Source: Dehalococcoidia bacterium
Lineage (GTDB): Bacteria > Chloroflexota > Dehalococcoidia > Lucifugimonadales > UBA3495
Direction: 5' to 3'
NCBI GenBank assembly: GCA_965249215.1
Contig: CBDFLN010000002.1
Span: forward strand, 305,180-369,179
Length of the DNA stretch: 64,000 bases
Shown piece after piece: positions 1 through 64,000 of this stretch. The position numbers were made by a program, and so were the translations under genes. Numbering within the stretch: position 1 is the stretch's first letter; the number at the start of each line of letters is the position of its first letter. The notes below the pieces were generated by a model, which was not told the origin of the DNA, ran no database searches, and saw only the letters and a list, made by a program, of their open reading frames with translations.

Positions 1-1
1 C

Positions 2-394
2 GTAGAGTTGTCCCCCAGCCAGCTAGACGTGCTGCGAGAGCAGGGCGATTTCTTGCAAAGCTACGGGTTCGAACTGGAAGTCTTCGGGGACAGCGCATAC
101 CTGCTGCGGTCAGTGCCCCAGGCGCTGGCCTCCCGAGACCCGGGCAAGTCGTTGCTGGACGTGCTGGACCTGGTGGCATTTGAAGGGCTGGTGCGTCAGC
201 AGGAGGACATCCTGGCCGCGTCCATTGCCTGCCACAGCGCCATCCGCGCCGGCAAGCCATTGATAGAAGACGAGATGCGGGCCCTGTTGGAACAGTTGGA
301 GGCCACCCCGAATCCCCACACCTGCCCCCACGGGCGGCCCACCATGATTCACTTCAGTTCTTACCACATGGAGCGAGAGTTCGGCCGCCGCTGA
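2..394 (+). CDS. mutL: DNA mismatch repair protein MutL, C-terminal fragment (gene starts left of the window)
   Basis: Frame is open to the window edge. MutL C-terminal motifs ACHSAIRAG and CPHGRPT are present. Stop at 392-394. Confidence 0.85.
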   Translation, partial: VELSPSQLDVLREQGDFLQSYGFELEVFGDSAYLLRSVPQALASRDPGKSLLDVLDLVAFEGLVRQQEDILAASIACHSAIRAGKPLIEDEMRALLEQLEATPNPHTCPHGRPTMIHFSSYHMEREFGRR

Positions 395-456
395 CTCCGG
401 CAGCTATACGGGCCCTACTATGCCGGTCTCCGGCATCGGGCTCTTCCTGACCGGCC

Positions 457-687
457 TTATCCTCGAAGGCGCGGGTCTTGGGCCGGATGGAAGATCGAGT
501 CCTCCCCCGGAAACTGGTCCGCCGCTGCCGACGCCTGGTCCGGGCTACTCTGTCCCGGCTTTACCAACGGTAGAGCCACGGCTGCCAGCGCCGCCGCTCC
601 GATTCCCAGCTTGACCAGAAAGCTGCGGCGGGACTCTTTGTTATTCTTCGGTTCAGTAGACTCTTTTGGCACTGTCGACTCCTGCAC
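457..687 (-). CDS. Small exported protein with twin-arginine (Tat) signal, function unknown
   Basis: 76-aa ORF. SRRSFLVKLGIGAAALAA looks like a Tat signal. It lies directly downstream, on the same strand, of the FAD oxidoreductase gene. Confidence 0.45.
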   Translation of the reverse strand: MQESTVPKESTEPKNNKESRRSFLVKLGIGAAALAAVALPLVKPGQSSPDQASAAADQFPGEDSIFHPAQDPRLRG

Positions 688-821
688 TCCCTATCCCCTT
701 TGGGCTAGCCCAACTATTGATTTTACTCCTTGGGCTGGCATTTGCAATCCCATCCGCCCGCCGCGACGCTCCCCCGGGTGTGATCCCCTATCCCCAATAC
801 CGGGCTAGATCCCAGGGGAGC

Positions 822-2144
822 CTATTCGCCCGCGTCGTCCAACACCATGCGGGCCACTCGCCGCCCCATTCTTACCGAGTAGTTGGTGCCCCGGTCTTCG
901 GGGTATATCTGGGTCGTGTTCGCCAGGTACAGGCCCTTCACCGGCGTTCGGTGGTCCGGGATGTTCTGTCCGTAGTCCACTCCCACGATGGGCTGGGCCC
1001 CGTCTACCTTGTGATGATGAAACTCTACAATCCAGGATCGGTCGAACTCCGGGTTGATCTTTCGCAAGTAGGGCGTGAACTCTTCCACCAGTTCCTCGCC
1101 GCTCTTCTGATATAGGGGACTCTCCCGGCTCGGATAGTTGCTAATGTACACAACGTGGTTGCCGCCGTAGAGGGACTTGTCAACCAGGTTGGTGTGCTCG
1201 ATGAGGGCCACGAACGGCATGTCGGCATCGGCAATGTTCATCCAGTACTTCCCAGACAGGGGCCTGTCCAGCACCAGCACCACCATGACTGCCGACAGGT
1301 ACTTCACCCGTTCCAGCTTCTCCAGGTACTCCCCGGGCAAACCGGGCGCCAGGCGGGTGAAAATGTATGACGGCGTGGTGGCTATCACCGCGTCATAGCC
1401 TATGACCTGGGCCTCCCGCCCCTCCAACGCTGCCTCTAACCCTGTGGCGCGTCCGTTCTCCGCTACCACTCGCTGCACCCCCGAAGACAGGTGGACTTCT
1501 CCCCCCTGCTCCACTACACGTTGCCCCAGAACGTCGAACACCTCTCCAAAGCTGCCCATGGGGTAACCCAGACGCTCCTTTTGCAGCCCCTTGCCCCGCG
1601 AGGCTACCCGAAGATATATCTTGCCCCACAACCACGTCATGCTCACCTGGTCATGGTGTTCTCCGAACTTGCCTCGCAACAGCGGCTCCCAAATCACTCC
1701 GTAAGCCCGCTGTCCCATGTGCTTGGACAGCCACTCCTTGGCCGTTACCTGCTCGAACTTTCGCCAGTTCCTCGTCTTCTGCAGCAAGAAAGTCCAAAAG
1801 CCCACGCGCAACCGTTGCGTCGGCGAGAGGGGCTTGAACCGCAGAAGGTCCATGGGGGTGCCGAAGTCCCACACTTTACCGCCGTGATACAGCCCTACTT
1901 TGGATTCCAACCAGGCCAGCTTATCGCCCAGGCCTATTTCCTCGATCAGCCCGGCCATGTCCCTGTCGCTTACGAACAGGTGGTGGTATCCCCGCTCCAG
2001 CCGGCCGCCGCCCACGTCGAAAGTAGAAGCTTGGCCTCCCAAGAACGGGGCACTCTCCAAGACCTGGGCGTAATGCCCCCGCAGCGTCAACTCGTAGGCC
2101 GCCGCCAGTCCTGCTGCTCCGCCGCCGATGATGCCTACCCTCAC
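822..2144 (-). CDS. FAD/NAD(P)-dependent oxidoreductase (amine oxidase / phytoene desaturase-like)
   Basis: 440-aa ORF with the N-terminal dinucleotide-binding motif VGIIGGGAAGLAAAYEL..LES..LGG. Its start overlaps the upstream gene stop by 4 bp. Confidence 0.85.
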   Translation of the reverse strand: MRVGIIGGGAAGLAAAYELTLRGHYAQVLESAPFLGGQASTFDVGGGRLERGYHHLFVSDRDMAGLIEEIGLGDKLAWLESKVGLYHGGKVWDFGTPMDLLRFKPLSPTQRLRVGFWTFLLQKTRNWRKFEQVTAKEWLSKHMGQRAYGVIWEPLLRGKFGEHHDQVSMTWLWGKIYLRVASRGKGLQKERLGYPMGSFGEVFDVLGQRVVEQGGEVHLSSGVQRVVAENGRATGLEAALEGREAQVIGYDAVIATTPSYIFTRLAPGLPGEYLEKLERVKYLSAVMVVLVLDRPLSGKYWMNIADADMPFVALIEHTNLVDKSLYGGNHVVYISNYPSRESPLYQKSGEELVEEFTPYLRKINPEFDRSWIVEFHHHKVDGAQPIVGVDYGQNIPDHRTPVKGLYLANTTQIYPEDRGTNYSVRMGRRVARMVLDDAGE

Positions 2145-3262
2145 CGCTGCCTCCCTTTCCGCGCCCGCGCCGGCCCCACGGTCTCACCCGCGAGACTGCT
2201 TCCCAGCGCCTCGCGCATCGGCCCGTCCGCCTTCAGCGCCCCCGCCAATCCCTTCAACGACAGGTTCTGTTGCCACATGAAAGCCAGCCCCGCCAGGTTG
2301 ACCGGCAGCCACAACGCCGCGAGGTGCAAAAACGCCGCGTAGGCGCCGGCGGACGACGCCCCCACTCCCAGCGCCACTAGCGTTTGTTGGGCCACCACCT
2401 CGAATGGGCCGATTCCTCCAATGGAGCTTGGCAGCGCCGTGGCCAGGTTAGCCGTGGCCGTCAGCAGCATCACCACCAGCACCACGGTTCCCGCCGAGCC
2501 GAAGTGGTCGTCGATTCCAAATGAATAGATTATCAAGAAGAATATCGCCGCTTCGAAAGCCCATACCGGCAGCGACAACAGGAACAGGTTCAGGTGTTTC
2601 TTGGGCGAGTTCAACACGCTCAGGCCTTCGATGAAAGTCTGCACCAACTCCTGCACCTTGGGCCGGAAACGCCCCGGGACCAGCCCGGTCAGCCAGTAGA
2701 TATACGACCTGAACCGCCCCTCAGTTGCCAGTCCGGTCAGGACGGCCAACGCCGCGCCAAACGCCGCAACGGTGAGCATGGCCAAGACCACCCAGGTGGT
2801 CCGCGAGGTCTCCCCTGCGCCGTCGAATTCTCCCAGCAGCCACAGGGCCGGCCCAGCAACCGCCGCCAACGCCAGCAGCGTCACCCCGTCGTACACCCTC
2901 TCTACTGCCACCGTGCCCAGCGCCGAACTGGCGCTGAGCTGCTCCCGCCTCGCCAGGTAGTAGGCCCGCACCAGCTCCCCGAGGCGCGCCGGCAGCAGGT
3001 TGTTGGCCATGTATCCGATGACTACCACCGGGTACAGCCGGCTCGCCGCCAGCGGCCTAAGCGGCTGCAACAGGTACCGCCAGCGCACTGCACGGAAGTA
3101 GACCCCCACGAAATACAGCGCGATTGACGGGGCCAGGTATACGTAGTTGGCGTCCGACAGGGCCTCCCGCATCTCGGTGAAGTCCACCTGCCAGGCCAGC
3201 ACCGCAAGCAATAGGACGCTGACGACCAGCCCCAGCCAGAACTGCCAAGTGCGGTTAATCAA
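2141..3262 (-). CDS. Flippase-like / lysylphosphatidylglycerol-synthase TM-region family membrane protein (UPF0104)
   Basis: 373-aa polytopic membrane ORF. The N-terminus (WQFWLGLVVSVLLLAVLAW..VDF..) and the FRAVRWRYLL motif are typical of the TIGR00374/UPF0104 family. Confidence 0.75.
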   Translation of the reverse strand: MINRTWQFWLGLVVSVLLLAVLAWQVDFTEMREALSDANYVYLAPSIALYFVGVYFRAVRWRYLLQPLRPLAASRLYPVVVIGYMANNLLPARLGELVRAYYLARREQLSASSALGTVAVERVYDGVTLLALAAVAGPALWLLGEFDGAGETSRTTWVVLAMLTVAAFGAALAVLTGLATEGRFRSYIYWLTGLVPGRFRPKVQELVQTFIEGLSVLNSPKKHLNLFLLSLPVWAFEAAIFFLIIYSFGIDDHFGSAGTVVLVVMLLTATANLATALPSSIGGIGPFEVVAQQTLVALGVGASSAGAYAAFLHLAALWLPVNLAGLAFMWQQNLSLKGLAGALKADGPMREALGSSLAGETVGPARARKGRQR

Positions 3263-3414
3263 AATACCCTATCTTGCCTCTACCGGAACGCCGTTCCAGA
3301 TGGTCGCAGGGCCCCATGGCGCAGCGGCTACGGACTCCACAGTATACGAAAGCCGCCGACGCGCCTACAAGGCAGACGCCCGTCCTGACACCCGTTCACC
3401 GCCGGTCAAATGCG

Positions 3415-6105
3415 TCACGGGGGTAGGTATGAATAATACTCGGAGCTGTGCCAGTCGGCTACCAGATTTCGGAACAGCGCGTAGTCCAATGCCTCGAACC
3501 ACGCCTCCTTGTCCCCAGCCAACGACTTGAAATAGCTAAAATCCTTCGAAAGTTGTTCTTCGCTGGGCAGCCCCGTTATTCCCAGCAGCCAGCCCTCGGC
3601 CTCCTCGTCCTCCGGAGCGCAGAACAACAACCGGCGCTCCTCCGGGCATTGTATGCGTTGCTCCTCCGGCCTCCGGTACGTTCCCTCGTTGAACCACAAC
3701 AGGCTTCGCAGCGGCCCGTCCCTCTCGTAGGCCGACAGCGCATCGGCGTCACCCTTACGGGATGTGCTGACAACAAGCGCCTCGGCGTCCCGTTCCTCCA
3801 ACGGCTTGCAACCCGAGTTCCAGTCCGCCTCTCCCTCCTCCTTGAAGCATGAGAACTTTAGTGTTCCGTCCTTCTGCGCGTCGCGCACGTACCAGTTCAA
3901 CGGATACCAAATGTCGTAGTCCGCCTCCACCGCGTTCCCGCCCGGCTCTTGGGCCAGCACCCGCCGGTCCAATTCGGCAACGGTCTCCTTTATGTCCTGG
4001 CTTCCCTGGGCGTAGACCAGAAGCTCGTTGTTGGAGTCGTCGTAGGTGTACGCCGCCCGCACCGCCGTCGCCGTCCCAAAGCCCAGCATAAGCCCTGCCA
4101 GGCCCAAGGCCGCCAGCGCAGACCCGGCACCCGGCTGGGCCCTTCTAATCAGGTAGGCTGTCACCAACGCCAACGACGCCGCGCTGCCCAGCAACGCCCA
4201 ATGCGGCAAGGAAAAGCTCGCCTCGGGGTTGGTGTAGTGATACGCCAAGTAAACAGAGGCCGCTGCAATTATCGAGGGAAGCACCAGCAGCATCCCCCTG
4301 GCATCGACCGGCAGGCGCCGCCAGTCCACCCGTTCCGCCAACTCCCCCAGGAATTTACCCGCCAACAAGATTAAGGGCAGAGTCAGATTCACCAGGAGCC
4401 ACGGCATCTTCTCGCTGGCAATGGTGTAAGTTAGCAGCGTCGCAACTGCCCAGAACGCCAGCACCATGCCGAACAACTCGCGCCTTCGCACGAAATAGAC
4501 CAACCCCGCAAGTCCGAACGCCAGCGGCAAGAGTTCATACACCGGCAGGGCCGTAAAGTAGTAGTACCACGGCTGGTTTGCTCTACCGTAGTCCTGCTGG
4601 GCCACCCAGTAGCCCATTCCCTGCCACACCCCGCTGAATATCCCCGACAGGTTGGTGAATACTGTGGTGTATAGCAACGCCCACAACAGGTAGAATATGC
4701 CTGCCGCAACCAGCCACCGCCCCGCCAGCCAGCGAAGCCCCAGGTACACCGACGCGTTGAAGGTCGCCAGCAACAGCCCGCCGGCGACCAGGTAATTTAC
4801 CGGCACCCTGTTTCCGGCGGCCTCCACCGAGATGCCTGAGGGCAGCACCCCGTTGACTGTGGCGGCCACGTCTATCACCCCGGTGAACAGGAAAGCGTAT
4901 AGTGCGGCCGCCTGGGCCGGCCAGAGGAGCATCAGCGCGCCGGTCTGCCACGGATGCCGCCGCCGGATGATCTCAGCCACTGCAACGCCAACCAAAGCGC
5001 CGGCAATCACCAGGTCCAAGACTGGTGGCCCGAAGGACCATGCCCCGTCCAACGGGCGGAATATGGCGATGTAAACTGCTCCCGCCACTGCACACGTCAC
5101 ACCCAACCCCAGTGTTCCAAACCCGGCCGCCAATTCCCGGTCGCGGCTCAGCCACGCCAGACCCCCGACCGCCGCCCCAACCACCAGTAAGTGGAACCAC
5201 CAAGCACCGTGGTATACCGGCAAGCTGATGAAGGGCGCTCCCCACTCCGGCGCGCCTACGATCCCCGTCGTCACGCCCGCCGGGTTCACCAGCGTCAGTC
5301 CCAAAGCGTCCTGCGCCAGGCTTGCCAAGGCAGTCCATTGAGGAAGTGTCAGGGTGACCAGCAATAGCAGAAACCCCGCAGCACCAGCCAACTGGTAAGT
5401 TCTAGTGCGGCCAAGTACCCAGGACTTCAGCTGCGGGACGGCCATCACAAACACCGCCGCCCCCAAGAGCAGGGTGACTATATAGGCGGTTTCTTTCGTG
5501 GCGAACATGAACGCCAGGACTGCCGACGCCAGGTACAGGTACCGGTGCTTGCCCTCCTGCAGGTACCGCCACATCAATATCAGCAGGGCCAAGGCCCAGA
5601 ATGCCATCAGTATGTCGTTACGGCCGAACCGGCTGAAATACAGCAACACCGGCGAAAGCGCCAGCATCACGCCGGCCAGCAGCGCTCCTGCCCGCCCCAG
5701 GTAGTCGCGCAAGAAGTAGGGCAACCCCACCAGCGCCGCGCCGAACAGGGTGTAGCCCAGGCGGGCGGTGAAGTCCGAGTCCCCAAATATGCGGAAGATG
5801 AAAGCGGCGAACTCTATCTGAAACGGGCCGTGCATCCAGGGCGAATGAATATAGTCCGAGCCAAATACCCACGGCCACCCGCCCAGGAGCCCTTCGCTGT
5901 TGACCAGCTTCCACGAGGCGTATATGTGTATCGCCTCGTCGTAGTGCATCGTCCGGCCGCCCAACTCCCATAGCCTCATCCCCAAGGCCAGGGCCACCAG
6001 TACAAGGAAGCCCCACTCCACCCAGCCCAGCCTCCACCCTGGCCGGAACCGGGCCAGCAGTTTGCGGGGACGGCCGGCGCTATCGGATTGGACTTCGTTC
6101 ATCAT
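3415..6105 (-). CDS. TIGR03663-type membrane protein (PMT/ArnT-like glycosyltransferase fold)
   Basis: 896-aa polytopic ORF. It carries the invariant N-terminal DE (HYDEAIH) and HGP (WMHGPF) motifs described for TIGR03663. It sits next to a TIGR03662 gene, as that family usually does. Confidence 0.8.
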   Translation of the reverse strand: MMNEVQSDSAGRPRKLLARFRPGWRLGWVEWGFLVLVALALGMRLWELGGRTMHYDEAIHIYASWKLVNSEGLLGGWPWVFGSDYIHSPWMHGPFQIEFAAFIFRIFGDSDFTARLGYTLFGAALVGLPYFLRDYLGRAGALLAGVMLALSPVLLYFSRFGRNDILMAFWALALLILMWRYLQEGKHRYLYLASAVLAFMFATKETAYIVTLLLGAAVFVMAVPQLKSWVLGRTRTYQLAGAAGFLLLLVTLTLPQWTALASLAQDALGLTLVNPAGVTTGIVGAPEWGAPFISLPVYHGAWWFHLLVVGAAVGGLAWLSRDRELAAGFGTLGLGVTCAVAGAVYIAIFRPLDGAWSFGPPVLDLVIAGALVGVAVAEIIRRRHPWQTGALMLLWPAQAAALYAFLFTGVIDVAATVNGVLPSGISVEAAGNRVPVNYLVAGGLLLATFNASVYLGLRWLAGRWLVAAGIFYLLWALLYTTVFTNLSGIFSGVWQGMGYWVAQQDYGRANQPWYYYFTALPVYELLPLAFGLAGLVYFVRRRELFGMVLAFWAVATLLTYTIASEKMPWLLVNLTLPLILLAGKFLGELAERVDWRRLPVDARGMLLVLPSIIAAASVYLAYHYTNPEASFSLPHWALLGSAASLALVTAYLIRRAQPGAGSALAALGLAGLMLGFGTATAVRAAYTYDDSNNELLVYAQGSQDIKETVAELDRRVLAQEPGGNAVEADYDIWYPLNWYVRDAQKDGTLKFSCFKEEGEADWNSGCKPLEERDAEALVVSTSRKGDADALSAYERDGPLRSLLWFNEGTYRRPEEQRIQCPEERRLLFCAPEDEEAEGWLLGITGLPSEEQLSKDFSYFKSLAGDKEAWFEALDYALFRNLVADWHSSEYYSYLPP

Positions 6106-6115
6106 CCGCTGTTGT

Positions 6116-8524
6116 TCAGCCGTCGCCCGCCTTGAATTCGTAGACTACTACGCCGTCCCTCTCGAAGGAGGCTTTAAGGAAATCGCCAAATCCAGATAGA
6201 TGCTCGGCTCCATACGTCGCCTGCTCCCGCTCCCCCACGTACACGTAACGAACGTCGTAACCATCCAGCAACCGGCGGACTGCCTGGCCGTCGCTGCTCC
6301 GGTAGATCCGTTCCACATCCTCCTCCCGGCCCGCAAAAGCCTCGCTTCCGCCTCGCCACTGGAATTCGTGCCCTTTCCATCCCAGCACCGTCGGCAGGCC
6401 GGTGGCAGACGAAATCCTACCGAAGTCCGAGTAGTTGGGCCCCACAGCCTCTACGATGCGTCCCCAGGGAGCTTCGTCCCGCAGCCACTCGATGGCCTCG
6501 TACTCCCCCGGGTCCCGCTCTCGAATAAACGCCAGACCATCCAGCGTATTCCCGCCAGGCCGGCTGCTTGGCTCCAACACTCCCGTGCGGTCCAACACCG
6601 CCCCTACCGGGTAGTACGCCGATGCAACCAGCAACACCGCCGCCGCGGCGGCCCAAACGTACCGTCCCAACCCGGCCGAAAGTCGCGTCCGCGCTGGGAC
6701 CCCGCCGCCGCCCGACTCCTGCGCCGGCTGTCTTCTGGAACTCCAGTAGTACAGCCCGTAGACCCCCGCGACGCCCAGCAGCAGCCAGGCTTGGTAGTAT
6801 ACCTTGAACACCGTGTTCATGCGCCGGAACGCCCCGCCGAAGGCGTCGCTGACGTAGAAAAGTTCTGCTCCCGCCAGCAGGCAAAAGGCCGCCGCCGCCA
6901 ACAGCAGCGGGAAAGCCGCGCCCGTCTCCCGCCCCAATCGGATTCGCTGCGCTGCGCTGTAGGCCGCGACTCCGGCGATGGCCAGCCCTGGCAATACCCA
7001 CAGACCCCGTACCGCAACGTCGGCCAACGCAGTCCAGAGGCCGTCCCTGGGGACGTGCAGCGCCAGCACGATGCCCGACCAGACCAAGATGGGCGCCGCC
7101 GCCGCCGCCAGGACCAACCCGGCCAGCGGCGCATCGTCCCTCGCCGGCAGCCGCAACCCCGGCAACTGCCGCACAAGAAACGACGCCGCAAGCACCGCCA
7201 AAAGCCCCATGGTTATGAAGAACAGGAACGGTCGGGTGCTTACGTCCCGCAGCGGCAGTATCCCTCCTGTCTGGCCATCTAGGGCCAAGTAGAATGGCAG
7301 GAACAGCACCCCCGCCAGAGCCAATATGGGGACCACCAAAGCCGCCGCCCGCAGCATCGCCTGCTGCAGGTCTCCGCCCGCGTCCCGGTAACACCTGATT
7401 AGGACTGCGACTCCCAGCAACGCCGCCAAGAGAGGCAGGTCCCAAAGGTTGATGAAGCCCAACGACCCTATGAACAGCGCAGCTGCTGCAGCCTCCACCG
7501 GGTGACGCCGCAACCATCCCAAGCCCAGCGGCTCCTCAGACCGGAACAGGTTCAGCACCACAGCCAGGGCCAGCAGTAGGAAAGGCAGGCTTAACATGTG
7601 GGCGTGCAAGTCGCCAAGCAGGAAGCTGAACATTGGGAACTCGGTAATCGTATAGTCCAGTTGCTGGCCGTTCTCGAAGGACCCGATTACCCGCGTTGCC
7701 TGCCACCACCAGTTGGGGGCGTCGGGGAATGCCCCCGAACCGGCCGGGCCTGCTTCCAGCCCGGCAATGCCCACCCAGCTCCAGAATCCGTCGCCTCCCC
7801 AACCCCTGGCGTTGACAAACTCCAGTGCCCCTTCGAGGTTCCCAATCAGCAATATCAGCGCCGGTGCGGCCAGCCCGAACCCGATTCCCGCCCTCATGCT
7901 CCCCCCTGACAGCCTCACCAGGTTGTACAGCAGGCCGAAAGCCCCGATTGCCGCGAGTGCGGGCACCAACGATACCGCCAGGTTGTACCCCACGTTGGAA
8001 GGGATGGCCGTCAACTTCACCAGGAAGGCCATGATGAAGTGGCCGAAGTAGTAGTAGCTGATGGAATGACCCGACAGCCACGGGTCCTCGGGGGGGAAGT
8101 GCCGGCTCTGCAGCACCGCGTTCAGGAAACCGAAGTCCATCGGCTTCTCCGTTCCCCGAATCGCCGGAGCCTCCGACGTAATCCATAGCCAGAGGAAGAA
8201 GAAGACCAGGAACACCGCCTCGGCCGCTATGAGAGTCCGCCATTCCTCCTTTAGGAACGCCCACATTTCCTTAGCAGTTCCCCTGAAGACCAGGGCGCTT
8301 ATCACCCCGGCCACAACCGCAATAGCGATGATCGTCCATTGGGTGTTGGGAATCACCCGCGTCAACCCGGCAATCCACAGCACGTAGGCCAGCATCACCA
8401 GGACCATCGGTTTGGCGAAGGTTATTCCCCGGTCGGGAAGCCTGCGGAACAACACGAAGCACAACGGCAAGGCCAGGACGCCCAGCAACTCCACGGTTAA
8501 GAGCCAGGTTAAGGCGTCAACCAT
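6116..8524 (-). CDS. DUF2298 / TIGR03662 'Chlor_Arch_YYY' integral membrane protein
   Basis: 802-aa, very hydrophobic ORF. The hallmark YYYxG motif is present (SISYYYFGH). Confidence 0.8.
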   Translation of the reverse strand: MVDALTWLLTVELLGVLALPLCFVLFRRLPDRGITFAKPMVLVMLAYVLWIAGLTRVIPNTQWTIIAIAVVAGVISALVFRGTAKEMWAFLKEEWRTLIAAEAVFLVFFFLWLWITSEAPAIRGTEKPMDFGFLNAVLQSRHFPPEDPWLSGHSISYYYFGHFIMAFLVKLTAIPSNVGYNLAVSLVPALAAIGAFGLLYNLVRLSGGSMRAGIGFGLAAPALILLIGNLEGALEFVNARGWGGDGFWSWVGIAGLEAGPAGSGAFPDAPNWWWQATRVIGSFENGQQLDYTITEFPMFSFLLGDLHAHMLSLPFLLLALAVVLNLFRSEEPLGLGWLRRHPVEAAAAALFIGSLGFINLWDLPLLAALLGVAVLIRCYRDAGGDLQQAMLRAAALVVPILALAGVLFLPFYLALDGQTGGILPLRDVSTRPFLFFITMGLLAVLAASFLVRQLPGLRLPARDDAPLAGLVLAAAAAPILVWSGIVLALHVPRDGLWTALADVAVRGLWVLPGLAIAGVAAYSAAQRIRLGRETGAAFPLLLAAAAFCLLAGAELFYVSDAFGGAFRRMNTVFKVYYQAWLLLGVAGVYGLYYWSSRRQPAQESGGGGVPARTRLSAGLGRYVWAAAAAVLLVASAYYPVGAVLDRTGVLEPSSRPGGNTLDGLAFIRERDPGEYEAIEWLRDEAPWGRIVEAVGPNYSDFGRISSATGLPTVLGWKGHEFQWRGGSEAFAGREEDVERIYRSSDGQAVRRLLDGYDVRYVYVGEREQATYGAEHLSGFGDFLKASFERDGVVVYEFKAGDG

Positions 8525-8617
8525 GGGTCAATGGTAACAAGGGTGCAGCGCCATGAGCAGTGCGCCGCTAAGAACCGGCGGAAGGCGTAGGCTAGCGGTG
8601 GAGCCCCGGGATACGCA

Positions 8618-8700
8618 GGGTTGCGGTAGAGCCGCGCAGAAGGGGTCGGGTTGCGGCAGACCAGCGCAGAAGGGGTCGGGTTGTGGCAGACCAGCGGGAG
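8618..8700. repeat. Intergenic tandem repeat, 30-bp unit, about 2.7 copies
   Basis: gggttgcggtagagccgcgcagaaggggtc / gggttgcggcagaccagcgcagaaggggtc / gggttgtggcagaccagcggg, read directly. Confidence 0.9.
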
Positions 8701-8763
8701 ACGCGGGGTGGCGGTGGACCCGCGAAAGCCGCAGGGTGTCCGCAGAGTCCTCCCTTGTACGCC

Positions 8764-8817
8764 CTTCCGTAAAACCCTCCCCCGTTCGCCTTTCTGTAAA
8801 ACCCTCCCCCGTTCGCC
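8764..8817. repeat. Intergenic tandem repeat, about 27-bp unit, 2 copies
   Basis: The core gtaaaaccctcccccgttcgcc occurs twice in tandem. Confidence 0.9.
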
Positions 8818-8849
8818 CTGAGGTTCTCGAAGGGCCTAGCCGAGGCGGA

Positions 8850-9806
8850 TCACGGTACCGGGGCCAGCAGGGCGTCGATGAACTCCCTGGAATCGAAAGG
8901 CGCCAGGTCCCCCAGGCTCTCGCCCGTGCCGATGAAGAGTATTGGTACCTGGAGTTCCCGTTTGATTGCAAGGGCTATTCCCCCGCGGGCCGTACCGTCC
9001 AACTTCGAGAGGAAAATGCCGGTGCAGCCCACCGCTTCTTGGAATGACTTGGCCTGAGCCAGGCCGTTGTGGCCCGTGGTCGCGTCCAGCGTCAGTATGA
9101 CCTGGTGCGGCGCCGACGGGTCCTGCCGGTTCAACACCCGCCGGATCTTGCGCAACTCCTCCATAAGGTTGGACTTGGTGTGCAGCCGCCCCGCGGTGTC
9201 TACGATCAGCACGTCTGCGCCCCGGGCTTTGCCGGCCTGGTAGGCGTCGTAGGCCACCGCCCCGGGGTCGGCGCCCGACGCGTGGCCGACTATTTCTACG
9301 CCCACCCTCTGCGCCAGGATTTCCAGCTGCTCCACTCCCGCCGCCCTGAAGGTGTCCGCCGCTCCAAGTATGACCTTCTTGCCTGCTTGCTGGAGATGGT
9401 AGGCCAGCTTGGCAATGCTGGTCGTCTTGCCGACGCCGTTGACCCCTACCATAAGAATCACGTAGGGGCCGGTATGTTCGCCGTCCAGGGCCCACAGGCC
9501 CTCCGGCTCGCCGGAGTCAAGGTCTTGCACCAAGGACTCTTTCAAGGCCTGAAACAAATGCTCCGGGTCTCCCAGCCGGTCTTCCCTGGCCCTCTTCCGC
9601 AACCCGTCGACGATCTCCAGCGAGGTCTCCACGCCGACGTCGGAGGATACCAGGGCTTCCTCCAGTTCTTCCCACACCGATTCGTCCAGGTTGGACGAAC
9701 GCAGCAAACCCATCACCCGCCCCAGCCACCGCTCGCGGGTGGGTTTGACCGCCTCTTCCGTGGTTTTCTTGGTAGAGTCCCCGTCGCGCTTGAACAGGCG
9801 CAGCAT
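8850..9806 (-). CDS. ftsY: Signal recognition particle receptor FtsY
   Basis: SRP-GTPase motifs GVNGVGKTT, DTAGR and SKLDGTARGG. The acidic N-terminal region is typical of FtsY. Confidence 0.95.
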   Translation of the reverse strand: MLRLFKRDGDSTKKTTEEAVKPTRERWLGRVMGLLRSSNLDESVWEELEEALVSSDVGVETSLEIVDGLRKRAREDRLGDPEHLFQALKESLVQDLDSGEPEGLWALDGEHTGPYVILMVGVNGVGKTTSIAKLAYHLQQAGKKVILGAADTFRAAGVEQLEILAQRVGVEIVGHASGADPGAVAYDAYQAGKARGADVLIVDTAGRLHTKSNLMEELRKIRRVLNRQDPSAPHQVILTLDATTGHNGLAQAKSFQEAVGCTGIFLSKLDGTARGGIALAIKRELQVPILFIGTGESLGDLAPFDSREFIDALLAPVP

Positions 9807-9910
9807 CAGACCATCCTTAGACAGGTGGTAATACGCTTAGCAAAGCTTATGTGGGTTTTGGGGGCTGGGTTTCATCCACCATGGCCGATTCTGAACGTCG
9901 GCGGGTCCTG

Positions 9911-10624
9911 CTATTCAGACCGCATGTTGACGCTGGCCGGCGCCACCCGCATCAGGGCGTTTTCCGCCGCCGTCCTCTCCGCTCCGGCCTTGCTGCCCCC
10001 GCGGCCCACCCCCAGCACCTCGTCGTCGACCACAACCTCCACTGTGAACACCGGCCCATGGTCCGGGCCGTCACATGACAATAAACGGTATTGCGGGGCC
10101 GGCCTCCCCTGCCCCTGCACGAATTCCTGCAGGCTGGACTTGGCGTTCTCTCTGGGGATGTTTCCGCCCAGGAACCCTTGCAGTTCTTGGGCCATGGTCT
10201 TCAGGATAAACTGTTGCGCCCCTGCATATCCCCGGTCCAGGTACACCGCCGCCACCACGGCTTCGAAGACGGCCGCTAGGGTCGATTCACGGTCACGGCC
10301 CCCGGTGGCCTCCTCGCCCTTGCCCAGCTTCAAGAACTCCCCGAGAAGGCACCGCTTCGCAACCCGGGCCAGCGTCTCTCCCCGCACCAGGTCCGAACGT
10401 CCCTTGGTAAGCTCTCCTTCGCTCAGGTCGGGGCGGCGCCGGTACAATTCCTCAGAAACGACCAACTCCAGCACCGCGTCGCCCAAGTACTCCAGCCGCT
10501 CGTAAGATGAAGAGAGCGGCCATCCCTGCTCGTTGGCGTAGGACCCATGCACCAAGGCCTGATCCAGCAGTCGCCGGTCCTTGAACTCCAGGCCCAGGGC
10601 TGCTTGCAGGTTGCCGCTCTCCAA
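9911..10624 (-). CDS. rnc: Ribonuclease III
   Basis: RNase III signature ERLEYLGDAVLELVVSE plus a C-terminal dsRNA-binding domain. Confidence 0.95.
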   Translation of the reverse strand: MESGNLQAALGLEFKDRRLLDQALVHGSYANEQGWPLSSSYERLEYLGDAVLELVVSEELYRRRPDLSEGELTKGRSDLVRGETLARVAKRCLLGEFLKLGKGEEATGGRDRESTLAAVFEAVVAAVYLDRGYAGAQQFILKTMAQELQGFLGGNIPRENAKSSLQEFVQGQGRPAPQYRLLSCDGPDHGPVFTVEVVVDDEVLGVGRGGSKAGAERTAAENALMRVAPASVNMRSE

Positions 10625-10632
10625 GGGTTCTC

Positions 10633-11265
10633 CTAGATTATGCCGTGGGGCCAGGGCGGCTGCGGCCGCTTCAGTTCGCCCATGTAAGCGAACTCGCTCA
10701 TTGCTTTGGACAGCGTCTCGTACATCTCAGCCGCTTGCTCGTCGGGAGGAACAAACACTTTCAGGAAGGCCGCTTGGCCGCCCGGAAAGACGAAGGTCGG
10801 CACCCCGAAGGCCCCGTACTCGTCCACGGCTTTGGTGTGGCTTTCTCCAATTTGCCTTACCAAGTCGGGGTCCGCCAGGTCTTCCCTGAAGCGGGCCAGG
10901 TCAAGCCCGGAGCTGGCCGCGGCTTGGAGAATTACCGCCTCGTCGTCCAAGTCGGCCCTGTCTTCGTGCCGCGCCCGGAGCAAAGTCATGAAGAAGGACT
11001 TGAAGGCCTCTTTGCCCTGTCGCTTAGCCGCCAAGCCGGCCTGGTGAGCCAGCAACGTGGGGTCCGAACCGTCCAAGATTTCCGGCTGTTCCCAAATCTT
11101 GAAGCCTTCTTCCCGATCGCTGTTGGCCTGGTTCAGACTAAAAGGCTGCCAGTCGATGTCCACCGGCTTTCCGGTCATCTCTTCTACTTTTGCCAGCCAC
11201 ACGGCGGCATTGTAGACGAAGGGTCAACGAAAGTCGTAGTAAGTGGTTACTTCTGGTTCAGACAT
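10633..11265 (-). CDS. DsbA-like / 2-hydroxychromene-2-carboxylate isomerase (kappa-GST) family thioredoxin-fold protein with an in-frame TGA (candidate selenocysteine)
   Basis: The ORF track starts at GTG 11202. The same frame continues upstream through TGA 11224-11226 to ATG 11263-11265, which is preceded by AGGAGGGG. The N-terminus reads MSEPEVTTYYDFR-[TGA]-PFVYNAAVW, and the TGA aligns with the catalytic S/C of the FDFxS/CPxxY motif. Confidence 0.7.
11184..11215 (-). promoter_or_regulatory. Stem-loop downstream of the in-frame UGA (bacterial SECIS-like)
   Basis: The mRNA reads CUAC-AAU-GCCGCC-GUGU-GGC(U)GGC-AAAA-GUAG. This gives a 6-bp GC stem with one bulged U, a GUGU apical loop starting 21 nt after the UGA, and a 4-bp lower stem. 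Confidence 0.45.
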
Positions 11266-11386
11266 CTTAGCCCCTCCTGGTCTTCGTCGTGACTAGATTC
11301 TATCCATAGCCGCTATTGTTGTCAAAAACCGTGGTTCTCCTACAACCCACCGGGGGGCAGTCCGAGCCTGATTCAGGGGCCTCGTA

Positions 11387-11395
11387 TGCTATAAT
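11387..11395 (+). promoter_or_regulatory. Possible extended -10 promoter element (TGcTATAAT) upstream of cca
   Basis: Exact TATAAT at 11390-11395 with TG at 11387-11388. There is no good -35. Sequence match only. Confidence 0.3.
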
Positions 11396-11446
11396 AGCCG
11401 CCACAGGAGGCCCTCCACGCCGCAGCTTCAGCACATCTCTTCCCCT

Positions 11447-12709
11447 TTGAGCGCACTGAAAAGTAGCCTGGATGGCGAACAAATGTCCGTCCTGCGTCAC
11501 GTGCGCCGAAGAGCTTTGTCCGGCCCCCCGTCAATTTACCTCGTGGGCGGCCCTGTCCGCGACGTTTTCCTGGGCAGGCCCGTCGCCGACTTGGACTTTG
11601 TCGTCGAGGGCGACGGTCCCCAGTTGGCCGGGGAGTTGGCTGCCGAGCTAGGTGGTCGGGTCGTTGTCCACGCCAGGTTCGGCACCGCCTCGGTAGCGTT
11701 GGAAGGCATGCGCGTCGACGTGGTCACCGCCCGGCGGGAGACCTACACGCGGCCCGCAGCGTTGCCGGACGTGACCGCGGGCAGCATCGCCGACGACCTC
11801 CACCGCCGCGACTTCTCCATCAACGCCCTTGCCTTGCCCCTGGCAGACAGCCGGCCGCAAGTGCTCGACCTCCACCGCGGCGTCGAGGACATGAGCAGCG
11901 GCCTCATTCGCTCTCTCAAAGCCAACAGCTTTGTGGACGATCCAACCCGTATTTTTCGCGCCGTTCGCTACCAACAACGCCTTGGCTTCAGCATAGAGGA
12001 AGAAACCCTCGGCCAACTCCAGGGCGCCGTTGCCCAGGGACACATAGCGTCTTTGACCCCCGACCGCGTCCGGCACGAGTTAGAGCGGATGCTCCAGGAA
12101 GACCAACCCAGCCAGCCCTTACAAAGGCTTGCCGCCCTGGGAGTCCTGGCAGCGATACACCCGTCCTTGGCGGGCCCCCAAGTCGAGGCCCACCTGGCCG
12201 CTGTGGCCGCCCCAGACTCCGGTCGAGAAGACCGACCAGACCCACTGGTCTACTTGTCGGCGTTGGCCTACTCTCTGTCCACGGGCCAAGGCGAGGCCGT
12301 CATCCACCGCCTGAACATGCCCGCCCATTGGGCACAGGTGGTCCGGGACACCGTGCACGTCAGGGGACTTGAGAGCACCCTTGCCGGGCCCTCGTTGGCC
12401 CCCGCCGCCGTGGCCCGGCTGTTGGACGGCTTTAGCGCCGAAGCCTTGTGGGCCGTCTCCAGGCTTGCCGACTCGCCTGCGGCGGCACAACGCCTTACCG
12501 GCTATCTTAACGAACTACGCGGCGCGGCCCCGGCCCTGGACGGAAGCGACCTGCTGGCCATGGGCGTGCCCCAAGGTCCGTTGGTCGGCCGGCTGCTGCG
12601 GGAACTCCGGGACGCCAAGCTTGACGGCCGCGTGTCCACTAAACTCCAGGAACGCCGCTTGGTCCAGTCGGCGCTTACTCGCGAGGGGAGTCCAAACGGG
12701 CATGGATGA
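11447..12709 (+). CDS. cca: CCA-adding tRNA nucleotidyltransferase / poly(A) polymerase family protein
   Basis: LVGGPVRDVFLG..DLDFVV and RDFSINAL motifs. The true start may be ATG 11483 (MSVLRHV..). Confidence 0.85.
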   Translation: MSALKSSLDGEQMSVLRHVRRRALSGPPSIYLVGGPVRDVFLGRPVADLDFVVEGDGPQLAGELAAELGGRVVVHARFGTASVALEGMRVDVVTARRETYTRPAALPDVTAGSIADDLHRRDFSINALALPLADSRPQVLDLHRGVEDMSSGLIRSLKANSFVDDPTRIFRAVRYQQRLGFSIEEETLGQLQGAVAQGHIASLTPDRVRHELERMLQEDQPSQPLQRLAALGVLAAIHPSLAGPQVEAHLAAVAAPDSGREDRPDPLVYLSALAYSLSTGQGEAVIHRLNMPAHWAQVVRDTVHVRGLESTLAGPSLAPAAVARLLDGFSAEALWAVSRLADSPAAAQRLTGYLNELRGAAPALDGSDLLAMGVPQGPLVGRLLRELRDAKLDGRVSTKLQERRLVQSALTREGSPNGHG

Positions 12710-12914
12710 AGAAAACGAGCAAGAGACCTGCGTAATCTGTGGTGAACTGTTGGACGGCGTCCACCAGACCTCTTGCCAGATGTGCGGGGGCAGGTTTCAT
12801 CAACCCTGGAGCAAGGACAGCGACATTCCAGAGTGCGGCCGCATCGGCAGCCACGAAGAGGCCCTGGCCATTGTCTTCTTGTGTGACGACTGCTACTACG
12901 GGCGCAGGCCCTAG
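12702..12914 (+). CDS. Small Cys-rich (zinc-ribbon-like) protein
   Basis: 70-aa ORF MDEENEQETCVICG..CQMCGG..CDDCYY. Its ATG overlaps the cca stop (ATGGATGA). Confidence 0.45.
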   Translation: MDEENEQETCVICGELLDGVHQTSCQMCGGRFHQPWSKDSDIPECGRIGSHEEALAIVFLCDDCYYGRRP

Positions 12915-12934
12915 CGTAGGCCAAGGCGGGCGAG

Positions 12935-13972
12935 GTGCAAGCTGTCTACATAGAGTCCCACGGCGGCCCCGAGGTCTTGACCTATGGTCAACGGCCGGAA
13001 CCCGAGATGCAGCCTCACCAGGTCAAGGTCCGGGTTCGCGCCGCGGGCCTGAACCGCTTGGACCTATACACACGGGAAGGGGGCCGCGGCCTGCGCCGGG
13101 ACTTCCCGCCGCCGCTGATTCTCGGGGGCGACTGCGCCGGCGATGTCGTAGACGCCGGTAGCCAAGCCGGGCCCTTCCAGGCTGGAGACCGGGTGCTGGT
13201 TAACCCCAGGTTGACCTGCCAGCAATGTCCCAGCTGTCTCTCGGGCCGGGACGACCTTTGCCCCAAGTCTGAGTTCATGGGGACCGCGATTGACGGCAGC
13301 TACGCCGAGATGGTCGCCGTTCCCGCGGCCAACCTCCACGCCATCGACGACAATGTTTCTTATCTTCAGGCCGCCGCCGTCCCCACCACGTTCCTGCCCG
13401 TCTGGAATCTACTCATCCGGCGCATGGAGCTTAAGCCCTGGGAAACCGTGCTGGTCCTGTCCGCCTCCGCCGGGGTAGGCGCCGCCGCCATCCAGGTGGC
13501 CAAGAACGTGGTCGGGGCCACCGTAATTGCCACAACCAGCACGCCCAATAAGGCCGCCAAAGCCATCGACTCGGGCGCCGATGCCGTCATCAACTACAAC
13601 GAAGAGGACATTACCGAGCGGGCCCGCTCTTTGACCGGCGGCCTGGGGGTAGACGTCGTGGTCGACCACGTGGGGGCTGACTTCTTCCCCAAGGCCTTTA
13701 GCGCCCTGCGCCCCGGCGGCCGCTACGGCATCTGCGGCGCCACCACCGGCCTGCGTACCGAGTTGCACCTTGGCCTGCTCTTCAGTCAGCAAAAGCAGAT
13801 TTACGGCGCTTTCATGGGCACCAAAGAAGACATGAGGCAGATTACTGCCGTCCTCAACCTGGGCGCGATACTTCCGGCCATCGACCGCACCTTCCCCCTG
13901 GCCCAGGCCGCCGACGCCCACCGGACTATGGAGCAGACCAACTTCTTCGGCAAGCTGCTCCTTACCGTTTAG
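12935..13972 (+). CDS. Zinc-type alcohol dehydrogenase / NADPH:quinone oxidoreductase (MDR superfamily)
   Basis: 345 aa. It has the GroES-like N-terminal region and the nucleotide-binding motif VLVLSASAGVGAAAIQVAK. Confidence 0.9.
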   Translation: MQAVYIESHGGPEVLTYGQRPEPEMQPHQVKVRVRAAGLNRLDLYTREGGRGLRRDFPPPLILGGDCAGDVVDAGSQAGPFQAGDRVLVNPRLTCQQCPSCLSGRDDLCPKSEFMGTAIDGSYAEMVAVPAANLHAIDDNVSYLQAAAVPTTFLPVWNLLIRRMELKPWETVLVLSASAGVGAAAIQVAKNVVGATVIATTSTPNKAAKAIDSGADAVINYNEEDITERARSLTGGLGVDVVVDHVGADFFPKAFSALRPGGRYGICGATTGLRTELHLGLLFSQQKQIYGAFMGTKEDMRQITAVLNLGAILPAIDRTFPLAQAADAHRTMEQTNFFGKLLLTV

Positions 13973-14852
13973 AAGGCTGCCTAGACGTCTGCTTTGACGT
14001 CTGGCGCTCCAACCGCCGGCCGTGGAACAGGTACTGCTGGGCGTATCCCCCGTACCGGCCGAAGTGCTCCTGGGCCCACTCCAGCAATACCCTGTCCGGT
14101 GGCGTCTTCTGGCCCGGAAAGTACCACTCCCCCAGCGCCCGCCGTATCCATACGTCTATGGGAAACGCCTCCAGCTTCTCCAGGGAGAACACCGCGATGC
14201 AATCTGCTATCTTGGAGCCTATCCCCGGACACTCCATTAGCCTGGCCTTGGCCTCCGGATAAGGAATCCCCACCAGTTTCGCCAGGTCCAACGCTCCCTC
14301 AGCCACCATGCAGGCTGCCTTGTCAACGTAGGGGGCTCGGAAGCCCAGGCCCAGCCGCCGGAGTTCCATCTCGCCGGCCCCGGCAAGCCGCGGCGGTGTG
14401 GGGAATGTGTGCCTCGTATGGCCGTCCAACTCAATGGGATTCCCGTAAGCCTCCGACATCCGTTCCACCACCAGGTGGATGCGGGGGATGTTGGAGTTGG
14501 CCGAGCAGATGAAGCTGACCAGGCACTCCCACGGGTCGATTCTGAGCAGCCGCAGGCCGGGGTAACGGTCGATCATGGCCGCGACGCGGGGGTCCCGGCC
14601 AATCTCGGCGTATATCTCTCTGATGTCGTCGTCCAGCCGGAGGTAGCTGTGCAGCAGGGGAGCTACCTGAGTCTCGGGCCCGGGCCGGCTGTGGAACTCG
14701 AGGCCCCCGCCCGCCTGACGAACCTTGACCAGGTTGCCCCCGACCACGCCGAAATACCAGCCGTCCTCGCGCCGCCAACGGTGGGACTGGCCGCTCTCCA
14801 GGCTTGCAGCCAGGTCTAAAGGTTGTTCAACTACCACCAACGCCGCATCCAC
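13962..14852 (-). CDS. ogg: 8-oxoguanine DNA glycosylase / HhH-GPD base-excision repair glycosylase
   Basis: N-terminal SGQSHRWRR and the HhH-GPD region CPGIGSKIADCIAVFSL. Confidence 0.8.
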   Translation of the reverse strand: MDAALVVVEQPLDLAASLESGQSHRWRREDGWYFGVVGGNLVKVRQAGGGLEFHSRPGPETQVAPLLHSYLRLDDDIREIYAEIGRDPRVAAMIDRYPGLRLLRIDPWECLVSFICSANSNIPRIHLVVERMSEAYGNPIELDGHTRHTFPTPPRLAGAGEMELRRLGLGFRAPYVDKAACMVAEGALDLAKLVGIPYPEAKARLMECPGIGSKIADCIAVFSLEKLEAFPIDVWIRRALGEWYFPGQKTPPDRVLLEWAQEHFGRYGGYAQQYLFHGRRLERQTSKQTSRQPSKR

Positions 14853-15041
14853 GCCTATTATAGCCCAAGTAACGGGTTATGTATGGGTAGGAGTATGGAC
14901 ACTGTATCTCTCTTGGATGCTTGGACCCAGCAACGGCATGATACCACTGCGGAGGGCAACAGTGACTCGAACAAATAGGAGGCAGGGCTGATCCTTCTCT
15001 GCACTACCGCCCACCAATCCCCTAGTTCGATCCCCATCGCT

Positions 15042-15107
15042 CCCCCCCCCCCCCCCGGCCAGCATAGGTTCGCTGAGACCTATGATTTCAACGCGGGGGG
15101 GGGGGGG
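15042..15107. repeat. C15 ... G13 homopolymer inverted repeat enclosing a 7-bp hairpin
   Basis: C15 at 15042-15056 and G13 at 15095-15107. The inner palindrome is cataggt (15063-15069) / acctatg (15078-15084). Confidence 0.9.
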
Positions 15108-15194
15108 CAACTACTTGACAAAAGTTAAGTACCTGCCAAAACTTTACGTAACGTCATAAGAGGTCATTACAAACAGTGAGAGCGGAGGCTAATC

Positions 15195-15410
15195 ATGGAG
15201 GACAGCCTGGAGCGTATGTACAGCATCGACCAGGTAGTGGAGATCACGGGCCTCAGTCGCCCGTCGATATACCGCTTACTGAAGGACCCGGTTACTCCAT
15301 TTCCGCGCCCCTGCCTTGCAGGACGCCGAGCCTCACGTTGGTTCGAGAGCGAGTTGAAGGCTTGGCAAGAGAAGAAGCGCGCGGACCGGGATGCGGGTGT
15401 TGACAGCTAA
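15195..15410 (+). CDS. AlpA/excisionase-family helix-turn-helix protein
   Basis: 71 aa. YSIDQVVEITGLSRPSIYRLLK...RWFESELKAW matches the AlpA/Xis pattern. GGAGG RBS is present, and a perfect TTGACA lies at 15115-15120. Confidence 0.8.
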   Translation: MEDSLERMYSIDQVVEITGLSRPSIYRLLKDPVTPFPRPCLAGRRASRWFESELKAWQEKKRADRDAGVDS

Positions 15411-15466
15411 GAGAAACGTCGAGACAAAAGGCGGCGCCCGGTCGCACCCGGACGCCGCAAGAGCAT

Positions 15467-17908
15467 TTGACCCCCCGTTCCATTCGAGGATTCGCTATGC
15501 CCAGTACCTATTGTAGCACCGGGCCGGAATCCGCGCGGATCGGCGCTGCGCCCGACGCGCAGGTCGGCGCTGTGCCCCCTCCCGACTTTTCCGGCATCGC
15601 CGTTACCCGGTACGCGAACGCGTACGACAATCAGGGACAGCCATCGAATCTCCAAGCAATTCTCGATGAGATCAGGTCCAGCGCTCTCAAAAAAACCGTC
15701 GAATGGTTGCGGACCCTAAACAAGCCGGAGTACGACCGGGCCAAGCCACAGCTCCCCGCCGTCACTTTCTCCGGCAAGTTTGAACGCCGGGCTATTGCTG
15801 GCTTAATTGAGCACTCCCGTATTGTAGTCCTAGACTTGGACCACCTGGACGATCCCGAAGCACTGAAAGCCCAGCTTGCCGCCAATCCAGCCGTTCTTTC
15901 AGTCTTTACGTCTCCCAGCGGCACCGGCCTCAAAATCTTAATCGCCTGCACTGCGCCGGAAAACGTCAAGAACCCGAACGCAAAATGGTGGGGACGCAAA
16001 CACCTGGATTTTTGGCAATCTGCCATCTTGACGCTGCCCGCCGAGTTGCAAAAGACCGTTGACCCGTCCGGCAAGGATGTATCCCGGTTATGTTTCCTCT
16101 CCTGGGACCCGCACCCCTATATCATCCCGGAGGAACAACGACCTACTCCGATTCTCCCCACGTCTCAGGCCAGGGTAGATACGCCCGATACACCAGACCT
16201 AGCGACGGCCACAGATGCCGACAAAGCCAAAGATGCACTTGGCTATCTGGCCCAGAAGAAAGTGGCCGAGGACGATTCCCATTTTCTAGCCGTCGCCAAC
16301 TGCCTTAAAGCCATGGGGCATCGCTTCGCCGAATTCGACTCTTGGGCAGCCCAGGCCGGGTGCTCCTGCACCGACCGGCAGCAACGCTGGGAGTCCCTCA
16401 GTCCAGCCGATCATGATTACAGCGCAATCATCGGGCTAGCGTGGAACATGGATTGGCGGCTGGCGCAGTCCACTGATGACATCCTCCGCGATGCCTTGGG
16501 AGACGAATGCCAAGACATGCAGGAAGACGCAAACCATCAGACGAGAGGCAAGAGGCCGAAGGAAAAAACGCATTCGATGTTCAATTCGGACCAGCCGCGG
16601 GACGGCATTTCCGGGCATTGGGTAGTCGAAACCTGCGGCGACTCGCTTCGGTCCTACTTGGACACCTTCGCGGTAAAAACCCCCGCCGGGTTGTGGGTTC
16701 CATATCAAAGCCGCGCCCTTGATAGCAAATCGGCACTCGGCAGCGTTATCCAAAGTCGCGGTGCCGAAACGGGCTGCCCCGTGGAAGCGCAGCCCTGGCT
16801 GACACCGAAAGTCTATGCCGGCATCATCGAGCAAGTTCACATCGCCAAGCGCGACGGCAAGTTCAAAGAATTGGACCCGCTAGAGATGGCTCAAATGCCC
16901 ATCGTCCCATATTCCGATGGCTCTCATCAACACCTCGACCGACCAGACCTGGCCGCTGCCTGCCGGTGCGATCTAAATGGGATTGGGTGGTTAGACTTGG
17001 GGTGGCGCATCCCGCCCGTTGATTGGGAGCTGCTCGATAAGCCGCCCACTCTATTCGAGCAGTTTCCCGAAGGGGTGTTCCGATTACTGGCTCGGTACTT
17101 GCATGGCCCACAGAAAGCGCAAGACATCGTGCGCGCCGTAGTAGCGGATGCGGGCAAGCCAGCACTCGCCTTAGCCCTGTGTCAAGCCCTCCCGGGGGCA
17201 GCAGTCCATATAGATGCAGCCACTCACTTTGAGCCAGGGCGCAGCCGCTTCACCCCAGGACTCATCCCCCTGACCGAAGCTCGGATCGTCGTCTACGACG
17301 AAATGGGCCGCAGTGAGGCATCCTTAACCCGCTCGATTTTCTCCATGTCTGACCCCTATGTTCCCATCGAAAAGAAGGGCAGGGACATGGCACGTGCTCC
17401 ACGCATTGGCTCTGGCCTATTCATCGGGCACAGTTTCCCCGACGTCGACTTGTCCGAACAGGGAACCGACCAGCGCGTCGGGGCGGTTTGGGACTTCCCC
17501 TCATTGCAAGCTATATCCGCCGATATGCGGGACCTCTGGCTCACCGCCAAACAGACCGCACGTCTTCGAGCTTGGATCATATGGCTTGCTATGCAAACCT
17601 GGGGAACCCGGAACGCTAAACCCTGGCTCACCCCGGAACGGAGCGAGTTGCTCAAAACCGAGTTCATCCCCCAGGCGGTTACGGTGCTGCGCGAGACCTT
17701 CCAGCATCGAAGTCCTGACGAACTGATCCCGTCCAAGGAAATTGACCAGGCATTTAAAGACGCTGGTGTGGCTGTACCCAAAACCAAGGCTAAGTCGAAA
17801 GTTGTTCAGCAGGCTTGGCCGAAAGCACAGAACAGCAGCGACGGCACGACAAGGGGGTGGAAAGGGATCGGCAATGCGGAGACGATAGAGGGGATAAGTA
17901 GATTGTGA
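15467..17908 (+). CDS. Primase-like replication protein (BT4734/VirE_N-type N-terminal domain plus PriCT-2-like domain)
   Basis: VVLDLDHLDD and SPSGTGLKILIAC resemble the BT4734-type primase core. FLAVANCLKAMGHRFAEFDSWA resembles PriCT. The start is uncertain (ATG 15497 is possible). Confidence 0.7.
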   Translation: MTPRSIRGFAMPSTYCSTGPESARIGAAPDAQVGAVPPPDFSGIAVTRYANAYDNQGQPSNLQAILDEIRSSALKKTVEWLRTLNKPEYDRAKPQLPAVTFSGKFERRAIAGLIEHSRIVVLDLDHLDDPEALKAQLAANPAVLSVFTSPSGTGLKILIACTAPENVKNPNAKWWGRKHLDFWQSAILTLPAELQKTVDPSGKDVSRLCFLSWDPHPYIIPEEQRPTPILPTSQARVDTPDTPDLATATDADKAKDALGYLAQKKVAEDDSHFLAVANCLKAMGHRFAEFDSWAAQAGCSCTDRQQRWESLSPADHDYSAIIGLAWNMDWRLAQSTDDILRDALGDECQDMQEDANHQTRGKRPKEKTHSMFNSDQPRDGISGHWVVETCGDSLRSYLDTFAVKTPAGLWVPYQSRALDSKSALGSVIQSRGAETGCPVEAQPWLTPKVYAGIIEQVHIAKRDGKFKELDPLEMAQMPIVPYSDGSHQHLDRPDLAAACRCDLNGIGWLDLGWRIPPVDWELLDKPPTLFEQFPEGVFRLLARYLHGPQKAQDIVRAVVADAGKPALALALCQALPGAAVHIDAATHFEPGRSRFTPGLIPLTEARIVVYDEMGRSEASLTRSIFSMSDPYVPIEKKGRDMARAPRIGSGLFIGHSFPDVDLSEQGTDQRVGAVWDFPSLQAISADMRDLWLTAKQTARLRAWIIWLAMQTWGTRNAKPWLTPERSELLKTEFIPQAVTVLRETFQHRSPDELIPSKEIDQAFKDAGVAVPKTKAKSKVVQQAWPKAQNSSDGTTRGWKGIGNAETIEGISRL

Positions 17909-17920
17909 ACATGCTCCAGT

Positions 17921-18077
17921 ATTACGTCAATTACGTCAATTGCGGAGGTTTATGCCTAATACCATTCCAACTCCGTAGATTCCTACGGAGTTCTGACGGA
18001 GTTGGAGTTAATTCCGTAGTGCCTAGCTCTAGCTATAAATCGCCTGTTGGCTACGGAATTGACGGAGTTGACGGAAT
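17921..18077. repeat. Iteron-like repeat cluster (candidate origin or protein-binding array)
   Basis: attacgtca occurs twice in tandem (17921-17938). There are at least 7 copies of ACGGA(G/A)TT in both orientations, including the palindrome aactccgtag-attc-ctacggagtt (17969-17992). Confidence 0.8.
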
Positions 18078-18608
18078 ACTGGCCAGGGCAGCTCCGGGAT
18101 CACTGCTGGATCGACACGGGGCGGCGGTCCAAAGGGCTGAATCCGGGCGACCGAATCCGGTTCAAGGCGGTGCTAGTCCGCTACTCAACAATCCACCCTG
18201 AAAGCGGGTTACGGGAACAAGCCGTTAGGCCCGGTATCCCCAGGCGGTTGACGTAGCTTTCACGGGTTCTGCGATAGGATAAACGGATGGGATCACAAGC
18301 TATAATGGTGTTCCAGGCTTTCGCAGCGTTGAAGGCCATACTCCGACTCGAGATCCAGGGCTTTGAATCAGCCCCGGACCGCTGGGGCGTAGTCGTTCAT
18401 CGTCCCCCTCACTCGCCTGGTATACCGGCCATCGCCAGGTTGATATTCCTCTGGTTCCAGCATACCGACGCCGTGAGAGCGGTCGCCTCGGTTAGCTGGC
18501 AATTGTGGGGAAGGGTTGGCAGTTTATCCCCGCCTAGAACCGTGGCCCCTTGCCCCAATCTCGCTGAAATAGGCGAGAACCTGACTGAGTTAGTCGCGTC
18601 TTCAAATC

Positions 18609-18640
18609 CCGGCCCCGCGAGAGGCCGGAATTTTCTATTG
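18609..18640 (+). terminator. Possible intrinsic terminator hairpin
   Basis: ccggcc-ccgcgaga-ggccgg followed by aattttctatt. Confidence 0.35.
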
Positions 18641-18653
18641 GCCTGGGGGACCC

Positions 18654-19394
18654 ATGCCGGATAGCGGGGAGCGGAACCGGCAAATTGCCCTCACAGTGCC
18701 CACCGGCCATTGTCGCCGGTGCAATAGCCGTTCCCGCCTGAACTATCTGGCCCTGCCGTCGCTTGTGAGACGCGGGGCTATCGTTGTCAAGGGCCGTTGC
18801 GAGGAATGCGGGCAACCCGTGGCGGCTTTCTACGCTGGTACACCAATGGACGATTTCCGGGGAGCGCGGCTGGCTCCCGAGTATCTCGCTTTCATGGTGA
18901 TGGGGATGCGGTCGGGCTATAAGGCGGGCCAAGAGGGCAGTCAAGCCCGCCGAAACGACGACATTCTGAGAGTTCAACAACGGCTCGGACTGAGTTACAG
19001 GGAGCTTTCCGCCTTGTTCAACCTAAGCATAGGCCGCGTGGGAGCTGCATTGGCGGATGCCCGAAGGCGAGCCGTTGACACTGAGTTACAGGACGAAATA
19101 CGCAAAGCCAGCAGGTCCAAGACGCTAGGCCAGTTGGCGGAGCAATTCGGGTTGAGCAAACAGGAAGTCCGGGACGCCATCGCCCAGGCTCGCAAACGCC
19201 AAGACGATGAGGACCAGGACGCTCGAATGCTGGCTTGGCGGGACGGCCGTTTGCGGGGGCGGCGAGGCCAGAGGAGCCGGACCAGTGGGTGGAGCTATGC
19301 TCGGATCGCCCGCAAATTCGACCTAGACCGAATGGAAGTCCGCGACCGAATAAGAGAGGCCCGCCGTAGGGCCGACAAAAAGACAGTCGCATAA
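18654..19394 (+). CDS. Zn-ribbon protein with three tandem HTH-like repeats, function unknown
   Basis: N-terminal CRRC..CEEC motif. Three similar segments follow: LSYRELSALFNLSIGRVGAALADARRRA, KTLGQLAEQFGLSKQEVRDAIAQARKR and WSYARIARKFDLDRMEVRDRIREARRRA. Confidence 0.6.
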   Translation: MPDSGERNRQIALTVPTGHCRRCNSRSRLNYLALPSLVRRGAIVVKGRCEECGQPVAAFYAGTPMDDFRGARLAPEYLAFMVMGMRSGYKAGQEGSQARRNDDILRVQQRLGLSYRELSALFNLSIGRVGAALADARRRAVDTELQDEIRKASRSKTLGQLAEQFGLSKQEVRDAIAQARKRQDDEDQDARMLAWRDGRLRGRRGQRSRTSGWSYARIARKFDLDRMEVRDRIREARRRADKKTVA

Positions 19395-19404
19395 GGAGAC
19401 AGAC

Positions 19405-20301
19405 ATGGCGAACACAGCTAATCAAACGCAATCCCAGCCACAGCCGGAAGCTCCGGCCCCGGCTTCACAGCCGGAGCAGCCCAAGGAGCAGCAGCCGGAG
19501 CAGCCAACAAACGATGCGCCGTCCAATGGGAGCGGCGATGGGCAAGGTGGGACTGTTGCCCAAGACAAGGCACAAGAGCCGGATGCTCGACCCAACCGCG
19601 AGCAAGGCGAGGGCGAGGGCCAGAGTGACGGTGACGGCGAGGGTGACGGCCAGGGCGAGGGCGACGGCGATGCCGAATCCCAGCAGCCCGCCAATCAGCA
19701 GTCGACGGCCAAACCCGCCCCTCGGCTACAGCTCGAGAATCAGGACGGCGGCGACCATGCCGGCGCAGACGGGGAGGATGGAGACCAAGAAGCCTACTCC
19801 GAAATGAAGGAATCGGCGGGTGGGGGAATGCTGGACTGGGCTGGCTTGGGTGGTGAAGGCCCGGGTGACAAAGAGGATGCCGACGCCGACGCCGATAGTG
19901 ACGACGTTGCGAGGTCCCAAGACGATGGCCCGTCTTTCCCAGAGCTGAGTGGCGGGCTTGGAGCCGGGCTGCTCGGCTTAAATGTGCCGGGCGAGGAACC
20001 CGCCGATCCCGATGGCGGTGGGGAACCCGACTCCGGCGACAACGGGGTCTTGGTGGACCGTCCAGCGAAACGCGAACGTGGACGGCGACAATTCCAGGCT
20101 GGGGACGATCCCGATGGCAAGGTTCACCGTGCGGCGCAGACCCTCGGCCAGCGTGGTGGGATTAAGAGCGGCCAATCCAGGCGGATCAAGAGCATCAAGA
20201 TCAAGAAACCGGAGACGCAGCCGGTTTCCCAGGGCGACGCGCCGAAACGACGCAGGCCGCCATGGTTCAACCCGCCGAGGCTGCCAGGCATGAAGGCATG
20301 A
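19405..20301 (+). CDS. Low-complexity acidic (D/E/G/Q/P-rich) protein with a basic C-terminal tail
   Basis: 298-aa ORF. AAGGAGA RBS lies before ATG 19405. It contains GEGEGQSDGDGEGDGQGEGDGD tracts and a C-terminal KRRRPPWFNPPR. Coding status rests on the RBS and on packing 10 bp after the previous gene. Confidence 0.45.
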   Translation: MANTANQTQSQPQPEAPAPASQPEQPKEQQPEQPTNDAPSNGSGDGQGGTVAQDKAQEPDARPNREQGEGEGQSDGDGEGDGQGEGDGDAESQQPANQQSTAKPAPRLQLENQDGGDHAGADGEDGDQEAYSEMKESAGGGMLDWAGLGGEGPGDKEDADADADSDDVARSQDDGPSFPELSGGLGAGLLGLNVPGEEPADPDGGGEPDSGDNGVLVDRPAKRERGRRQFQAGDDPDGKVHRAAQTLGQRGGIKSGQSRRIKSIKIKKPETQPVSQGDAPKRRRPPWFNPPRLPGMKA

Positions 20302-20505
20302 GAATTAGCTACCAACAGACACGCGTGGGGGCAAGTTCTGGTCAAGTCGTATCTGAGGGCGACTTGACCACCTTGACCACTCAGATACGGAAAGTGTGGC
20401 AAAGGTGGTTAACCATTTACCCGCAACGCAAGGGGAAATTGTCTAAGAGAAGACCAACAAAGCTATATAACTATTTCACTTTTGGCGGGGACTGAGGGAG
20501 GCTCA

Positions 20506-21774
20506 ATGGCCTACGACTTGAACCTATTCGCGCATCCTGGGCAGGCTCCCAAGATTCCACCGACTCGCCGGTGGGACGAAATGCCGGGGCGTCTGGTTGA
20601 CCCGGACGTGATTCGGAGCATGACCCCCGACGACCTGCACCGGGATCGCTGGACCATTGAGAAGCGAATTGAAATGTGGCAGAAAATCGAGGCGCAGCAC
20701 CAACGGTCCCGCGAGAAGAGCCCCGGCTATCCGGTGAGTAATGGGCTTTATATCCTGTCGGGGCCGATGGGTTCAGGCAAGAGCCTCTACGCGGTCTCAG
20801 TGGCCCTTGCTGCCCATGCGAAGTTGGCAATCCCGGTGTTCTCCCCGGTGAGCGCCGGGCTGCTGTTTGGCCGTCACATCACGCTTGAACAAATGTATCA
20901 GTTTCCCGACATACTTCCACAGGGAAGTATCTTGGTTTGTGATGAGATTGCGGCCCTGGCCGACGCCTCGGGTACTCAGGCTATGCGGAACCGGACCTTG
21001 GGCGCGTCGATGACCGCGTTCAGGAAAAGCCAAGGGTTAGTCCTGGGTGCAAGCGCGGCGGAATGGGCCATAGCGGGGAATCTTCGCGTCTCCGCCGAGG
21101 CGACAATAACGCCATCCCGGTATTGGCCGAAAAAGAGCGTGGTGGTGGGTTACACGAGCAAATGGGAAGAGATACGCCAAAGGGTTCCTCTAAAGCGGCA
21201 TGAGCTTGAATTTCCTGAGTTCTGCTATATGACCGTTAAAGGATTGAAGGTGCCGTGGGACCGGAGACGAATCCAAGAGGACTTCGAGCAGGAGCTACGA
21301 AAGGCACGTGCTCCGAAGCATCGCAGAGGGCCGGACGTAGACCTGTCCCGGTGGCACCCGATTAAGGTTGCCCCACCGTGGCCACAACTGGCCTACTGCG
21401 CCAGTGCGCTCTACGATACCTTTAGCCGCGTTCCGGTATCGGACCAACATTTTATCGACGCCGACCGAATCCGAGCGGCGGCTTATCAGGCCGAGGGCGC
21501 GGGCGACTCGGACGGCCTGACCTTCAGCGCCCGGGCATACGATTTCCTCCAGTGGAGCCTCGACACAAACCTTTACGACAACTCACTGGCAAAGGGGTAT
21601 GTCGAGTTCGAGCGATTGATGGAAGGGGCCATAGCCTTTGACGCTGCCACGTTCAAGGGCGTTCAGATGACGGCGTTCAAGCGGGCGATTCAGAAACATC
21701 TGCCGGACGCTTGCACCAGGAGGCGGGTGGAGATCGACGGGATCATGGCCCTGGCCGCCGGGAACAAATCATAA
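20506..21774 (+). CDS. P-loop NTPase (FtsK/TraB-like or Zot-like), possible DNA translocase
   Basis: Walker A LSGPMGSGKS and Walker B-like ILVCDEIAALAD. GAGGGAGG RBS lies before ATG 20506. Confidence 0.7.
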   Translation: MAYDLNLFAHPGQAPKIPPTRRWDEMPGRLVDPDVIRSMTPDDLHRDRWTIEKRIEMWQKIEAQHQRSREKSPGYPVSNGLYILSGPMGSGKSLYAVSVALAAHAKLAIPVFSPVSAGLLFGRHITLEQMYQFPDILPQGSILVCDEIAALADASGTQAMRNRTLGASMTAFRKSQGLVLGASAAEWAIAGNLRVSAEATITPSRYWPKKSVVVGYTSKWEEIRQRVPLKRHELEFPEFCYMTVKGLKVPWDRRRIQEDFEQELRKARAPKHRRGPDVDLSRWHPIKVAPPWPQLAYCASALYDTFSRVPVSDQHFIDADRIRAAAYQAEGAGDSDGLTFSARAYDFLQWSLDTNLYDNSLAKGYVEFERLMEGAIAFDAATFKGVQMTAFKRAIQKHLPDACTRRRVEIDGIMALAAGNKS

Positions 21775-21788
21775 CTACAGGAGGCTAT

Positions 21789-22304
21789 ATGCCAGACCTA
21801 AACCAGGGAGAACGCCCTTGCGGTTTCTGCGGTAGGCCGGGGAGGATTGGGACTTGTCCTCACAATATCGGGGAAGTCCTGGATTCCTATTTGACAATAG
21901 TGGACTCGCTGGCTGGCGACGATTCATTTCGTGGCCGACTTGCGGTTGGCGGGGCAGCCTCGCAGGCGCTGTTTGAGGCTATGGAATGGACGGGCGAGGC
22001 GGGCAATCTCTTGTTCGCATACGCCGGGCTTTCGAGAGAAGACCTAAGCGTTCAGCAGGACAGACACCCTTGCATGGTATGCGGCAGCCTCGTGCAAGAG
22101 GGAAGCCTAACGTGCCCGCACGAGGTTGGGCAAATTCTAGCCCGACTGCTGGTGGTTACGGAAAGGATGGTTGAGGACAACGCTTTTCGGGACTGGTGCA
22201 GGGATCACGGGGACGGCCCAATGGAACTATTGGAAGCAATGGAGTGGATGACCCGGGCGGGAGATCGCTTGTGTGCATTGGCCGAGATTCCAATAGCAAT
22301 GTGA
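21789..22304 (+). CDS. Internally duplicated Zn-ribbon protein, function unknown
   Basis: It has two copies of the pattern C-x2-CG..CPH..G..L....FR....L.EAMEW...AG..L.A. AGGAGG RBS lies before ATG 21789. Confidence 0.55.
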   Translation: MPDLNQGERPCGFCGRPGRIGTCPHNIGEVLDSYLTIVDSLAGDDSFRGRLAVGGAASQALFEAMEWTGEAGNLLFAYAGLSREDLSVQQDRHPCMVCGSLVQEGSLTCPHEVGQILARLLVVTERMVEDNAFRDWCRDHGDGPMELLEAMEWMTRAGDRLCALAEIPIAM

Positions 22305-22329
22305 AGAGCAGACTTAACTTGGAGGGCTT

Positions 22330-22536
22330 ATGTCGCTTTTAAGAGCTTGCCAGCTATGCGGCGACCTAGGGCTACTTCGTCCAGCCCCCGGTGGGGCTGC
22401 CGTCTGCAAGACCTGCTGGGGGGTCGCTAACCTGGCAGCGACGGCGAATCAGCTTGGCGTGGAAGAGGACCAGCTAATAGAAGCCCTGGGGGTTGCTGCT
22501 GCCACGCTGAAGGCGCAGCGTCTAGTGAGGGCGTAA
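22330..22536 (+). CDS. Small CxxC...CxxC protein, function unknown
   Basis: 68-aa ORF (CQLCGD..CKTCWG) with a GGAGGG RBS. It shares the Zn-ribbon theme of the preceding gene. Confidence 0.45.
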   Translation: MSLLRACQLCGDLGLLRPAPGGAAVCKTCWGVANLAATANQLGVEEDQLIEALGVAAATLKAQRLVRA

Positions 22537-22566
22537 GGCCCAACCAACAATCTAGTTGGAGGAATC

Positions 22567-22767
22567 ATGGGTAGGAAAATCGGTAGTGTCAGACCGGCAC
22601 AAAAGGCCGTCCGGCAACGGGCCGTCCGAGGCGGTAAGATCGGGACCGCCCGGGGTCGGGGGACAGCTTCACAGAAGGGAATTCGGCAAAAAGCTGTCCC
22701 TGCGCTGCGCTGGATCGGCAAGGCGGACGGGCTGGGCTATTACCGGACAATCAAGCGGCGGAAGTAG
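22567..22767 (+). CDS. Small, very basic protein, function unknown
   Basis: 66-aa ORF rich in K/R, with GGAGG 5 nt upstream of the ATG. Confidence 0.35.
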   Translation: MGRKIGSVRPAQKAVRQRAVRGGKIGTARGRGTASQKGIRQKAVPALRWIGKADGLGYYRTIKRRK

Positions 22768-23283
22768 GCCCAACCGGATTTCCGAAAATGAGACAAAAGA
22801 AGACATGGTGAGCGCCAACCCAGCGAAGGCACACCCATCCCCTGAACCTCAAGAGCAACCGAAGGGCGGATGGATCGATGGAGGTGAAGAGGACGATGCC
22901 GACGACCACTACCACCGGCCCTTGCGTTGCGGGCTTCGGAAGCGGCGGGAGGGCGGGGATTGGGCCATGCAGGAGGGGCTGTGCCTGAGGGACCTGGACG
23001 CTGCCATTGCGGTTGTAAGCACGAACTGCGGGACGGCGACGGGAGCGGTCCCGTTGTCTGGTGCGTGGATTGTGACGTGGAAGCGGACGGTTCCTGCGGC
23101 TCGCTGCCTGGGAATTGATGCGCCCATTACGAATACTCCTGCTGGTTTCGGCGGCACTGGCAGTTGTCTTGACGTTTGCGCCCTCGGCGGTCGCCTAGGG
23201 GCATGATGCACTGAACGCCCCAGGACGGACACGGAATTGGGACAGTAAGTCCAGGGGCGGCGCGTTCCGAAACCGGGGCGTCT

Positions 23284-24405
23284 ATGGTACAAAGATTGGG
23301 AAGCACATTCCTACTGCTTGGGCGGAGACTTAGAAGAATGTTCGGATTACAGGAAATCTTTGAATCTACTCTTGAAGACATGTCGCAGAAAGGAGACTTT
23401 GAGCACCTCACAGATGACGCAATGGAGTCAATGTCTACCGACGTGATTCTTGGCCTAGCCGCCGAAATCGCTGATTCCATGCTCGTAAGTCTCAAGAAAG
23501 ACGCCGAGTCTGGATTGGGAAGCCACAAACAAGACCGAAAAGACTTTGAGACTAGGCTTTATGGTCGCTGGAAGCACCCATTGGACCTTTTGGACCTGGC
23601 CATTGCAGTGAACACGGAGGCCGGGGATGAATTCAATCAGAAATTCCAGAATGATGCGGTGGATTCAGGTGATGCAGAGTTCGAGGCGCTCAGTAGATTG
23701 CATGCCAGAGCCTGTCAAGTGTCGAGCGAAGTACTCGCCCTATTGCACGCTGGGTTCGCCGATGGGGCACACGCCAGGTGGCGGTCTTTGCACGAGATGG
23801 CTGCTGTCGCCAGCATTATTCATGAACACGGCCAAGAATTGGCTGAACGGTATCTGTTACATGAAACCGTCCAGCAGTACAAGTTGGCCGTTGAGTACCA
23901 AAAGTCTTGGGGCCGGCTGGGAGTTGAGCCACCTTCCCAAGAGGACCTTGACACCTTGAAAGCACGCCATGACGAACTGATAACTAGGTTTGGTAAAAGG
24001 TTCAAAGAAGAATACGGCTGGGCCTCATCGGTAATTCGGAAAGGTGGTTCACCCACGATGCGAGACATCGAACAACACGTGCACTTGGACCACCTAAGAC
24101 CCTACTATCGGATGGCCAGTGACAATGTGCATCCAAACTCCCACGGAGCTTATTTTCGTTTGGGCCTTCACCCAGCTCGAGAGGAGACAGTGCTTCTTGC
24201 TGGTCCGAGCATTTTTGGTTTGGCTGATCCGGGACATTCCACTGCGATCTCACTAGGGCAGATAACGGCTAATCTGCTGGCAACCGAATCAGATCTTGAT
24301 TGCATTGTTATCCTCAAGGTCATCGAAGCATTAACGCACGGAGTTGGAGAGGCGTTCCTTAAAGTGCACCAGGAATTGGAAGCCATGGCAGCCAGCGATG
24401 CATAA
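23284..24405 (+). CDS. Hypothetical protein (possibly DUF5677-like), lower-GC cargo gene
   Basis: 373-aa ORF that is visibly AT-richer than its surroundings. An alternative start is ATG 23338. The family assignment is from memory only. Confidence 0.6.
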   Translation: MVQRLGSTFLLLGRRLRRMFGLQEIFESTLEDMSQKGDFEHLTDDAMESMSTDVILGLAAEIADSMLVSLKKDAESGLGSHKQDRKDFETRLYGRWKHPLDLLDLAIAVNTEAGDEFNQKFQNDAVDSGDAEFEALSRLHARACQVSSEVLALLHAGFADGAHARWRSLHEMAAVASIIHEHGQELAERYLLHETVQQYKLAVEYQKSWGRLGVEPPSQEDLDTLKARHDELITRFGKRFKEEYGWASSVIRKGGSPTMRDIEQHVHLDHLRPYYRMASDNVHPNSHGAYFRLGLHPAREETVLLAGPSIFGLADPGHSTAISLGQITANLLATESDLDCIVILKVIEALTHGVGEAFLKVHQELEAMAASDA

Positions 24406-24406
24406 G

Positions 24407-26125
24407 CCCGAATCCACCGAAGGAGGGCGTCGGGTTAGCGTCCTGAAGCGGCAAGAAGGTGCTCCTGTGCTTCTGGGATAATGGTTTTGTAGCAAAAAAC
24501 CGACCCCGGAAAAGGAGCACCCAATAGATGCTGCCACGCAACCACCCCGACCGGATCCAAATCACCTTCGACGACCGCCGCTTGGTGGCCAATGCCGGGC
24601 TGCTCCTTCCGGCCACCCTGGCGCGGCACCTCGGCCTGCCCGAACTCGTCCGGCAGCGCCTCGACCTGGGCGATGCCCCGGGGCGGGCGAACACGAGCGA
24701 CAAGATGATGACGCTGGTGGCGTCTGCGCTGGCTGGGGGCGACTGCATTGACGACGCCGATGTGTTGCGCACCGGGGGGACGGCCTGCACCCTGGGCGGC
24801 ACGGTCAAGGCGCCATCCACCCTGGGCACCTTCCTGCGCAGCTTCCGGTGGGGCCACGTCCGTCAACTCGACCGGGTGAGCCGCGAGTTGCTGGCCCGGG
24901 CTTGGCAGGCCGGGGCGGGACCCGGCGACGGGCCCCTGACCATTGACCTGGACTCCACCATCTGCGAGACCTACGGACTGGCCAAGGAGGGCGCACGCCA
25001 CCACGGCTATACCGGCAAGCGGGGCTATCACCCGCTGTTGGCCGTCGCCGCCGGCACCGGCGACGTGCTGATGTCCCGGCTGCGCGAGGGCCGCGCCAAC
25101 ACCGCCCGGGGCGCCGCCCACTTTCTGCGGGAGACGGTGGGGCGGGTACGCTACGCCGGGGCCAACGGACGACTCACGCTACGGGCCGACAGCGGGTTCT
25201 ACACTCATGGCGTGGTATCCGTCTGCCGCAAGATGGATGTCCGCTTCTCCATCACCATCCGCCAGCACAAGAGCCTGCGCAATCTCATCGAGACGATACC
25301 CGAGGATGCCTGGACTCCCATTCCCTACTGGATGGACGGCGCCGCCGATGTGGCCGAGACCACCTGCACTCCCTTCCAGAGTGAACCTGACGCCGCGCCG
25401 GTGCGGCTCATCGTCCGGCGTGTGAAGCCCACGCCCGGTTCCCAGTTGGCCCTCTTCGCCAAATACAGCTATCACGGCTTCATCACCGACCGGGACGGGG
25501 AGTTGCTCGAACTGGAGGCTGACCATCGCCGCCACGCCGAGATCGAGAATGCCATACGCGACCTCAAGTACGGCGTCGGGCTCAACCATCTCCCCTCGGG
25601 CCGCTTCGCCGCCAACGGCGCCTGGCTGGCCGTCCAGACGATGGCCCACAACCTGGCCCGCTGGACCGCGCGGATCGGTCTGGGAGAGCGGATAGCCACC
25701 ACCAAGACCCTCCGGCGGCGGTTCTTCTCCCTGGCCGGACGGCTCACCCGCTCGGCACGCCGGTTGACCCTGCATCTTCCGGATCGCTGGCCTTGGGCTG
25801 AGAAGTTCAGCCGCGCCTTGGCCCGGCTGCGAGCCATTCCACTCCCGGCCTGACGGCACCGTCGGCGACCGACCCACCCACCGGACAACCGAAGATCCCC
25901 GCAGACTCGCGCCAGCCCGGTCCGAGAGAGTTCCCTGCTGCGTATTCTCTCGCCATCCCGCGCATCGCAGCTCCTGCAGACGCCCATAGGGGCCCCTGTG
26001 CGGCGATGAAGACCGTCCGCCGACCTCCCTACCCCAAATGGAACCCAGGCTATTTCCCCTGTAGCTCCCTCATCCCCCTTCCGCTTTCCTCACGCCGTCC
26101 ATCGGTGTCCTTCGGTGGATTCGGG
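24407..26125 (+). mobile_element. IS1380-family insertion sequence (1719 bp)
   Basis: Perfect 17-bp terminal inverted repeats cccgaatccaccgaagg (24407-24423 and 26109-26125). They are flanked by the direct repeat ataag (24402-24406 and 26126-26130). Confidence 0.85.
24528..25853 (+). CDS. IS1380-family DDE transposase
   Basis: 441 aa. The N-terminus ..ITFDDRRLVANAGLLLPATLARHLGL is typical of IS1380 transposases. Confidence 0.9.
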   Translation: MLPRNHPDRIQITFDDRRLVANAGLLLPATLARHLGLPELVRQRLDLGDAPGRANTSDKMMTLVASALAGGDCIDDADVLRTGGTACTLGGTVKAPSTLGTFLRSFRWGHVRQLDRVSRELLARAWQAGAGPGDGPLTIDLDSTICETYGLAKEGARHHGYTGKRGYHPLLAVAAGTGDVLMSRLREGRANTARGAAHFLRETVGRVRYAGANGRLTLRADSGFYTHGVVSVCRKMDVRFSITIRQHKSLRNLIETIPEDAWTPIPYWMDGAADVAETTCTPFQSEPDAAPVRLIVRRVKPTPGSQLALFAKYSYHGFITDRDGELLELEADHRRHAEIENAIRDLKYGVGLNHLPSGRFAANGAWLAVQTMAHNLARWTARIGLGERIATTKTLRRRFFSLAGRLTRSARRLTLHLPDRWPWAEKFSRALARLRAIPLPA

Positions 26126-26248
26126 ATAAGACCCGGCCCGACAAAGTAATAACGACCGAAGCCCGCCGGAGGTCAGCGGATTCGGTGGAGTGGTTCCGTT
26201 TGCTTTTAGGGTGTTTAGTTTCGGGCACCTGTCCCACAGGAGGCTTGT

Positions 26249-27199
26249 ATGACCATGAATATGGGAACGCCAAATTACCCTGAAGGAGTCCCACATTGGA
26301 GTGCAAAGGAGCTAATTGCGCGAGAAATCCGTCATTCCTTGGACGCGAGCACATCTCGACAATCGCGCAGCTACGCTTCCCCCTCGATGCGGATGGTCCA
26401 AACGATCGTTGACACGGTTCCGGGGGCTGCGGTCAACTGGAATGATACATGGCCCTTTTGGTATGTAGGTTACAACGAACGGCCGCATGATGGGTGCGAA
26501 GGAGGCATTACCCTTGTTGACCTGGTTAGAGAAGTCGGGAAAACAGGCGAGGTGCGAGTGGAAGGTGATTGGCTAGAGTTCCGGCCAGACATAGCTATAT
26601 ACAGAGAAGGGAAGCCTAACCCTGCCTTCGTGTTTGAAGTAGTTGATACGTCCGAGCCAAGCCAAAGAAAGGTTGACGCGTTCAAAGCATCGACTGTTGA
26701 GGCTTATAAGCTCGACCTAAAGGACATTATTGGGCCTTTTCGCACATGGATAAACTACAACCCGATGCTCGTAGAGCCTTTGGTGGTAAATCACTGTGGC
26801 CAAGCTCAACGAGCCATGGTGACCAATGTAATCCACTATTGGGACAACCTGCTGCTTGAGCAAGGGCTTTGGCCATGGATTGGCTATTACCATTACCCAA
26901 CAGGGGTGAGGGAATATGGATACGGTGGTACTAAGCGATGGCCTGATGGCGACAATGGATGGACATACGGAGATCGTGAGGTTGTCGGACTTCAAAGGGA
27001 CCATGCTGATTGGGGGCAGCCCATGCGGCTTATGCCGGAAGGCCAGGCCAGGACTCTAAGTAAATCGGATTGGCTGGATTGCTTGGCCTATCTACGGTTG
27101 TCTGCCGCCGGACTGTACAGCCAAGGGGAATTAGACGACCCGTTTATGATGGCCATTGGTAAGTATGGCGCAGAAGTAATGGCGTATGCCTATCCGTAA
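26249..27199 (+). CDS. Hypothetical protein with a possible PD-(D/E)xK-like motif, lower-GC cargo gene
   Basis: 316-aa ORF. RPDIAIY-x10-FVFEVVDTSEPSQRK resembles a restriction-endonuclease-fold core. This is a weak call made by eye. Confidence 0.5.
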   Translation: MTMNMGTPNYPEGVPHWSAKELIAREIRHSLDASTSRQSRSYASPSMRMVQTIVDTVPGAAVNWNDTWPFWYVGYNERPHDGCEGGITLVDLVREVGKTGEVRVEGDWLEFRPDIAIYREGKPNPAFVFEVVDTSEPSQRKVDAFKASTVEAYKLDLKDIIGPFRTWINYNPMLVEPLVVNHCGQAQRAMVTNVIHYWDNLLLEQGLWPWIGYYHYPTGVREYGYGGTKRWPDGDNGWTYGDREVVGLQRDHADWGQPMRLMPEGQARTLSKSDWLDCLAYLRLSAAGLYSQGELDDPFMMAIGKYGAEVMAYAYP

Positions 27200-27367
27200 G
27201 CTAGGGAAGGAATCAAACCCTTAAGGCAAACGGAACCGGTGGAGTCGCGATAGTCGCCCCAGCGTAATGGACGCTGTGAAGCTTAAAACGGGCGATTGTT
27301 GGTCGGGCTGACCGTACCCCCGAAAACAGTAGCAGTGGCAAAGAGAGTCCTCCGGGTAAAATAGGAC

Positions 27368-27649
27368 ATGGAAGGAGGACTCATGGCACGGAAGAGGTAC
27401 ACCGAGGAGCAGATCATAGCGGTCCTGAACGAGGCGGAGGCAGGGGCCAAGACTGGGGAGTTGTGTCGCAGGCACGGCATGAGCGAGGGCGCCTTCTACA
27501 AGTGGAAGGCCAAGTACGCTGGGCTGACGCTGAACGAGTTGAAGAGGCTGAGGTCCCTTGAGGAAGAGAACCGGCGTCTTAAGCAGATTGTGGCCCAGCA
27601 GGCGTTGGACAACTGGTCTCTTAAGGAGTTGCTGGCAAAAAACTTCTGA
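27368..27649 (+). CDS. IS3-family transposase OrfA (HTH)
   Basis: ..MARKRYTEEQIIAVLNEAEAGAKTGELCRRHGMSEGAFYKWKAKY.. plus a leucine-zipper-like C-terminus. The likely start is ATG 27383. Confidence 0.9.
   Translation: MEGGLMARKRYTEEQIIAVLNEAEAGAKTGELCRRHGMSEGAFYKWKAKYAGLTLNELKRLRSLEEENRRLKQIVAQQALDNWSLKELLAKNF
27637..27643 (+). promoter_or_regulatory. Programmed -1 frameshift slippery site (A AAA AAC) joining orfA and orfB
   Basis: An A6C run lies just before the orfA stop. orfB is in the -1 frame relative to orfA, as in IS3-family elements. Confidence 0.7.
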
Positions 27650-27657
27650 AGCCCAAG

Positions 27658-28473
27658 GTGAAGAAGCTGGCAGCGGCATATGCCACAGAAAGCCTTGGGC
27701 TGAGTGAGAGAAGGGCCTGTCTGCTTACCGGCGTCTCGCCCTCGGTCTACCGGTACCAGCCGAAGCAGGGTGATGATGATGTCCTGCGCCTGAGAATGCG
27801 TGAGTTGGCAGGGGAGAGGAAGCGCTTCGGCAGTCCCAGGTTGCACATCATGCTGAAGAGGGAAGGCCTGGTGATCAATCACAAGCGTACAGAGCGCATC
27901 TACAGTGAAGAGGGCCTTGCGCTCAGGAAGAAGAGAAGGCGCAAGGGCGCGGCAAGGGCCAGGGAGACCGTTCCATCCCCGGTGCGCCCTAACCAGAGGT
28001 GGTCCATGGACTTTGTCTCGGATAACACTGTGATCGGTCGGCGCTTCCGGGCATTGGCCATAGTGGATGACTACTCCCGGGAGTGCCCAGCCATCGAGGT
28101 AGATACTTCCTTGGGAGGCGCCAGAGTAGTGGGCGTCCTGGAGAGGCTGGCAGAGACATGGGGACTACCTGAGGTGATCACTGTGGACAACGGTCCGGAA
28201 TTCGCAGGCAAGGCCATGGATGAGTGGGCATATCGGAGGGGCATCAAGTTGAGCTTTATCCGCCCCGGCCGGCCGGTAGAGAACGCCTTTGCTGAGAGCT
28301 TCAACGGCCGGCTGCGCGACGAATGCTTGAACATCAACTGGTTCATGAGCGTGAGGCATGCCAGGGAGATCATAGAAACCTGGCGGCAGGACTACAACGA
28401 GGTCAGACCCCACAGCTCTCTGAAAGGCAAAACACCCAAAGAGTTTGCTGACTCAATGGCCGGACTCTCCTAG
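27658..28473 (+). CDS. IS3-family transposase OrfB (rve / DDE integrase core)
   Basis: WSMDFV..D, ITVDNGPEF and RPHSSL motifs. Confidence 0.9.
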   Translation: MKKLAAAYATESLGLSERRACLLTGVSPSVYRYQPKQGDDDVLRLRMRELAGERKRFGSPRLHIMLKREGLVINHKRTERIYSEEGLALRKKRRRKGAARARETVPSPVRPNQRWSMDFVSDNTVIGRRFRALAIVDDYSRECPAIEVDTSLGGARVVGVLERLAETWGLPEVITVDNGPEFAGKAMDEWAYRRGIKLSFIRPGRPVENAFAESFNGRLRDECLNINWFMSVRHAREIIETWRQDYNEVRPHSSLKGKTPKEFADSMAGLS

Positions 28474-28935
28474 CCAGTGATACTAATTCCGGGGTAAGGT
28501 CAGGGCCCAAATCTACGCTATCGTCCAGGTGAACACCCGTCCCAAAACCGGGTTTCCAAAAGAACGCAAAAAGGAAATCATGGGGTACCGATGGCCAGCG
28601 AGGAACATAGCTGGGGCGCACCGAGGGTTGCACCGGCGGCCAGTGTACAGGTTCCAATTTCCCGGACTGAAAGGTAATGTCTGAAAAGACGGGTTTTTCT
28701 ACCCCCTCTGGTGTCCCATTGTCGCTGACGGCCTACACAATGGGGCAGCTTCAGGGGTAGAAAACCCTCACTATGTACCTGTCCAGTTTCCTGGGTCCAC
28801 CTCGGTCCATGGTATCGTTCCTTTCAGGTTGTTTCCAACATCCCTACTGAAGTATGATTCGTGAGGCCAACACAGAGGGTAGCGCCAAGCGTCACATACT
28901 CCCTGGCCTCCTGTCTTTCAAGGAGAAGAAAGTTC

Positions 28936-31900
28936 ATGCCAATCAGAAACCGCGACGACGCGGTCGAAGTTGAAAATCGCATCCGGCGTATCTTCTCCGC
29001 CTCGGCGGATGAGCGGGTTGCCGCGATTAGGGCCTTGTTCGTCGAGGAACTGGACTTTGCCCCAGCGTCCGGACATGTGGACCTCACCGGCGCGCCGGGT
29101 AATGCCGAGCTTCCATCCTCCGCCCAACGCGTCGCTGAGCTGGACGGGGTCCAGGTGGTGTACGTTGCGCTGGACACACCGGAGACGAGCCGCGTGCGAA
29201 AAGGGGAGGCCTTTGCTGCAGTCAAGAAGGTTTCGGACCAACTCGCCGGAGACCTGCTCTTGGTCTTCACCAACACCTCAGGAAGCCAGCTTCACCTGAT
29301 CCAGCCCAGCTACGAGGGTACGCGGCCGACGCTGCGCCGCATGGTCGTAGAGCGCGACCTGCCACAGCGCACGGCGGTGCAGCAGGTTTCCAGCATCTAC
29401 TGGAACCACCAAGACAGCGGCAGCATCCGATCGGCGCTAGACAAGGCCTTCGACGTCGAGGCGGTCACCAAGGCGTTCTTCCAGGAGTACAAGCGGGTGT
29501 TCGACTTAGCGATGGACAGCGTCGAGGGTTTCGGCAAGGATGAGGAGGAACTGGAAAACAAGAAGTTGTTCGTCCAGACGCTTTTCAACCGCCTGATGTT
29601 CGTCTATTTCTTGTCGCGGAAGGGGTGGCTCGCTTTCAAGGGCGACAAGGACTATCTCGCCGCCCTGTGGCGCGACTATGGTTCCGATTCCAGCCAGACC
29701 AATTTCTACGAGAATAGGCTGGCCCTCGTCTTTTTCGTCGGGCTGAACAATCCCCAGTCTCGTGACCTGATGCGGGATAACCCTGTGATGTACGGTCTTA
29801 TCGGCGACGTGCCGTTTCTCAACGGTGGGCTGTTCGATAAGACCAACCTCGACAGGGTTACCGTGCCGGATGAGGCCGTCAAGCCTATCCTGAACGACTT
29901 GTTCGACCGCTTCAACTTCACCGTGCTGGAGTCGACGCCCTTCGATGTCGAGGTGGCGGTGGACCCGGAGATGCTGGGAAAGGTCTTCGAGGAACTGGTC
30001 ACGGGCAGGCACGACACGGGCTCCTACTACACGCCGCGTCCTGTCGTCTCATTCATGTGCCGGGAGGCTTTGAAAGGCTACCTGGCCAGCTGCAACACCG
30101 GACTAACGTCTAACAGCATCACCAACTTTGTGGATGAGAGGGACACGTCGGGCATCTCGCTTGCCTCGGCCCCCAAAGTGGCCGAGGCCCTGGACGCGGT
30201 GACCGTGGTCGACCCCGCGTGCGGCTCGGGCGCGTACCTGCTGGGAATGATGCAGGAACTCATCGACCTGCAGACCGCTTTGTTCAACGTCGGGGTGGAC
30301 CCCAAAGGGTTGTACGATCTGAAGCTGCACATCATCGAGCGCAACCTATACGGCGTGGATATCGACGAGTTCGCCGTGAACATCGCCATGCTGCGGCTGT
30401 GGCTTTCCCTGGCCATCGAGTACGAGGGCGAACACCCACAGCCCCTACCTAACCTCGACTTCAAGGTCCTCTGCGGCGACAGTCTGCTGGGGCCAGACCC
30501 CAGCGCCGGTGTGGAAGTCCAAGGTACGCTGGGGTACAACGTGGAGCAAGTAAAGCAGTTGGGCCGGCTAAAGGCCGACTATATGCGGGCATCGCTGGGT
30601 CCCGACAAAGAACGCTTGCGCAAGGAAATCCAGGAGACCGAGGCTGGCGTCAGGGAGGCGTTTGGAGCAGCCGGTGATGATCAAGGCACGCTGAACTGGC
30701 GGGTAGAGTTTGCGGAGGTGTTTGCGCAGCGGCGAGGATTCGACATCGCCATCGCAAACCCGCCGTACGTGCAATTGCAAAACAACGAAGGCTTGCTGGC
30801 CAACAAGTACAAGGATATGGGCTACAGTACTCTCACTCGCACCGGTGATGTCTACCAACTGTTCTACGAGCGAGGCTGCCAAGTGCTCAAGCCTGTCGAT
30901 GGGCTGTTGGCTTATATTACCTCCAATAGTTGGCTGAAGGCGGAATACGGCAAGAGCACCCGCAGGTACTTCTCCGAAGGCCACACACCCCTGCGGCTGC
31001 TGGAACTGGGCAAGGACGTGTTCGATTCAGCCATCGTGGATTCCGGGGTATTGGTGCTGAAGACGGGGGGAGCGGGCGACGTTTTCCCCGGCGTGGACAT
31101 GGAGAGTTTGAACGTCAGGGAAATCCCGCCTCCCGAGCACCTGTGGGGGCGGGTGAGGCCCGAGGGCGACGCTCCGTGGAGTATCCTGTCGGCCTTGGAG
31201 CAAAGCGTGCTGTACAAGATGCGGTCTGTGGGCAAGGCACTGGCGGAGTGGGACGTCCGGATCAACCGCGGCATCCTGACCGGCTACAACAAGGCTTTCA
31301 TCATCGATACAGCGACCAGAGATGCGCTGGTGGATACGGACCCGAAGTCCGCGGAGATCATCAAGCCTATCCTAAAGGGGCGGGCCATCCGGCGCTACCG
31401 GGCGAAATGGGAGGGCCAGTGGTTGGTCGCGACCCACAACGGATACGGAGATGTCGAGAGCATCAACATCAATAGCTACCCAGCGGTTAAGGCACATCTG
31501 GTGCAATTCTACCCCCAGCTTGAAAGGCGGCAGGACAGGGGCAGCACTCCGTACAACCTGCGTCACTGCGTCTACTACCATGAGTTCGCCAAAGAAAAGC
31601 TTTTTTGGATTGAGTTGGTTGACAACGGGAGATTCGCTTACGACAACAGCGGCATATACGGAGAAGCGACTACCTTTGTGATGACTGGCGAGGGGCTCAA
31701 ATTTTTGTGCGCCGTTTTGAACTCCCCGCTAATCCGCTGGTTCTTAAGGCAAGTAGCTCCTACCTCCGGCATGGGCACACTGCGCTGGAAAAAGGTCTAC
31801 GTCGAAACCATTCCCATCCCCAAGATTCCTTCCGACGAGCAACGCCCATTCATTGAGCTCGTGGACCGCATCCTGGATGCCAAGGACGCCGACGCCGGGG

Positions 31901-32001
31901 CGGACACCAGCGAATTGGAGGCGGAGGTCGATGGGCTGGTGAATGGATTGTACGGGCTCAATAGAGAGGAGATCAAGGCGGTCGAGGGGCGGTTGGGATG
32001 A
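28936..32001 (+). CDS. Eco57I/PglX/DrmMI-like N6-adenine DNA methyltransferase with TaqI-type C-terminal specificity region
   Basis: Motif I VVDPACGSGAYLL, motif IV IANPPYV, and a C-terminal RGILTGYNKAFII. AAGGAGAAG RBS lies before ATG 28936. No clear PD-(D/E)xK triad is seen in the N-terminal region. Confidence 0.85.
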   Translation: MPIRNRDDAVEVENRIRRIFSASADERVAAIRALFVEELDFAPASGHVDLTGAPGNAELPSSAQRVAELDGVQVVYVALDTPETSRVRKGEAFAAVKKVSDQLAGDLLLVFTNTSGSQLHLIQPSYEGTRPTLRRMVVERDLPQRTAVQQVSSIYWNHQDSGSIRSALDKAFDVEAVTKAFFQEYKRVFDLAMDSVEGFGKDEEELENKKLFVQTLFNRLMFVYFLSRKGWLAFKGDKDYLAALWRDYGSDSSQTNFYENRLALVFFVGLNNPQSRDLMRDNPVMYGLIGDVPFLNGGLFDKTNLDRVTVPDEAVKPILNDLFDRFNFTVLESTPFDVEVAVDPEMLGKVFEELVTGRHDTGSYYTPRPVVSFMCREALKGYLASCNTGLTSNSITNFVDERDTSGISLASAPKVAEALDAVTVVDPACGSGAYLLGMMQELIDLQTALFNVGVDPKGLYDLKLHIIERNLYGVDIDEFAVNIAMLRLWLSLAIEYEGEHPQPLPNLDFKVLCGDSLLGPDPSAGVEVQGTLGYNVEQVKQLGRLKADYMRASLGPDKERLRKEIQETEAGVREAFGAAGDDQGTLNWRVEFAEVFAQRRGFDIAIANPPYVQLQNNEGLLANKYKDMGYSTLTRTGDVYQLFYERGCQVLKPVDGLLAYITSNSWLKAEYGKSTRRYFSEGHTPLRLLELGKDVFDSAIVDSGVLVLKTGGAGDVFPGVDMESLNVREIPPPEHLWGRVRPEGDAPWSILSALEQSVLYKMRSVGKALAEWDVRINRGILTGYNKAFIIDTATRDALVDTDPKSAEIIKPILKGRAIRRYRAKWEGQWLVATHNGYGDVESININSYPAVKAHLVQFYPQLERRQDRGSTPYNLRHCVYYHEFAKEKLFWIELVDNGRFAYDNSGIYGEATTFVMTGEGLKFLCAVLNSPLIRWFLRQVAPTSGMGTLRWKKVYVETIPIPKIPSDEQRPFIELVDRILDAKDADAGADTSELEAEVDGLVNGLYGLNREEIKAVEGRLG

Positions 32002-32021
32002 CTATCACTCAGGAGGCAGTC

Positions 32022-32255
32022 ATGGGAGCCAGGATGCCCGCAGTAGGAGAGGTGCTTATCCACCGGTTCCGGAAACGACCAGGTGAAGTCCAAGCCAAAG
32101 TGGTCAACGTCGACCCGAAGCGCCGGTCCGTCCGGGTACGAGTGGAAGGCAAGGAGTACGCCTCCCTGTCGGCAGCAGCCAAGGCCGTAGCGGGCATCAG
32201 CCAGAACGGTTGGGTGTACTGGGGCCTCAAGAAGCAGGTGGCGCGGCGAACGTAG
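32022..32255 (+). CDS. Small DUF2924/DUF4357-like protein
   Basis: ..EGKEYASLSAAAKAVAGISQNGWVYWGLK signature. AGGAGG RBS lies before ATG 32022. The frame is also open from ATG 31998, which overlaps the methyltransferase stop (ATGA). Confidence 0.5.
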   Translation: MGARMPAVGEVLIHRFRKRPGEVQAKVVNVDPKRRSVRVRVEGKEYASLSAAAKAVAGISQNGWVYWGLKKQVARRT

Positions 32256-32266
32256 AAGGCATTGTC

Positions 32267-33370
32267 ATGCCTGACTGGACGCTGCACGAATGGCTAGTAG
32301 TTATCATCCCTGCTGGAGCAGCGGTGATTGCTATGATGACACTTATAGCTGCGCTCCTCGCTTGGCGTAGACCACGGCGTCCCAGGAGTGATCCCAGCAG
32401 GGAAATCAAGAGGTATGAGGCATACCACGGCAAAGAATATCCTGCAATCCACGCGACTAGCGGCGTTCCCACCCTCTCGCAGTTGACGGATGGCGTGGAC
32501 TTGGACGCCAGGAGGTTAGGTCTCGCGCGACGCCTCTATGAAAGCGGGTTTGCGCAGTTCAACCATTACGTCAATAACAGGGACGGGATGATAGAGGAGT
32601 CCCGTGGCCAGATGGCCCGTCTGGTCGGCGGTCTCGGAGAGACAGAGATATCTAAGGCCGAAAGCGTAGGGACATCGCTCGCGGTGATTGAAGATTGTGA
32701 GCAAGGAGAGGCGGACCAGTCACAGTACAAGCACTTTTCTCCCCAGGCTCAAATCTATGCGCAACATAAGCGGCGAGAGACAGAAGCGATCAGGAGCATA
32801 GCGCGCGATCTGGAGACAAACACTCCCCGAACTGATTACACGTCAGTAAAAGCGCGGATAGCGTCGGGAAACGTGAGACTGGACTCAATAATGAGCGAGC
32901 TTCCTATTGCCTGGCAAGATATCAGAACTCTCAACGAAAAGGCCGAAAGACCGAAATTAAACGGCAGGCCGCCCAAACGCGAATTACTTCATCTCATACT
33001 TATGACGAGAGATCAAGGGGAATTGGAGGACAAACGCGCCGAGAAGGACGGCAACTGGATAATAAGCAACAAGCACGAAATTATGGTCCCAAACCAAGCT
33101 CCAGTTCCAACGTTTGTGCACTTAAAAGAGGGTGCCCCTCCGGTTCGGAAGAGCGAAGCGGTAGTCGTCACTCATGACCAAGGCAGTCAATGGGAAACCG
33201 AGTTCTGGAGGAAGGGCGGACGCCTGGATCAGGTGTACCTGCGCGCCAAGAGCGGTAGAGATCCAGAGCAACTTTGGAGGGCTTACCGAAGGCGACTGGT
33301 CAACAGAGCCGCGTGGGTAGTGTGCGGCGCTTTGCTGATAGGGGACATTATCTTGTTTTTCAGATTATGA
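32267..33370 (+). CDS. Two-pass membrane protein with a long charged central region, function unknown
   Basis: 367 aa. Hydrophobic helices occur at the N-terminus (VVIIPAGAAVIAMMTLIAALLAW) and the C-terminus (AAWVVCGALLIGDIILFF). I recognise no family. Confidence 0.55.
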   Translation: MPDWTLHEWLVVIIPAGAAVIAMMTLIAALLAWRRPRRPRSDPSREIKRYEAYHGKEYPAIHATSGVPTLSQLTDGVDLDARRLGLARRLYESGFAQFNHYVNNRDGMIEESRGQMARLVGGLGETEISKAESVGTSLAVIEDCEQGEADQSQYKHFSPQAQIYAQHKRRETEAIRSIARDLETNTPRTDYTSVKARIASGNVRLDSIMSELPIAWQDIRTLNEKAERPKLNGRPPKRELLHLILMTRDQGELEDKRAEKDGNWIISNKHEIMVPNQAPVPTFVHLKEGAPPVRKSEAVVVTHDQGSQWETEFWRKGGRLDQVYLRAKSGRDPEQLWRAYRRRLVNRAAWVVCGALLIGDIILFFRL

Positions 33371-33396
33371 CGTCTGATGGGTACAGGAGATATTGT

Positions 33397-33678
33397 ATGA
33401 AAGCTAATTTTGATGACAGATACAACAACTCGGCCCGTACACCGTTGGAGGTCTTTGACCTGGTGGAGGGAGCGGCGGTGACGGTATCAGTGAAGAAGGC
33501 TTCCGCAGTCGTATCTGACTGGAAGGCGGCGCCGAGGCTAGGACTGGCTGCCATCGTGGAGAGGATCACAGAAATCCATAATTCAATGCCGCCAGATGCG
33601 TGGGACGATCTTCCCACTGACCTGACGACGACCAAGAAGCACTACCGTTACGGCCGTCCAATTGAGTCCCTGAATTGA
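33397..33678 (+). CDS. Small soluble protein, function unknown
   Basis: 93 aa from ATG 33397, with an AGGAGA RBS. The frame is also open from ATG 33367, which overlaps the upstream stop (ATGA). Confidence 0.45.
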   Translation: MKANFDDRYNNSARTPLEVFDLVEGAAVTVSVKKASAVVSDWKAAPRLGLAAIVERITEIHNSMPPDAWDDLPTDLTTTKKHYRYGRPIESLN

Positions 33679-33709
33679 CGTCAATCAGGTAAACGGATAG
33701 GCTTGAGGC

Positions 33710-34522
33710 ATGGAGGTATGTCCCGCTTTTATTGACGAAACCGGAATTCTGTCCGGTCCCCCACAGCAGCAACCAGTCTATGGGATTGGGGTTCTGGTTA
33801 TCCCCGACACCACGGCCATTACGGATAGTTTGTACCGCCTGCATTTTAACTTTAGCGCCGACCGAATGAAGCAACGTCAGGAGTTGCGTAAGGAGATTCA
33901 GTCTCGGGTCGAACCAACGACATTGTTGGAAGTGGACCGGCTGATGCACTCGACGCGCCACCATGAGTACAAGTTCACAGAGGTTACTCGCTTCAACCTT
34001 CAGCAGTACATCGATTTGCTGAATCTGTATTTTGCGTTCCCGCAACCCGCGTTTCACGCGGTGTTGATGAACCGTCTAGACCCCGACTATAGCTTGTATC
34101 GGTGGAATGGCGATGTATGGAACGCCTATGCTCACCTGACCCTTGACCTGCTGGAGCGACGCGTGGACCGGGATGTTTTCGCTATAGTGGACTTACAAGG
34201 TAAGCCGGACTATTCACCGGTGTATCTGGAGGAACTTCTTTGCACGGCGCCAACCGTCAAGGGCTGTCTCCGGGCGACGTCCGATATGTCCGTCTATTTG
34301 CAACTGGTGGACGTGCTGCTGGGCTGTGTTCAGTTCGATTGGAAAGACGCTAACGGCTTCTACGGCGCGGGGTCGCGCCGGGCGACGGAGAAACGAGAAC
34401 TGGTGAACTTTGTTAAAAGCCGATTGGGGCTTCGGCCTAAAGAGAGGTTTTTGGACGGCGATAACGCATCCAGGGAATGGGAATCGCCTTCCAGATTTAC
34501 AGTTTATCGTGGCGCTTGGTAG
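33710..34522 (+). CDS. DUF3800-family protein
   Basis: 270 aa. The N-terminal AFIDETG motif is characteristic of DUF3800. Confidence 0.65.
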   Translation: MEVCPAFIDETGILSGPPQQQPVYGIGVLVIPDTTAITDSLYRLHFNFSADRMKQRQELRKEIQSRVEPTTLLEVDRLMHSTRHHEYKFTEVTRFNLQQYIDLLNLYFAFPQPAFHAVLMNRLDPDYSLYRWNGDVWNAYAHLTLDLLERRVDRDVFAIVDLQGKPDYSPVYLEELLCTAPTVKGCLRATSDMSVYLQLVDVLLGCVQFDWKDANGFYGAGSRRATEKRELVNFVKSRLGLRPKERFLDGDNASREWESPSRFTVYRGAW

Positions 34523-34707
34523 ACCGCTGGGCCACACAAAGGGAGGCACGGCTATGTCCGGCGTCCATCCCTGAAGCGGGACAACGTTGCCCGGCCACTC
34601 CGTGCTTACTTCACCAGCGTAACGATCAATATTCGTAATGTCAATAGACAGCAGTGAATGGCGGAGCCTCTCTTCCGACCTAGTCTAGATTTTGCAAGAG
34701 TAACATT

Positions 34708-37700
34708 GTGCCTCCAAGTAATATTCTCCACGCCACCACCGATCCGACGCTGCTGACCCGGCTGAAGGAGATGCTGGGCAGTTCCGCCAGGGCGGACATA
34801 GCCGTCGGCTACTTCTTCATCAGCGGGTTCGAGGCGGTGGCCGACGACCTGGCGCGGCTGGGCAAGGTGCGCATCCTGGTGGGGCGCACCGACCGGCAGG
34901 TGCTGGAGGAGGTGGCCGTGGGGCTACAACAGCACCAGGCCCTGCAAGCCCGGCTGGACGCGGACGCCCTGGTGCGGCGCAGCCAGCGAAGCGAGATAGC
35001 CCAGGAGACCGTTGCCCGGGTGGCAGAGGGCGTGGCCGTGCTCCCCCAGGAGAAGGCGACGGAAGCAGCGGTGTCCAAGCTGCGGGACATGGTGGCCCTG
35101 GGCAAGGTGGAGGTGCGGGCTTACCTGCGAAGTCCCCTACACGCCAAGGCGTACCTGTGCTGGTACGACAACCACGCCGAACCCGGAGCGGCGGTGGTCG
35201 GATCGTCCAATCTCACGCTGGCCGGGTTCACCGGCAACACCGAGCTCAACGTACGCGTCACCGGAGATGGGGAAATGGCCGCGTTGCGGGACTGGTTCGA
35301 TGACCTGTGGGGAGACTCGGAGGACATCGGCGCGGCCCTGGTAACGGAGCTGGAGCGGTCGTGGGCCCTGGCCAAGACGCCGCCATACCACGTCTATTTG
35401 AAAGCCCTCTACGAGCTTTACTACACCGATGTCGGCGGCGGGCAGCTGACAGTCCCGCCGCGCGACCGGGAACTGGCCAACTTTCAGGTGGACGCTGTGC
35501 GCCGGGGACTGACCATGATAGAGACCCACGGAGGTTGCTACGTCGGCGACGTGGTGGGGCTGGGCAAGACGTTCATCGGGGCGGAATTGCTGCGCCAGCT
35601 GCGGATGACCTACCCCAGCGACGGGCCGCCGCTGATTCTTTGCCCCGCCAGGCTGAAGCCCATGTGGGAGGTGTTCAACGAGCGCTTCGCCCTGGGGGCC
35701 GAGGTAGTCTCCCACAGCATGATCGCTGCGCCTGCGGAAGCCGAGTTTGACGAGGAACTGGGCCGCTACGTGGGCGCGGAGCCGTCGAGTCACGGCATTG
35801 TCCTCGAGCAGACATACCGCAACCGCGGGCCGGTGCTGGTGGACGAGGCCCACAATTTCCGCAACATCAACCAGCGTTCCAGAGGGCTAATCGACTACCT
35901 GGAATCTGGCGAGCACAAGCTGATTCTCCTGAGCGCTACGCCGCAGAACCTGGGACCCATGGACATATACCGCCAGCTCCGGCTGTTTCTCCACGACACC
36001 GAGCATGGCATCAACATCGAGCCAATCAGCCTGGAGTCCTATTTCAACAACGCCCAGCGGTGGCTGGCCTATCAAGTGGAGGACGAGAACTACAAGGCGG
36101 AGTACCGTTCGTGGGAGGATTCGAGATCAGCCGCACCGCCGCCTCTACCACCCGCCAAGCCGACAGTCCCCAAGGCGGATATAACCGAAGTGCTGACGCC
36201 CGTGTTCATACGCCGCCGGCGCAAGGACATACGCGACCAGTACGGAGACACGGCGCTGGTGGACGGCAAGCCGGTGCGCTTCCCAGAGCCGGTCCTGGAC
36301 AACGTGGAGTACCGGTTGGACAAGGTGTACGCAAAGGCAGGGTCTCTGGAAGAGTTGCAGACGTTGCTGGGTGAACATCAGGCGGTCCGGTACCGGGCGA
36401 CGGAGTACATAAGCGAGGAGGCCAAGAAGAAGCCGGAATACAGGGACCTCTTCCGAGCAGGGGACAGGATCGCCCGGCTCATGGGGGTATTGCTGCTTAA
36501 GCGATTGGAGTCCAGCATCGAGGCCTTCCGGTCTACATTGAACTCTCTGATATCCAGCAACCGGAACTTCCGCGAGGCCCTGGCCTCCGGCTTCGTTCCC
36601 ATTGGAAGCACGGCGACCCGCCTGCTGGCCGGGCAGTCATTCGACGTGGACGACTTGCTGGAAGTGCTCAAGCAGGAAGAACAGCGCCGCCAGGAAACGG
36701 GCAGTGCGCGTGACAAGCTAGTGCACACGGTGGCCGATTTCCGGGCCGAAGAGTGGATGCAAGACCTGGACGCGGACTATGACGTGCTAAAGGACATCCA
36801 GGGACGCGTCAAGGACATCGGGCCGGAAGATGACGACAAGCTGCGGGCGCTGCGGGGATTCCTGGCGCGGCCTGAAGTGAAGGCGGGGAAAGTCCTGATA
36901 TTCTCCGAGGCTGAGACGACAGTAGAGTATCTCTACCGAGAGCTAAATCCCAAAGGCGAGCAGGCTGAAATCGCTCGGATAACCGGTAACACGAGCCACG
37001 ACGCCGAGAGAATCGTCCAACGGTTCTCCCCAACGTGGAACCTAAAGGAACGCGAGGCCATGCCCGGGCCTGAAATACGGGTGCTACTGGCCACAGACAT
37101 CGTGTCCGAGGGTCAGAACCTTCAGGACTGCGCCTGCGTGTTGAACTATGACCTGCACTGGAATCCAGTCCGCCTCATCCAGCGGTTCGGGCGGGTCGAC
37201 AGGATTGGAACGGAACACGAGGTGATCAACCTCCACAACATGTGGCCAGACGTGGAGGTAGATGCCGAGTTGACGTTGACCGATCGGCTTCACCGGCGCA
37301 TCCAGTCGTTCCACGACCTCATCGGATTGGACAGCAAGCTGCTCTCCGATGCAGAACGGCTGAACGCCAATGCGATGTACCGCATCTACGAAGGTAAGAC
37401 CCTGCCAGAGATGGACGACGGGTTGGACGAGGTGGCCGCGAACCAGCGGGCGATCACGCTGCTGCAGCGCATCCAGGACGAAGACCCGGAATTGTGGCAG
37501 ACCATCACCCGCTTGCCGGACGGCATAAGATCAGCGTTGCAGGCCCGCACCGAACAGCCTTCGGCGCCAAATGACCAATACGCTCAGGGCGTGTTTGCGG
37601 TGGAGGGGGCTCAGGCCCCCCTTATGTCACCATCTGCGATGGCGTCCGTAATTTCCCCGTTCGACGACCCCAAACAGGGAGAAACGCTGGTCTTGATGAG

Positions 37701-38211
37701 CGCCGGAGGCGTGAGAGGCTGCTACGCGGTAGACAGCGGGCTGCAGCCGAGGGCCATTAGCCCGGCGCAATTCATCGCGGCGGCGGAGTGCAGCCCCGAC
37801 ACTCCTGCCCAGCCGTTGCCGGCCGACACGAATGAGCGGGTGATGTGTGTGTTCGAGGCATTCAGGACGGACTTCCAGCGACGGTTGGGCAGGGCTAGAA
37901 GGCCGCGGGACACAAGGGCCCGCCGCTACATCTCACGACACCTCGGCATCGCTATGCGTGAGGCCCGTGAAGACCCGGGATTGGTGAGCCGGATTGAGGT
38001 GCTGAGGCAGATATTCCTGGGCGAGGTGTCGCCACCGGTCGAAAGCGCCCTTGGCGAGATCAGGAATCTCAGGCTAGAGGGCTCCGTGCTTCTAACCCGG
38101 CTTGAGGCCCTCCGGGAGCGGTACCGCCTCAACCCGCCGGACGACGCCGACCGCTCCCAGACCGGGGAGCCGCAGGTTATTCGTATCGTCTGTTCTGATG
38201 GGCTGGTGTGA
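34708..38211 (+). CDS. Phospholipase-D (HKD) nuclease domain fused to an SNF2/SF2 helicase
   Basis: HKD motif HAKAYLCW...VVGSSNLT. Helicase motifs GLGKTFIG, LVDEAHNFRN, LLSATPQN and QRFGRVDRIG. GTG start. Confidence 0.85.
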   Translation: MPPSNILHATTDPTLLTRLKEMLGSSARADIAVGYFFISGFEAVADDLARLGKVRILVGRTDRQVLEEVAVGLQQHQALQARLDADALVRRSQRSEIAQETVARVAEGVAVLPQEKATEAAVSKLRDMVALGKVEVRAYLRSPLHAKAYLCWYDNHAEPGAAVVGSSNLTLAGFTGNTELNVRVTGDGEMAALRDWFDDLWGDSEDIGAALVTELERSWALAKTPPYHVYLKALYELYYTDVGGGQLTVPPRDRELANFQVDAVRRGLTMIETHGGCYVGDVVGLGKTFIGAELLRQLRMTYPSDGPPLILCPARLKPMWEVFNERFALGAEVVSHSMIAAPAEAEFDEELGRYVGAEPSSHGIVLEQTYRNRGPVLVDEAHNFRNINQRSRGLIDYLESGEHKLILLSATPQNLGPMDIYRQLRLFLHDTEHGINIEPISLESYFNNAQRWLAYQVEDENYKAEYRSWEDSRSAAPPPLPPAKPTVPKADITEVLTPVFIRRRRKDIRDQYGDTALVDGKPVRFPEPVLDNVEYRLDKVYAKAGSLEELQTLLGEHQAVRYRATEYISEEAKKKPEYRDLFRAGDRIARLMGVLLLKRLESSIEAFRSTLNSLISSNRNFREALASGFVPIGSTATRLLAGQSFDVDDLLEVLKQEEQRRQETGSARDKLVHTVADFRAEEWMQDLDADYDVLKDIQGRVKDIGPEDDDKLRALRGFLARPEVKAGKVLIFSEAETTVEYLYRELNPKGEQAEIARITGNTSHDAERIVQRFSPTWNLKEREAMPGPEIRVLLATDIVSEGQNLQDCACVLNYDLHWNPVRLIQRFGRVDRIGTEHEVINLHNMWPDVEVDAELTLTDRLHRRIQSFHDLIGLDSKLLSDAERLNANAMYRIYEGKTLPEMDDGLDEVAANQRAITLLQRIQDEDPELWQTITRLPDGIRSALQARTEQPSAPNDQYAQGVFAVEGAQAPLMSPSAMASVISPFDDPKQGETLVLMSAGGVRGCYAVDSGLQPRAISPAQFIAAAECSPDTPAQPLPADTNERVMCVFEAFRTDFQRRLGRARRPRDTRARRYISRHLGIAMREAREDPGLVSRIEVLRQIFLGEVSPPVESALGEIRNLRLEGSVLLTRLEALRERYRLNPPDDADRSQTGEPQVIRIVCSDGLV

Positions 38212-38396
38212 AAGCCTGAGACTATAGGGTTTCGGCATACATTGCCAGCCACATCCTAAAGATCGTCCGTTCCGCCTCGTTGCGGCGACAGTTGATGCTA
38301 GAATGTCCCAGTTTCTTTGCTGGCGGTGAGCTACGTGGCCGTTGAAACAGCTCCCACCGGCATCAGTCAACCACTCTGCGCAGGAGGATTGGTCTA

Positions 38397-40145
38397 ATGT
38401 ACCACCCTGGTGGAACAATCAAAGAGGTGCTGCGGTGCATCGAAAAAAATGAATACGTACTCCCGGCGATCCAGAGGGAGTTCGTCTGGGGTCCCGACAA
38501 AATCTGCGCATTATTCGACAGCTTGATGCAAGGATATCCGTTTGGAGAGTTTCTGTTCTGGAATATTGATGCGGGACATTCTGCGGAGTACAAGTATTAT
38601 GGACTTGTCGTTGATTATCACCAACGGGACGACCCTCATTGTCCCGAGGCCCATATCATGCCGGGAAGGCCGATCACGGCTGTGCTCGACGGTCAGCAAC
38701 GTTTGACTGCTTTTAATATTGGCCTACGCGGTTCAATGGCTGTCAAGCGGCCCTATAAGCGATGGAATAGCCCTGATGCGTTTCCTAGGCGGGTTCTAGC
38801 GCTGGATTTACTGGCGTCGAATGAACCGGATGAGGAAGGCAATCGCTACATTTTCGAGTTCATTGAGGAAGACAGGATTGGACACAAGAATGAACGGCTG
38901 TGGTTCAAAGTTTCGGACATCCTAACGATGCAATCTGGGCCACCCATGCTCAAGTGGTTGACTGAACACAAGCTTGGCGACACGGAATTGAATCTTGCTT
39001 TTGAAAGGCTCGATCGATTGTATCAGGCTGTGCACAACGACCAAACGGTCTGCTACTACGAAGAGAAGAACCAAGACATTGAACACGTACTCAACATATT
39101 CATTCGGCGCAATAGCGGCGGAACGGTTCTCTCTTACTCGGACCTCCTGCTCAGCATAGCCACGTCCCAATGGGAAGAACTGGATGCTCGAAAAGAGGTC
39201 CACCAATTAGTAGACGACCTGAATCGCATCGGGCCAGGTCTTGGCCTAACTAAAGACTTCGTATTGAAAGCCGGCCTGATGCTAACAGACATAGCAAGCG
39301 TCGGATTTCAAGTCCGGAACTTCACCCGGGCGAATATGGCAGTCCTAGAAAAGAATTGGTCCCAGATTAGCTCCGCTTTGATCGAGACGGTCCAATTGGT
39401 AGCGGCGTTCGGGTTTGATAGCAACAGCATCCGAGCCAATAGCGCTCTGTTGCCTATCGCGTACTACATCTACCAACTGGGAGCTCCCTCGGATTTTGAT
39501 GTCCACAGCAGATTTCAAGAGGACCGTCGAGCAATTCGAGGTTGGCTGATACGCTCCATCTTGAAGGCGTCAGGAATTTGGGGAAGTGGGCTGGACACTT
39601 TGCTCACTGCGCTCCGTGACGTTATTCGCAGCACTAACAACGGCCATTTCCCAGCGGTGGAAATGAGACAAGTCATGCACCTACGAGGGAAGGACTTAGA
39701 TTTTTCAAAGGAGGAATTCGAGGACCTTGCCGATATGGCCATCAACGACCGGCGGGTTTTCGCTTTACTGACGCTCGTGTTGCCTTCTATAGACGTACGG
39801 ACCCATCATTTTCATATCGACCACATTTTCCCCAAGAGCCGCTTTACAAAGGCCCAACTTCGCAACGCCGGAGTGGCCGACGAACACCAGGATGCCTATA
39901 GCGACCGCGCCAATCGAATAAGCAATTTGCAACTACTTGAAGGGATTCCAAATGTTGAGAAACGGGCCAAGATGCCGACAGAATGGATGGATGAGCACTT
40001 TACAGACGAACAAGCCCGGCAGCATTACAGCGAATTGTATCTCCTAGGAGAGGTTCCGAAGGAAATAACCAAGTTCATGGACTTTTATGAAGTGCGGAGA
40101 GAGCGGTTACAAGAAAAAATTGGTCAGCTAGTAAATTCCGCTTGA
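38397..40145 (+). CDS. GmrSD-like DUF262/DUF1524 protein (candidate type IV modification-dependent restriction enzyme)
   Basis: DUF262 motifs IQREFVWG and DGQQRLTA. C-terminal His-Me/DUF1524 motif HIDHIFPKS..N.QLL. It is visibly AT-richer than the flanks. Confidence 0.85.
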   Translation: MYHPGGTIKEVLRCIEKNEYVLPAIQREFVWGPDKICALFDSLMQGYPFGEFLFWNIDAGHSAEYKYYGLVVDYHQRDDPHCPEAHIMPGRPITAVLDGQQRLTAFNIGLRGSMAVKRPYKRWNSPDAFPRRVLALDLLASNEPDEEGNRYIFEFIEEDRIGHKNERLWFKVSDILTMQSGPPMLKWLTEHKLGDTELNLAFERLDRLYQAVHNDQTVCYYEEKNQDIEHVLNIFIRRNSGGTVLSYSDLLLSIATSQWEELDARKEVHQLVDDLNRIGPGLGLTKDFVLKAGLMLTDIASVGFQVRNFTRANMAVLEKNWSQISSALIETVQLVAAFGFDSNSIRANSALLPIAYYIYQLGAPSDFDVHSRFQEDRRAIRGWLIRSILKASGIWGSGLDTLLTALRDVIRSTNNGHFPAVEMRQVMHLRGKDLDFSKEEFEDLADMAINDRRVFALLTLVLPSIDVRTHHFHIDHIFPKSRFTKAQLRNAGVADEHQDAYSDRANRISNLQLLEGIPNVEKRAKMPTEWMDEHFTDEQARQHYSELYLLGEVPKEITKFMDFYEVRRERLQEKIGQLVNSA

Positions 40146-40165
40146 TGGAGAAGTGTGTAGGCCGT

Positions 40166-40214
40166 TGACCTTACCCCCGAAAACAGTAGCAGTGGCAAAG
40201 AGAGTCCTCCGGGT
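40166..40214 (+). repeat. Orphan copy of the IS3-family left end (solo IRL)
   Basis: 49 bp, 48/49 identical to 27309-27357, in the same orientation. Similarity stops abruptly after ..cctccgggt. Confidence 0.85.
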
Positions 40215-40321
40215 CAACTACCCGCAACACTCTCACTCAGGCTCGTACAGAAAATGGGGCAAGATCATTTCACATTACACAGACTTGCCAAGCTATCGTC
40301 CGTTCCCGTACTCTCTACTGA

Positions 40322-40663
40322 ATGACTGACCCATCTAGAGATGCCCAAGCCCCGACCGTCGTAACTGTCTATCCAATGACAGGTCGGCAACTCTTCTTCA
40401 GGGTTCCTCACGTCGTCTGCGAGGAGTGCGACCTCACCGTTCGACTCGTCCAGCGCGTTGCTTCTGACCTCCCCCATGTCGAAATTCGCATCAAGCCCTG
40501 GTTCAACCATCTCTTCGACGCCCTGCGCCGTGGAGGTTGGCACCCGCCCATCGTGACGATCAACGGAAGGGTCAGCACCCAGGGTGTCATCCCCGATGAA
40601 GACAGGCTCCGCCGCGCCCTCAGTCACAATGCCCCCACCGCCGTCGCCAGCGCCGATACCTAA
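40322..40663 (+). CDS. Hypothetical protein, possibly thioredoxin/glutaredoxin-like fold
   Basis: 113-aa ORF with VTVY..CEEC....PPIVTINGR.. pattern. Weak call. Confidence 0.35.
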   Translation: MTDPSRDAQAPTVVTVYPMTGRQLFFRVPHVVCEECDLTVRLVQRVASDLPHVEIRIKPWFNHLFDALRRGGWHPPIVTINGRVSTQGVIPDEDRLRRALSHNAPTAVASADT

Positions 40664-41195
40664 CCATCTTGCCTCCGCCACCCCCTTCGGAGGCTCACGC
40701 AAAGGAATACGGAAAGATGGCCGCCAATTGCGGGGTAGGCCCGAGGCAAAGCCCTATCCCGTTGGCCCCGCATCAGCCAACGCTGGGGAGATAGGGTATT
40801 CCGCTGAGGATTGGGCCACCCCTGGCAAGGCAGGGGCCTTAAATCGCCTCTCCGGGCCTGGTGTTTCAGCCGAAACCGGGATTTCACGCCTGACCACGCC
40901 TGAGACGCTTGAATCACGTCGCGGCAGCAGGGCCGCAAAATGGTAAACTAAAGGGGTTGGATGGAGATGGGAGGCGGTAAAGCTAAGTTTCGCTCCCGCG
41001 CCACGCTAAGGCTATGCCGGGCGGAACCGGGTATCGACCCGGCACCCGTTCTCGTTCCCGCGAGCTTGCCCTTCTCACAAGACAACCCCGCCGTCAACGG
41101 TTCGTCCAATCCCGGACCAAGTAACCAACTCTCGCCGCCGTTATCACCACCGGTTCCGTTTGCTTCTAGCGTATGCCCTATGTGAAAGAGGAACT

Positions 41196-41504
41196 ATGAC
41201 AACTAATGACTCTGGCAAGCTGAATATGGGAGGGGTAAGTGCTATTAAGGAAATTACTGCACTCCCACCCAACGAGTGGACGCCGAGGCAGAGGGACCGT
41301 CTAGCCGCCTGCCTAACGGCGCTTGCCCACCAACCTAGCAGGTGGCACTCGTATCAAGATTGGGGGCCTGGCGGTCCTGTCAAGTTTCTAGGGCAGCGGG
41401 GCATAGAGTTTTCACCCGTCCCTAATCCTCGGCCATTGAGCCGGTCTTACTATAATGGCTGCGGCTGCAAAGAATCGCACTGGCGGTTGATCGGCACAGT
41501 CTAA
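41196..41504 (+). CDS. Hypothetical protein
   Basis: 102-aa ORF with an AGAGGAA RBS. It converges on, and overlaps, a minus-strand ORF, so both cannot be real. Confidence 0.3.
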   Translation: MTTNDSGKLNMGGVSAIKEITALPPNEWTPRQRDRLAACLTALAHQPSRWHSYQDWGPGGPVKFLGQRGIEFSPVPNPRPLSRSYYNGCGCKESHWRLIGTV

Positions 41505-41661
41505 ATTGCGATACGCTAGAAGCAAACGAAACCTCACCACCACAAGCTCCAGGGACAGTTGAGCCAAGTAAGCCAGGGCCATGAAGATCAACAGGGCTTC
41601 GGAGACGAGAATTCCTACCCCGGTTATCACCGCCAAGACATTCCGCAGCAGGCCCATTTCG

Positions 41662-41850
41662 TCACACTTTCCCGCCGCCGTAAACGAGCTTCCACATTCG
41701 CAGGGCAAACCGGGTAATATCCTCTACGCCGTCAGCGTCCGCCTCGCAACTGCATTGGGTGCACCTGCACAGGGACGCCAAGCAGTCAACGGAATCTCCG
41801 CAGCGGCAACGGTCGCAATGGGTTATGACGTCTTCGGTGTTGGTGGTCAT
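41662..41850 (-). CDS. Small Cys-rich protein downstream of the integrase
   Basis: 62 aa with 8 Cys (HCDRCRCG..CLASLCRCTQCSC). GGAG lies 7 nt before the ATG. It starts 16 nt after the int stop. Confidence 0.4.
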   Translation of the reverse strand: MTTNTEDVITHCDRCRCGDSVDCLASLCRCTQCSCEADADGVEDITRFALRMWKLVYGGGKV

Positions 41851-41866
41851 TTCTCTACTCCACTCC

Positions 41867-43054
41867 TTATCCGTTCAGACCCAAATAGTCCGCCCACTCC
41901 TCCATCAAGGTCCTGCGCTTCTCGAAATAGTCTGTGCGCCGGTAGGCAAGCTCCGTTGCCGAACCTTCGACGTGGGCTAAGGCGTGTTCGGCTATCTCCC
42001 TCGGAACGTCGGAACATTCAGCGGCCCAATCCCGGAAGCTGCTGCGAAAGCCATGCGGAACGCAGCCGATTCCCCTTCTCTTGAGCAACCTGCTAAGGGT
42101 TTCAGTTGAGATAGGCTTGCCAGATTTTGAAGAAGGGAACACCAGCCCGCTATCATCGCTCCACTGTCGCGCCTTCTCCAACACTCCCAACGCCGCCTGG
42201 GTTAATGGAATCCGATGCTCACGACGGTTTTTTTTCATTCTGGCCGCAGGGATCGTCCAGGTTGCCGCTTCGAGGTCCATTTCGTCCCACCGCGCCCCTC
42301 TCGCCTCTCCCGACCGGGTTACGGTCAGGGCTAGAAACTCCAAACATAGCTTTGTGGTAGGCCAAGCATCAGTACCCCGGATTACCACGATGGCTGCGCC
42401 TACCTCAGCGAATGGAAGGGCCTTCCGATGCTCGGTTCGTTGAGTTTGCCGAGGCAAGGCCTTGACTATCGCTTTTGACGCTGGGTTGTCTGTCCTATGC
42501 CCTTGGGCAATGGCCCATTCCATAATCACGCCCATGCGTTCTCGGAGTTTTCGGCCAGTTGCAGCTTTCTTAGTCCATAGCGGCTCAACCACGGCTAAGA
42601 CATCAGCCGTAGTAATGTCCGCTATTGGTTTTGCACCAAGGGACGGGAGTGCGTAACCAAGTACCGTTCGCCAATCCCGCTCCGTCTTCTTGTCCCCCCA
42701 ACCTTTCGAGCGAGACTCAATGGCATCATCAACCGCCTGGGCGAAAGTCAACTGGTGGACGACCGACTTACGAGGGTCCACGCCTTCGAGTACAGACCGG
42801 GCGTTAACCCTGGCCCGTTCTCGCGCCGTGGCCAAGGATATTAGGTCAACAGGCCCTAAGCCAACATTAGTAGCTTTCCCGTCGATCCTCAACTCCTGTG
42901 CCCAATTGCGCCCAATTCTCCCGTTGGCCGTGCGCCATACCCGGAGATACAGGCCGTAGGAACCCCGACCGTCACCGTAGCGGCCTGGGGTGGATATGGT
43001 GCGGACAAAAGCAGCAGTAAGAATTTTCAACCGATTTGTTTCCCTATCTCGCAC
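41867..43054 (-). CDS. int: P4-type tyrosine integrase (DUF4102 arm-binding domain plus catalytic domain)
   Basis: N-terminal GRYGDGRGSYGLYLRV... and C-terminal HGFRSSFRDWAAE / ALAHVEG..AYRRTDYFEKRR motifs. Confidence 0.9.
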   Translation of the reverse strand: MRDRETNRLKILTAAFVRTISTPGRYGDGRGSYGLYLRVWRTANGRIGRNWAQELRIDGKATNVGLGPVDLISLATARERARVNARSVLEGVDPRKSVVHQLTFAQAVDDAIESRSKGWGDKKTERDWRTVLGYALPSLGAKPIADITTADVLAVVEPLWTKKAATGRKLRERMGVIMEWAIAQGHRTDNPASKAIVKALPRQTQRTEHRKALPFAEVGAAIVVIRGTDAWPTTKLCLEFLALTVTRSGEARGARWDEMDLEAATWTIPAARMKKNRREHRIPLTQAALGVLEKARQWSDDSGLVFPSSKSGKPISTETLSRLLKRRGIGCVPHGFRSSFRDWAAECSDVPREIAEHALAHVEGSATELAYRRTDYFEKRRTLMEEWADYLGLNG

Positions 43055-43249
43055 CTATGCTGACTCCTTGTATGGGTATATCAGTGATAATATATGATAC
43101 TCTATTAACTTGTCAAGACACTAAAAAATGAGCCCCATTGGGCCGGTGGACAGGCGGAGTTAGCTTCACGTTAAGCTGAATAGGCTGTGATGTGAGACGC
43201 TATTCCACTGATAAGAAACCTGTTGACACGTCCTATCTGAACAAAGTGT

Positions 43250-46084
43250 TCAACTGTCAGCTCCAACGCCGGCGCCAACCCACTGGGCCGCCAGGGCCCC
43301 CACTGTAGACAGATTACACGGTTTCATCGTACACGGCGGTATAGACTTCAGGAACGACTGCCCATACGACCGCCCCGTGATTCTTTGGTCCAATACCACG
43401 ATGGTCCCCTTGTCCTCTTTGTTGCGAATCAGCCGGCCGATGCCCTGCCGGAAGCGCAACACGGCCTGGGGAATCGAATACTGCTTGAACGGGTCCTCGT
43501 ACTGGTCCGACCTGGCCTTGACCACCGGGTCGGTGGGCACCTGAAAGGGAAGCCGGGTTAGCACCAGCGCCTGCAGGACTCCGTTGGGCAGGTCCACTCC
43601 CTCCCAGAAGCTCGCCGTGCCAAGGAGGACGCTGCGAGGATCGTGGGTGAACCGGGCGATGAGCTGCTGCGGCGGGCCGTCGATGCTCTGGGCCAGCACC
43701 TGGATTCCCTCCGCCTGCAGCGGCGCTCGAATCCGGTTGGCCACGGCCCGCAACGACGAGTACGAGGTGAACAACGCCATCGTCCTGCCGCCCAGTGATG
43801 TTCCCAGGTCAACCAGCACCCGGGCCAGGGCGTTCGCATAGCCGTCGGTTGTGGGCGTCGGCATGTCGCTGGGCATCAGCAACTGGGCCGCCTTCTGGTA
43901 GTCAAACGGAGATCCCACCAACAACTCGTCGCTGTCCTCGGGCAGTCCCGTCCTCCGCTTGAAGTAGGCGAAGTTCCCCTCGGTGCTGAGGGTTGCGCTG
44001 GTCATCACCACGCTCTCTTTCCGGTCATACAGCCCTTCGGCCAGCATGGGGCCAACGTCCAGCGGCGCGGCGTGAAACGAAGCGTCGCCGTTGGAGGTCT
44101 CCCGCGCTGCCCAGATTATCGTCTCGTCGTCGGGCGAGCCTACAATGGACCCCAGTTGGCGCCGCAACTCGTCAAGGCTGTCCAGGATGTTTCCCGCCTC
44201 CATCGCCAACGCAGGTTGGTCGCCGGCGGCCGGCAACGTTGTTGATTCCAGGAACCGCTGCAGCCGCGATAGCACCTGCGACGCCTGCAGCATCCGCACT
44301 TCCAGGTTTTCCCAGGCCAGTGCGATCCCCTGCCAGGTCTGCCTGTTCCTGACCTGGTGGTCTACCAGCACCTGGACCGGGCCGTCGGATGATTCAACCC
44401 GCTGGGCCTCCAGGAATCCCTCTCCCGATGCCCAGAGACGTGCCCACAGTTCCCTCAGCGTCGCGGCCCCGGTCTCGGCATCCGACACCGCCCGTTCGCC
44501 TTCCCGCCTGACCGCCGACGTCAAACCTTCGGCTCCCAACGCCATGCGCACTTGCATAGCCAGCCGCCCCTGCAGCTCCAGGGCCTCCTCCAGCCGGTCC
44601 CTCGTGACGCTGAACCCCAATTGCCGCGTCGCTTCGTCTTCCAGGTGGTGGGCCTCATCGACTATCAGGTAGCGGTAGTCGGGAATCAGGCCCCCGCCCC
44701 GGACCAGGTCGGACAGCAGCAAGGCGTGGTTCACCACCACGATGTGGGCCTGGTCCGCCCGCTCCCGAGCGCTGCGCAGGAAGCAGGGACCGCCGTCGCG
44801 CAATCCGGGGCACCACGCCTTCTCGCCGGCAGAGACCCGGGACCACACGAAGGCGTCCCGCCCCGACAGATTGATCTCCCCGCGGTCTCCGGTGACCGTG
44901 TCCTGCAGCCACACCGCCGTCTTGCTAAGAACGCGGGCATCCTCCACCGTCGGGTTCTCGCTCCTCGCCAGGTAGTTCCACCGGTGCAGGCACAGGTAGT
45001 TGTTCCTTCCCTTGAGCAGCGCCGCCTTTACCGCGCCCTCCTCCACCAGCCCGGCCTCTTCCAACACCTTTAGCAAGGCCGGTATGTCCTTTCGCATCAA
45101 CTGTTCCTGCAGATTAATGGTGTTGGTCGAAACCACCACCCTCTGTCCGTGGGCCACCGCGAACAGCACCGCCGGGAGCAGGTAGGCTATCGACTTGCCC
45201 ACGCCGGTGCCCCCTTCCACCGCCAGGTGCCGGCTGCGGAAGATCGCCCGGGTGACCCCCGACAACATTTCTTCTTGCTCCGGCCGGAGTTCGAACCCCG
45301 AGAAGCTGCTGGAGAAGGGGCCCTGCGCCCCCAGCAGATTGATAATCTTGTCCTCGCCAAGGTCTGCCTTGGAGCTGTCGGCCCGCCGCTTCTCCGGCCG
45401 GCCCAGCCTGGCCGCGAGGGCCTCGGTGTCCAGGCCGGTCAAACCTGCGGCCGCCGGCCCCTGGGGCAAACTGTGCTGTATGCCCGACAGCAGCGGGCTT
45501 ATGGACCACCGGCTCCGCATCGAAAGGTGCGTCAGATGGGCCAGCAGGCCGGGGTCCAACTGCTCCGCCCGGCGCAGCAATTTGACGAAGACCTGGTGCG
45601 TCGCGCTGGCGTCGGCCAACGCCCGGTGGTGGTTGCGGAGGTCCACCTTGAAGTAGTCCGACAAGTAGGCCAGTGAGTATTGCTGCACGTGGGGCAGTAG
45701 CGCGGACGCCAGGTCCCACGTGTCATAAGCCGGGTTCTGCAGTTGCAACCCGTGGGAGGAGAGAAAACCCAGGTCGAACTTTACGTTGTGGCCTATGACC
45801 GGATGGTGTTCCACGAAATCGGCCAATTCGCCGGCGATGGAACTGAAGAAGGGCGCCCTGCTCACCTGGCTGGGTTTGATGCCGGTCAGCCGTTGGATGA
45901 ACTCCGGAATGTTGCGACCGGGGTTGATCAGCGTCTGGAAGGTGTCCATTACCTGGTCGCCCTGGAACTTGACCGCGCCCACTTCGATGATGGTGTCCCG
46001 GCCCTGGTCCAGACCCGTGGTTTCCAGGTCAATGGACACGTGGACCGATTCAAATGGAGAGGTTGCGGAGATACCCAAAGTCAT
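43250..46084 (-). CDS. dinG: DinG-family helicase with N-terminal DnaQ-like 3'-5' exonuclease domain
   Basis: Exonuclease motif VSIDLETTGLD. Helicase motifs GTGVGKS and VDEAHHLED. 944 aa. Confidence 0.9.
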   Translation of the reverse strand: MTLGISATSPFESVHVSIDLETTGLDQGRDTIIEVGAVKFQGDQVMDTFQTLINPGRNIPEFIQRLTGIKPSQVSRAPFFSSIAGELADFVEHHPVIGHNVKFDLGFLSSHGLQLQNPAYDTWDLASALLPHVQQYSLAYLSDYFKVDLRNHHRALADASATHQVFVKLLRRAEQLDPGLLAHLTHLSMRSRWSISPLLSGIQHSLPQGPAAAGLTGLDTEALAARLGRPEKRRADSSKADLGEDKIINLLGAQGPFSSSFSGFELRPEQEEMLSGVTRAIFRSRHLAVEGGTGVGKSIAYLLPAVLFAVAHGQRVVVSTNTINLQEQLMRKDIPALLKVLEEAGLVEEGAVKAALLKGRNNYLCLHRWNYLARSENPTVEDARVLSKTAVWLQDTVTGDRGEINLSGRDAFVWSRVSAGEKAWCPGLRDGGPCFLRSARERADQAHIVVVNHALLLSDLVRGGGLIPDYRYLIVDEAHHLEDEATRQLGFSVTRDRLEEALELQGRLAMQVRMALGAEGLTSAVRREGERAVSDAETGAATLRELWARLWASGEGFLEAQRVESSDGPVQVLVDHQVRNRQTWQGIALAWENLEVRMLQASQVLSRLQRFLESTTLPAAGDQPALAMEAGNILDSLDELRRQLGSIVGSPDDETIIWAARETSNGDASFHAAPLDVGPMLAEGLYDRKESVVMTSATLSTEGNFAYFKRRTGLPEDSDELLVGSPFDYQKAAQLLMPSDMPTPTTDGYANALARVLVDLGTSLGGRTMALFTSYSSLRAVANRIRAPLQAEGIQVLAQSIDGPPQQLIARFTHDPRSVLLGTASFWEGVDLPNGVLQALVLTRLPFQVPTDPVVKARSDQYEDPFKQYSIPQAVLRFRQGIGRLIRNKEDKGTIVVLDQRITGRSYGQSFLKSIPPCTMKPCNLSTVGALAAQWVGAGVGADS

Positions 46085-46295
46085 CGCAGTTCAACCACCT
46101 GGGAATACTGAAGGCTCTTTCCCATTCATGGATGGGGTAAGGGCCCAATAGGCTTGCCGCAAAGACATTTCCAGGCTGCTCCCCTCATCCGCACTCGCCC
46201 CGGCCCGTCCGTCCTGGCAGGGGTTGCCGGCTTCTATGACGCCGCCCCCCTGCTGGTCCTTTCTCCACGGCCGGGACTTACACTTATGGGCCTGG

Positions 46296-46991
46296 TCAGA
46301 CCGCGTAGGGCCGGACCGACCCGGAGCGCAGCCCCACCGCGGGGTGGTACTTTCCGCTGTGGACTGCGGTCAGGAACTCTTCCTCGTTGTTGATTTCGTC
46401 ATCGAAGGCGGTCACGAATCTACCCAATCCGTGGGCCGAGTGGGCGTCGCTGCCGCCGGTCGCGGGCATTCCCAGCATCGAGGCTACGCGCATGGCGAAT
46501 TCGTTTTCCCGGTCCTGGGTACCGCCGTTGGCCGCCTCTACCGCATGGGCCAGCTTGAATACCGGGTGGTCCAAGGCGTCCTCGGGCTTCTCCGGCAGAG
46601 GGTCGTCTACCGATTGGTAAATGAGGGCGTTGTGCCTGCGGTTTTGGGTCAGCACGGCCCGGAAAGGGTGGGCAGTTATTATGAAGCCGCCTACCTCGTC
46701 GGCGGCCTTCCGCAACTGCGCGGCTTTGTGAAAGCCCGATTGGAAGCGGTCCAAGCCAAAGGCCAGCATGTGGCCCATGTCCGTCTCCACCTCCATTGCC
46801 CTCACCAGCACCATGTTGTGGAGGCTGGCAAAGCGCTGGAACTCGTGGCGGTCCCACGGGCCGCTGTGCTCCGTGATGCATAAACCCCGCAGCCCCAGCC
46901 GCTCCGCTTCCAGAATCAGGTCGTCGGGCTTAAGGCTGCTGTCGCTGCTCCCCTTGGTAGTGTGGATGTGGAGGTCGAACAGTTTGGCCAT
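46296..46991 (-). CDS. PHP-domain metal-dependent phosphoesterase
   Basis: FDLHIHTTKGSSDS and CITEH motifs. Confidence 0.8.
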   Translation of the reverse strand: MAKLFDLHIHTTKGSSDSSLKPDDLILEAERLGLRGLCITEHSGPWDRHEFQRFASLHNMVLVRAMEVETDMGHMLAFGLDRFQSGFHKAAQLRKAADEVGGFIITAHPFRAVLTQNRRHNALIYQSVDDPLPEKPEDALDHPVFKLAHAVEAANGGTQDRENEFAMRVASMLGMPATGGSDAHSAHGLGRFVTAFDDEINNEEEFLTAVHSGKYHPAVGLRSGSVRPYAV

Positions 46992-47080
46992 ATATTGCCG
47001 GTCGGGCGTCGCCGCCTGGGGCTGACGCTCCGGTAAGTCTATCCGGGATACCTGAACCCGTCAATGCGCCGAAATTTCAA

Positions 47081-47113
47081 ATTCCGTACCATTCCGTACC
47101 ATTCTGTCCCATT
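47081..47113. repeat. 10-bp tandem repeat, about 3 copies
   Basis: attccgtacc attccgtacc attctgtccc att. Confidence 0.85.
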
Positions 47114-47342
47114 TTGACTGGCCTGCGAGTGGCCGGTTGGGGCTGGGCATTCCTCTCCCGGCGTCACCGAAATGTGACAAGTCTGTGACAGGCGCCCTGG
47201 CATAGGTCATCACATCTTAGTTTGGGAGTGGACTGCGGGACTGTCAAGGACGGTTTGTCAGTTGGGCGCCACGGTGATTGTTGCGGCTAGTAGTTTGCCG
47301 TATCAGGTCGGACAGGAGTGGAGCAGTGGTTGCCGGGTCAGT

Positions 47343-47370
47343 GTAGGGGCGAAAAATGTTTCGCCCCTAC
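47343..47370. repeat. Perfect 12-bp-stem palindrome (REP-like element)
   Basis: gtaggggcgaaa-aatg-tttcgcccctac. No U-tract follows on either strand. Confidence 0.85.
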
Positions 47371-47485
47371 CTGGATGGAGCGGTGCCGTGGTGCGGTTCA
47401 GACCGCATTGACCCTAGCCAGAGATTTGAGATTCCTCGGCTACGCTCGGAATGACATGGTATTCCTACTGGGGTAGGTTGCGGCG

Positions 47486-48250
47486 CTAATCGGGTGGGTC
47501 GCGGGGGAGGGTGTAGCCGAGGGATCGGAGGAAAGTCAGGTCGTCGGGGGTTAGCTGGGCTGACTTTAGCAGCTCCGGGCGGCGTTCGAAGGTGCGGCGT
47601 AATGACTCCCGGCGTCGCCACCGGGCTATCTCTTCATGGTGGCCCGAACGCAGTATCTCCGGGACGTCCATGCCCCGGTACTCCGCCGGGCGGGTGTACA
47701 GGGGGTGCTGGAGGAGGCCCGAGGTGAACGAGTCCTCAGAGACGCTGTCGGGGGAGCCGACAACCCCCGGCGTAAGCCGCGACACCGAGTCCACCAACAC
47801 CATCGCCGCCGGCTCGCCCCCGGTCAGCACGAAGTCCCCGATGCTTATCTCCCGGGTCGCCAGCCCACGGGCTACCCGTTCGTCTACCCCGCCGTAATGG
47901 CCGCATATCAACACCAGCGCGGGCGCCTGGGAGAGTTCCTCGGCGATGTCCTGGTTGAACAACTCCCCCTGGGGCGACAGGAGCACCACCGGGATCTGCG
48001 GCCGCTGCTCGGCGGGGTACTGTCCCAACACGTCGTCCACCGCCTCGAATACGGGCTCCGGTTTGAGCACCATGCCCGGCCCGCCGCCGAACTGATAGTC
48101 GTCCGCCGTCCTGTGGGCGTCGTTGGTGTAGTCCCGCAGGTCTGTGACTTCTATGGACACCAGGCCGTCGGCCGAGGCCATTCCCAGCATGCTGTACTGG
48201 AAAGGCCCATCGAAGGCCTCGGGGAAGAGGGTCAAGACGTGGAAGCGCAT
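47486..48250 (-). CDS. trmD: tRNA (guanine37-N1)-methyltransferase
   Basis: MRFHVLTLFPE.., LLSPQG, CGHYGGVDERV and SIGDFVLTGGE motifs. Confidence 0.95.
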   Translation of the reverse strand: MRFHVLTLFPEAFDGPFQYSMLGMASADGLVSIEVTDLRDYTNDAHRTADDYQFGGGPGMVLKPEPVFEAVDDVLGQYPAEQRPQIPVVLLSPQGELFNQDIAEELSQAPALVLICGHYGGVDERVARGLATREISIGDFVLTGGEPAAMVLVDSVSRLTPGVVGSPDSVSEDSFTSGLLQHPLYTRPAEYRGMDVPEILRSGHHEEIARWRRRESLRRTFERRPELLKSAQLTPDDLTFLRSLGYTLPRDPPD

Positions 48251-48556
48251 CGCAAAGAGCTACCGACAATAAGCTTTCGAGGGACTGTGTGATGCTAGAC
48301 AAGCGACTTTCCCTTGTCAAGAAAGGCCCGTCCCCTCCCGTCTTTCGACGCTGCGTACCGGCGGACAACAACGCCTTTTCCGGCAAAAGTCCTCTGCCAA
48401 AAGCAAGGAAGGGGACAACCATTCCGGCTATAATTTTGTGTGGGCCCTTCGCGAGACAGTCCCTACGCGTGGTAGGCCCTACATAGAACAAGCCCTGGCC
48501 GACAGGCCGTAACCGGCGTCGGGAGTACAGGGCCAATGACATCTCGGGGGTAGGGG

Positions 48557-49579
48557 ATGAAGTGCGTGGCCCTCTTTCGCTGCTTTGGACTCCTGTTGGT
48601 TGCATTTCTGGCTTTCGCCGCCTTGGCCTGCGGCGGGTCATCGGGGGATAACATTGTCTTCGTGTCCGACATGGACGGCGACGACGAGATATACCTGTTG
48701 GACCCCGACAAAGGGGACCTGGTCAAGCTGACCGACAACCAGGCCCGGGACTTCGACCCACGGCTGTCGCCCGACGGCAGGCGCGTTGTTTACCTCTCCG
48801 ACGAGGCGGGAGACCTGACCGTCAACCTGGTGGACCGCAAGGGAGAAGCGGTCACAAGGCTCACCGATTCGCCCGGCGCCGGAGTAACACCTCTGTGGTC
48901 CCCCGACGGGCTGCGTTTGGCCTACGTCTCCCAGCGCGACGGCAATCCCGAGGTCTACATCATGGCCTCCACCGGCCGCGGGAAGACCAGGGTCACCTCC
49001 AACTCCAACGGAGACGTCATCGGGGACTGGTCTCCCGACGGGGAATGGCTGGTGCTTTATCGCCCCCTGGGTGAACCGGAACAGGGGCTAATGCTGCGCA
49101 ATCCCGACGGCGTTAACCTGGTCCAGCTCACGCCGGAGCAAGACTCCGGGGCCGTGTGGTCTCCCGACGGCAAAAGCATTGCCTTTGTCAGGAGCGACGG
49201 GGAGAACTCCGACATCTACGTGGTCAGAAAACTGAAAGACGCCTCCTGGCAGGACGACACCGAGCTCAACCGGTTGACCCAGCACGAGGCTGCCGACCAT
49301 TCTCCCGCCTGGTCCCCCGACAGCGAGACCATCGCGTTTGTCTCCAGCCGGGACGGCAACGCCGAGGTTTACACCATGCGCGCCGACGGCTCAGGCCAGC
49401 GGCGGCTCACCCGAAACGAGTCCGAGGACATTGCCCCCGTATGGTCTGAGAACGGCCAGCGCATCGCCTTCGTATCCTTTCTCTTCGGAGCGGGCGAACT
49501 CTTTGTCATGGACTCCGACGGGGGACGGCAGCGGAGGGTCACCAACAACCGCGCGGAGGACCACTCGCCCGACTGGTAG
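48557..49579 (+). CDS. TolB-like PD40 beta-propeller protein with lipoprotein-type signal
   Basis: Signal ..FAALACGGSSG. It has repeated SPDG..(I/V)A(F/Y)VS PD40 blades. Confidence 0.8.
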   Translation: MKCVALFRCFGLLLVAFLAFAALACGGSSGDNIVFVSDMDGDDEIYLLDPDKGDLVKLTDNQARDFDPRLSPDGRRVVYLSDEAGDLTVNLVDRKGEAVTRLTDSPGAGVTPLWSPDGLRLAYVSQRDGNPEVYIMASTGRGKTRVTSNSNGDVIGDWSPDGEWLVLYRPLGEPEQGLMLRNPDGVNLVQLTPEQDSGAVWSPDGKSIAFVRSDGENSDIYVVRKLKDASWQDDTELNRLTQHEAADHSPAWSPDSETIAFVSSRDGNAEVYTMRADGSGQRRLTRNESEDIAPVWSENGQRIAFVSFLFGAGELFVMDSDGGRQRRVTNNRAEDHSPDW

Positions 49580-49720
49580 GCCCCCGGTGTCCTGACGCAC
49601 CTGGGTCGTAGGCTCCCGGTAGACCCCCGCCGCCTTGGGTGCTACACTCCCCGCGTCATCCGCCCGGCTGAACGCGGCCCCTCACAAGTCCGCCGGCCGG
49701 TTAGCGACAGCGAGTAACCC

Positions 49721-50314
49721 ATGCAATACCGGTCCATTGCGCCAATGATGAGCCAACTCTGGTCGCCCATGGCCGCGGTAACCAGTTCATGGCAGGGCAA
49801 GGTCAACGCCCAGATAGTCGTGGCTGTCGGCGGTTCCTCTATTGTGCCCAGCCAACCGCGCGTAGCCGTGCAAATCTACAAGAGCAATTTCACCCACGAC
49901 CAGGTCTACCGCAGCGGCGTCTTAGCCGTGAACTTCCTCAGACGAGACCAACTCCACCTGATACCGGCCTTGGGCCTGGTCTCCGGCCGGGACAAGGACA
50001 AGCTCTCGGGCATTGCCCATCATCCGGGCGACACGGGCTGCCCGGTGCTGGAGGACTGCTGGGGCTACCTGGACTGCCGCGTGGTCAACGCCATGGACGG
50101 CGGTGACATGACCTGCTTCTTGGCTGAGGTGGTAGCCGGGGAATGCAGGAACGAAGAAGGCCCGCTATGGTGGCGAGACGCGGCCCGCCAACTGCCCCAG
50201 GACGTGATGAAGGAGTGGGACCGCAAGATACAGGGCGAAATCCAGTTCTCCGGCCCTCGCATGAAGGAAATCAGCCCCATTTCCTGGGACCCTGGGTCCC
50301 TTCCCCAGTCCTGA
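49721..50314 (+). CDS. Flavin reductase-like (split-barrel FMN-binding) protein
   Basis: 197-aa ORF. General resemblance to flavin reductase domain proteins, from memory. Confidence 0.65.
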   Translation: MQYRSIAPMMSQLWSPMAAVTSSWQGKVNAQIVVAVGGSSIVPSQPRVAVQIYKSNFTHDQVYRSGVLAVNFLRRDQLHLIPALGLVSGRDKDKLSGIAHHPGDTGCPVLEDCWGYLDCRVVNAMDGGDMTCFLAEVVAGECRNEEGPLWWRDAARQLPQDVMKEWDRKIQGEIQFSGPRMKEISPISWDPGSLPQS

Positions 50315-50315
50315 C

Positions 50316-51473
50316 TTGGGTTTTGGGCTTGCCGCGGTGGACGACGTCCAGGACATAGTATCCAAGATTCACGACTCCCCTCACCAGGCGGTGCTGGCCG
50401 TGGCCGGCGCGGGCAGCCAGGCGGTGGCGTGGTTGCTGGGCCGCCCCGGAGCATCCCGCACCGTGCTCGAGGCCATAGTTCCCTACGGGCCGAAGTCGAT
50501 GTTGGACTTCCTGGGGTTCGAGCCCGCGCAGTCCGTAAGCCGGGATACAGCCCGCAGCATGGCCAAGGCGGCCTACCAACAGGCGCAGCGTCTGGGCGCT
50601 GCCGAAACACCCTTGGTGGGGCTGGCATGTACCGCCGCCATCGCCACCGACCGCGTCAGGCGGGGCCAACACCGTTGCCACGTCGCCGTTTGGGACGATG
50701 CCGGGTGGACCGCGTACGACCTGCACCTGGAAAAAGGCCGGAGAGACCGGGAGGCCGAGGAGGACATGGCCAGCAGGCTGGCGCTCCTGGCCCTGGCCGG
50801 GGCCTGCGGCGTCCGGGAAACCCCGGACCTGGGCCTGACTCCCGGCGATTCTCTAGATACCATCGAGCATCCCCACCCGCCTCCCTTGGAGCGGTTGCTT
50901 TCCGGCGAGGCCGGCTTTGTCACGGTGAGCGCCGACGGCGCCATGACCGTCGACCATCCGGCTCCCGCCGCCCTGCTGCCGGGTTCCTTCAATCCGCTGC
51001 ACCAGGGGCACGAGGCATTGGCCCAGGCAGCTTCCGACATTCTGGGCACGGATGTTGCCTACGAGCTATCCGTCACCAACGTCGATAAGCCTGCGCTAAC
51101 TGCCGAGGAGGCCGGGGAGAGGCTGTCCCAGTTCAGAGGCAAGGGGGCTGTCGTGCTGACCCGCGCCGACACCTATCACAAGAAGGCGGCCCTCTTTCCG
51201 GGCTGCACCTTCGTCATCGGGTGGGACACCGCCGTCCGTCTGGTGGAACCCCGATACTACGGTAGCGACCAGGCTGCCATGACCGCGGCCCTCCTGGACA
51301 TCTGGGCCTTGGGTTGCCGCTTCCTGGTGGCGGGCCGACAGGTACAGGGCGGGTTCCGGACGCTGGCCGACGTGGGCGTACCCCAGGGATTCGACAGCCT
51401 GTTTCAGGGCATTCCCGAGTCCGTATTTCGCTTCGACATTTCCTCCACTGCCCTGCGGGACCTGGACGGCTGA
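50316..51473 (+). CDS. Two-domain protein: CinA-C/PncC-like N-terminal region plus cytidylyltransferase-like C-terminal domain
   Basis: The N-terminal LAVAGAGSQAVAWLLGRPGASRTVLEAIVPY resembles the CinA-C fold. The C-terminal LLPGSFNPLHQGHEAL carries the GxFxPxHxGH nucleotidyltransferase motif. Confidence 0.6.
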   Translation: MGFGLAAVDDVQDIVSKIHDSPHQAVLAVAGAGSQAVAWLLGRPGASRTVLEAIVPYGPKSMLDFLGFEPAQSVSRDTARSMAKAAYQQAQRLGAAETPLVGLACTAAIATDRVRRGQHRCHVAVWDDAGWTAYDLHLEKGRRDREAEEDMASRLALLALAGACGVRETPDLGLTPGDSLDTIEHPHPPPLERLLSGEAGFVTVSADGAMTVDHPAPAALLPGSFNPLHQGHEALAQAASDILGTDVAYELSVTNVDKPALTAEEAGERLSQFRGKGAVVLTRADTYHKKAALFPGCTFVIGWDTAVRLVEPRYYGSDQAAMTAALLDIWALGCRFLVAGRQVQGGFRTLADVGVPQGFDSLFQGIPESVFRFDISSTALRDLDG

Positions 51474-51664
51474 GGCCGGGGCGGGCGTGGGCCGTGCGTC
51501 TGCTCCACCGCACCAACGGCGTTCCACGCCAACCTCCCGGGGTCATACGCGGCAGGTTTGCCATAGCTGTGACCTAAATTCCCTTCTGGCCCAACGTGAG
51601 AGAAGCGCAAAATGCTTTTCGCGCCCAGTTTGTTTCTGAAACCCATGACTTTCATCCCTAAAGT

Positions 51665-51832
51665 ATGTATGAGATATGCATCGACAGCAGAGAGGTGATA
51701 CGAAGGTTGGACCGGGAAGGCTGGGAACTTGACCGAGTGAACGGGAGCCACCACATCTTTGCGAACCCAGGAAAGCCGGGCTCTGTTACGGCTCCCCATC
51801 CCAGGAAGGACTTGGGAATGAAGATTCTTTAG
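51665..51832 (+). CDS. hicA: HicA-family toxin (short C-terminus)
   Basis: 55-aa ORF not in the track: MYEICIDSREVIRRLDREGWELDRVNGSHHIFANPGKPGSVTAPHPRKDLGMKIL. The GW..(x5)GSHH.F...G....V.PHP.KDL pattern fits HicA. Its last 47 nt overlap the recombinase gene. Confidence 0.7.
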   Translation: MYEICIDSREVIRRLDREGWELDRVNGSHHIFANPGKPGSVTAPHPRKDLGMKIL

Positions 51833-53417
51833 ACGCAATTGCGACGGACTCAGGCTCAGGGGAATCACCGTCGATGGGTATAGCCAGCGTGATGTCCACG
51901 TTGTTGTCCCTATCGATGACGACCTGCTCCACGATCATCTGGAGAATCTCCTTGCGCTGCTCGGGGGTCAACTCGTCCAGTCCCTGGCCGACCTCTCTCG
52001 CCCAGGCTAGGACAGCCTCCATCAGCCGCCGCTTCTCAGCTCCGCCCACCTCCTGAGCATGGTAATCGTCCAGCTTCGCCCTGGCGCTCTCAAGCCGCTC
52101 GGTGATGAACTTGCGCTGATGGTCGAGTTGGGCCTCGGTGATCTTCCCCGACACGAACAGCCTGATGGCGCGGTCCTCTTCCATCTGGATGCTCCGCAGG
52201 TCTCGCTCGGCTTGGGCGATCTCCTCCTCCAATCCGCCGCCCTCTGGAGAATCGAGGGTGTCGATACCGGCGACGATCAGGTCGGGGTTCTGGATTACCC
52301 GCTTCACCTCGCTCCATATCGGCTCCTCCAACCGCTCCGCCCGGATGTAGGGACGCTCCCGACAGCGCAGGCGCATACTCTGCATTCCGTTGCACATGTA
52401 GTATCGGTTGGGAGTGGGAAGGTCGTAGCGGTACTTCTTGCCGTTGCGAACGTTGGTGGTGCTCCGGGTGCATCTTGCATGGAAATTGTGGCCACACTCG
52501 CCGCATTTCAGAAGGTGCTGCAACAGGTAGAGCACATTCGTGTTCCTCTTGGCCTTCCTGCTCCGCTGCTTCTTCAGCGCCTGCGCCCGCTCCCAGGTCT
52601 CGTCGTCGATGATCTGCGGGACCGGGATCTCAATCCAGGTGTCCCTCGGCTGGTCGTAGATCTTCATTCCGTCCTCGGTGGAGATGTGGCGGTACCTGCC
52701 GTAGACCCAGGTACCCGTGTAGGTGGTATTCCCCAGGATGTGGTGCACGCGGGACTGAAGCCATAGCAGCTTGCCGGTCTGAGTGGGGATTCCCTCGTCG
52801 GTCAGCCGCACGGCAATGGAGTAGGACCCCATCCCCTCATGGACGTACATGTGGAAGATGCGGCGCACAACCTCGGCCTGCTCCTCAATCGCCTCGGGCC
52901 TGCCGTCGTCCCCGATGCGGTATCCGTAGGGGAGGCCGCCGGTGGGCACCCGTCCCTGCTTGGCCGTCCCCCGCTTGCCCATAGTGGACCGCTCCCGGAA
53001 GTTGTCCAGCTCGATCTTGCCGATGGCCGCCATGAGTCCGAAGGTCTTCATGTCGATGGAGTCCATGACGGCTTCCAGCCGTATCTGGTGGGCCTCGACG
53101 ACCTCCATGAGGGCGGCGGCGGGGTACATCCCCCGGCTGAGCCGGTCTGATTTCCAGCAGACGATGGTGTCAAAGCGCCCGCGTTTGGCGTCGGCCAGCA
53201 TCCGGAGGAACTCGGGGCGCTTCTTGGACCAGCCCCTGCCCACCTCCTGGTAGCGGGCGGTAATAGTCATGCCCTTGGCCTCGCAGTAGGCTTCCATCTC
53301 GTTGCTCTGCTCGGAGAGGGAGGTCTTGTCGTCCTCAGCCTGGCTCTTGTCCGATACGCGGGCGTAGATGACCGCCCTCTTGCCGTTTGCCTGTCTCTGT
53401 GTCCTGGTTCCCGCCAC
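51786..53417 (-). CDS. Large serine recombinase
   Basis: Resolvase catalytic N-terminus RAVIYARVSDKSQ, recombinase domain, Zn-ribbon (CGECGHNFH..C) and coiled-coil C-terminus. GTG start after AAAGGAGGAAATC. Confidence 0.9.
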   Translation of the reverse strand: MAGTRTQRQANGKRAVIYARVSDKSQAEDDKTSLSEQSNEMEAYCEAKGMTITARYQEVGRGWSKKRPEFLRMLADAKRGRFDTIVCWKSDRLSRGMYPAAALMEVVEAHQIRLEAVMDSIDMKTFGLMAAIGKIELDNFRERSTMGKRGTAKQGRVPTGGLPYGYRIGDDGRPEAIEEQAEVVRRIFHMYVHEGMGSYSIAVRLTDEGIPTQTGKLLWLQSRVHHILGNTTYTGTWVYGRYRHISTEDGMKIYDQPRDTWIEIPVPQIIDDETWERAQALKKQRSRKAKRNTNVLYLLQHLLKCGECGHNFHARCTRSTTNVRNGKKYRYDLPTPNRYYMCNGMQSMRLRCRERPYIRAERLEEPIWSEVKRVIQNPDLIVAGIDTLDSPEGGGLEEEIAQAERDLRSIQMEEDRAIRLFVSGKITEAQLDHQRKFITERLESARAKLDDYHAQEVGGAEKRRLMEAVLAWAREVGQGLDELTPEQRKEILQMIVEQVVIDRDNNVDITLAIPIDGDSPEPESVAIASKESSFPSPSWDGEP

Positions 53418-53452
53418 GATTTCCTCCTTTCATTCTCGTACCCTGTGAAACC

Positions 53453-53485
53453 AAAAAAGACCCGCCTCCTGTCGGGAGCGGGTCT
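53453..53485 (-). terminator. Rho-independent terminator of the upstream minus-strand operon
   Basis: On the minus strand, GACCCGC..GCGGGTC forms a GC-rich hairpin followed by TTTTTT. It sits between the PAPS-reductase-like gene and the recombinase RBS. Confidence 0.65.
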
Positions 53486-53625
53486 GCGAGTAGTACAATC
53501 ACATCGCATCACCTGCTTCGTACAGGTGGAGCCACGGCCCGGGGTGTTTGCAGCATCGCCGGGCCAACCTCTACCCAGCATTTTACCGCGAATGCCGCGG
53601 CATGGTCAACGGGCTGTCCGCCCCG

Positions 53626-55199
<1,574 letters not shown>

Positions 55200-55200
<1 letters not shown>

Positions 55201-55409
55201 CAGCCCTCCTCCCCGCCGCCGTCCGGAGATGAGTCCGCACGAGGCGGGAGTTGCCTGTCCCTCACGGCGTACTTGACGAGCAGGGTGAAGAGGCGGCGCA
55301 GCCGGTCCTGGGCGTCGGGTCCGGGGTTGAAGTCGATGCTCACGACCCGCAGCTCACCGGGGTCTTTCCTGGCGCCTTTGGGTTCGTGCTGGTTCTTGGT
55401 CTCTTCCAT
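55200..55409 (-). CDS. Small protein, function unknown (first gene of the PAPS-reductase-like operon)
   Basis: 69-aa ORF. Its stop overlaps the downstream start (ATGA). Confidence 0.5.
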
Positions 55410-55548
55410 ATCGGTCTTTCAGTGACGCCGACGCTGACCATGTGGGCCGGTTGCACCGAGCCTGCGCTGCGTCTGTTGGTGTCGTTCGGTTCCTCGTTCA
55501 TCTTTGTGGGCGAACTCCCGTTCTCTTTCAGTGTGGGGGACCGGAAAG

Positions 55549-55572
55549 TTGGGCGTAATCCCCTATAGGGGT
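55549..55572. repeat. 24-bp repeat with palindromic core CCCCTATAGGGG, copy 1
   Basis: ttgggcgtaatcccctataggggt is identical to 56321-56344. It lies about 140 nt upstream of the minus-strand ORF that starts at 55409. Confidence 0.9.
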
Positions 55573-55734
55573 CTGATGAAAGAAGCCAGGACGCACGGCG
55601 GGTGTGGCTCGCGGCAGCCGACTGCCAAGGTTGGGATGGGCGATGGCTTGGGCTTGAGTTTCTCAGGGACGATGAGGGGCGTGAGAGGAGGCCCCTGGAG
55701 TTCGATCCAGGGGATGAGGGCGATGCGACGGAAT

Positions 55735-55995
55735 CTATCGGCGGTGGAAGGTACCCTTTGACAACAAATGGGCGAGCTTCAACTCCTCGGCCAGGTCCAG
55801 CAGCGCAAGGAGGTGCAGTGCGTTGGGCCGGGTACCAGCCCGCCACCGCCTCAGGGTGAGGGTATTCGTCCCCAGACGGCGGGCCATCTCACCCCAGGTG
55901 AGGCCGGAGGCGTCCTTGAACCGCTCCAGACTCCGCGGGAAGTCGTTGGGAAAGTGGTGAATCGTCCTCCGGTAGTTGATGCGTTGACGAGGCAA
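55735..55995 (-). CDS. Helix-turn-helix DNA-binding protein
   Basis: 86 aa. GLTWGEMARRLGTNTLTLRRWRAG is an HTH-like segment. Confidence 0.65.
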   Translation of the reverse strand: MPRQRINYRRTIHHFPNDFPRSLERFKDASGLTWGEMARRLGTNTLTLRRWRAGTRPNALHLLALLDLAEELKLAHLLSKGTFHRR

Positions 55996-56019
55996 TGGTT
56001 TAGTCCTCCCTCAGTGAGA

Positions 56020-56256
56020 TCAAGAAGTCCTCTCCGACCATGAGGTCCAGGCCCCCAGGAACCCACCGGGCAATGCGGACCAGGGAGCGATAGGCTCCGC
56101 CGCATGGCTCCGTTCCCCGCCGCCACCTGAGCATCTGCTTGCGGCCAATACCAGGTTGCTTGCGGGGATGGCCGCCAGCGCCGCCAGGAGCAGCGCCCCG
56201 GCGATGGGCGTCAGCCGCATCGCCTTTATGGATTTCAGGGTCGATCTCAGTGCCAT
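56020..56256 (-). CDS. Small protein with N-terminal signal/TM segment
   Basis: AAGGAGGTG RBS lies 6 nt before ATG 56256-56254. The protein begins MALRSTLKSIKAMRLTPIAGALLLAALAAIPA... Confidence 0.5.
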   Translation of the reverse strand: MALRSTLKSIKAMRLTPIAGALLLAALAAIPASNLVLAASRCSGGGGERSHAAEPIAPWSALPGGFLGAWTSWSERTS

Positions 56257-56320
56257 CTCTTCACCTCCTTGGGGGTCATGGAACAGTGGTTCCTGCAATC
56301 GAGTGTGAGCGCCCCGGAGA

Positions 56321-56344
56321 TTGGGCGTAATCCCCTATAGGGGT
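56321..56344. repeat. 24-bp repeat with palindromic core CCCCTATAGGGG, copy 2
   Basis: Identical to 55549-55572. It lies about 65 nt upstream of the ORF that starts at 56256. Confidence 0.9.
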
Positions 56345-56644
56345 GTTCACCCATGAACCCCCTTATAAGACCCTCCCAAGAGGGGGCCGTCTGTGATGTC
56401 ATAGCCGTGTACAGAGATTTGAGTTTGTTCCAAAAAGGGAAATCGGGGTCCTGAGCAAGCTAAATCAGGGGTAAATCAGCCCCTACAGGACGGAAACAGT
56501 GAACACTTTGTCGAAAGGGCTGGTTCCAGGGGGTGGCAGCAGAGTCCGTAGTGGGGACCGACATCGCTGCGAGGCGTGGAAACGGGCCTCATTGCAGGAA
56601 AAGCGGGTCAAAACGACATCGTTGCAGGGAAGGAGGGGTTTGTT

Positions 56645-57472
56645 ATGAGTTCGAGAGGAAGGCCGTTGGAAAGAACGAGGAGCATCGAGGACCTGCACGA
56701 GCTAAGGCTCATGGCGCTGCTTCACGACCTGGTGAGGAAGCATCAGCGCAAAGGGGCGGGGGAGATGCTGGGCGTCGATCCCCGGACGGTGAAGGCGTGT
56801 CTGGAGCAAGGAGCGCTCTCCAAGTGGATGCGGACCGCATTGGAAGCCCAGCTGCTGTCCAGGGAGAAAGCGGCGATGGCGGCACAGCAGGAGCGCATCG
56901 AAGCCCTGGAGCAGCGCATGGAGGCGTTCGAGCAACAGATCACCAGCGGCCTCGGAGAGATGCGGACCACTATGGAGGGCGAGATCAAGGCGCTCAAAGA
57001 CGAACACGCGGGGGCGCTGCGGCAGTGGGAACGGCGTCTGGCCCAGGTGGAGGCGGGATACGGCGGAGCGTCAGCGGCCAGCGCAGAGAAACAGCCCGTG
57101 ACGACGGGTGTGACCCGGCGGCGGTATCCCGAGCTGGTGACCGTCGAGCCTGCTCTCGATGACGAGGCGGTCTTCGGTGCGGCGTGGCCGCTGATCGACG
57201 AGTGGCGCACGCTCAGAGCGAGTCATCCCATCGGGGGCAAGAGTCTGTCGTGGCTGGTGACGCACGAGCGTATCCTGGAGCTGGAGCTGGCCATGCTGGA
57301 GAAGCACGGGCTGACCTTGCCCCCTGAACCCATGCCGCTCACGGGGCACTGGAGGAGAGGGCAGCTATCCTGGCGCTGGACGGCGCTCTACGACACCCAG
57401 AGGGCGCGGGTCAAGCGGGAGTTGCTCAGGTGGGTGCGCCGGATCCTCACCCTGGGCCTGTGGCGGAAGTAG
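56645..57472 (+). CDS. Coiled-coil protein, function unknown
   Basis: GGAAGGAGGGG RBS lies before ATG 56645. The central region is heptad-like (EALEQRMEAFEQQI..). Confidence 0.55.
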   Translation: MSSRGRPLERTRSIEDLHELRLMALLHDLVRKHQRKGAGEMLGVDPRTVKACLEQGALSKWMRTALEAQLLSREKAAMAAQQERIEALEQRMEAFEQQITSGLGEMRTTMEGEIKALKDEHAGALRQWERRLAQVEAGYGGASAASAEKQPVTTGVTRRRYPELVTVEPALDDEAVFGAAWPLIDEWRTLRASHPIGGKSLSWLVTHERILELELAMLEKHGLTLPPEPMPLTGHWRRGQLSWRWTALYDTQRARVKRELLRWVRRILTLGLWRK

Positions 57473-58329
57473 ACGCTTTCAGGGTGGTGGTTAGGGTTTC
57501 GTGGAACTTTTGTCGAACTGGAGTGAACACTTTGGGCGGTGAGGCCCAAAAGGTATTGCCAACGGGGCGATGGGGCGTAATACTGAGATTGTTATCAGGC
57601 TTTTCCAGTGTTTCTTTGCCTTAGAAACCTGGGGGTCCTTTCCCTTAGCCCGGGATGTACCAGAGGGATCGAGCCAGGCTCTCCCAACGGTCACCCAGGG
57701 GTCAGACCGGAAGGATTGAGCCTCGCTCTCCCGATAGTCGCCCCGGAGGACACATTCGCAGCGGTTGGAGCGGCTCTGTCGCTTCGGCCCCTCGGACACT
57801 CCCGTATCAAGTACGGGGCAGGCTCTGGTTGGAGTGCGCCCTGGCCGGTTCCTCACGTCTGCGGCATGGTTCCTGTGGAACTGGCCGCAGCTTCCCCACG
57901 CGCCTGTCTGCGATGAACTCTTCGTAGACTGGCCGCGCTTCCTCTCTCCGTAGTCTCCCAGGTCGATGCACAACGGATCACCTGGGCCGGGCTGCGTCCT
58001 CTTCATCTCCCACGCAGCAGCAACTCCCCTGAGTCGAGTCCCCTGATTTGACCCTGGCCAAGCTGCGTCCTTTTCAACCCCGCTCCGTCTCCCGCGTCCG
58101 ACATCCGACCGTGGGCGGAGTGTGTCTTTCGTCAACCCCATCACACATGACCTGCGCCACGGATGCCGGCGCGGGTCAACAACGGAAAGGAGGCGTCAAT
58201 GCACGTCAAGGAACTGGTTCCAATGGTCACGGGACTCGCGGTCAAGGCGGGCGGATTCCTGCGGCGGCGCAAGCGGTCGTGGTCGCGGCGCTGCTGCTCG
58301 GTCCGCTTCTGACGACGGGCGCCGGGGCC

Positions 58330-58530
58330 TCACGGGCAGAACTGCAACTCCTCCGGGAGGAAGCTCACCTGGTTGTCGTTGAGCAACAGGCTTGTCAGAC
58401 TGGTGAAGCTGCCCAACTCCGGCGTTATCTCCCCGCTCAACTGGTTGCTGAAGAGATTCAGCCCCATCAGGTTGGCGAGGCTGGCCCATGCGTCCCTCTT
58501 GTTTGCATTACAGACTATTTTGGCGTATAG
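58330..58530 (-). pseudogene. Leucine-rich-repeat gene fragment
   Basis: A 66-codon open frame without a start codon: ..LANLMGLNLFSNQLSGEITPELGSFTSLTSLLLNDNQVSFLPEEL.. This is an LxxLxLxxNxL repeat pattern. Confidence 0.4.
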
Positions 58531-58619
58531 TCATTGCTAGTAAACGTGGGCAGAGTCAAGTGGGTGGTTTCCATACCGATGCTCACGCCCCGACCTACGC
58601 GACGACAGGGAGGTGACCG

Positions 58620-59255
58620 ATGGGCGTATCAGAAGGCGAGATGGTGGCGGGCACGCCCGAAGAGAGTTGGCGCGACATCCACGAGACAATGTACAGGGCG
58701 CAGAGCTCCATGTACGTCGCCGGAACACCGACGATACTGCTCCTCTGGGCCGCGATAGCCTCTCTGGGAGTCGGCTCGCAGTACGCCATCCTGACGCTGG
58801 CATCCGAATTCGCGGAGCGCAGCCCGTGGATCTTCGGGGTGCTGTGGGGCGTCCTGATGGTGCCGGGGATGGTGGGAAGCGGGATCATAGGACGCCGGGC
58901 CGGCAGGAAGATCGCGCCCGGCGACGCCGCTCGCAGCGCTGGCATTCGGGTGTTCCTCTACTGGCTCGCGGTGGTTGTAGCGATGTTCCTCATTCCGGCG
59001 GCAGCGGGAGTGTGGAATGCCGAAAACGGGGACAGCATACCAGGCGTCGTCCTGGGCATATTGTCCCTGGGATACATCCTGTTCGGCATCATGCACCGCC
59101 CCGTGTTGGCGGTGGTGGGCGTAGGGTTCGCAGCAGCGTTCTACATTCCCAACTACCTAATGGACAGCGACGAGGTTATGTTGGTGTCGGTGGGATTGAT
59201 GCTGGTCGTGGTGGCCCTGGGTGCGTGGTGGATACGTAAGAGCGAGATCCATTGA
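58620..59255 (+). CDS. Integral membrane protein, function unknown
   Basis: 211-aa ORF with about 5 hydrophobic segments. Its stop overlaps the next gene's start. Confidence 0.6.
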   Translation: MGVSEGEMVAGTPEESWRDIHETMYRAQSSMYVAGTPTILLLWAAIASLGVGSQYAILTLASEFAERSPWIFGVLWGVLMVPGMVGSGIIGRRAGRKIAPGDAARSAGIRVFLYWLAVVVAMFLIPAAAGVWNAENGDSIPGVVLGILSLGYILFGIMHRPVLAVVGVGFAAAFYIPNYLMDSDEVMLVSVGLMLVVVALGAWWIRKSEIH

Positions 59256-59638
59256 CCGACGAACCCATCGTCTTCAACGAGACCATCCACCAGTCCACCC
59301 GGCTGCGGATCATGACTATGCTGGTCTCCCAGCCCGAAGGGGACCGGCTCGCCTACGGGTTCATTCAGCAGACGCTCGGCTTGACCGGCGGCAACCTGAC
59401 GACCCATCTGCGAAAGCTCGAAGACGCCGATTATCTGGTCACCACCAAGGAATTCCTGGACTCAAAGCCGCGCACATGGGTAGAGGCGACACCGACAGGG
59501 CGTCGCGCGTTCGCCGAGTATCTCTCCAACCTAGAGCGCGCGCTGAGCTGGCAGCCGAAACATAGTATCAACAAGAATTCGCTACCCTTGGAGTATGTCA
59601 ATGTCGAAGACCCGGGGATCGCCCACGCTGGCGATTGA
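59252..59638 (+). CDS. Winged-helix transcriptional regulator
   Basis: HQSTRLRIMTML..LGLTGGNLTTHLRKLEDADYL is an ArsR/wHTH-like pattern. Confidence 0.7.
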   Translation: MTDEPIVFNETIHQSTRLRIMTMLVSQPEGDRLAYGFIQQTLGLTGGNLTTHLRKLEDADYLVTTKEFLDSKPRTWVEATPTGRRAFAEYLSNLERALSWQPKHSINKNSLPLEYVNVEDPGIAHAGD

Positions 59639-60539
59639 AGTCCGCGGCCTCCGCAAGTCTTACGGTAAGACAGAGGCGGTGCGAGGCGTAGACCTGCACG
59701 TGTCGAAGGGGGAAGTGTTCGCGCTGCTCGGTCCCAACGGCGCCGGAAAGACGACGATCGTGGAGATACTGGAGGGACATCGAGACCGGACCGCCGGCGA
59801 GGTGTCGGTCCTAGGCTACGACCCTGGGCGAGGCGAACGCGCGCTCAAACAGCGTATCGGCATCGTACTGCAGTCGACGGGCGTGGAGCCGTACCTGTCC
59901 GTTGAGGAGACGATCAACCTCTTCCGCGGCTACTTCCCTCACCCGCTGCCCGTCGATGAAATCCTGGACGCAGTCGGACTGGGCGAGCAGCGCCGTGCCC
60001 GCGTGAAACGTCTGTCCGGAGGCCAGCAGCGGCGGCTGGACGTTGCCATCGGCCTGGCGGGAAACCCGGAGCTGCTGTTCTTGGACGAGCCAACATCGGG
60101 GTTCGACCCTTCAGCGCGCCGCGGCGCATGGGAGATGGTCCGGAATCTCAAGTCGCTTGGCAAGACGGTGGTGCTCACCACCCACTACATGGGGGAGGCG
60201 GAGGCCCTGGCCGACCGCGTCGCTATCATCGTCGAGGGGAAGATCGTCGCAGAAGGCGCCGTGGGCCAACTGCTGTACAAGGATAGGTCTACGACTATCC
60301 GGTTTCGTGTGGAATCCGGCTCGGCCCGCCTGCCCGAAGACTTGACCGCTGTACCCACAGACGACGATGACCGGTACGCCATCACGACGGACGGGCCGAC
60401 CGATAGCCTGCACCGCCTCACGAGCTGGGCTGTGGAACAGGGGATCGAACTCGAGGAACTGTCGGTCACACGCCCGTCACTAGAGGACCTGTTCATCGAG
60501 CTCGTCGACTCTCCCGAGCAGGACAGCACGGAAGCATGA
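59595..60539 (+). CDS. ABC transporter ATP-binding protein
   Basis: Walker A GPNGAGKTT, signature LSGGQQRR and Walker B LLFLDEPT. Confidence 0.9.
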   Translation: MSMSKTRGSPTLAIEVRGLRKSYGKTEAVRGVDLHVSKGEVFALLGPNGAGKTTIVEILEGHRDRTAGEVSVLGYDPGRGERALKQRIGIVLQSTGVEPYLSVEETINLFRGYFPHPLPVDEILDAVGLGEQRRARVKRLSGGQQRRLDVAIGLAGNPELLFLDEPTSGFDPSARRGAWEMVRNLKSLGKTVVLTTHYMGEAEALADRVAIIVEGKIVAEGAVGQLLYKDRSTTIRFRVESGSARLPEDLTAVPTDDDDRYAITTDGPTDSLHRLTSWAVEQGIELEELSVTRPSLEDLFIELVDSPEQDSTEA

Positions 60540-61306
60540 ATGCCTTCGCGCTCGCTCTGAGGCAAGTCCGCTACGAGAATACCGCCTTTTGGCGCAACCC
60601 CGCCGCGGCGTTTTTCACCATCGTGTTTCCATTGATGTTCCTGGTGATCTTCAATCTGGTGTTCGGCGACGTGGGGACCGACGAGCAGGGCGAGCCGGTG
60701 AATACCGCAAACTTCTTCGTGCCGGGGATCGTTGTCTTCGCGGTGGTGGGCGCCTGCTACACCAACGTTGCCATGGGCATCTGCTTCTCCAGGGACGGGG
60801 GTTTGCTCAAGCGGGTCCGGGGCACGCCGTTGCCCGGTTGGTCATACCTGTTCGGACGGATAGCCCACTCCGTACTCATTGCGACCTTGCTGGTCGTGAT
60901 CGTTACGGTGGCTGGCGTGCTGTTCTACGACGTAGACGTTCCGACGAACACACTTCCAGCGTTCCTCTTAGCACTGGCGGCCGGTGCCGCCACGTTCTGC
61001 GCGCTCGGACTGGCAATCACGGTGATTATCCCCAACGCGGATGCATCGCCCGCCATTGTGAATGCTTCGATACTGCCCCTCCTATTCATATCGGACGTGT
61101 TCATTCCGATGGACGGGGCCCCGGCCTGGCTCATGACCTTCGCCGACATCTTCCCCGTTCGGCACTTCGCCCTCGCGCTGCACACGTCGTTCCTGGCTGA
61201 GACGGGCGCAGGCTTCGAGTGGGGGCACTTGCTGGTGATGGCCGGGTGGCTGGTGGCAGGGCTGCTTGTTGGCGTCCGCTTCTTCCGGTGGGAACCACGC
61301 CGTTAG
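60536..61306 (+). CDS. ABC-2 type transporter permease
   Basis: 256 aa with about six hydrophobic segments. It has a 4-bp overlap with the ATPase gene. Confidence 0.85.
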   Translation: MNAFALALRQVRYENTAFWRNPAAAFFTIVFPLMFLVIFNLVFGDVGTDEQGEPVNTANFFVPGIVVFAVVGACYTNVAMGICFSRDGGLLKRVRGTPLPGWSYLFGRIAHSVLIATLLVVIVTVAGVLFYDVDVPTNTLPAFLLALAAGAATFCALGLAITVIIPNADASPAIVNASILPLLFISDVFIPMDGAPAWLMTFADIFPVRHFALALHTSFLAETGAGFEWGHLLVMAGWLVAGLLVGVRFFRWEPRR

Positions 61307-61441
61307 GGAACCTCCGCGACATCCCTACTGGACTTACAAAGACAGTACCAACTCAAGAGTTCGCTCTACAGTACACGTGGGCCCGCCTCGTTGACCATGC
61401 TATACTCGTGACGGCAATTTGGAATGCGGAGCCACTCCCCC

Positions 61442-62089
61442 ATGGCCAACAATAGATTCCTTGGGATTGCTCTCATCCTATTGGGGGTATTGTTTCTGTT
61501 GCCGCTCGTGAGCAACGTCGAAGTCCCGCTGGGGCAGTGGTGGCCACTATTCCTTATGATCGTCGGCCTCGCCAGCGCCTCTAGCGGCAATCGGAGGGGC
61601 GGCCTCGTGGTCATTGCTATAGCGGCCGCATTCCTGGTGTACAACCTGAGCATTCTCAGATTCGACGTCTCATCTCTCTGGCCAGTAGCGCTTATTGCCA
61701 TCGGTGCGGCCATCATCTTCGGCTACTGGCGCTTCGGCGCCGGAAGAGTTCATGAGACAGGCACCAAGTTCAACGTCACCAGCTTCTTCTCCGGTAGTAA
61801 CCAGAGTGCCGCCAGCGAACGCTTCCGTGGGGGCAACGTCTCCGCCACCATCGGCAGCGTAGAGATGGATCTCCGCGATGCCGCTGTGGTTGACGGTGCG
61901 GCCACGGTCAACGCTAATGCGCTATTCGGCCGCATCAACCTCAGGGTTCCGCCTGACTGGGCGGTTGATGTGCGCTCGTCCGCCGCCTTCGGAAGCATTG
62001 AATCTAAACGAGCGGAACCCTCTGACCCACGAGCCAGGCTCACTGTCACAGGCTCCTGTCTGTTTGGCGGAATACTAATAACATCCTGA
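61442..62089 (+). CDS. LiaF-like / DUF2154 cell-envelope stress protein
   Basis: N-terminal TM hairpins (FLGIALILLGVLFLL..) and a C-terminal beta-rich region (..GSVEMDLRDA..NALFGRINLRVP..). Confidence 0.6.
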   Translation: MANNRFLGIALILLGVLFLLPLVSNVEVPLGQWWPLFLMIVGLASASSGNRRGGLVVIAIAAAFLVYNLSILRFDVSSLWPVALIAIGAAIIFGYWRFGAGRVHETGTKFNVTSFFSGSNQSAASERFRGGNVSATIGSVEMDLRDAAVVDGAATVNANALFGRINLRVPPDWAVDVRSSAAFGSIESKRAEPSDPRARLTVTGSCLFGGILITS

Positions 62090-62295
62090 ACGTCAGCTAG
62101 GGCAGCGAGTCGACCTGCGGCGCCAGTAACGGGCGCGAGCACAATCCCCCTGCGCGCCCGGCCCATTGGATGCTGTGCCGCGCCTTCTAGAGAGCTACGC
62201 GGGAGAGCCTTTATTCTATCGATCGCCCCACCGGTAGAACCTTCGTACTCAGGCTTAGCTTGGCGTTGTTACCTTGGTAAGAGAGGGAAACGACA

Positions 62296-63072
62296 TTGCC
62301 ATCGAACCTTTCCCGACTGGACTCTCTGGTACCGGAGCCTGGAAATGAAACGCTGGAGGAACAGAAGCGCGAGGAGATGTTCTACGTCTGCCTCATGCTG
62401 GACAAGCTGGGAGTATCAATAGAGAGCAAACTTGACCCGATTTGGGATGAGCCTGCACCGGACTTCTATCTCGAATACGAGGGGCAATCGGTGGGCTTGG
62501 AGGTCACCGAGGCGCAGCCCAAAGATGCCGATGGATGCCCGCTGTACTTCCAGGTGCTCCGGTACAAAGCTGTCTATGGTGCTTGGAAAAGATTCCGGGA
62601 GTGCGGCGGACCGACTCTGCAAGTCCACTTCCAATTCAAACCGGGTATCCCGACATCTGGCCCGTTTACGACAGGGGATGTTCACAACCTGATTGGTCAG
62701 CTTGAGTACCTTATTGACGTGAGTGGATTCGATCCGGAGGGTGACTACCAGCCATTCCGAATGAGATCAGAGGTTACGGACATTCTCCGCTTCACCATAC
62801 GGCCCTGTAACGCCGCCTCAGAACTCTGGAGCATCAAAGGGTCTGCAACGGGCCGTAACTTGGATCACCATGACATCCGGGCGGGATCGGACAATAAGCG
62901 GCTTGTCAGCCTGCCCTCGCCGGTCTGGCTCCTGGTCTACAACGCCGGTGTCACGCGAGGGTTACCGAGCAGAATCGGCGAGGCAGCGCGTTTCCAGGCA
63001 TATCAATTTCCGTTTGATCGAGCATTCTGGCTCGATGCGATGCCAACCGAGCTGACAGAGTTGAGAAAGTGA
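62296..63072 (+). CDS. Hypothetical protein with a possible PD-(D/E)xK-like motif
   Basis: 258-aa ORF with lower GC. PDFYLEYEGQSVGLEVTE resembles a nuclease-fold core. Weak call. Confidence 0.45.
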   Translation: MPSNLSRLDSLVPEPGNETLEEQKREEMFYVCLMLDKLGVSIESKLDPIWDEPAPDFYLEYEGQSVGLEVTEAQPKDADGCPLYFQVLRYKAVYGAWKRFRECGGPTLQVHFQFKPGIPTSGPFTTGDVHNLIGQLEYLIDVSGFDPEGDYQPFRMRSEVTDILRFTIRPCNAASELWSIKGSATGRNLDHHDIRAGSDNKRLVSLPSPVWLLVYNAGVTRGLPSRIGEAARFQAYQFPFDRAFWLDAMPTELTELRK

Positions 63073-63565
63073 AACCTGATGGATCCCCCTGCCTATGGTG
63101 AAATCGAAGACCCTGGCCACCAGACCTACCCGACCCTGTGAGTTGAAAGAGCCTGCGTGGTATTGCCTGGTTGTACCCTACGCTTAGGCCCGCCAACGAG
63201 GCTGGGTGACGCTTACAAGGCCACAACCCACTCAAAAAGTTCGCAGTAGAGCCTGTCCCAGAAGTGGAAATTGCAGATAGGGGGAGCGGATAGAGGTCAG
63301 AGGGTTCGCTGAAAGGCCCTGGCCTGAGCGGGTAGTACAGGCGACGGAGCGATGGGGCAACTGCTGTCATCACTGCAGGTCAGGAGACGGGACGAGGCTC
63401 CGGGCCATTGAATAGACCGATGAAGGGGCTGGAGCTCCACACCCGACAGAGAGTGCGCAGGTTGAAGGCTGTGGCCAACTTGGTGGGCCTATTTTGACGA
63501 TAGATAGAACTATCTCTGAGATGTGGCTGGAAAGCTTGCAGGTAAATTGCCCACCCTGAATGAGA

Positions 63566-63952
63566 CTACAGGTCCGCAAGAGCGGTTGCGGCGAACAACT
63601 CGCCGCTCCCAACCATGTCCTCGCGCGTTAGGGCCCGTGCTCCCGAGAGATCTGATACGTATCGGATATCGGAAACTCTGGGTGGAATGTTCGAGGAAAG
63701 AGACGGAACGGCTTCGACCGCGTAGAAGCGCAGTGACTCTGATGCAAGCTCAGAATCGAAGGCCGCTTCGACACCGTCGCGCCATTCGGCTCCCAGAGTC
63801 CTGGCGACGACGTAGTCGAGTCTTCCTAGCGTTTTTGGTTTGGCGAGTCGGCGTCGGATTCGATCGACTAATGCGGATATTGTCGGACCGCCACCTGAAC
63901 TCTCCACAAAGACTGAGGCAATTGCGACTCGCGTGCCCGCCGGCGGCTGCAA
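63566..63952 (-). CDS. Hypothetical protein (frame stays open upstream towards the window edge; N-terminus possibly not visible)
   Basis: The ORF track starts it at TTG 63952, but it may start further right. I cannot assign a family with confidence. Confidence 0.4.
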   Translation of the reverse strand: MQPPAGTRVAIASVFVESSGGGPTISALVDRIRRRLAKPKTLGRLDYVVARTLGAEWRDGVEAAFDSELASESLRFYAVEAVPSLSSNIPPRVSDIRYVSDLSGARALTREDMVGSGELFAATALADL

Positions 63953-64000
63953 CTGCCGATGCGAGAAGGTATGCTTCCTAGTTCTTTGGCTGGTGCTCTT

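Follow-up and report, generated by a model that had tools for sequence, protein, structure and literature searches.

The locus and its features

The window (the whole stretch of 64,000 nt that was analysed) carries genes in the order OGG, ADH, and CCA-adding enzyme, followed by a gene for a DsbA-like protein, rnc, ftsY, and a DUF2298 gene. The DsbA-like gene is encoded on the minus strand. In the mechanical list of open reading frames, it starts at GTG 11202 and has a product of 189 aa. The initial annotation had read the same frame further upstream, from an ATG located 5 nt after AGGAGGGG, and had interpreted an in-frame TGA at the active-site position as a selenocysteine (Sec) codon. Translation of the minus strand from 11265 to 10633 gives MSEPEVTTYYDFR*PFVYNAAVWLAK...HGII*, where TGA 11226-11224 is the sole internal stop. 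The N-terminal peptide read from ATG 11265 is SEPEVTTYYDFR. The features of this locus are listed below.

10633..11265, minus strand: complete gene for a DsbA-like protein of 210 residues, one of them a predicted Sec (ATG 11265-11263, Sec codon 14, stop codon TAG 10635-10633; from translation)
11224..11226, minus strand: in-frame TGA at residue 14, very probably read as Sec (context CGT-TGA-CCC; TGA/Cys column in homologues)
11271..11278, minus strand: Shine-Dalgarno sequence AGGAGGGG (read directly; 5 nt before ATG 11265-11263)
11297..11325, minus strand: sigma-70-type promoter-like site (TTGACA at 11325-11320, 17 nt, TAGAAT at 11302-11297; 11 of 12 consensus matches)
11191..11209, minus strand: core bSECIS-like hairpin (U-GCC-GCC / loop GUGU at 11202-11199 / GGC-(U bulge)-GGC-A)
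11183..11216, minus strand: outer stem UCUAC ... GUAGA that lengthens the core hairpin (formed by the window sequence and by L001-L003; not conserved)
9911..10624, minus strand: rnc (RNase III), next gene of the apparent operon (NCBIfam TIGR02191, 1.7e-72)
8850..9806, minus strand: ftsY, third gene of the conserved array (NCBIfam TIGR00064, 4.7e-102)

The promoter-like site places the transcript start upstream of ATG 11265. Of 36 related loci, 35 have a site of this type (TTGACA-16/18-TA(A/C)AAT) ahead of the start codon. At the other end of the gene, the Shine-Dalgarno sequence of rnc (AGGAG, 10634-10630) overlaps the stop codon. The encoded protein is devoid of Cys, and its active site reads D11-F-R-U14-P-F-V17.

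Conservation of the reading frame across the TGA

A protein search returned 675 relatives of the DsbA-like product. Among the best 120 of these, 11 have a length of 206-210 aa, read FYDFRCPFVYNA, and carry Cys in the TGA column. Another 108 have a length of 176-195 aa and begin just past this column, which is the signature of gene callers halting at a TGA. One further sequence among the best 120 (P0022, from a 147-member cluster) reads ...YYDFRWPFVYNAAVW with Trp at the site, and the underlying DNA codon is again TGA. The 210-aa Cys homologues, such as P0063 (Cys14), are collinear with the full coding sequence from residue 1.

DNA-level scans extended this picture. With one genome per GTDB species, 35 loci were obtained, all from Dehalococcoidia/Chloroflexota MAGs. 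Each of the 35 has TGA at codon 14, preceded by a Shine-Dalgarno sequence and the peptide M-x-x-x-x-x-T-(T/S)-(Y/F)-Y-D-F-R. A metagenome scan contributed 80 further loci, with identities down to ~45%. The site is within the contig in 78 of them, and the codon is TGA in 77 and TGC in one. Altogether, 112 distinct Sec-form genes from Dehalococcoidia/SAR202 genomes and metagenomes have TGA, as opposed to Cys in 6 loci. The initial annotation had expected Cys or Ser in this column. Cys was found, encoded by TGT or TGC (P0033, P0037, P0052, P0063, and others; loci L036-L040, L042, and L059), and one such relative lies in an identical gene order. In the relatives that were read, Cys is the only amino acid specified by a sense codon at this position, and Ser never occurs.

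The start codon is located exactly 13 codons upstream of the TGA in 91 of 98 Sec-form genes, and 90 of the 98 with enough upstream sequence have a Shine-Dalgarno-like motif, which corroborates the proposed start at ATG 11265-11263. Amino acids are kept at codons 7-13 and 15-20 while third positions vary, and the upstream codons show free synonymous change (Thr as ACC/ACA/ACT/ACG, Asp as GAT/GAC, Phe as TTC/TTT). This indicates purifying selection on a peptide that is translated in frame with the downstream part. The UGA follows an Arg codon, for which CGU is used in 97 of 99 cases. No Cys is found anywhere in 96 of 106 Sec forms.

It might be argued that the protein really starts downstream of the TGA, at GTG 11202 or its equivalent, and that the 13 upstream codons are a leader ORF or are untranslated. 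This start has been selected by all gene callers, hence the 176-195 aa of 108 among the best 120 matches, and the 37 closest sequences have GTG or ATG as codon 22. However, some members (L113, L117) have ATT or GGG there, and no Shine-Dalgarno sequence is found ahead of this codon; the Shine-Dalgarno sequence and the promoter-like site precede the upstream ATG, and GTG 11202 itself is positioned in the apical loop of the core hairpin. The upstream peptide is under selection at the amino acid level, in frame with the rest of the protein, and residues 1-6 already mark the beginning of the Pfam DSBA match and of the Cys homologues. Translation from residue 22 would also be predicted to yield a thioredoxin fold without strand 1 and its active-site turn: the AlphaFold2 (AF2) model described below puts both strand 1 and the site upstream of this residue, in line with the earlier statement that the ORF from GTG 11202 lacks the active-site strand. 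With the frame conserved across the TGA in 112 distinct genes, we consider a downstream start highly improbable.

Even less credible is the view that the TGA stems from an error of sequencing or assembly, or that the gene is a pseudogene inactivated by mutation; this reading is effectively refuted. It has in its favour the bare presence of an internal stop codon and nothing more. Many assemblies and technologies have yielded this TGA, in 112 distinct sequences; it is present in all 35 species genomes and in 77 of the 78 metagenome loci. Purifying selection acts on both sides of it. The same TGA, next to a synonymous change from CCC to CCA, also occurs on an independent contig of another assembly, whose 189-aa ORF product is identical to that of the window. 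The TGA is thus genuine.

A SECIS-like hairpin downstream of the TGA

The initial annotation had drawn a hairpin downstream of the TGA. The window sequence folds as proposed, with -18 kcal/mol on 66 nt: CUAC/GUAG forms an outer stem around U-GCC-GCC / GUGU / GGC-(U)-GGC-A, and the apical loop opens 21 nt past the UGA. The outer stem, however, is not conserved: most class-2 sequences lack it, and codon 27 (GTN) is free to vary. Only the upper hairpin of 7 bp is kept. Compared with shuffled sequences, the window hairpin is weakly better (z = -1.5; 13 of 200 shuffles fold equally well), so the single sequence is suggestive rather than decisive and the comparative data carry the case.

The hairpin can be formed by all Sec forms, with the 5' arm at nt 17-23 and the 3' arm at nt 28-35, counted from the U of the UGA. 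The loop is (G/A)UGU, and one extra nucleotide occurs at varying positions in the 3' arm. RNAalifold, applied to the first 37 sequences, did not recover this hairpin and returned a spurious weak consensus, because the bulge register shifts between sequence classes. Pairs were therefore counted with explicit register models. In 114 loci, 41 distinct versions of the hairpin occur, 26 of them with 7-8 bp and zero mismatch and 14 with one mismatch, counts which overstate the number of independent events since the sequences are related and the stem is largely encoded by the conserved peptide N-A-A-V-W-L-A. Several pair types are found at four stem positions (UA/CG/UG; CG/UA; six types at one position; GC/AU/GU). 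In locus L097, the lower stem UGCC/GGCA is replaced by CGUA/UACG via coordinated replacements of Ala to Val and Ala to Thr. In the largest class, a change from Ala-Val to Asn-Met (GCC GUG to AAC AUG) is coupled with a synonymous change of a Leu codon from CUG to UUG. Within one fixed register, covariation is modest, with only one pair altered on both sides.

Sec and Cys forms were also compared with respect to folding. The local hairpin of 37 Sec forms has a minimum free energy (MFE) between -9.9 and -10.3 kcal/mol, as opposed to -4.7 to -7.0 kcal/mol in five Cys forms. Against synonymous recodings of the same peptide, the Sec forms have a mean z of -1.6 (76 sequences, half of them at p <= 0.05), and z ranges from -1.2 to +0.9 in six Cys forms. 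Synonymous entropy is low at the codons of the upper stem and loop (Ala21, 0.30; Val22, 0.59; Ala25, 0.65), compared with about 1.8-1.9 at Val17, Val27, and Val37.

The published model of bacterial SECIS elements describes an apical loop of 3-9 nt with G in the first two loop positions, an upper stem of 4-16 bp, a distance of 16-37 nt from the UGA, and an MFE <= -7.5 kcal/mol. The hairpin has a GUGU (or AUGU) loop, a 7-bp stem with at most one bulge, a spacing of 21 nt, and an MFE of -10.3 (30 nt) to -15.0 (36 nt) kcal/mol, and agrees with this model. Rfam yielded no additional support: the run with gathering thresholds detected only a group II intron elsewhere and nothing at the hairpin, and a permissive local scan of 11100-11300 had zero matches. 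Taken together, the comparative sequence data strongly support that the 7-bp upper hairpin acts as a bacterial SECIS element, which is degraded in the Cys forms.

Decoding of the TGA

A third possibility is that the UGA is decoded as a standard amino acid (Trp, Gly, or Cys), either by reassignment of the codon or by near-cognate read-through. One database pipeline has in fact assigned Trp at this position in the 147-member cluster of P0022. Furthermore, the Sec machinery is not seen directly: the 64-kb window has no tRNA gene according to ARAGORN and no SelA, SelB, or SelD according to NCBIfam (20 ORFs), and no sel gene or tRNA-Sec is found in the ~6-kb flanks on either side of the gene in 35 related loci. 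Such a small fraction of the genome is sampled in this way that this absence is expected and uninformative. On the other hand, TGA is the terminator of 7 of the 15 family-verified genes in the window and thus is not reassigned genome-wide. Cys, the sole alternative among homologues at this site, is the chemical analogue of Sec, and the SECIS-type hairpin is conserved in the TGA forms only.

A sister genome is, in addition, catalogued as rich in selenoproteins. All entries of BSepDB are from species with a Sec pathway, according to the paper which describes this database. For [quoted passage not shown], 46 selenoprotein genes are listed there, and for a further Dehalococcoidia MAG, 49. The former MAG is the source of locus L004, where the gene is 71% identical and syntenic to that of the window and has the TGA. 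Decoding as a standard amino acid is thus very unlikely, if slightly less so than a start downstream of the TGA.

A screen of the window for further TGA-interrupted genes based on GC3 proved to be unspecific. In a codon-usage screen, TGA 11226-11224 ranked first, and no other credible candidate was detected within the window.

With 112 TGA homologues, Cys in the corresponding column of other relatives, and a hairpin that obeys the bSECIS rules, sequence comparison supports the original assignment. We consider it very likely, with a probability of about 0.9, that TGA 11226-11224 is read as Sec in the DsbA-like gene.

Fold and closest relatives

Sequence profiles and a predicted structure assign the gene product to the DsbA-like superfamily of thioredoxin-fold proteins. 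If Sec is entered as C, residues 6-166 match Pfam DSBA (PF01323) with 65.2 bits (cut-off 25.6; 8.8e-18). The match covers profile positions 2-177 of 191 and spans the TGA, which, together with the translation, confirms that the TGA occupies the active-site position of a DsbA-like gene. The HMM for Rv2466c-like proteins (PF22234) scores 38 bits (cut-off 27). NCBIfam has zero matches to the protein and no family model for it. The protein has no signal peptide, with strand 1 beginning at residue 6, and is probably cytoplasmic.

The representative search was run with the Cys orthologue P0063 in place of the window sequence. The AF2 model of P0063 (pLDDT 88.8, pTM 0.86) has a strand at 6-10, Cys14 in a short loop just before the helix 15-31, a helical insert at 61-150, and strands at 157-170 after an invariant G-V-P-T. 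The top match in the PDB is DR2335 from Deinococcus radiodurans (7DK9), whether sequences (E 7.9e-20, residues 7-203) or folds (Foldseek E 6.8e-12, TM 0.76-0.77) are compared. Residue 14 aligns with Cys24 of DR2335 (motif FDFLCPYAW), which has been mutated to Ser in 7DKA. The proteins have in common the motif FDF-x-C-P-aromatic, the absence of a second Cys, and a C-terminal ..KRP.P, but DR2335 has Cys rather than Sec, is only about 30% identical, and is from a different phylum. The literature describes DR_2335 as DsbA-like, with one conserved Cys, and reports neither a function nor expression for it. The more distant full-length relatives all have (F/Y)-(F/Y)-D-(F/Y)-x-C-P-aromatic and no second Cys.

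By fold, DR2335 is followed by YjbH, Rv2466c, HCCA isomerase, kappa-GST, and FrnE, all of which are much weaker matches. The likeness to kappa-GST, HCCA isomerase, and FrnE, which had been stated initially, holds at the level of the DsbA-like fold class, but the closest proteins are those of the single-Cys DR2335 type, then YjbH and Rv2466c. The mycothiol-dependent reductase Rv2466c and FrnE (DR_0659) share with the window protein a cytoplasmic DsbA-like fold (for Rv2466c, Foldseek E about 1e-6). Rv2466c employs a low-molecular-weight thiol as external partner, and a cycle of this type is proposed below for the window protein. Rv2466c and FrnE, however, both have CPWC, and FrnE has also a C-terminal CxxxxC, whereas the window protein, with about 17% identity, is devoid of a second Cys.

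Kappa-GST and HCCA isomerase belong to the same DsbA-like fold class (Foldseek E 2e-5 to 1e-4, TM about 0.6) and share with the window protein the motif D-x-x-(S/C/U)-P where helix 1 begins. In these enzymes, Ser is catalytic and binds GSH. Membership in this family was rejected: phmmer E-values are 0.11-0.47 and restricted to residues 98-164 in the C-terminal half, Foldseek ranks these proteins below DR2335, YjbH, and Rv2466c, and the nucleophile is Sec or Cys, never Ser, in the relatives that were read.

Gene neighbourhood

In the relatives, rnc is directly downstream of the DsbA-like gene in 112 of 122 loci. The gene ftsY is found further downstream in 81 loci, which is essentially every locus reaching far enough. 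The DsbA-like gene thus heads a strictly conserved array of DsbA-like gene, rnc, and ftsY. The gene for the Cys orthologue P0063, which is located on a 304-kb contig, has exactly the gene order of the window, from OGG through DUF2298. This identical gene order shows that the Sec/Cys pair is orthologous and not merely homologous. Among the Cys loci, L036 is the one with the order of OGG, ADH, and CCA-adding enzyme, then the DsbA-like gene, rnc, and ftsY. Fusion with dephospho-CoA kinase is seen in three distant Cys relatives.

Relation to known selenoproteins

Three groups of DsbA-like selenoproteins have been described which are relevant for comparison. The GOS subfamily "DsbA 3" (pfam01323, motif UxxV) comprises 5 Sec sequences and 72 Cys homologues (Zhang & Gladyshev, 2008; PMC2398784). 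The "DsbA-like protein form 2" is characterized by PF01323 and the motif DxxUP (Zhang et al., 2026, a review; PMC13188914). DsbA-like selenoproteins with UxxC were reported from the Sargasso Sea in 2005.

The window protein has the same Pfam domain as "DsbA 3" and "form 2", and its D-F-R-U-P-F-V fits both UxxV and DxxUP. These proteins are likewise from marine metagenomes, with Sec in place of the N-terminal active-site Cys and no second Cys. Based on motif and domain description, the family thus appears to be already catalogued under these two names. The "form 2" representative given in the review (MDP6049977.1) has a crotonase name, which does not fit the stand-alone protein of the window. 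While Cys is in the majority in "DsbA 3" (5 Sec vs. 72 Cys), Sec strongly predominates in the clade sampled here.

The DsbA-like form 1 (COG2761/FrnE-like, UxxC) also has Sec at the N-terminal active site and a bacterial SECIS immediately downstream. However, form 1 keeps the resolving Cys, whereas the window protein has Val at this position (U-P-F-V) and no Cys at all. Identity with FrnE or DsbA-like form 1 was therefore rejected. Without a resolving Cys, exchange between dithiol and selenol-thiol states within the motif is impossible.

Proposed expression and chemistry

Transcription would start at the strong and conserved promoter and translation at ATG 11265. The UGA lies in a U-UGA-C context, and the compact hairpin, with a GUGU loop that begins 21 nt downstream, would act as a bacterial SECIS. 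SelB with its Sec-tRNASec would probably be recruited by the hairpin, and Sec would be incorporated where translation would otherwise terminate. The same transcript probably runs on into rnc and ftsY.

In the folded protein, Sec14 is predicted to be positioned just ahead of helix 1 and to face the conserved G-V-P-T loop, with its Pro presumably in cis conformation. Sec14 would be the only redox-active residue, at the site of the nucleophilic Cys of DsbA, Rv2466c, and DR2335. The selenolate most likely attacks a disulfide, a mixed disulfide, or an oxidised sulfur on the substrate. As there is no resolving Cys, the resulting selenenyl-sulfide must be resolved by an external thiol, which would correspond to the cycle of a monothiol-type reductase or thiol-transferase. 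We thus infer that the protein is a monoselenol oxidoreductase or thiol-transferase.

A more far-reaching and rather doubtful proposal is that the Sec-dominant, Cys-free DR2335-type clade is a core housekeeping selenoenzyme of marine SAR202/Dehalococcoidia, which operates by external-thiol chemistry, is coexpressed with RNase III and FtsY from the near-consensus promoter, and acquires its Sec via an unusually compact 7-bp SECIS and a near-invariant CGU-UGA-C. In this proposal, the external thiol might be coenzyme A: the fusion of three independent Cys relatives with dephospho-CoA kinase suggests, for example, the removal of protein-CoA or other S-thiol adducts.

Significance

The gene represents neither a new recoding mechanism nor a new kind of selenoprotein but is an ordinary selenoprotein gene that is routinely mis-annotated. 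The database copies that were examined are all wrong: they have 176-195 residues and are devoid of the catalytic residue, or they have Trp at the site. A simple rule, based on TGA conservation, hairpin, and synteny, allows >100 SAR202/Dehalococcoidia genes to be corrected. Details that are possibly new are the dominance of Sec in the clade, the position in the rnc-ftsY array, the CGU before the UGA, and the fusions with dephospho-CoA kinase. The gene also directs attention to the DR2335-type family. It is a well-supported case of abundant ocean Chloroflexi spending selenium on a single-selenol DsbA-like enzyme that heads an rnc-ftsY array.

Codon context of the Sec-UGA

Arginine is encoded by six codons. 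The Arg codon directly 5' of the Sec-UGA of the DsbA-like gene is CGT in 97 of the 99 Arg-bearing genes among the 122 related loci (L001-L122) and the window (here at 11227-11229, minus strand), and the synonymous entropy at this codon is 0.17. The UGA is invariably followed by a Pro codon, which results in a U-UGA-C context. This sequence pattern, with its near-invariant CGT, suggests that, in addition to the bSECIS-like hairpin, the context of the UGA constrains Sec insertion or termination.

Genomic context

The DsbA-like gene belongs to an array of strictly conserved order. Among loci L001-L122, rnc is found directly 3' of it in 112, and a near-consensus promoter (TTGACA-17-TAnAAT) is found upstream of the array in 35 of 36 loci. 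In the window, the stop codon of the DsbA-like gene is overlapped by the AGGAG of rnc.

Array and other features of the window
8850-11325, minus strand: DsbA-like gene, rnc and ftsY array including its promoter
15467-17908: PrimPol-like ORF, inside the low third-position GC stretch
51786-53417: large serine recombinase, low third-position GC stretch
54108-54208, minus strand: group II catalytic intron RF00029 (Rfam, 63.4 bits, E 4e-10)

A second contig, L123 from an independent assembly, codes for an identical 189-aa ORF product. It carries a Ser/Thr protein kinase gene (8107-9585) between the genes for the CCA-adding enzyme and the DsbA-like protein; unlike L123, the window has no such kinase gene at this position.

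Elsewhere in the window, third-position GC is lower at about 15400-43100 and at 51786-53417, while the surrounding genes are otherwise core. This stretch, which carries several large ORFs, looks like an integrated mobile island. Two of these large ORFs (20482-21774 and 38397-40145) were scanned and had no NCBIfam match. The product of ORF 24528-25853 (442 aa) matches in length that of a DDE-transposase gene (Pfam) on L123 (441 aa).

Relatives with Cys at the Sec position

The main group of relatives with Cys at the TGA column consists of L037, L040, L042, and L059 and carries the peptide NATMWLEK. The neighbours rnc and ftsY are absent around L037 and L059, the contigs of which are long enough for this assessment (those around L040 and L042 do not reach far enough for a judgement). 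Two other Cys forms, L036 and L038, are located inside the rnc/ftsY array. In some members of the family, Sec loss may be connected with relocation of the gene.

Nearly all database copies among the best 120 of 675 protein-search relatives are cut off at the TGA (176-195 aa), and Trp has been translated at the Sec position in a cluster of 147 members (P0022, corresponding to L041). Mis-annotation of this protein is systematic across public collections.

Three independent cluster representatives (P0142, P0155, and P0193), which are distant Cys relatives with about 40% identity, are fusions of dephospho-CoA kinase with a single-Cys DsbA-like domain (CoaE Pfam match, E 1e-46 to 1e-49). These fusions hint at a connection to coenzyme A.

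What the first reader, a model, noticed from the sequence alone, without database searches (positions are those of the whole stretch)
28936..38211. Same-strand cassette: nuclease-less Eco57I/PglX-like methyltransferase, four unknown genes, PLD-SNF2 helicase. Candidate undescribed defence system
Seen: every gene from 28936 to 38211 is on the + strand. Junctions are tight: an ATGA overlap at 31998-32001, a TGA/ATG overlap at 33367-33370, and gaps of 11, 31 and 185 bp. The first gene has gamma-class m6A motifs (VVDPACGSGAYLL, IANPPYV) and a TaqI/Eco57I-type specificity region, but I see no PD-(D/E)xK triad in its N-terminus. The last gene fuses one HKD phospholipase-D nuclease motif to a complete SNF2 motor (GLGKT, DEAHNFRN, SATPQN, QRFGRVDRIG). 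Established: an adenine methyltransferase, an SNF2 helicase and a PLD nuclease are components of class 1 DISARM, and PglX-like methyltransferases are the core of BREX. The obligatory partners of those systems (DrmA and DrmB/DUF1998; PglZ and BrxC) are absent here. Inference: this could be a restriction-like system in which the methyltransferase marks self, the PLD-SNF2 translocase is the effector, and the four wedged genes are system-specific accessories.
Basis: partly seen in the sequence, partly recalled or inferred. Interest (0 to 1): 0.85.

Follow-up and report, generated by a model that had tools for sequence, protein, structure and literature searches.

The report
Two-gene restriction-like module with embedded cargo
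The cassette is probably not one six-gene system: it looks like a widespread but apparently untested two-gene restriction-like pair (a DNA methyltransferase that has lost its nuclease motif, plus a nuclease-motor protein), with unrelated mobile defence or toxin-antitoxin genes inserted between the two.

Summary
Six co-oriented genes lie at 28936-38211. All quoted motifs and junctions are present. No DISARM, BREX or MANTIS partner gene occurs anywhere in the window.

In 67 related Dehalococcoidia loci, only the methyltransferase (52/67) and the PLD-SNF2 protein recur together. The gap between them runs from 4 bp to 6.7 kb and holds different cargo in different loci: PIN/VapC, ParE, DUF4365, Abi_alpha and AAA_15 genes. 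Eleven of eleven distant plasmid homologues (about 27-31% identity, seven phyla, Archaea included) also carry an Eco57I/MmeI-type methyltransferase nearby, again sometimes with embedded toxin or Abi genes.

PLD-SNF2 divergence tracks divergence of methyltransferase residues 1-600 (r=0.81). It does not track the hypervariable target-recognition domain (r=0.07).

The window's middle genes are cargo:
- a small RAMA-like protein;
- a membrane protein;
- an AF2212-like antitoxin that has lost its usual PIN partner;
- a DUF3800 RNase-H-like gene that elsewhere sits beside MmeI-like genes.

The most likely mechanism is a split, Type ISP/III-like, ATP-dependent restriction-modification module. Its closest relatives are MANTIS (Gao_RL), class 1 DISARM and the YeeA-type MmeI homologues noted in 2009. 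I rate it a new variant of a known kind, of moderate interest.

The parts
28936..32001 (+). CORE. Gamma-class N6-adenine DNA methyltransferase of 1021 aa. Layout: nuclease-motif-less N-domain (1-143), MmeI/IIG-type helical spacer (about 144-400), catalytic domain (motif I about 425, NPPY 607-610), hypervariable TaqI_C-type target-recognition domain (about 620-1021).
   Evidence: - Pfam Eco57I, TaqI_C and MmeI_Mtase.
- PADLOC REase_MTase_IIG at 525 bits, but only over 144-1018.
- Residues 1-600 conserved, target-recognition domain variable.
- hhalign to the Rhodococcus MmeI-like partner methyltransferase: probability 97.9, collinear from residue 30.
- AAGGAG Shine-Dalgarno sequence 10 nt upstream of the ATG.
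31998..32255 (+). CARGO or possible accessory. An 85-aa protein whose C-terminus (GKEYASLSAAAKAVAG..NGWVYWG) resembles the DUF4357/DUF2924/RAMA tail. Translationally coupled to the methyltransferase gene (ATGA overlap).
   Evidence: - Weak Pfam hits, all below the gathering thresholds; PADLOC PDC-S14.
- tblastn homologues in only 3 of 67 loci, L011, L014 and L022. Cluster c38 holds the matching ORFs of those loci; the window's own ORF did not join it in the ORF clustering.
- The same tail motif is fused to a different N-terminal region in cluster c68.
32267..33370 (+). CARGO. A 367-aa protein with hydrophobic segments at both ends (probably membrane-spanning) and no family match.
   Evidence: No Pfam, PADLOC or NCBIfam hit. 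Homologues in only 2 related loci, L009 and L014.
33397..33678 (+). CARGO. A 93-aa AF2212-like (VapB-type) antitoxin-like protein. Here it lacks the PIN toxin gene that normally follows it.
   Evidence: - Followed by a PIN gene immediately upstream of the PLD-SNF2 gene in 21 loci.
- 48% identical (E 5e-24) to a PF01954 AF2212-like protein that precedes DUF3800 in L079.
- No PIN homologue in the window.
33710..34522 (+). CARGO. DUF3800 protein of 270 aa, with the N-terminal IDETG and C-terminal QLVD motifs. The family is RNase-H2-like and is also the effector of type VII retrons.
   Evidence: - Pfam DUF3800 at 1.6e-4; PADLOC PDC-M04A at 6e-9.
- Absent from all 67 related loci.
- Elsewhere it lies directly 3' of MmeI-like genes (L081-84, L087/88), 5' of an Eco57I-like gene (L090), next to McrBC (L085), or among housekeeping genes (L089). 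L079 repeats the AF2212-like, DUF3800, PLD-SNF2 order.
- Family description: PMC7736814.
34708..38211 (+). CORE. PLD(HKD)-Swi2/Snf2 protein of 1167 aa. Layout: a single HKD nuclease motif (about 15-205), the SNF2 translocase (about 255-890), and a conserved C-terminal region of unknown fold (about 890-1167, ending in the invariant IVCSD).
   Evidence: - Pfam PLDc_2, SNF2-rel_dom and Helicase_C.
- PADLOC C3a139 'HKD+Snf2' at 207 bits and DrmD at 118 bits.
- NCBIfam DrmD at 148 bits and phospholipD_antiphage at 142 bits, both far below their cut-offs.
- Catalytic residues invariant.
- Foldseek matches SWR1, Chd1, CSB and RapA at E 1e-12 to 1e-8.
- 1459 50%-identity clusters at E<=1e-30.
38397..40145 (+). 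NEIGHBOUR, not part of the pair. BrxU-like GmrSD (DUF262 + DUF1524) Type IV restriction enzyme, an independent single-gene defence.
   Evidence: - Pfam GmrSD_N and GmrSD_C; PADLOC HEC-05 at 698 bits.
- HEC-05 is BrxU according to Payne et al. 2024.
- Present downstream of the PLD-SNF2 gene in only 2 of 67 loci.
27309..28502 (+). FLANK. IS3-family insertion sequence (orfA 27368-27649, orfB 27658-28473). Its 55-nt left end is repeated at 40166-40220.
   Evidence: Pfam HTH_Tnp_1 and rve; repeat D2 at 95% identity.
40166..40220 (+). FLANK. A solo copy of the IS3 left end, in the same orientation as the intact element. The stretch from the methyltransferase gene to the GmrSD gene is therefore bracketed by IS ends.

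Best explanation
The functional unit is a two-gene, ATP-dependent, restriction-modification-like module.

(1) The methyltransferase recognises a short sequence, probably asymmetric, through its C-terminal TaqI/MmeI-type target-recognition domain. It methylates adenine to mark host DNA. Its N-terminal domain sits where MmeI/Type IIG enzymes carry their PD-ExK nuclease, but it has lost the catalytic triad. I infer that it now serves as a docking or coupling domain.

(2) The PLD-SNF2 protein has no recognisable DNA-specificity domain. I infer that the methyltransferase recruits or licenses it at unmodified sites, that it translocates on dsDNA by ATP hydrolysis, and that it cuts with a PLD active site built from two HKD halves (a dimer, as in BfiI, SauUSI and MtsD). 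In function this is a Type ISP enzyme split into two polypeptides, with PLD in place of Mrr. Equally, it is a MANTIS effector (MtsD) working with a self-sufficient MmeI-like methyltransferase and no AAA+ loader.

(3) The four genes between the two core genes, and the GmrSD gene downstream, are independent mobile cargo (toxin-antitoxin or defence genes). They sit in a spot that tolerates insertions, the 'embedding' pattern described for Hma, BREX and Type I restriction-modification loci.

Shown here: the domain content, the conserved catalytic residues, the pairing across phyla, the co-divergence, the variability of the target-recognition domain and the variability of the cargo.

Inferred: a physical interaction between the two proteins, dependence of cleavage on the methyltransferase, hemimethylation, and the cleavage mechanism.
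For: - Pairing in relatives. A strong methyltransferase HMM hit lies upstream of the PLD-SNF2 gene in 52/67 Dehalococcoidia loci. The gap is 4 bp (L066) and 63 bp (L061) at one end and 6.7 kb at the other.
- Pairing in distant taxa. 11/11 plasmid homologues examined carry an Eco57I/MmeI-type methyltransferase adjacent or within about 4 kb, in either gene order. They come from Pelobacter, Rhodococcus, Gordonia, Pseudarthrobacter, Thermus, Picosynechococcus, Anabaena, Microcystis, Thermococcus, Halorussus and Haloferax. No DUF499-sized ATPase is annotated beside them.
- Co-divergence. Pairwise identity of PLD-SNF2 against methyltransferase residues 1-600 gives r=0.81 (Mantel test, 0 of 2000 permutations reach it). 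Against the target-recognition domain r=0.07. Example: L005 versus L040 is 95% / 89% / 13%.
- Catalytic motifs of both proteins are invariant.
- The methyltransferase N-domain lacks a triad and lacks any IIG-nuclease profile match. It aligns collinearly with the N-domain of the Rhodococcus MmeI-like partner, in which Pfam finds MmeI_hel, Mtase, TRD and C but not MmeI_N.
- The motor is of Swi2/Snf2 type.
- Cargo varies between loci: PIN, ParE, DUF4365, DUF2806/Abi_alpha and AAA_15; AbiE, VapC and nucleotidyltransferase + SLATT on plasmids.
- Intact PLD-SNF2 genes with no methyltransferase, among housekeeping genes in L032 and L038, fit an effector that is harmless without its targeting partner.
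- Precedents: Morgan 2009; MANTIS MtsD is a PLD-SF2 dimer that needs the methyltransferase complex for restriction.
Against: - No experiment of any kind, and no methylome.
- No interaction prediction could be run. The PLD-SNF2 model is of low confidence (pLDDT 67, pTM 0.40).
- The methyltransferase N-domain has an alpha-beta-beta-beta-alpha-beta-type topology and gives weak, non-significant Hjc-like Foldseek hits. It keeps conserved polar residues (D106, N113, Q118, H120), so a non-canonical nuclease is not excluded.
- The methyltransferase lies on the opposite strand in 3 loci (L002, L003, L054). The gaps of several kilobases show that co-transcription is not required.
- Three intact PLD-SNF2 genes lack a methyltransferase within 10 kb.
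- The C-terminal 280 residues of PLD-SNF2 are unexplained and could be a DNA reader of their own.
- In MANTIS and BREX the methyltransferase needs an AAA+ partner. Whether this one works alone is unknown.
- Co-divergence can also arise from simple linkage.
Confidence: 0.62

Rival explanations
1. One reading: a single six-gene defence system in which the four middle genes are obligatory, system-specific accessories.
For: - Same strand, tight junctions, and an ATGA coupling between the methyltransferase gene and gene 2.
- The same coupling of a gene 2 homologue is seen in L014.
- Gene 2 carries a tail like a methylase-associated (RAMA/DUF4357) domain.
- DUF3800 recurs next to MmeI/Eco57I-type genes and next to a PLD-SNF2 gene in L079.
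Against: - None of the four genes is conserved with the pair. By tblastn, gene 2 is in 3 of 67 loci, gene 3 in 2, gene 4 in about 24 (21 of them as a gene 4 + PIN pair immediately upstream of the PLD-SNF2 gene), and DUF3800 in 0.
- The two core genes are directly adjacent in L066, L061, Pelobacter, Rhodococcus, Haloferax and Pseudarthrobacter.
- The same slot holds unrelated toxin-antitoxin or Abi genes in other loci.
Confidence: 0.06
2. Two independent elements that merely travel together. PLD-SNF2 would be an autonomous single-protein nuclease-translocase, either SauUSI-like Type IV (modification-dependent) or Hna-like, using its unexplained C-terminal region as a DNA reader. The methyltransferase would be an orphan or regulatory enzyme.
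For: - Intact PLD-SNF2 genes without a methyltransferase in L019, L032 and L038.
- The architecture parallels SauUSI and MtsD.
- The conserved C-terminal 280 residues have no assigned function.
- The methyltransferase is on the opposite strand in 3 loci.
- The family was first noticed only as a neighbour of type III CRISPR loci (C3a139).
Against: - 52/67 and 11/11 co-occurrence across seven phyla.
- Co-divergence with methyltransferase residues 1-600 (r=0.81) but not with the target-recognition domain.
- A modification-dependent nuclease linked to an active adenine methyltransferase would risk attacking its own host.
- No DUF3427 or other known reader domain was detected.
Confidence: 0.15
3. 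The methyltransferase is a complete, self-contained Type IIG/IIL restriction-modification enzyme with a non-canonical N-terminal nuclease. PLD-SNF2 would be an auxiliary or backup effector.
For: - PADLOC would label the protein REase_MTase_IIG (525 bits).
- The N-domain has a restriction-endonuclease-like strand/helix order and gives weak Hjc hits.
- Conserved D106, Q118 and H120.
- Auxiliary or backup nucleases are common around BREX-like loci (PMC12839542).
Against: - The IIG profiles match only residues 144-1018, not the nuclease part.
- No conserved D...(D/E)xK.
- Pfam MmeI_N is not detected here or in the Rhodococcus partner methyltransferase, but it is detected in the stand-alone MmeI-like genes of the same phylum (L081, L082).
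- Foldseek finds no significant nuclease match.
Confidence: 0.08
4. Not a defence system: an epigenetic or DNA-repair/remodelling pair, an SNF2 remodeller with a regulatory methyltransferase.
For: SNF2 proteins such as RapA have housekeeping roles. RapA is the best solved-structure sequence hit.
Against: - The window's copy lies on an integrase-bearing island between ogg and dinG, flanked by IS elements and followed by BrxU.
- Plasmid-borne in many taxa.
- Hypervariable target-recognition domain, with recombinase-linked cassettes in relatives.
- Fused PLD nuclease with conserved catalytic residues.
- Patchy distribution.
Confidence: 0.04

Closest known systems
MANTIS / Gao_RL / Type-2 DUF499-centred BREX-related system (MtsA-D)
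   Same: - The effector has the same architecture: an N-terminal single-HKD PLD nuclease fused to an SF2 helicase-like ATPase (called Swi2/Snf2-family in PMC12839542). In MANTIS it is a dimer with one shared PLD site.
[quoted passage not shown]
- Restriction-modification-like logic, with a hypervariable target-recognition domain.
- Sources: PMC12839542; bioRxiv 10.64898/2026.09.23.753747.
   Different: - No DUF499 AAA+ loader (MtsA) and no DUF3780 (MtsB) in the window or in the related loci.
- The methyltransferase here is gamma-class Eco57I/MmeI-type with a C-terminal TaqI_C target-recognition domain, not the DUF1156-type BR methyltransferase.
- The PLD-SNF2 protein scores only 142 bits against NCBIfam NF042964 (cut-off 1100). 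It is about 270 residues longer, with an extra conserved C-terminal region.
Class 1 DISARM (DrmA, DrmB, DrmC, DrmD, DrmMI)
   Same: It contains the same three activities: a PLD nuclease (DrmC), an SNF2 helicase (DrmD) and an Eco57I-type adenine methyltransferase (DrmMI). The window's proteins cross-hit DrmD (118-148 bits), DrmC and DrmMI (96 bits).
   Different: - The defining DrmA (YprA-type helicase) and DrmB (DUF1998) are absent.
- PLD and SNF2 are fused into one protein.
- All scores fall far below the NCBIfam equivalog cut-offs.
YeeA-type MmeI homologues lacking the PD-ExK motif and flanked by a helicase (Morgan et al. 2009, PMC2731913)
   Same: - The methyltransferase is of the same kind: MmeI-like, with the nuclease motif lost.
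- A helicase gene is genetically linked to it.
- The same hypothesis was proposed: the N-domain docks a separate helicase/nuclease, and modification is on one strand only.
   Different: - In YeeABC the helicase (YeeB, DEAD-type) and the nuclease (YeeC, GIY-YIG) are separate proteins. Here a single PLD-SNF2 polypeptide provides both functions.
- I found no report of an experimental test of either arrangement.
Type ISP restriction-modification enzymes (LlaGI, LlaBIII)
   Same: The same set of modules: a nuclease, an ATP-driven dsDNA translocase, a gamma-class adenine methyltransferase and a target-recognition domain. The likely behaviour is also the same: an asymmetric site, one-strand methylation, and translocation followed by collision and cleavage.
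   Different: - Type ISP enzymes are a single polypeptide with an Mrr (PD-QxK) nuclease and a Type I-like helicase.
- Here the modules are split over two genes, with a PLD nuclease and a Swi2/Snf2 motor.
SauUSI (Type IV) and the CglI/NgoAVII-type ATP-dependent PLD enzymes
   Same: A PLD nuclease coupled to an SF2 ATPase. Cleavage uses a dimeric, single PLD site.
   Different: - SauUSI targets modified DNA through its own DUF3427 target-recognition domain and has no methyltransferase partner.
- In CglI/NgoAVII the PLD nuclease and the ATPase are separate subunits and the methyltransferase is a C5-cytosine enzyme (the methyltransferase class is from my own knowledge, not checked here).
- No such reader domain was detected in the window's protein.

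Membership tests
Class 1 DISARM | DrmA (YprA-family helicase) present | tested here: not met
   PADLOC and NCBIfam scans of the six cassette proteins and the other scanned ORFs of at least 300 aa in the window (most of them). The only DrmA match is a helicase-domain cross-hit of the PLD-SNF2 protein itself, at 58 bits.
Class 1 DISARM | DrmB (DUF1998) present | tested here: not met
   No DUF1998 or DrmB hit in any scanned protein.
Class 1 DISARM | DrmD, DrmC and DrmMI at family level | tested here: inconclusive
   - DrmD: 118 bits (PADLOC) and 148.5 bits (NCBIfam, cut-off 610).
- DrmC: E 4e-6 on the PLD domain.
- DrmMI: 96 bits.
These are homologous domains, not equivalogs.
BREX (types 1-6) | PglZ phosphatase and BrxC/PglY ATPase present | tested here: not met
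   No hit in the scanned window ORFs and no recurrent large ATPase in the 67 loci.
BREX (types 1-6) | PglX-family methyltransferase | tested here: not met
   NCBIfam BREX_1_MTaseX scores 78 bits against a cut-off of 500. The PADLOC PglX models score 65 bits or less, against 525 bits for a Type IIG model.
MANTIS / Gao_RL / Type-2 BR | DUF499 AAA+ ATPase (MtsA) | tested here: not met
   No DUF499 hit. Among ORFs of at least 300 aa in the window, only the two core proteins exceed 1000 aa. None is annotated beside the 11 plasmid pairs.
MANTIS / Gao_RL / Type-2 BR | DUF3780 protein (MtsB), reported in 98% of taxa | tested here: not met
   Pfam scans of genes 2-5 give no DUF3780 hit.
MANTIS / Gao_RL / Type-2 BR | DUF1156-type N6-methyltransferase (MtsC) | tested here: not met
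   The methyltransferase is Eco57I/MmeI_Mtase + TaqI_C, gamma-class.
MANTIS / Gao_RL / Type-2 BR | N-terminal HKD nuclease fused to a Swi2/Snf2 helicase (MtsD) | tested here: inconclusive
   The architecture is met. At family level, NF042964 scores 142 bits against a cut-off of 1100, and PADLOC PLD_Helicase scores 88 bits.
Type IIG / IIL (MmeI-like) restriction-modification enzyme | N-terminal PD-(D/E)xK nuclease domain | tested here: not met
   - Residues 1-143 match no IIG profile.
- No conserved triad.
- No MmeI_N hit.
- Foldseek gives nothing better than E=0.02.
A non-canonical active site is not formally excluded.
Type IIG / IIL (MmeI-like) restriction-modification enzyme | Helical spacer, gamma-class methyltransferase and C-terminal target-recognition domain | tested here: met
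   (NGGLF spacer motif aligned to MmeI).
Type ISP restriction-modification enzyme | Single polypeptide: Mrr nuclease, helicase, methyltransferase, target-recognition domain | tested here: not met
   Two separate genes 2.7 kb apart, with a PLD nuclease rather than Mrr.
SauUSI-like Type IV enzyme | C-terminal DUF3427 modified-base reader, and no cognate methyltransferase | tested here: not met
   No Pfam or PADLOC hit in residues 891-1167. A methyltransferase is linked in 52/67 loci.
VapBC-type toxin-antitoxin (gene 4) | Antitoxin followed by a PIN toxin | tested here: not met
   Gene 4 homologues precede a PIN gene in 21 loci, but the window has no PIN gene; DUF3800 occupies that position. Gene 4 is homologous to a PF01954 (AF2212-like) protein.
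BrxU / GmrSD Type IV enzyme (neighbour at 38397-40145) | DUF262 (GmrSD_N) plus DUF1524 (GmrSD_C) in one protein | tested here: met
   Pfam GmrSD_N at 4.7e-28 and GmrSD_C at 9e-4. PADLOC HEC-05 at 698 bits over the full length.

The most novel reading that the evidence does not exclude
The pair represents a distinct, minimal class of ATP-dependent restriction-modification system. A nuclease-dead MmeI/Eco57I-like methyltransferase (the 'Mod-like' part) would guide a PLD-Swi2/Snf2 translocase-nuclease (the 'Res-like' part) with no AAA+ loader. The class would be spread across Bacteria and Archaea, would never have been tested, and would act as a preferred landing pad for embedded defence genes. 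One of those embedded modules would be a mobile AF2212-like + DUF3800 pair that is itself a new toxin-antitoxin-like defence.
Probability: 0.4. Interest if true: 0.6.

Novelty: new variant of a known kind. Interest (0 to 1): 0.45.

Why it matters
- If the two genes are sufficient, this is the simplest known setting for a PLD-helicase restriction effector. In MANTIS, nuclease activity of the related MtsD could not be reconstituted and needs a four-protein context. A two-protein version with a self-targeting MmeI-like methyltransferase could make the coupling between site recognition, translocation and PLD cleavage directly testable.
- It would settle a suggestion made in 2009: that MmeI homologues without a nuclease motif work through a linked helicase and nuclease.
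- It shows that a co-oriented, tightly spaced cassette can be a composite. Annotation pipelines would call the methyltransferase a complete Type IIG enzyme and leave the effector unnamed or tagged as a CRISPR-neighbour cluster (C3a139).
- The variable slot between the two genes is a ready source of candidate defence genes by 'guilt by embedding'.

Tried and rejected
- Complete named system. PADLOC, NCBIfam and Pfam found no DISARM, BREX or MANTIS partner, so this was rejected.
- C3a139 as a named defence system. It turned out to be only a cluster of type III CRISPR neighbours from Shah et al. 2019.
- Fold of the methyltransferase N-domain. The model is good (pLDDT 82) but Foldseek against PDB found nothing significant. 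The recurring Hjc hits have E of 0.09 or worse. A profile search of PDB sequences did not align the N-domain to MmeI.
- Fold of PLD-SNF2. The model has low confidence (pLDDT 67). Foldseek confirms only the SNF2 motor. SauUSI is not in the top 50, and the C-terminal region stays unassigned.
- Promoter and terminator scan of the cassette: uninformative, with counts close to the shuffled controls.
- tRNA or att site for the island: no tRNA in the window. The only long direct repeat is the IS3 end.
- Rfam DUF3800-associated RNA motifs around gene 5: none.
- Middle genes as conserved accessories: rejected by the neighbourhood analysis.
- Literature searches for a named two-gene PLD-SNF2 + methyltransferase system found none. 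The library does not cover subscription journals or REBASE.
- The homologue search with the methyltransferase N-terminus returned mostly shorter proteins of 270-735 aa. I did not establish why. Gene fragments from short contigs or frameshifted assemblies are likely.

Full report
OBSERVATION. The window comes from a Dehalococcoidia-like (Chloroflexota) genome: all 67 related genome loci are from that group or close relatives. The six ORFs at 28936-38211 are real and all on the + strand.

Junctions read from the sequence:
- ATGA overlap at 31998-32001;
- 11-bp gap before 32267;
- 31-bp gap before 33710;
- 185-bp gap before the GTG at 34708.

The ATGA at 33367-33370 exists. Gene 4 more likely starts at 33397, which has an AGGAG 7 nt upstream and is where homologues begin to align.

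The methyltransferase has motif I (DPACGSG), then NPPY, then a C-terminal TaqI_C target-recognition domain, which is the gamma-class order. The last gene has H145-x-K147...GSSN168 and all the SNF2 motifs, invariant in 66 homologues.

CONTEXT. The cassette lies on an island of lower GC content, about 15-43 kb in the window.
- A tyrosine integrase sits at 41867-43054(-), next to dinG. At the left end are a PrimPol-like gene and ogg.
- An IS1380-like element and an IS3-family element lie just upstream of the methyltransferase gene.
- The 55-nt left end of the IS3 is repeated after the downstream GmrSD gene, at 27309-27363 and 40166-40220.
- The gene at 38397-40145 is a BrxU-type GmrSD enzyme (PADLOC HEC-05, 698 bits; HEC-05 is BrxU).

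WHAT RECURS. With the PLD-SNF2 protein as query I collected 67 genome loci with 10-kb flanks. I analysed them by tblastn, by clustering of their ORFs, and with a methyltransferase HMM.
- Only two gene families recur: PLD-SNF2 itself and the methyltransferase, which gives strong hits in 52/67 loci.
- The methyltransferase is always upstream. It is on the opposite strand in three loci.
- Most loci without it have a truncated PLD-SNF2 gene or too little flanking sequence. Three intact copies (L019, L032, L038) lack it, two of them among housekeeping genes.
- The gap between the two genes runs from 4 bp (L066) and 63 bp (L061) to 6.7 kb.

What fills that gap differs from locus to locus:
- PIN/VapC toxins, ParE, DUF4365, DUF2806/Abi_alpha and AAA_15 ATPases;
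- further clusters that by sequence inspection alone look like XRE/ImmA-type regulators and a nucleotidyltransferase plus patatin pair (not scanned against Pfam).

Nothing downstream of the PLD-SNF2 gene is conserved.

The window's middle genes are rare in these loci by tblastn:
- Gene 2 is in 3 loci and gene 3 in 2.
- DUF3800 is in none.
- Gene 4 is in about 24 loci. In 21 of them it forms a gene 4 + PIN pair immediately upstream of the PLD-SNF2 gene.

BEYOND CHLOROFLEXOTA. tblastn against plasmids found full-length homologues at about 27-31% identity. I inspected eleven, from Desulfuromonadia, Actinomycetota, Deinococcota, Cyanobacteriota, Halobacteria and Thermococci.
- All eleven carry a large 'DNA methyltransferase' adjacent or within about 4 kb, in either gene order.
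- Seven of these methyltransferases were scanned and all are Eco57I/MmeI-type.
- The Rhodococcus one has MmeI_hel, MmeI_Mtase, MmeI_TRD and MmeI_C but no MmeI_N.
- Cargo is embedded there as well: AbiE in Thermococcus, VapC in Picosynechococcus, and nucleotidyltransferase + SLATT in Microcystis.
- No DUF499-sized ATPase is annotated in any of them.

The PLD-SNF2 family is large: 1459 50%-identity clusters at E<=1e-30.

CO-EVOLUTION. Among 40 loci (39 related loci plus the window) where both genes are full length, pairwise identity of PLD-SNF2 correlates with that of methyltransferase residues 1-600. The correlation is r=0.81, and 0 of 2000 Mantel permutations reach it. It does not correlate with the target-recognition domain (r=0.07). 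Mean identities are 73%, 64% and 33% respectively. For example, L005 versus L040 is 95% / 89% / 13%.

In several relatives a tyrosine recombinase and an inverted partial target-recognition-domain cassette lie next to the methyltransferase gene, with inverted repeats of about 170 nt. This looks like a specificity shufflon. Conserved catalytic and adaptor parts combined with a swapped specificity domain are the signature of restriction-modification.

THE METHYLTRANSFERASE N-TERMINUS.
- PADLOC Type IIG profiles match residues 144-1018 strongly, but nothing matches 1-143, where those profiles have their nuclease.
- The conserved residues contain no D...(D/E)xK.
- The AlphaFold model of residues 1-420 is confident (pLDDT 82). 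Its N-domain is mixed alpha/beta, with an order of helices and strands like that of restriction endonucleases.
- Foldseek finds nothing significant, only weak Hjc-type hits at E of 0.09 or worse.
- hhalign aligns the domain collinearly with the N-domain of the Rhodococcus MmeI-like partner (probability 97.9; 'LFVEELxF/W' and 'LVxFTN' motifs).

I conclude it is most likely a degenerate MmeI-type nuclease domain reused as an adaptor. A non-canonical active site (D106, Q118, H120) is not excluded.

THE EFFECTOR.
- The best sequence matches among solved structures are to RapA.
- The structural matches are SWR1, Chd1, CSB and RapA (on a low-confidence model).
- The motor is therefore a true Swi2/Snf2 translocase.
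- The PLD domain has one HKD motif, so an active site needs a dimer. This follows from established PLD enzymology and holds for BfiI, SauUSI and MtsD.
- Residues 890-1167 are conserved but unassigned.

THE MIDDLE GENES.
- Gene 2 (85 aa) has a tail like DUF4357/RAMA, with weak hits only.
- Gene 3 is a probable membrane protein with no matches.
- Gene 4 is homologous to an AF2212-like antitoxin-type protein. In relatives it is followed by a PIN gene. In the window the PIN gene is absent and DUF3800 takes its place.
- DUF3800 is an RNase-H2-like family known as a type VII retron effector.

Close homologues of gene 5 occur in several settings:
- behind an AF2212-like gene and in front of a PLD-SNF2 gene that is only 55% identical to the window's (L079);
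- directly 3' of stand-alone MmeI-like enzymes, in at least two separate genomic contexts;
- 5' of an Eco57I-like gene;
- beside McrBC;
- among housekeeping genes.

Gene 4 + gene 5 therefore looks like a mobile module with a liking for restriction-modification neighbourhoods, not a part specific to this pair.

COMPARISON WITH KNOWN SYSTEMS.
- MANTIS/Gao_RL (Type-2 BREX-related) has the same kind of effector (HKD + SF2) and a specificity-giving adenine methyltransferase. It is defined by a DUF499 AAA+ loader, a DUF3780 protein and a DUF1156-type methyltransferase. All three are absent here.
- Class 1 DISARM has the same three activities, but DrmA and DrmB are absent here.
- BREX needs PglZ and BrxC, which are absent.
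- Type ISP enzymes have the same modules in one chain, with an Mrr nuclease.
- Morgan et al. 2009 already noted MmeI homologues without the nuclease motif that are flanked by a helicase (YeeA/YeeB/YeeC) and proposed the docking-domain idea.
- PADLOC's best model for the effector, C3a139, is only a cluster of type III CRISPR neighbours.
- I found no paper that names or tests the two-gene pair of PLD-SNF2 with an Eco57I/MmeI-type methyltransferase. The library is incomplete and REBASE could not be consulted.

VERDICT.
- The finding is real.
- The unit is two genes, not six. The four wedged genes and the GmrSD gene are embedded or neighbouring cargo.
- It is a new variant of a known kind: a split Type ISP-like or loader-less MANTIS-like restriction-modification module. 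It is widespread, and I found no report of an experimental test.
- Interest is moderate (0.45).

Noticed in passing
window 27309-27363 and 40166-40220: A 55-nt direct repeat at 95% identity. It is the left terminal repeat of the IS3-family element at 27309-28502, plus a solo copy just after the GmrSD gene. The whole stretch from the methyltransferase gene through PLD-SNF2 to GmrSD is therefore bracketed by IS ends in the same orientation. This may be a trace of IS-mediated acquisition or rearrangement.
   Followed up: partly
window 38397-40145: A BrxU-type GmrSD Type IV restriction enzyme (PADLOC HEC-05, 698 bits) lies directly downstream of the PLD-SNF2 gene. DUF262 genes also neighbour the pair on the Rhodococcus and Picosynechococcus plasmids.
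   Followed up: partly
L002:3400-8800, L012:3600-8900, L048:2100-7300 (also L003, L054, L023, L047): Next to the methyltransferase gene lie a tyrosine recombinase (cluster c7) and an inverted, partial target-recognition-domain cassette. Inverted repeats of about 170 nt (about 80% complementary) are separated by about 1.2 kb. This looks like an invertible specificity shufflon for this methyltransferase family. It is absent from the window.
   Followed up: partly
L081-L084, L087/L088, L090 (DUF3800 at 6001-6820 in each): Close homologues of the window's DUF3800 gene sit 70-100 nt downstream of stand-alone MmeI-like (MmeI_N-positive) restriction-modification genes, or just upstream of an Eco57I-like gene, in several Chloroflexota genomes. 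This recurrent link between DUF3800 and gamma-class methyltransferase genes is unexplained.
   Followed up: partly
L079:5698-10424 and window 33397-38211: The order AF2212-like antitoxin-type gene, DUF3800, PLD-SNF2 recurs. DUF3800 is 87% identical but PLD-SNF2 only 55% identical. This suggests that the small two-gene module moves independently and has replaced the usual AF2212-like + PIN pair.
   Followed up: partly
L032 and L038 (PLD-SNF2 at 10001-13500): Intact PLD-SNF2 genes with no methyltransferase within 10 kb lie among housekeeping genes (dnaA, obg, purL, NAPRTase). They are orphan effectors of unknown status.
   Followed up: partly
window 54108-54208 (-): An Rfam group II intron match (RF00029, 63 bits, E 4e-10), outside the island.
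   Followed up: no
window 23284-24405: A DUF5677 gene on the same island. A DUF5677 gene, next to a TIR-domain gene, also lies beside the PLD-SNF2 + methyltransferase pair on Pseudarthrobacter plasmid pACHL02.
   Followed up: no
window 15467-17908: An 813-aa protein with a BT4734-like/PrimPol N-domain (PADLOC RTasVirE-PriCT2 and PrimPol models) lies at the left end of the integrase-bearing island. It is probably the island's replication or mobilisation gene.
   Followed up: no
protein hits P0121-P0240: The best database matches to the methyltransferase N-terminus are mostly 270-735 aa rather than about 1000 aa. Several related loci show the methyltransferase split into two or three ORFs. This could come from frameshifts in long-read assemblies, from real pseudogenes, or from inversion states. 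It was not resolved.
   Followed up: no
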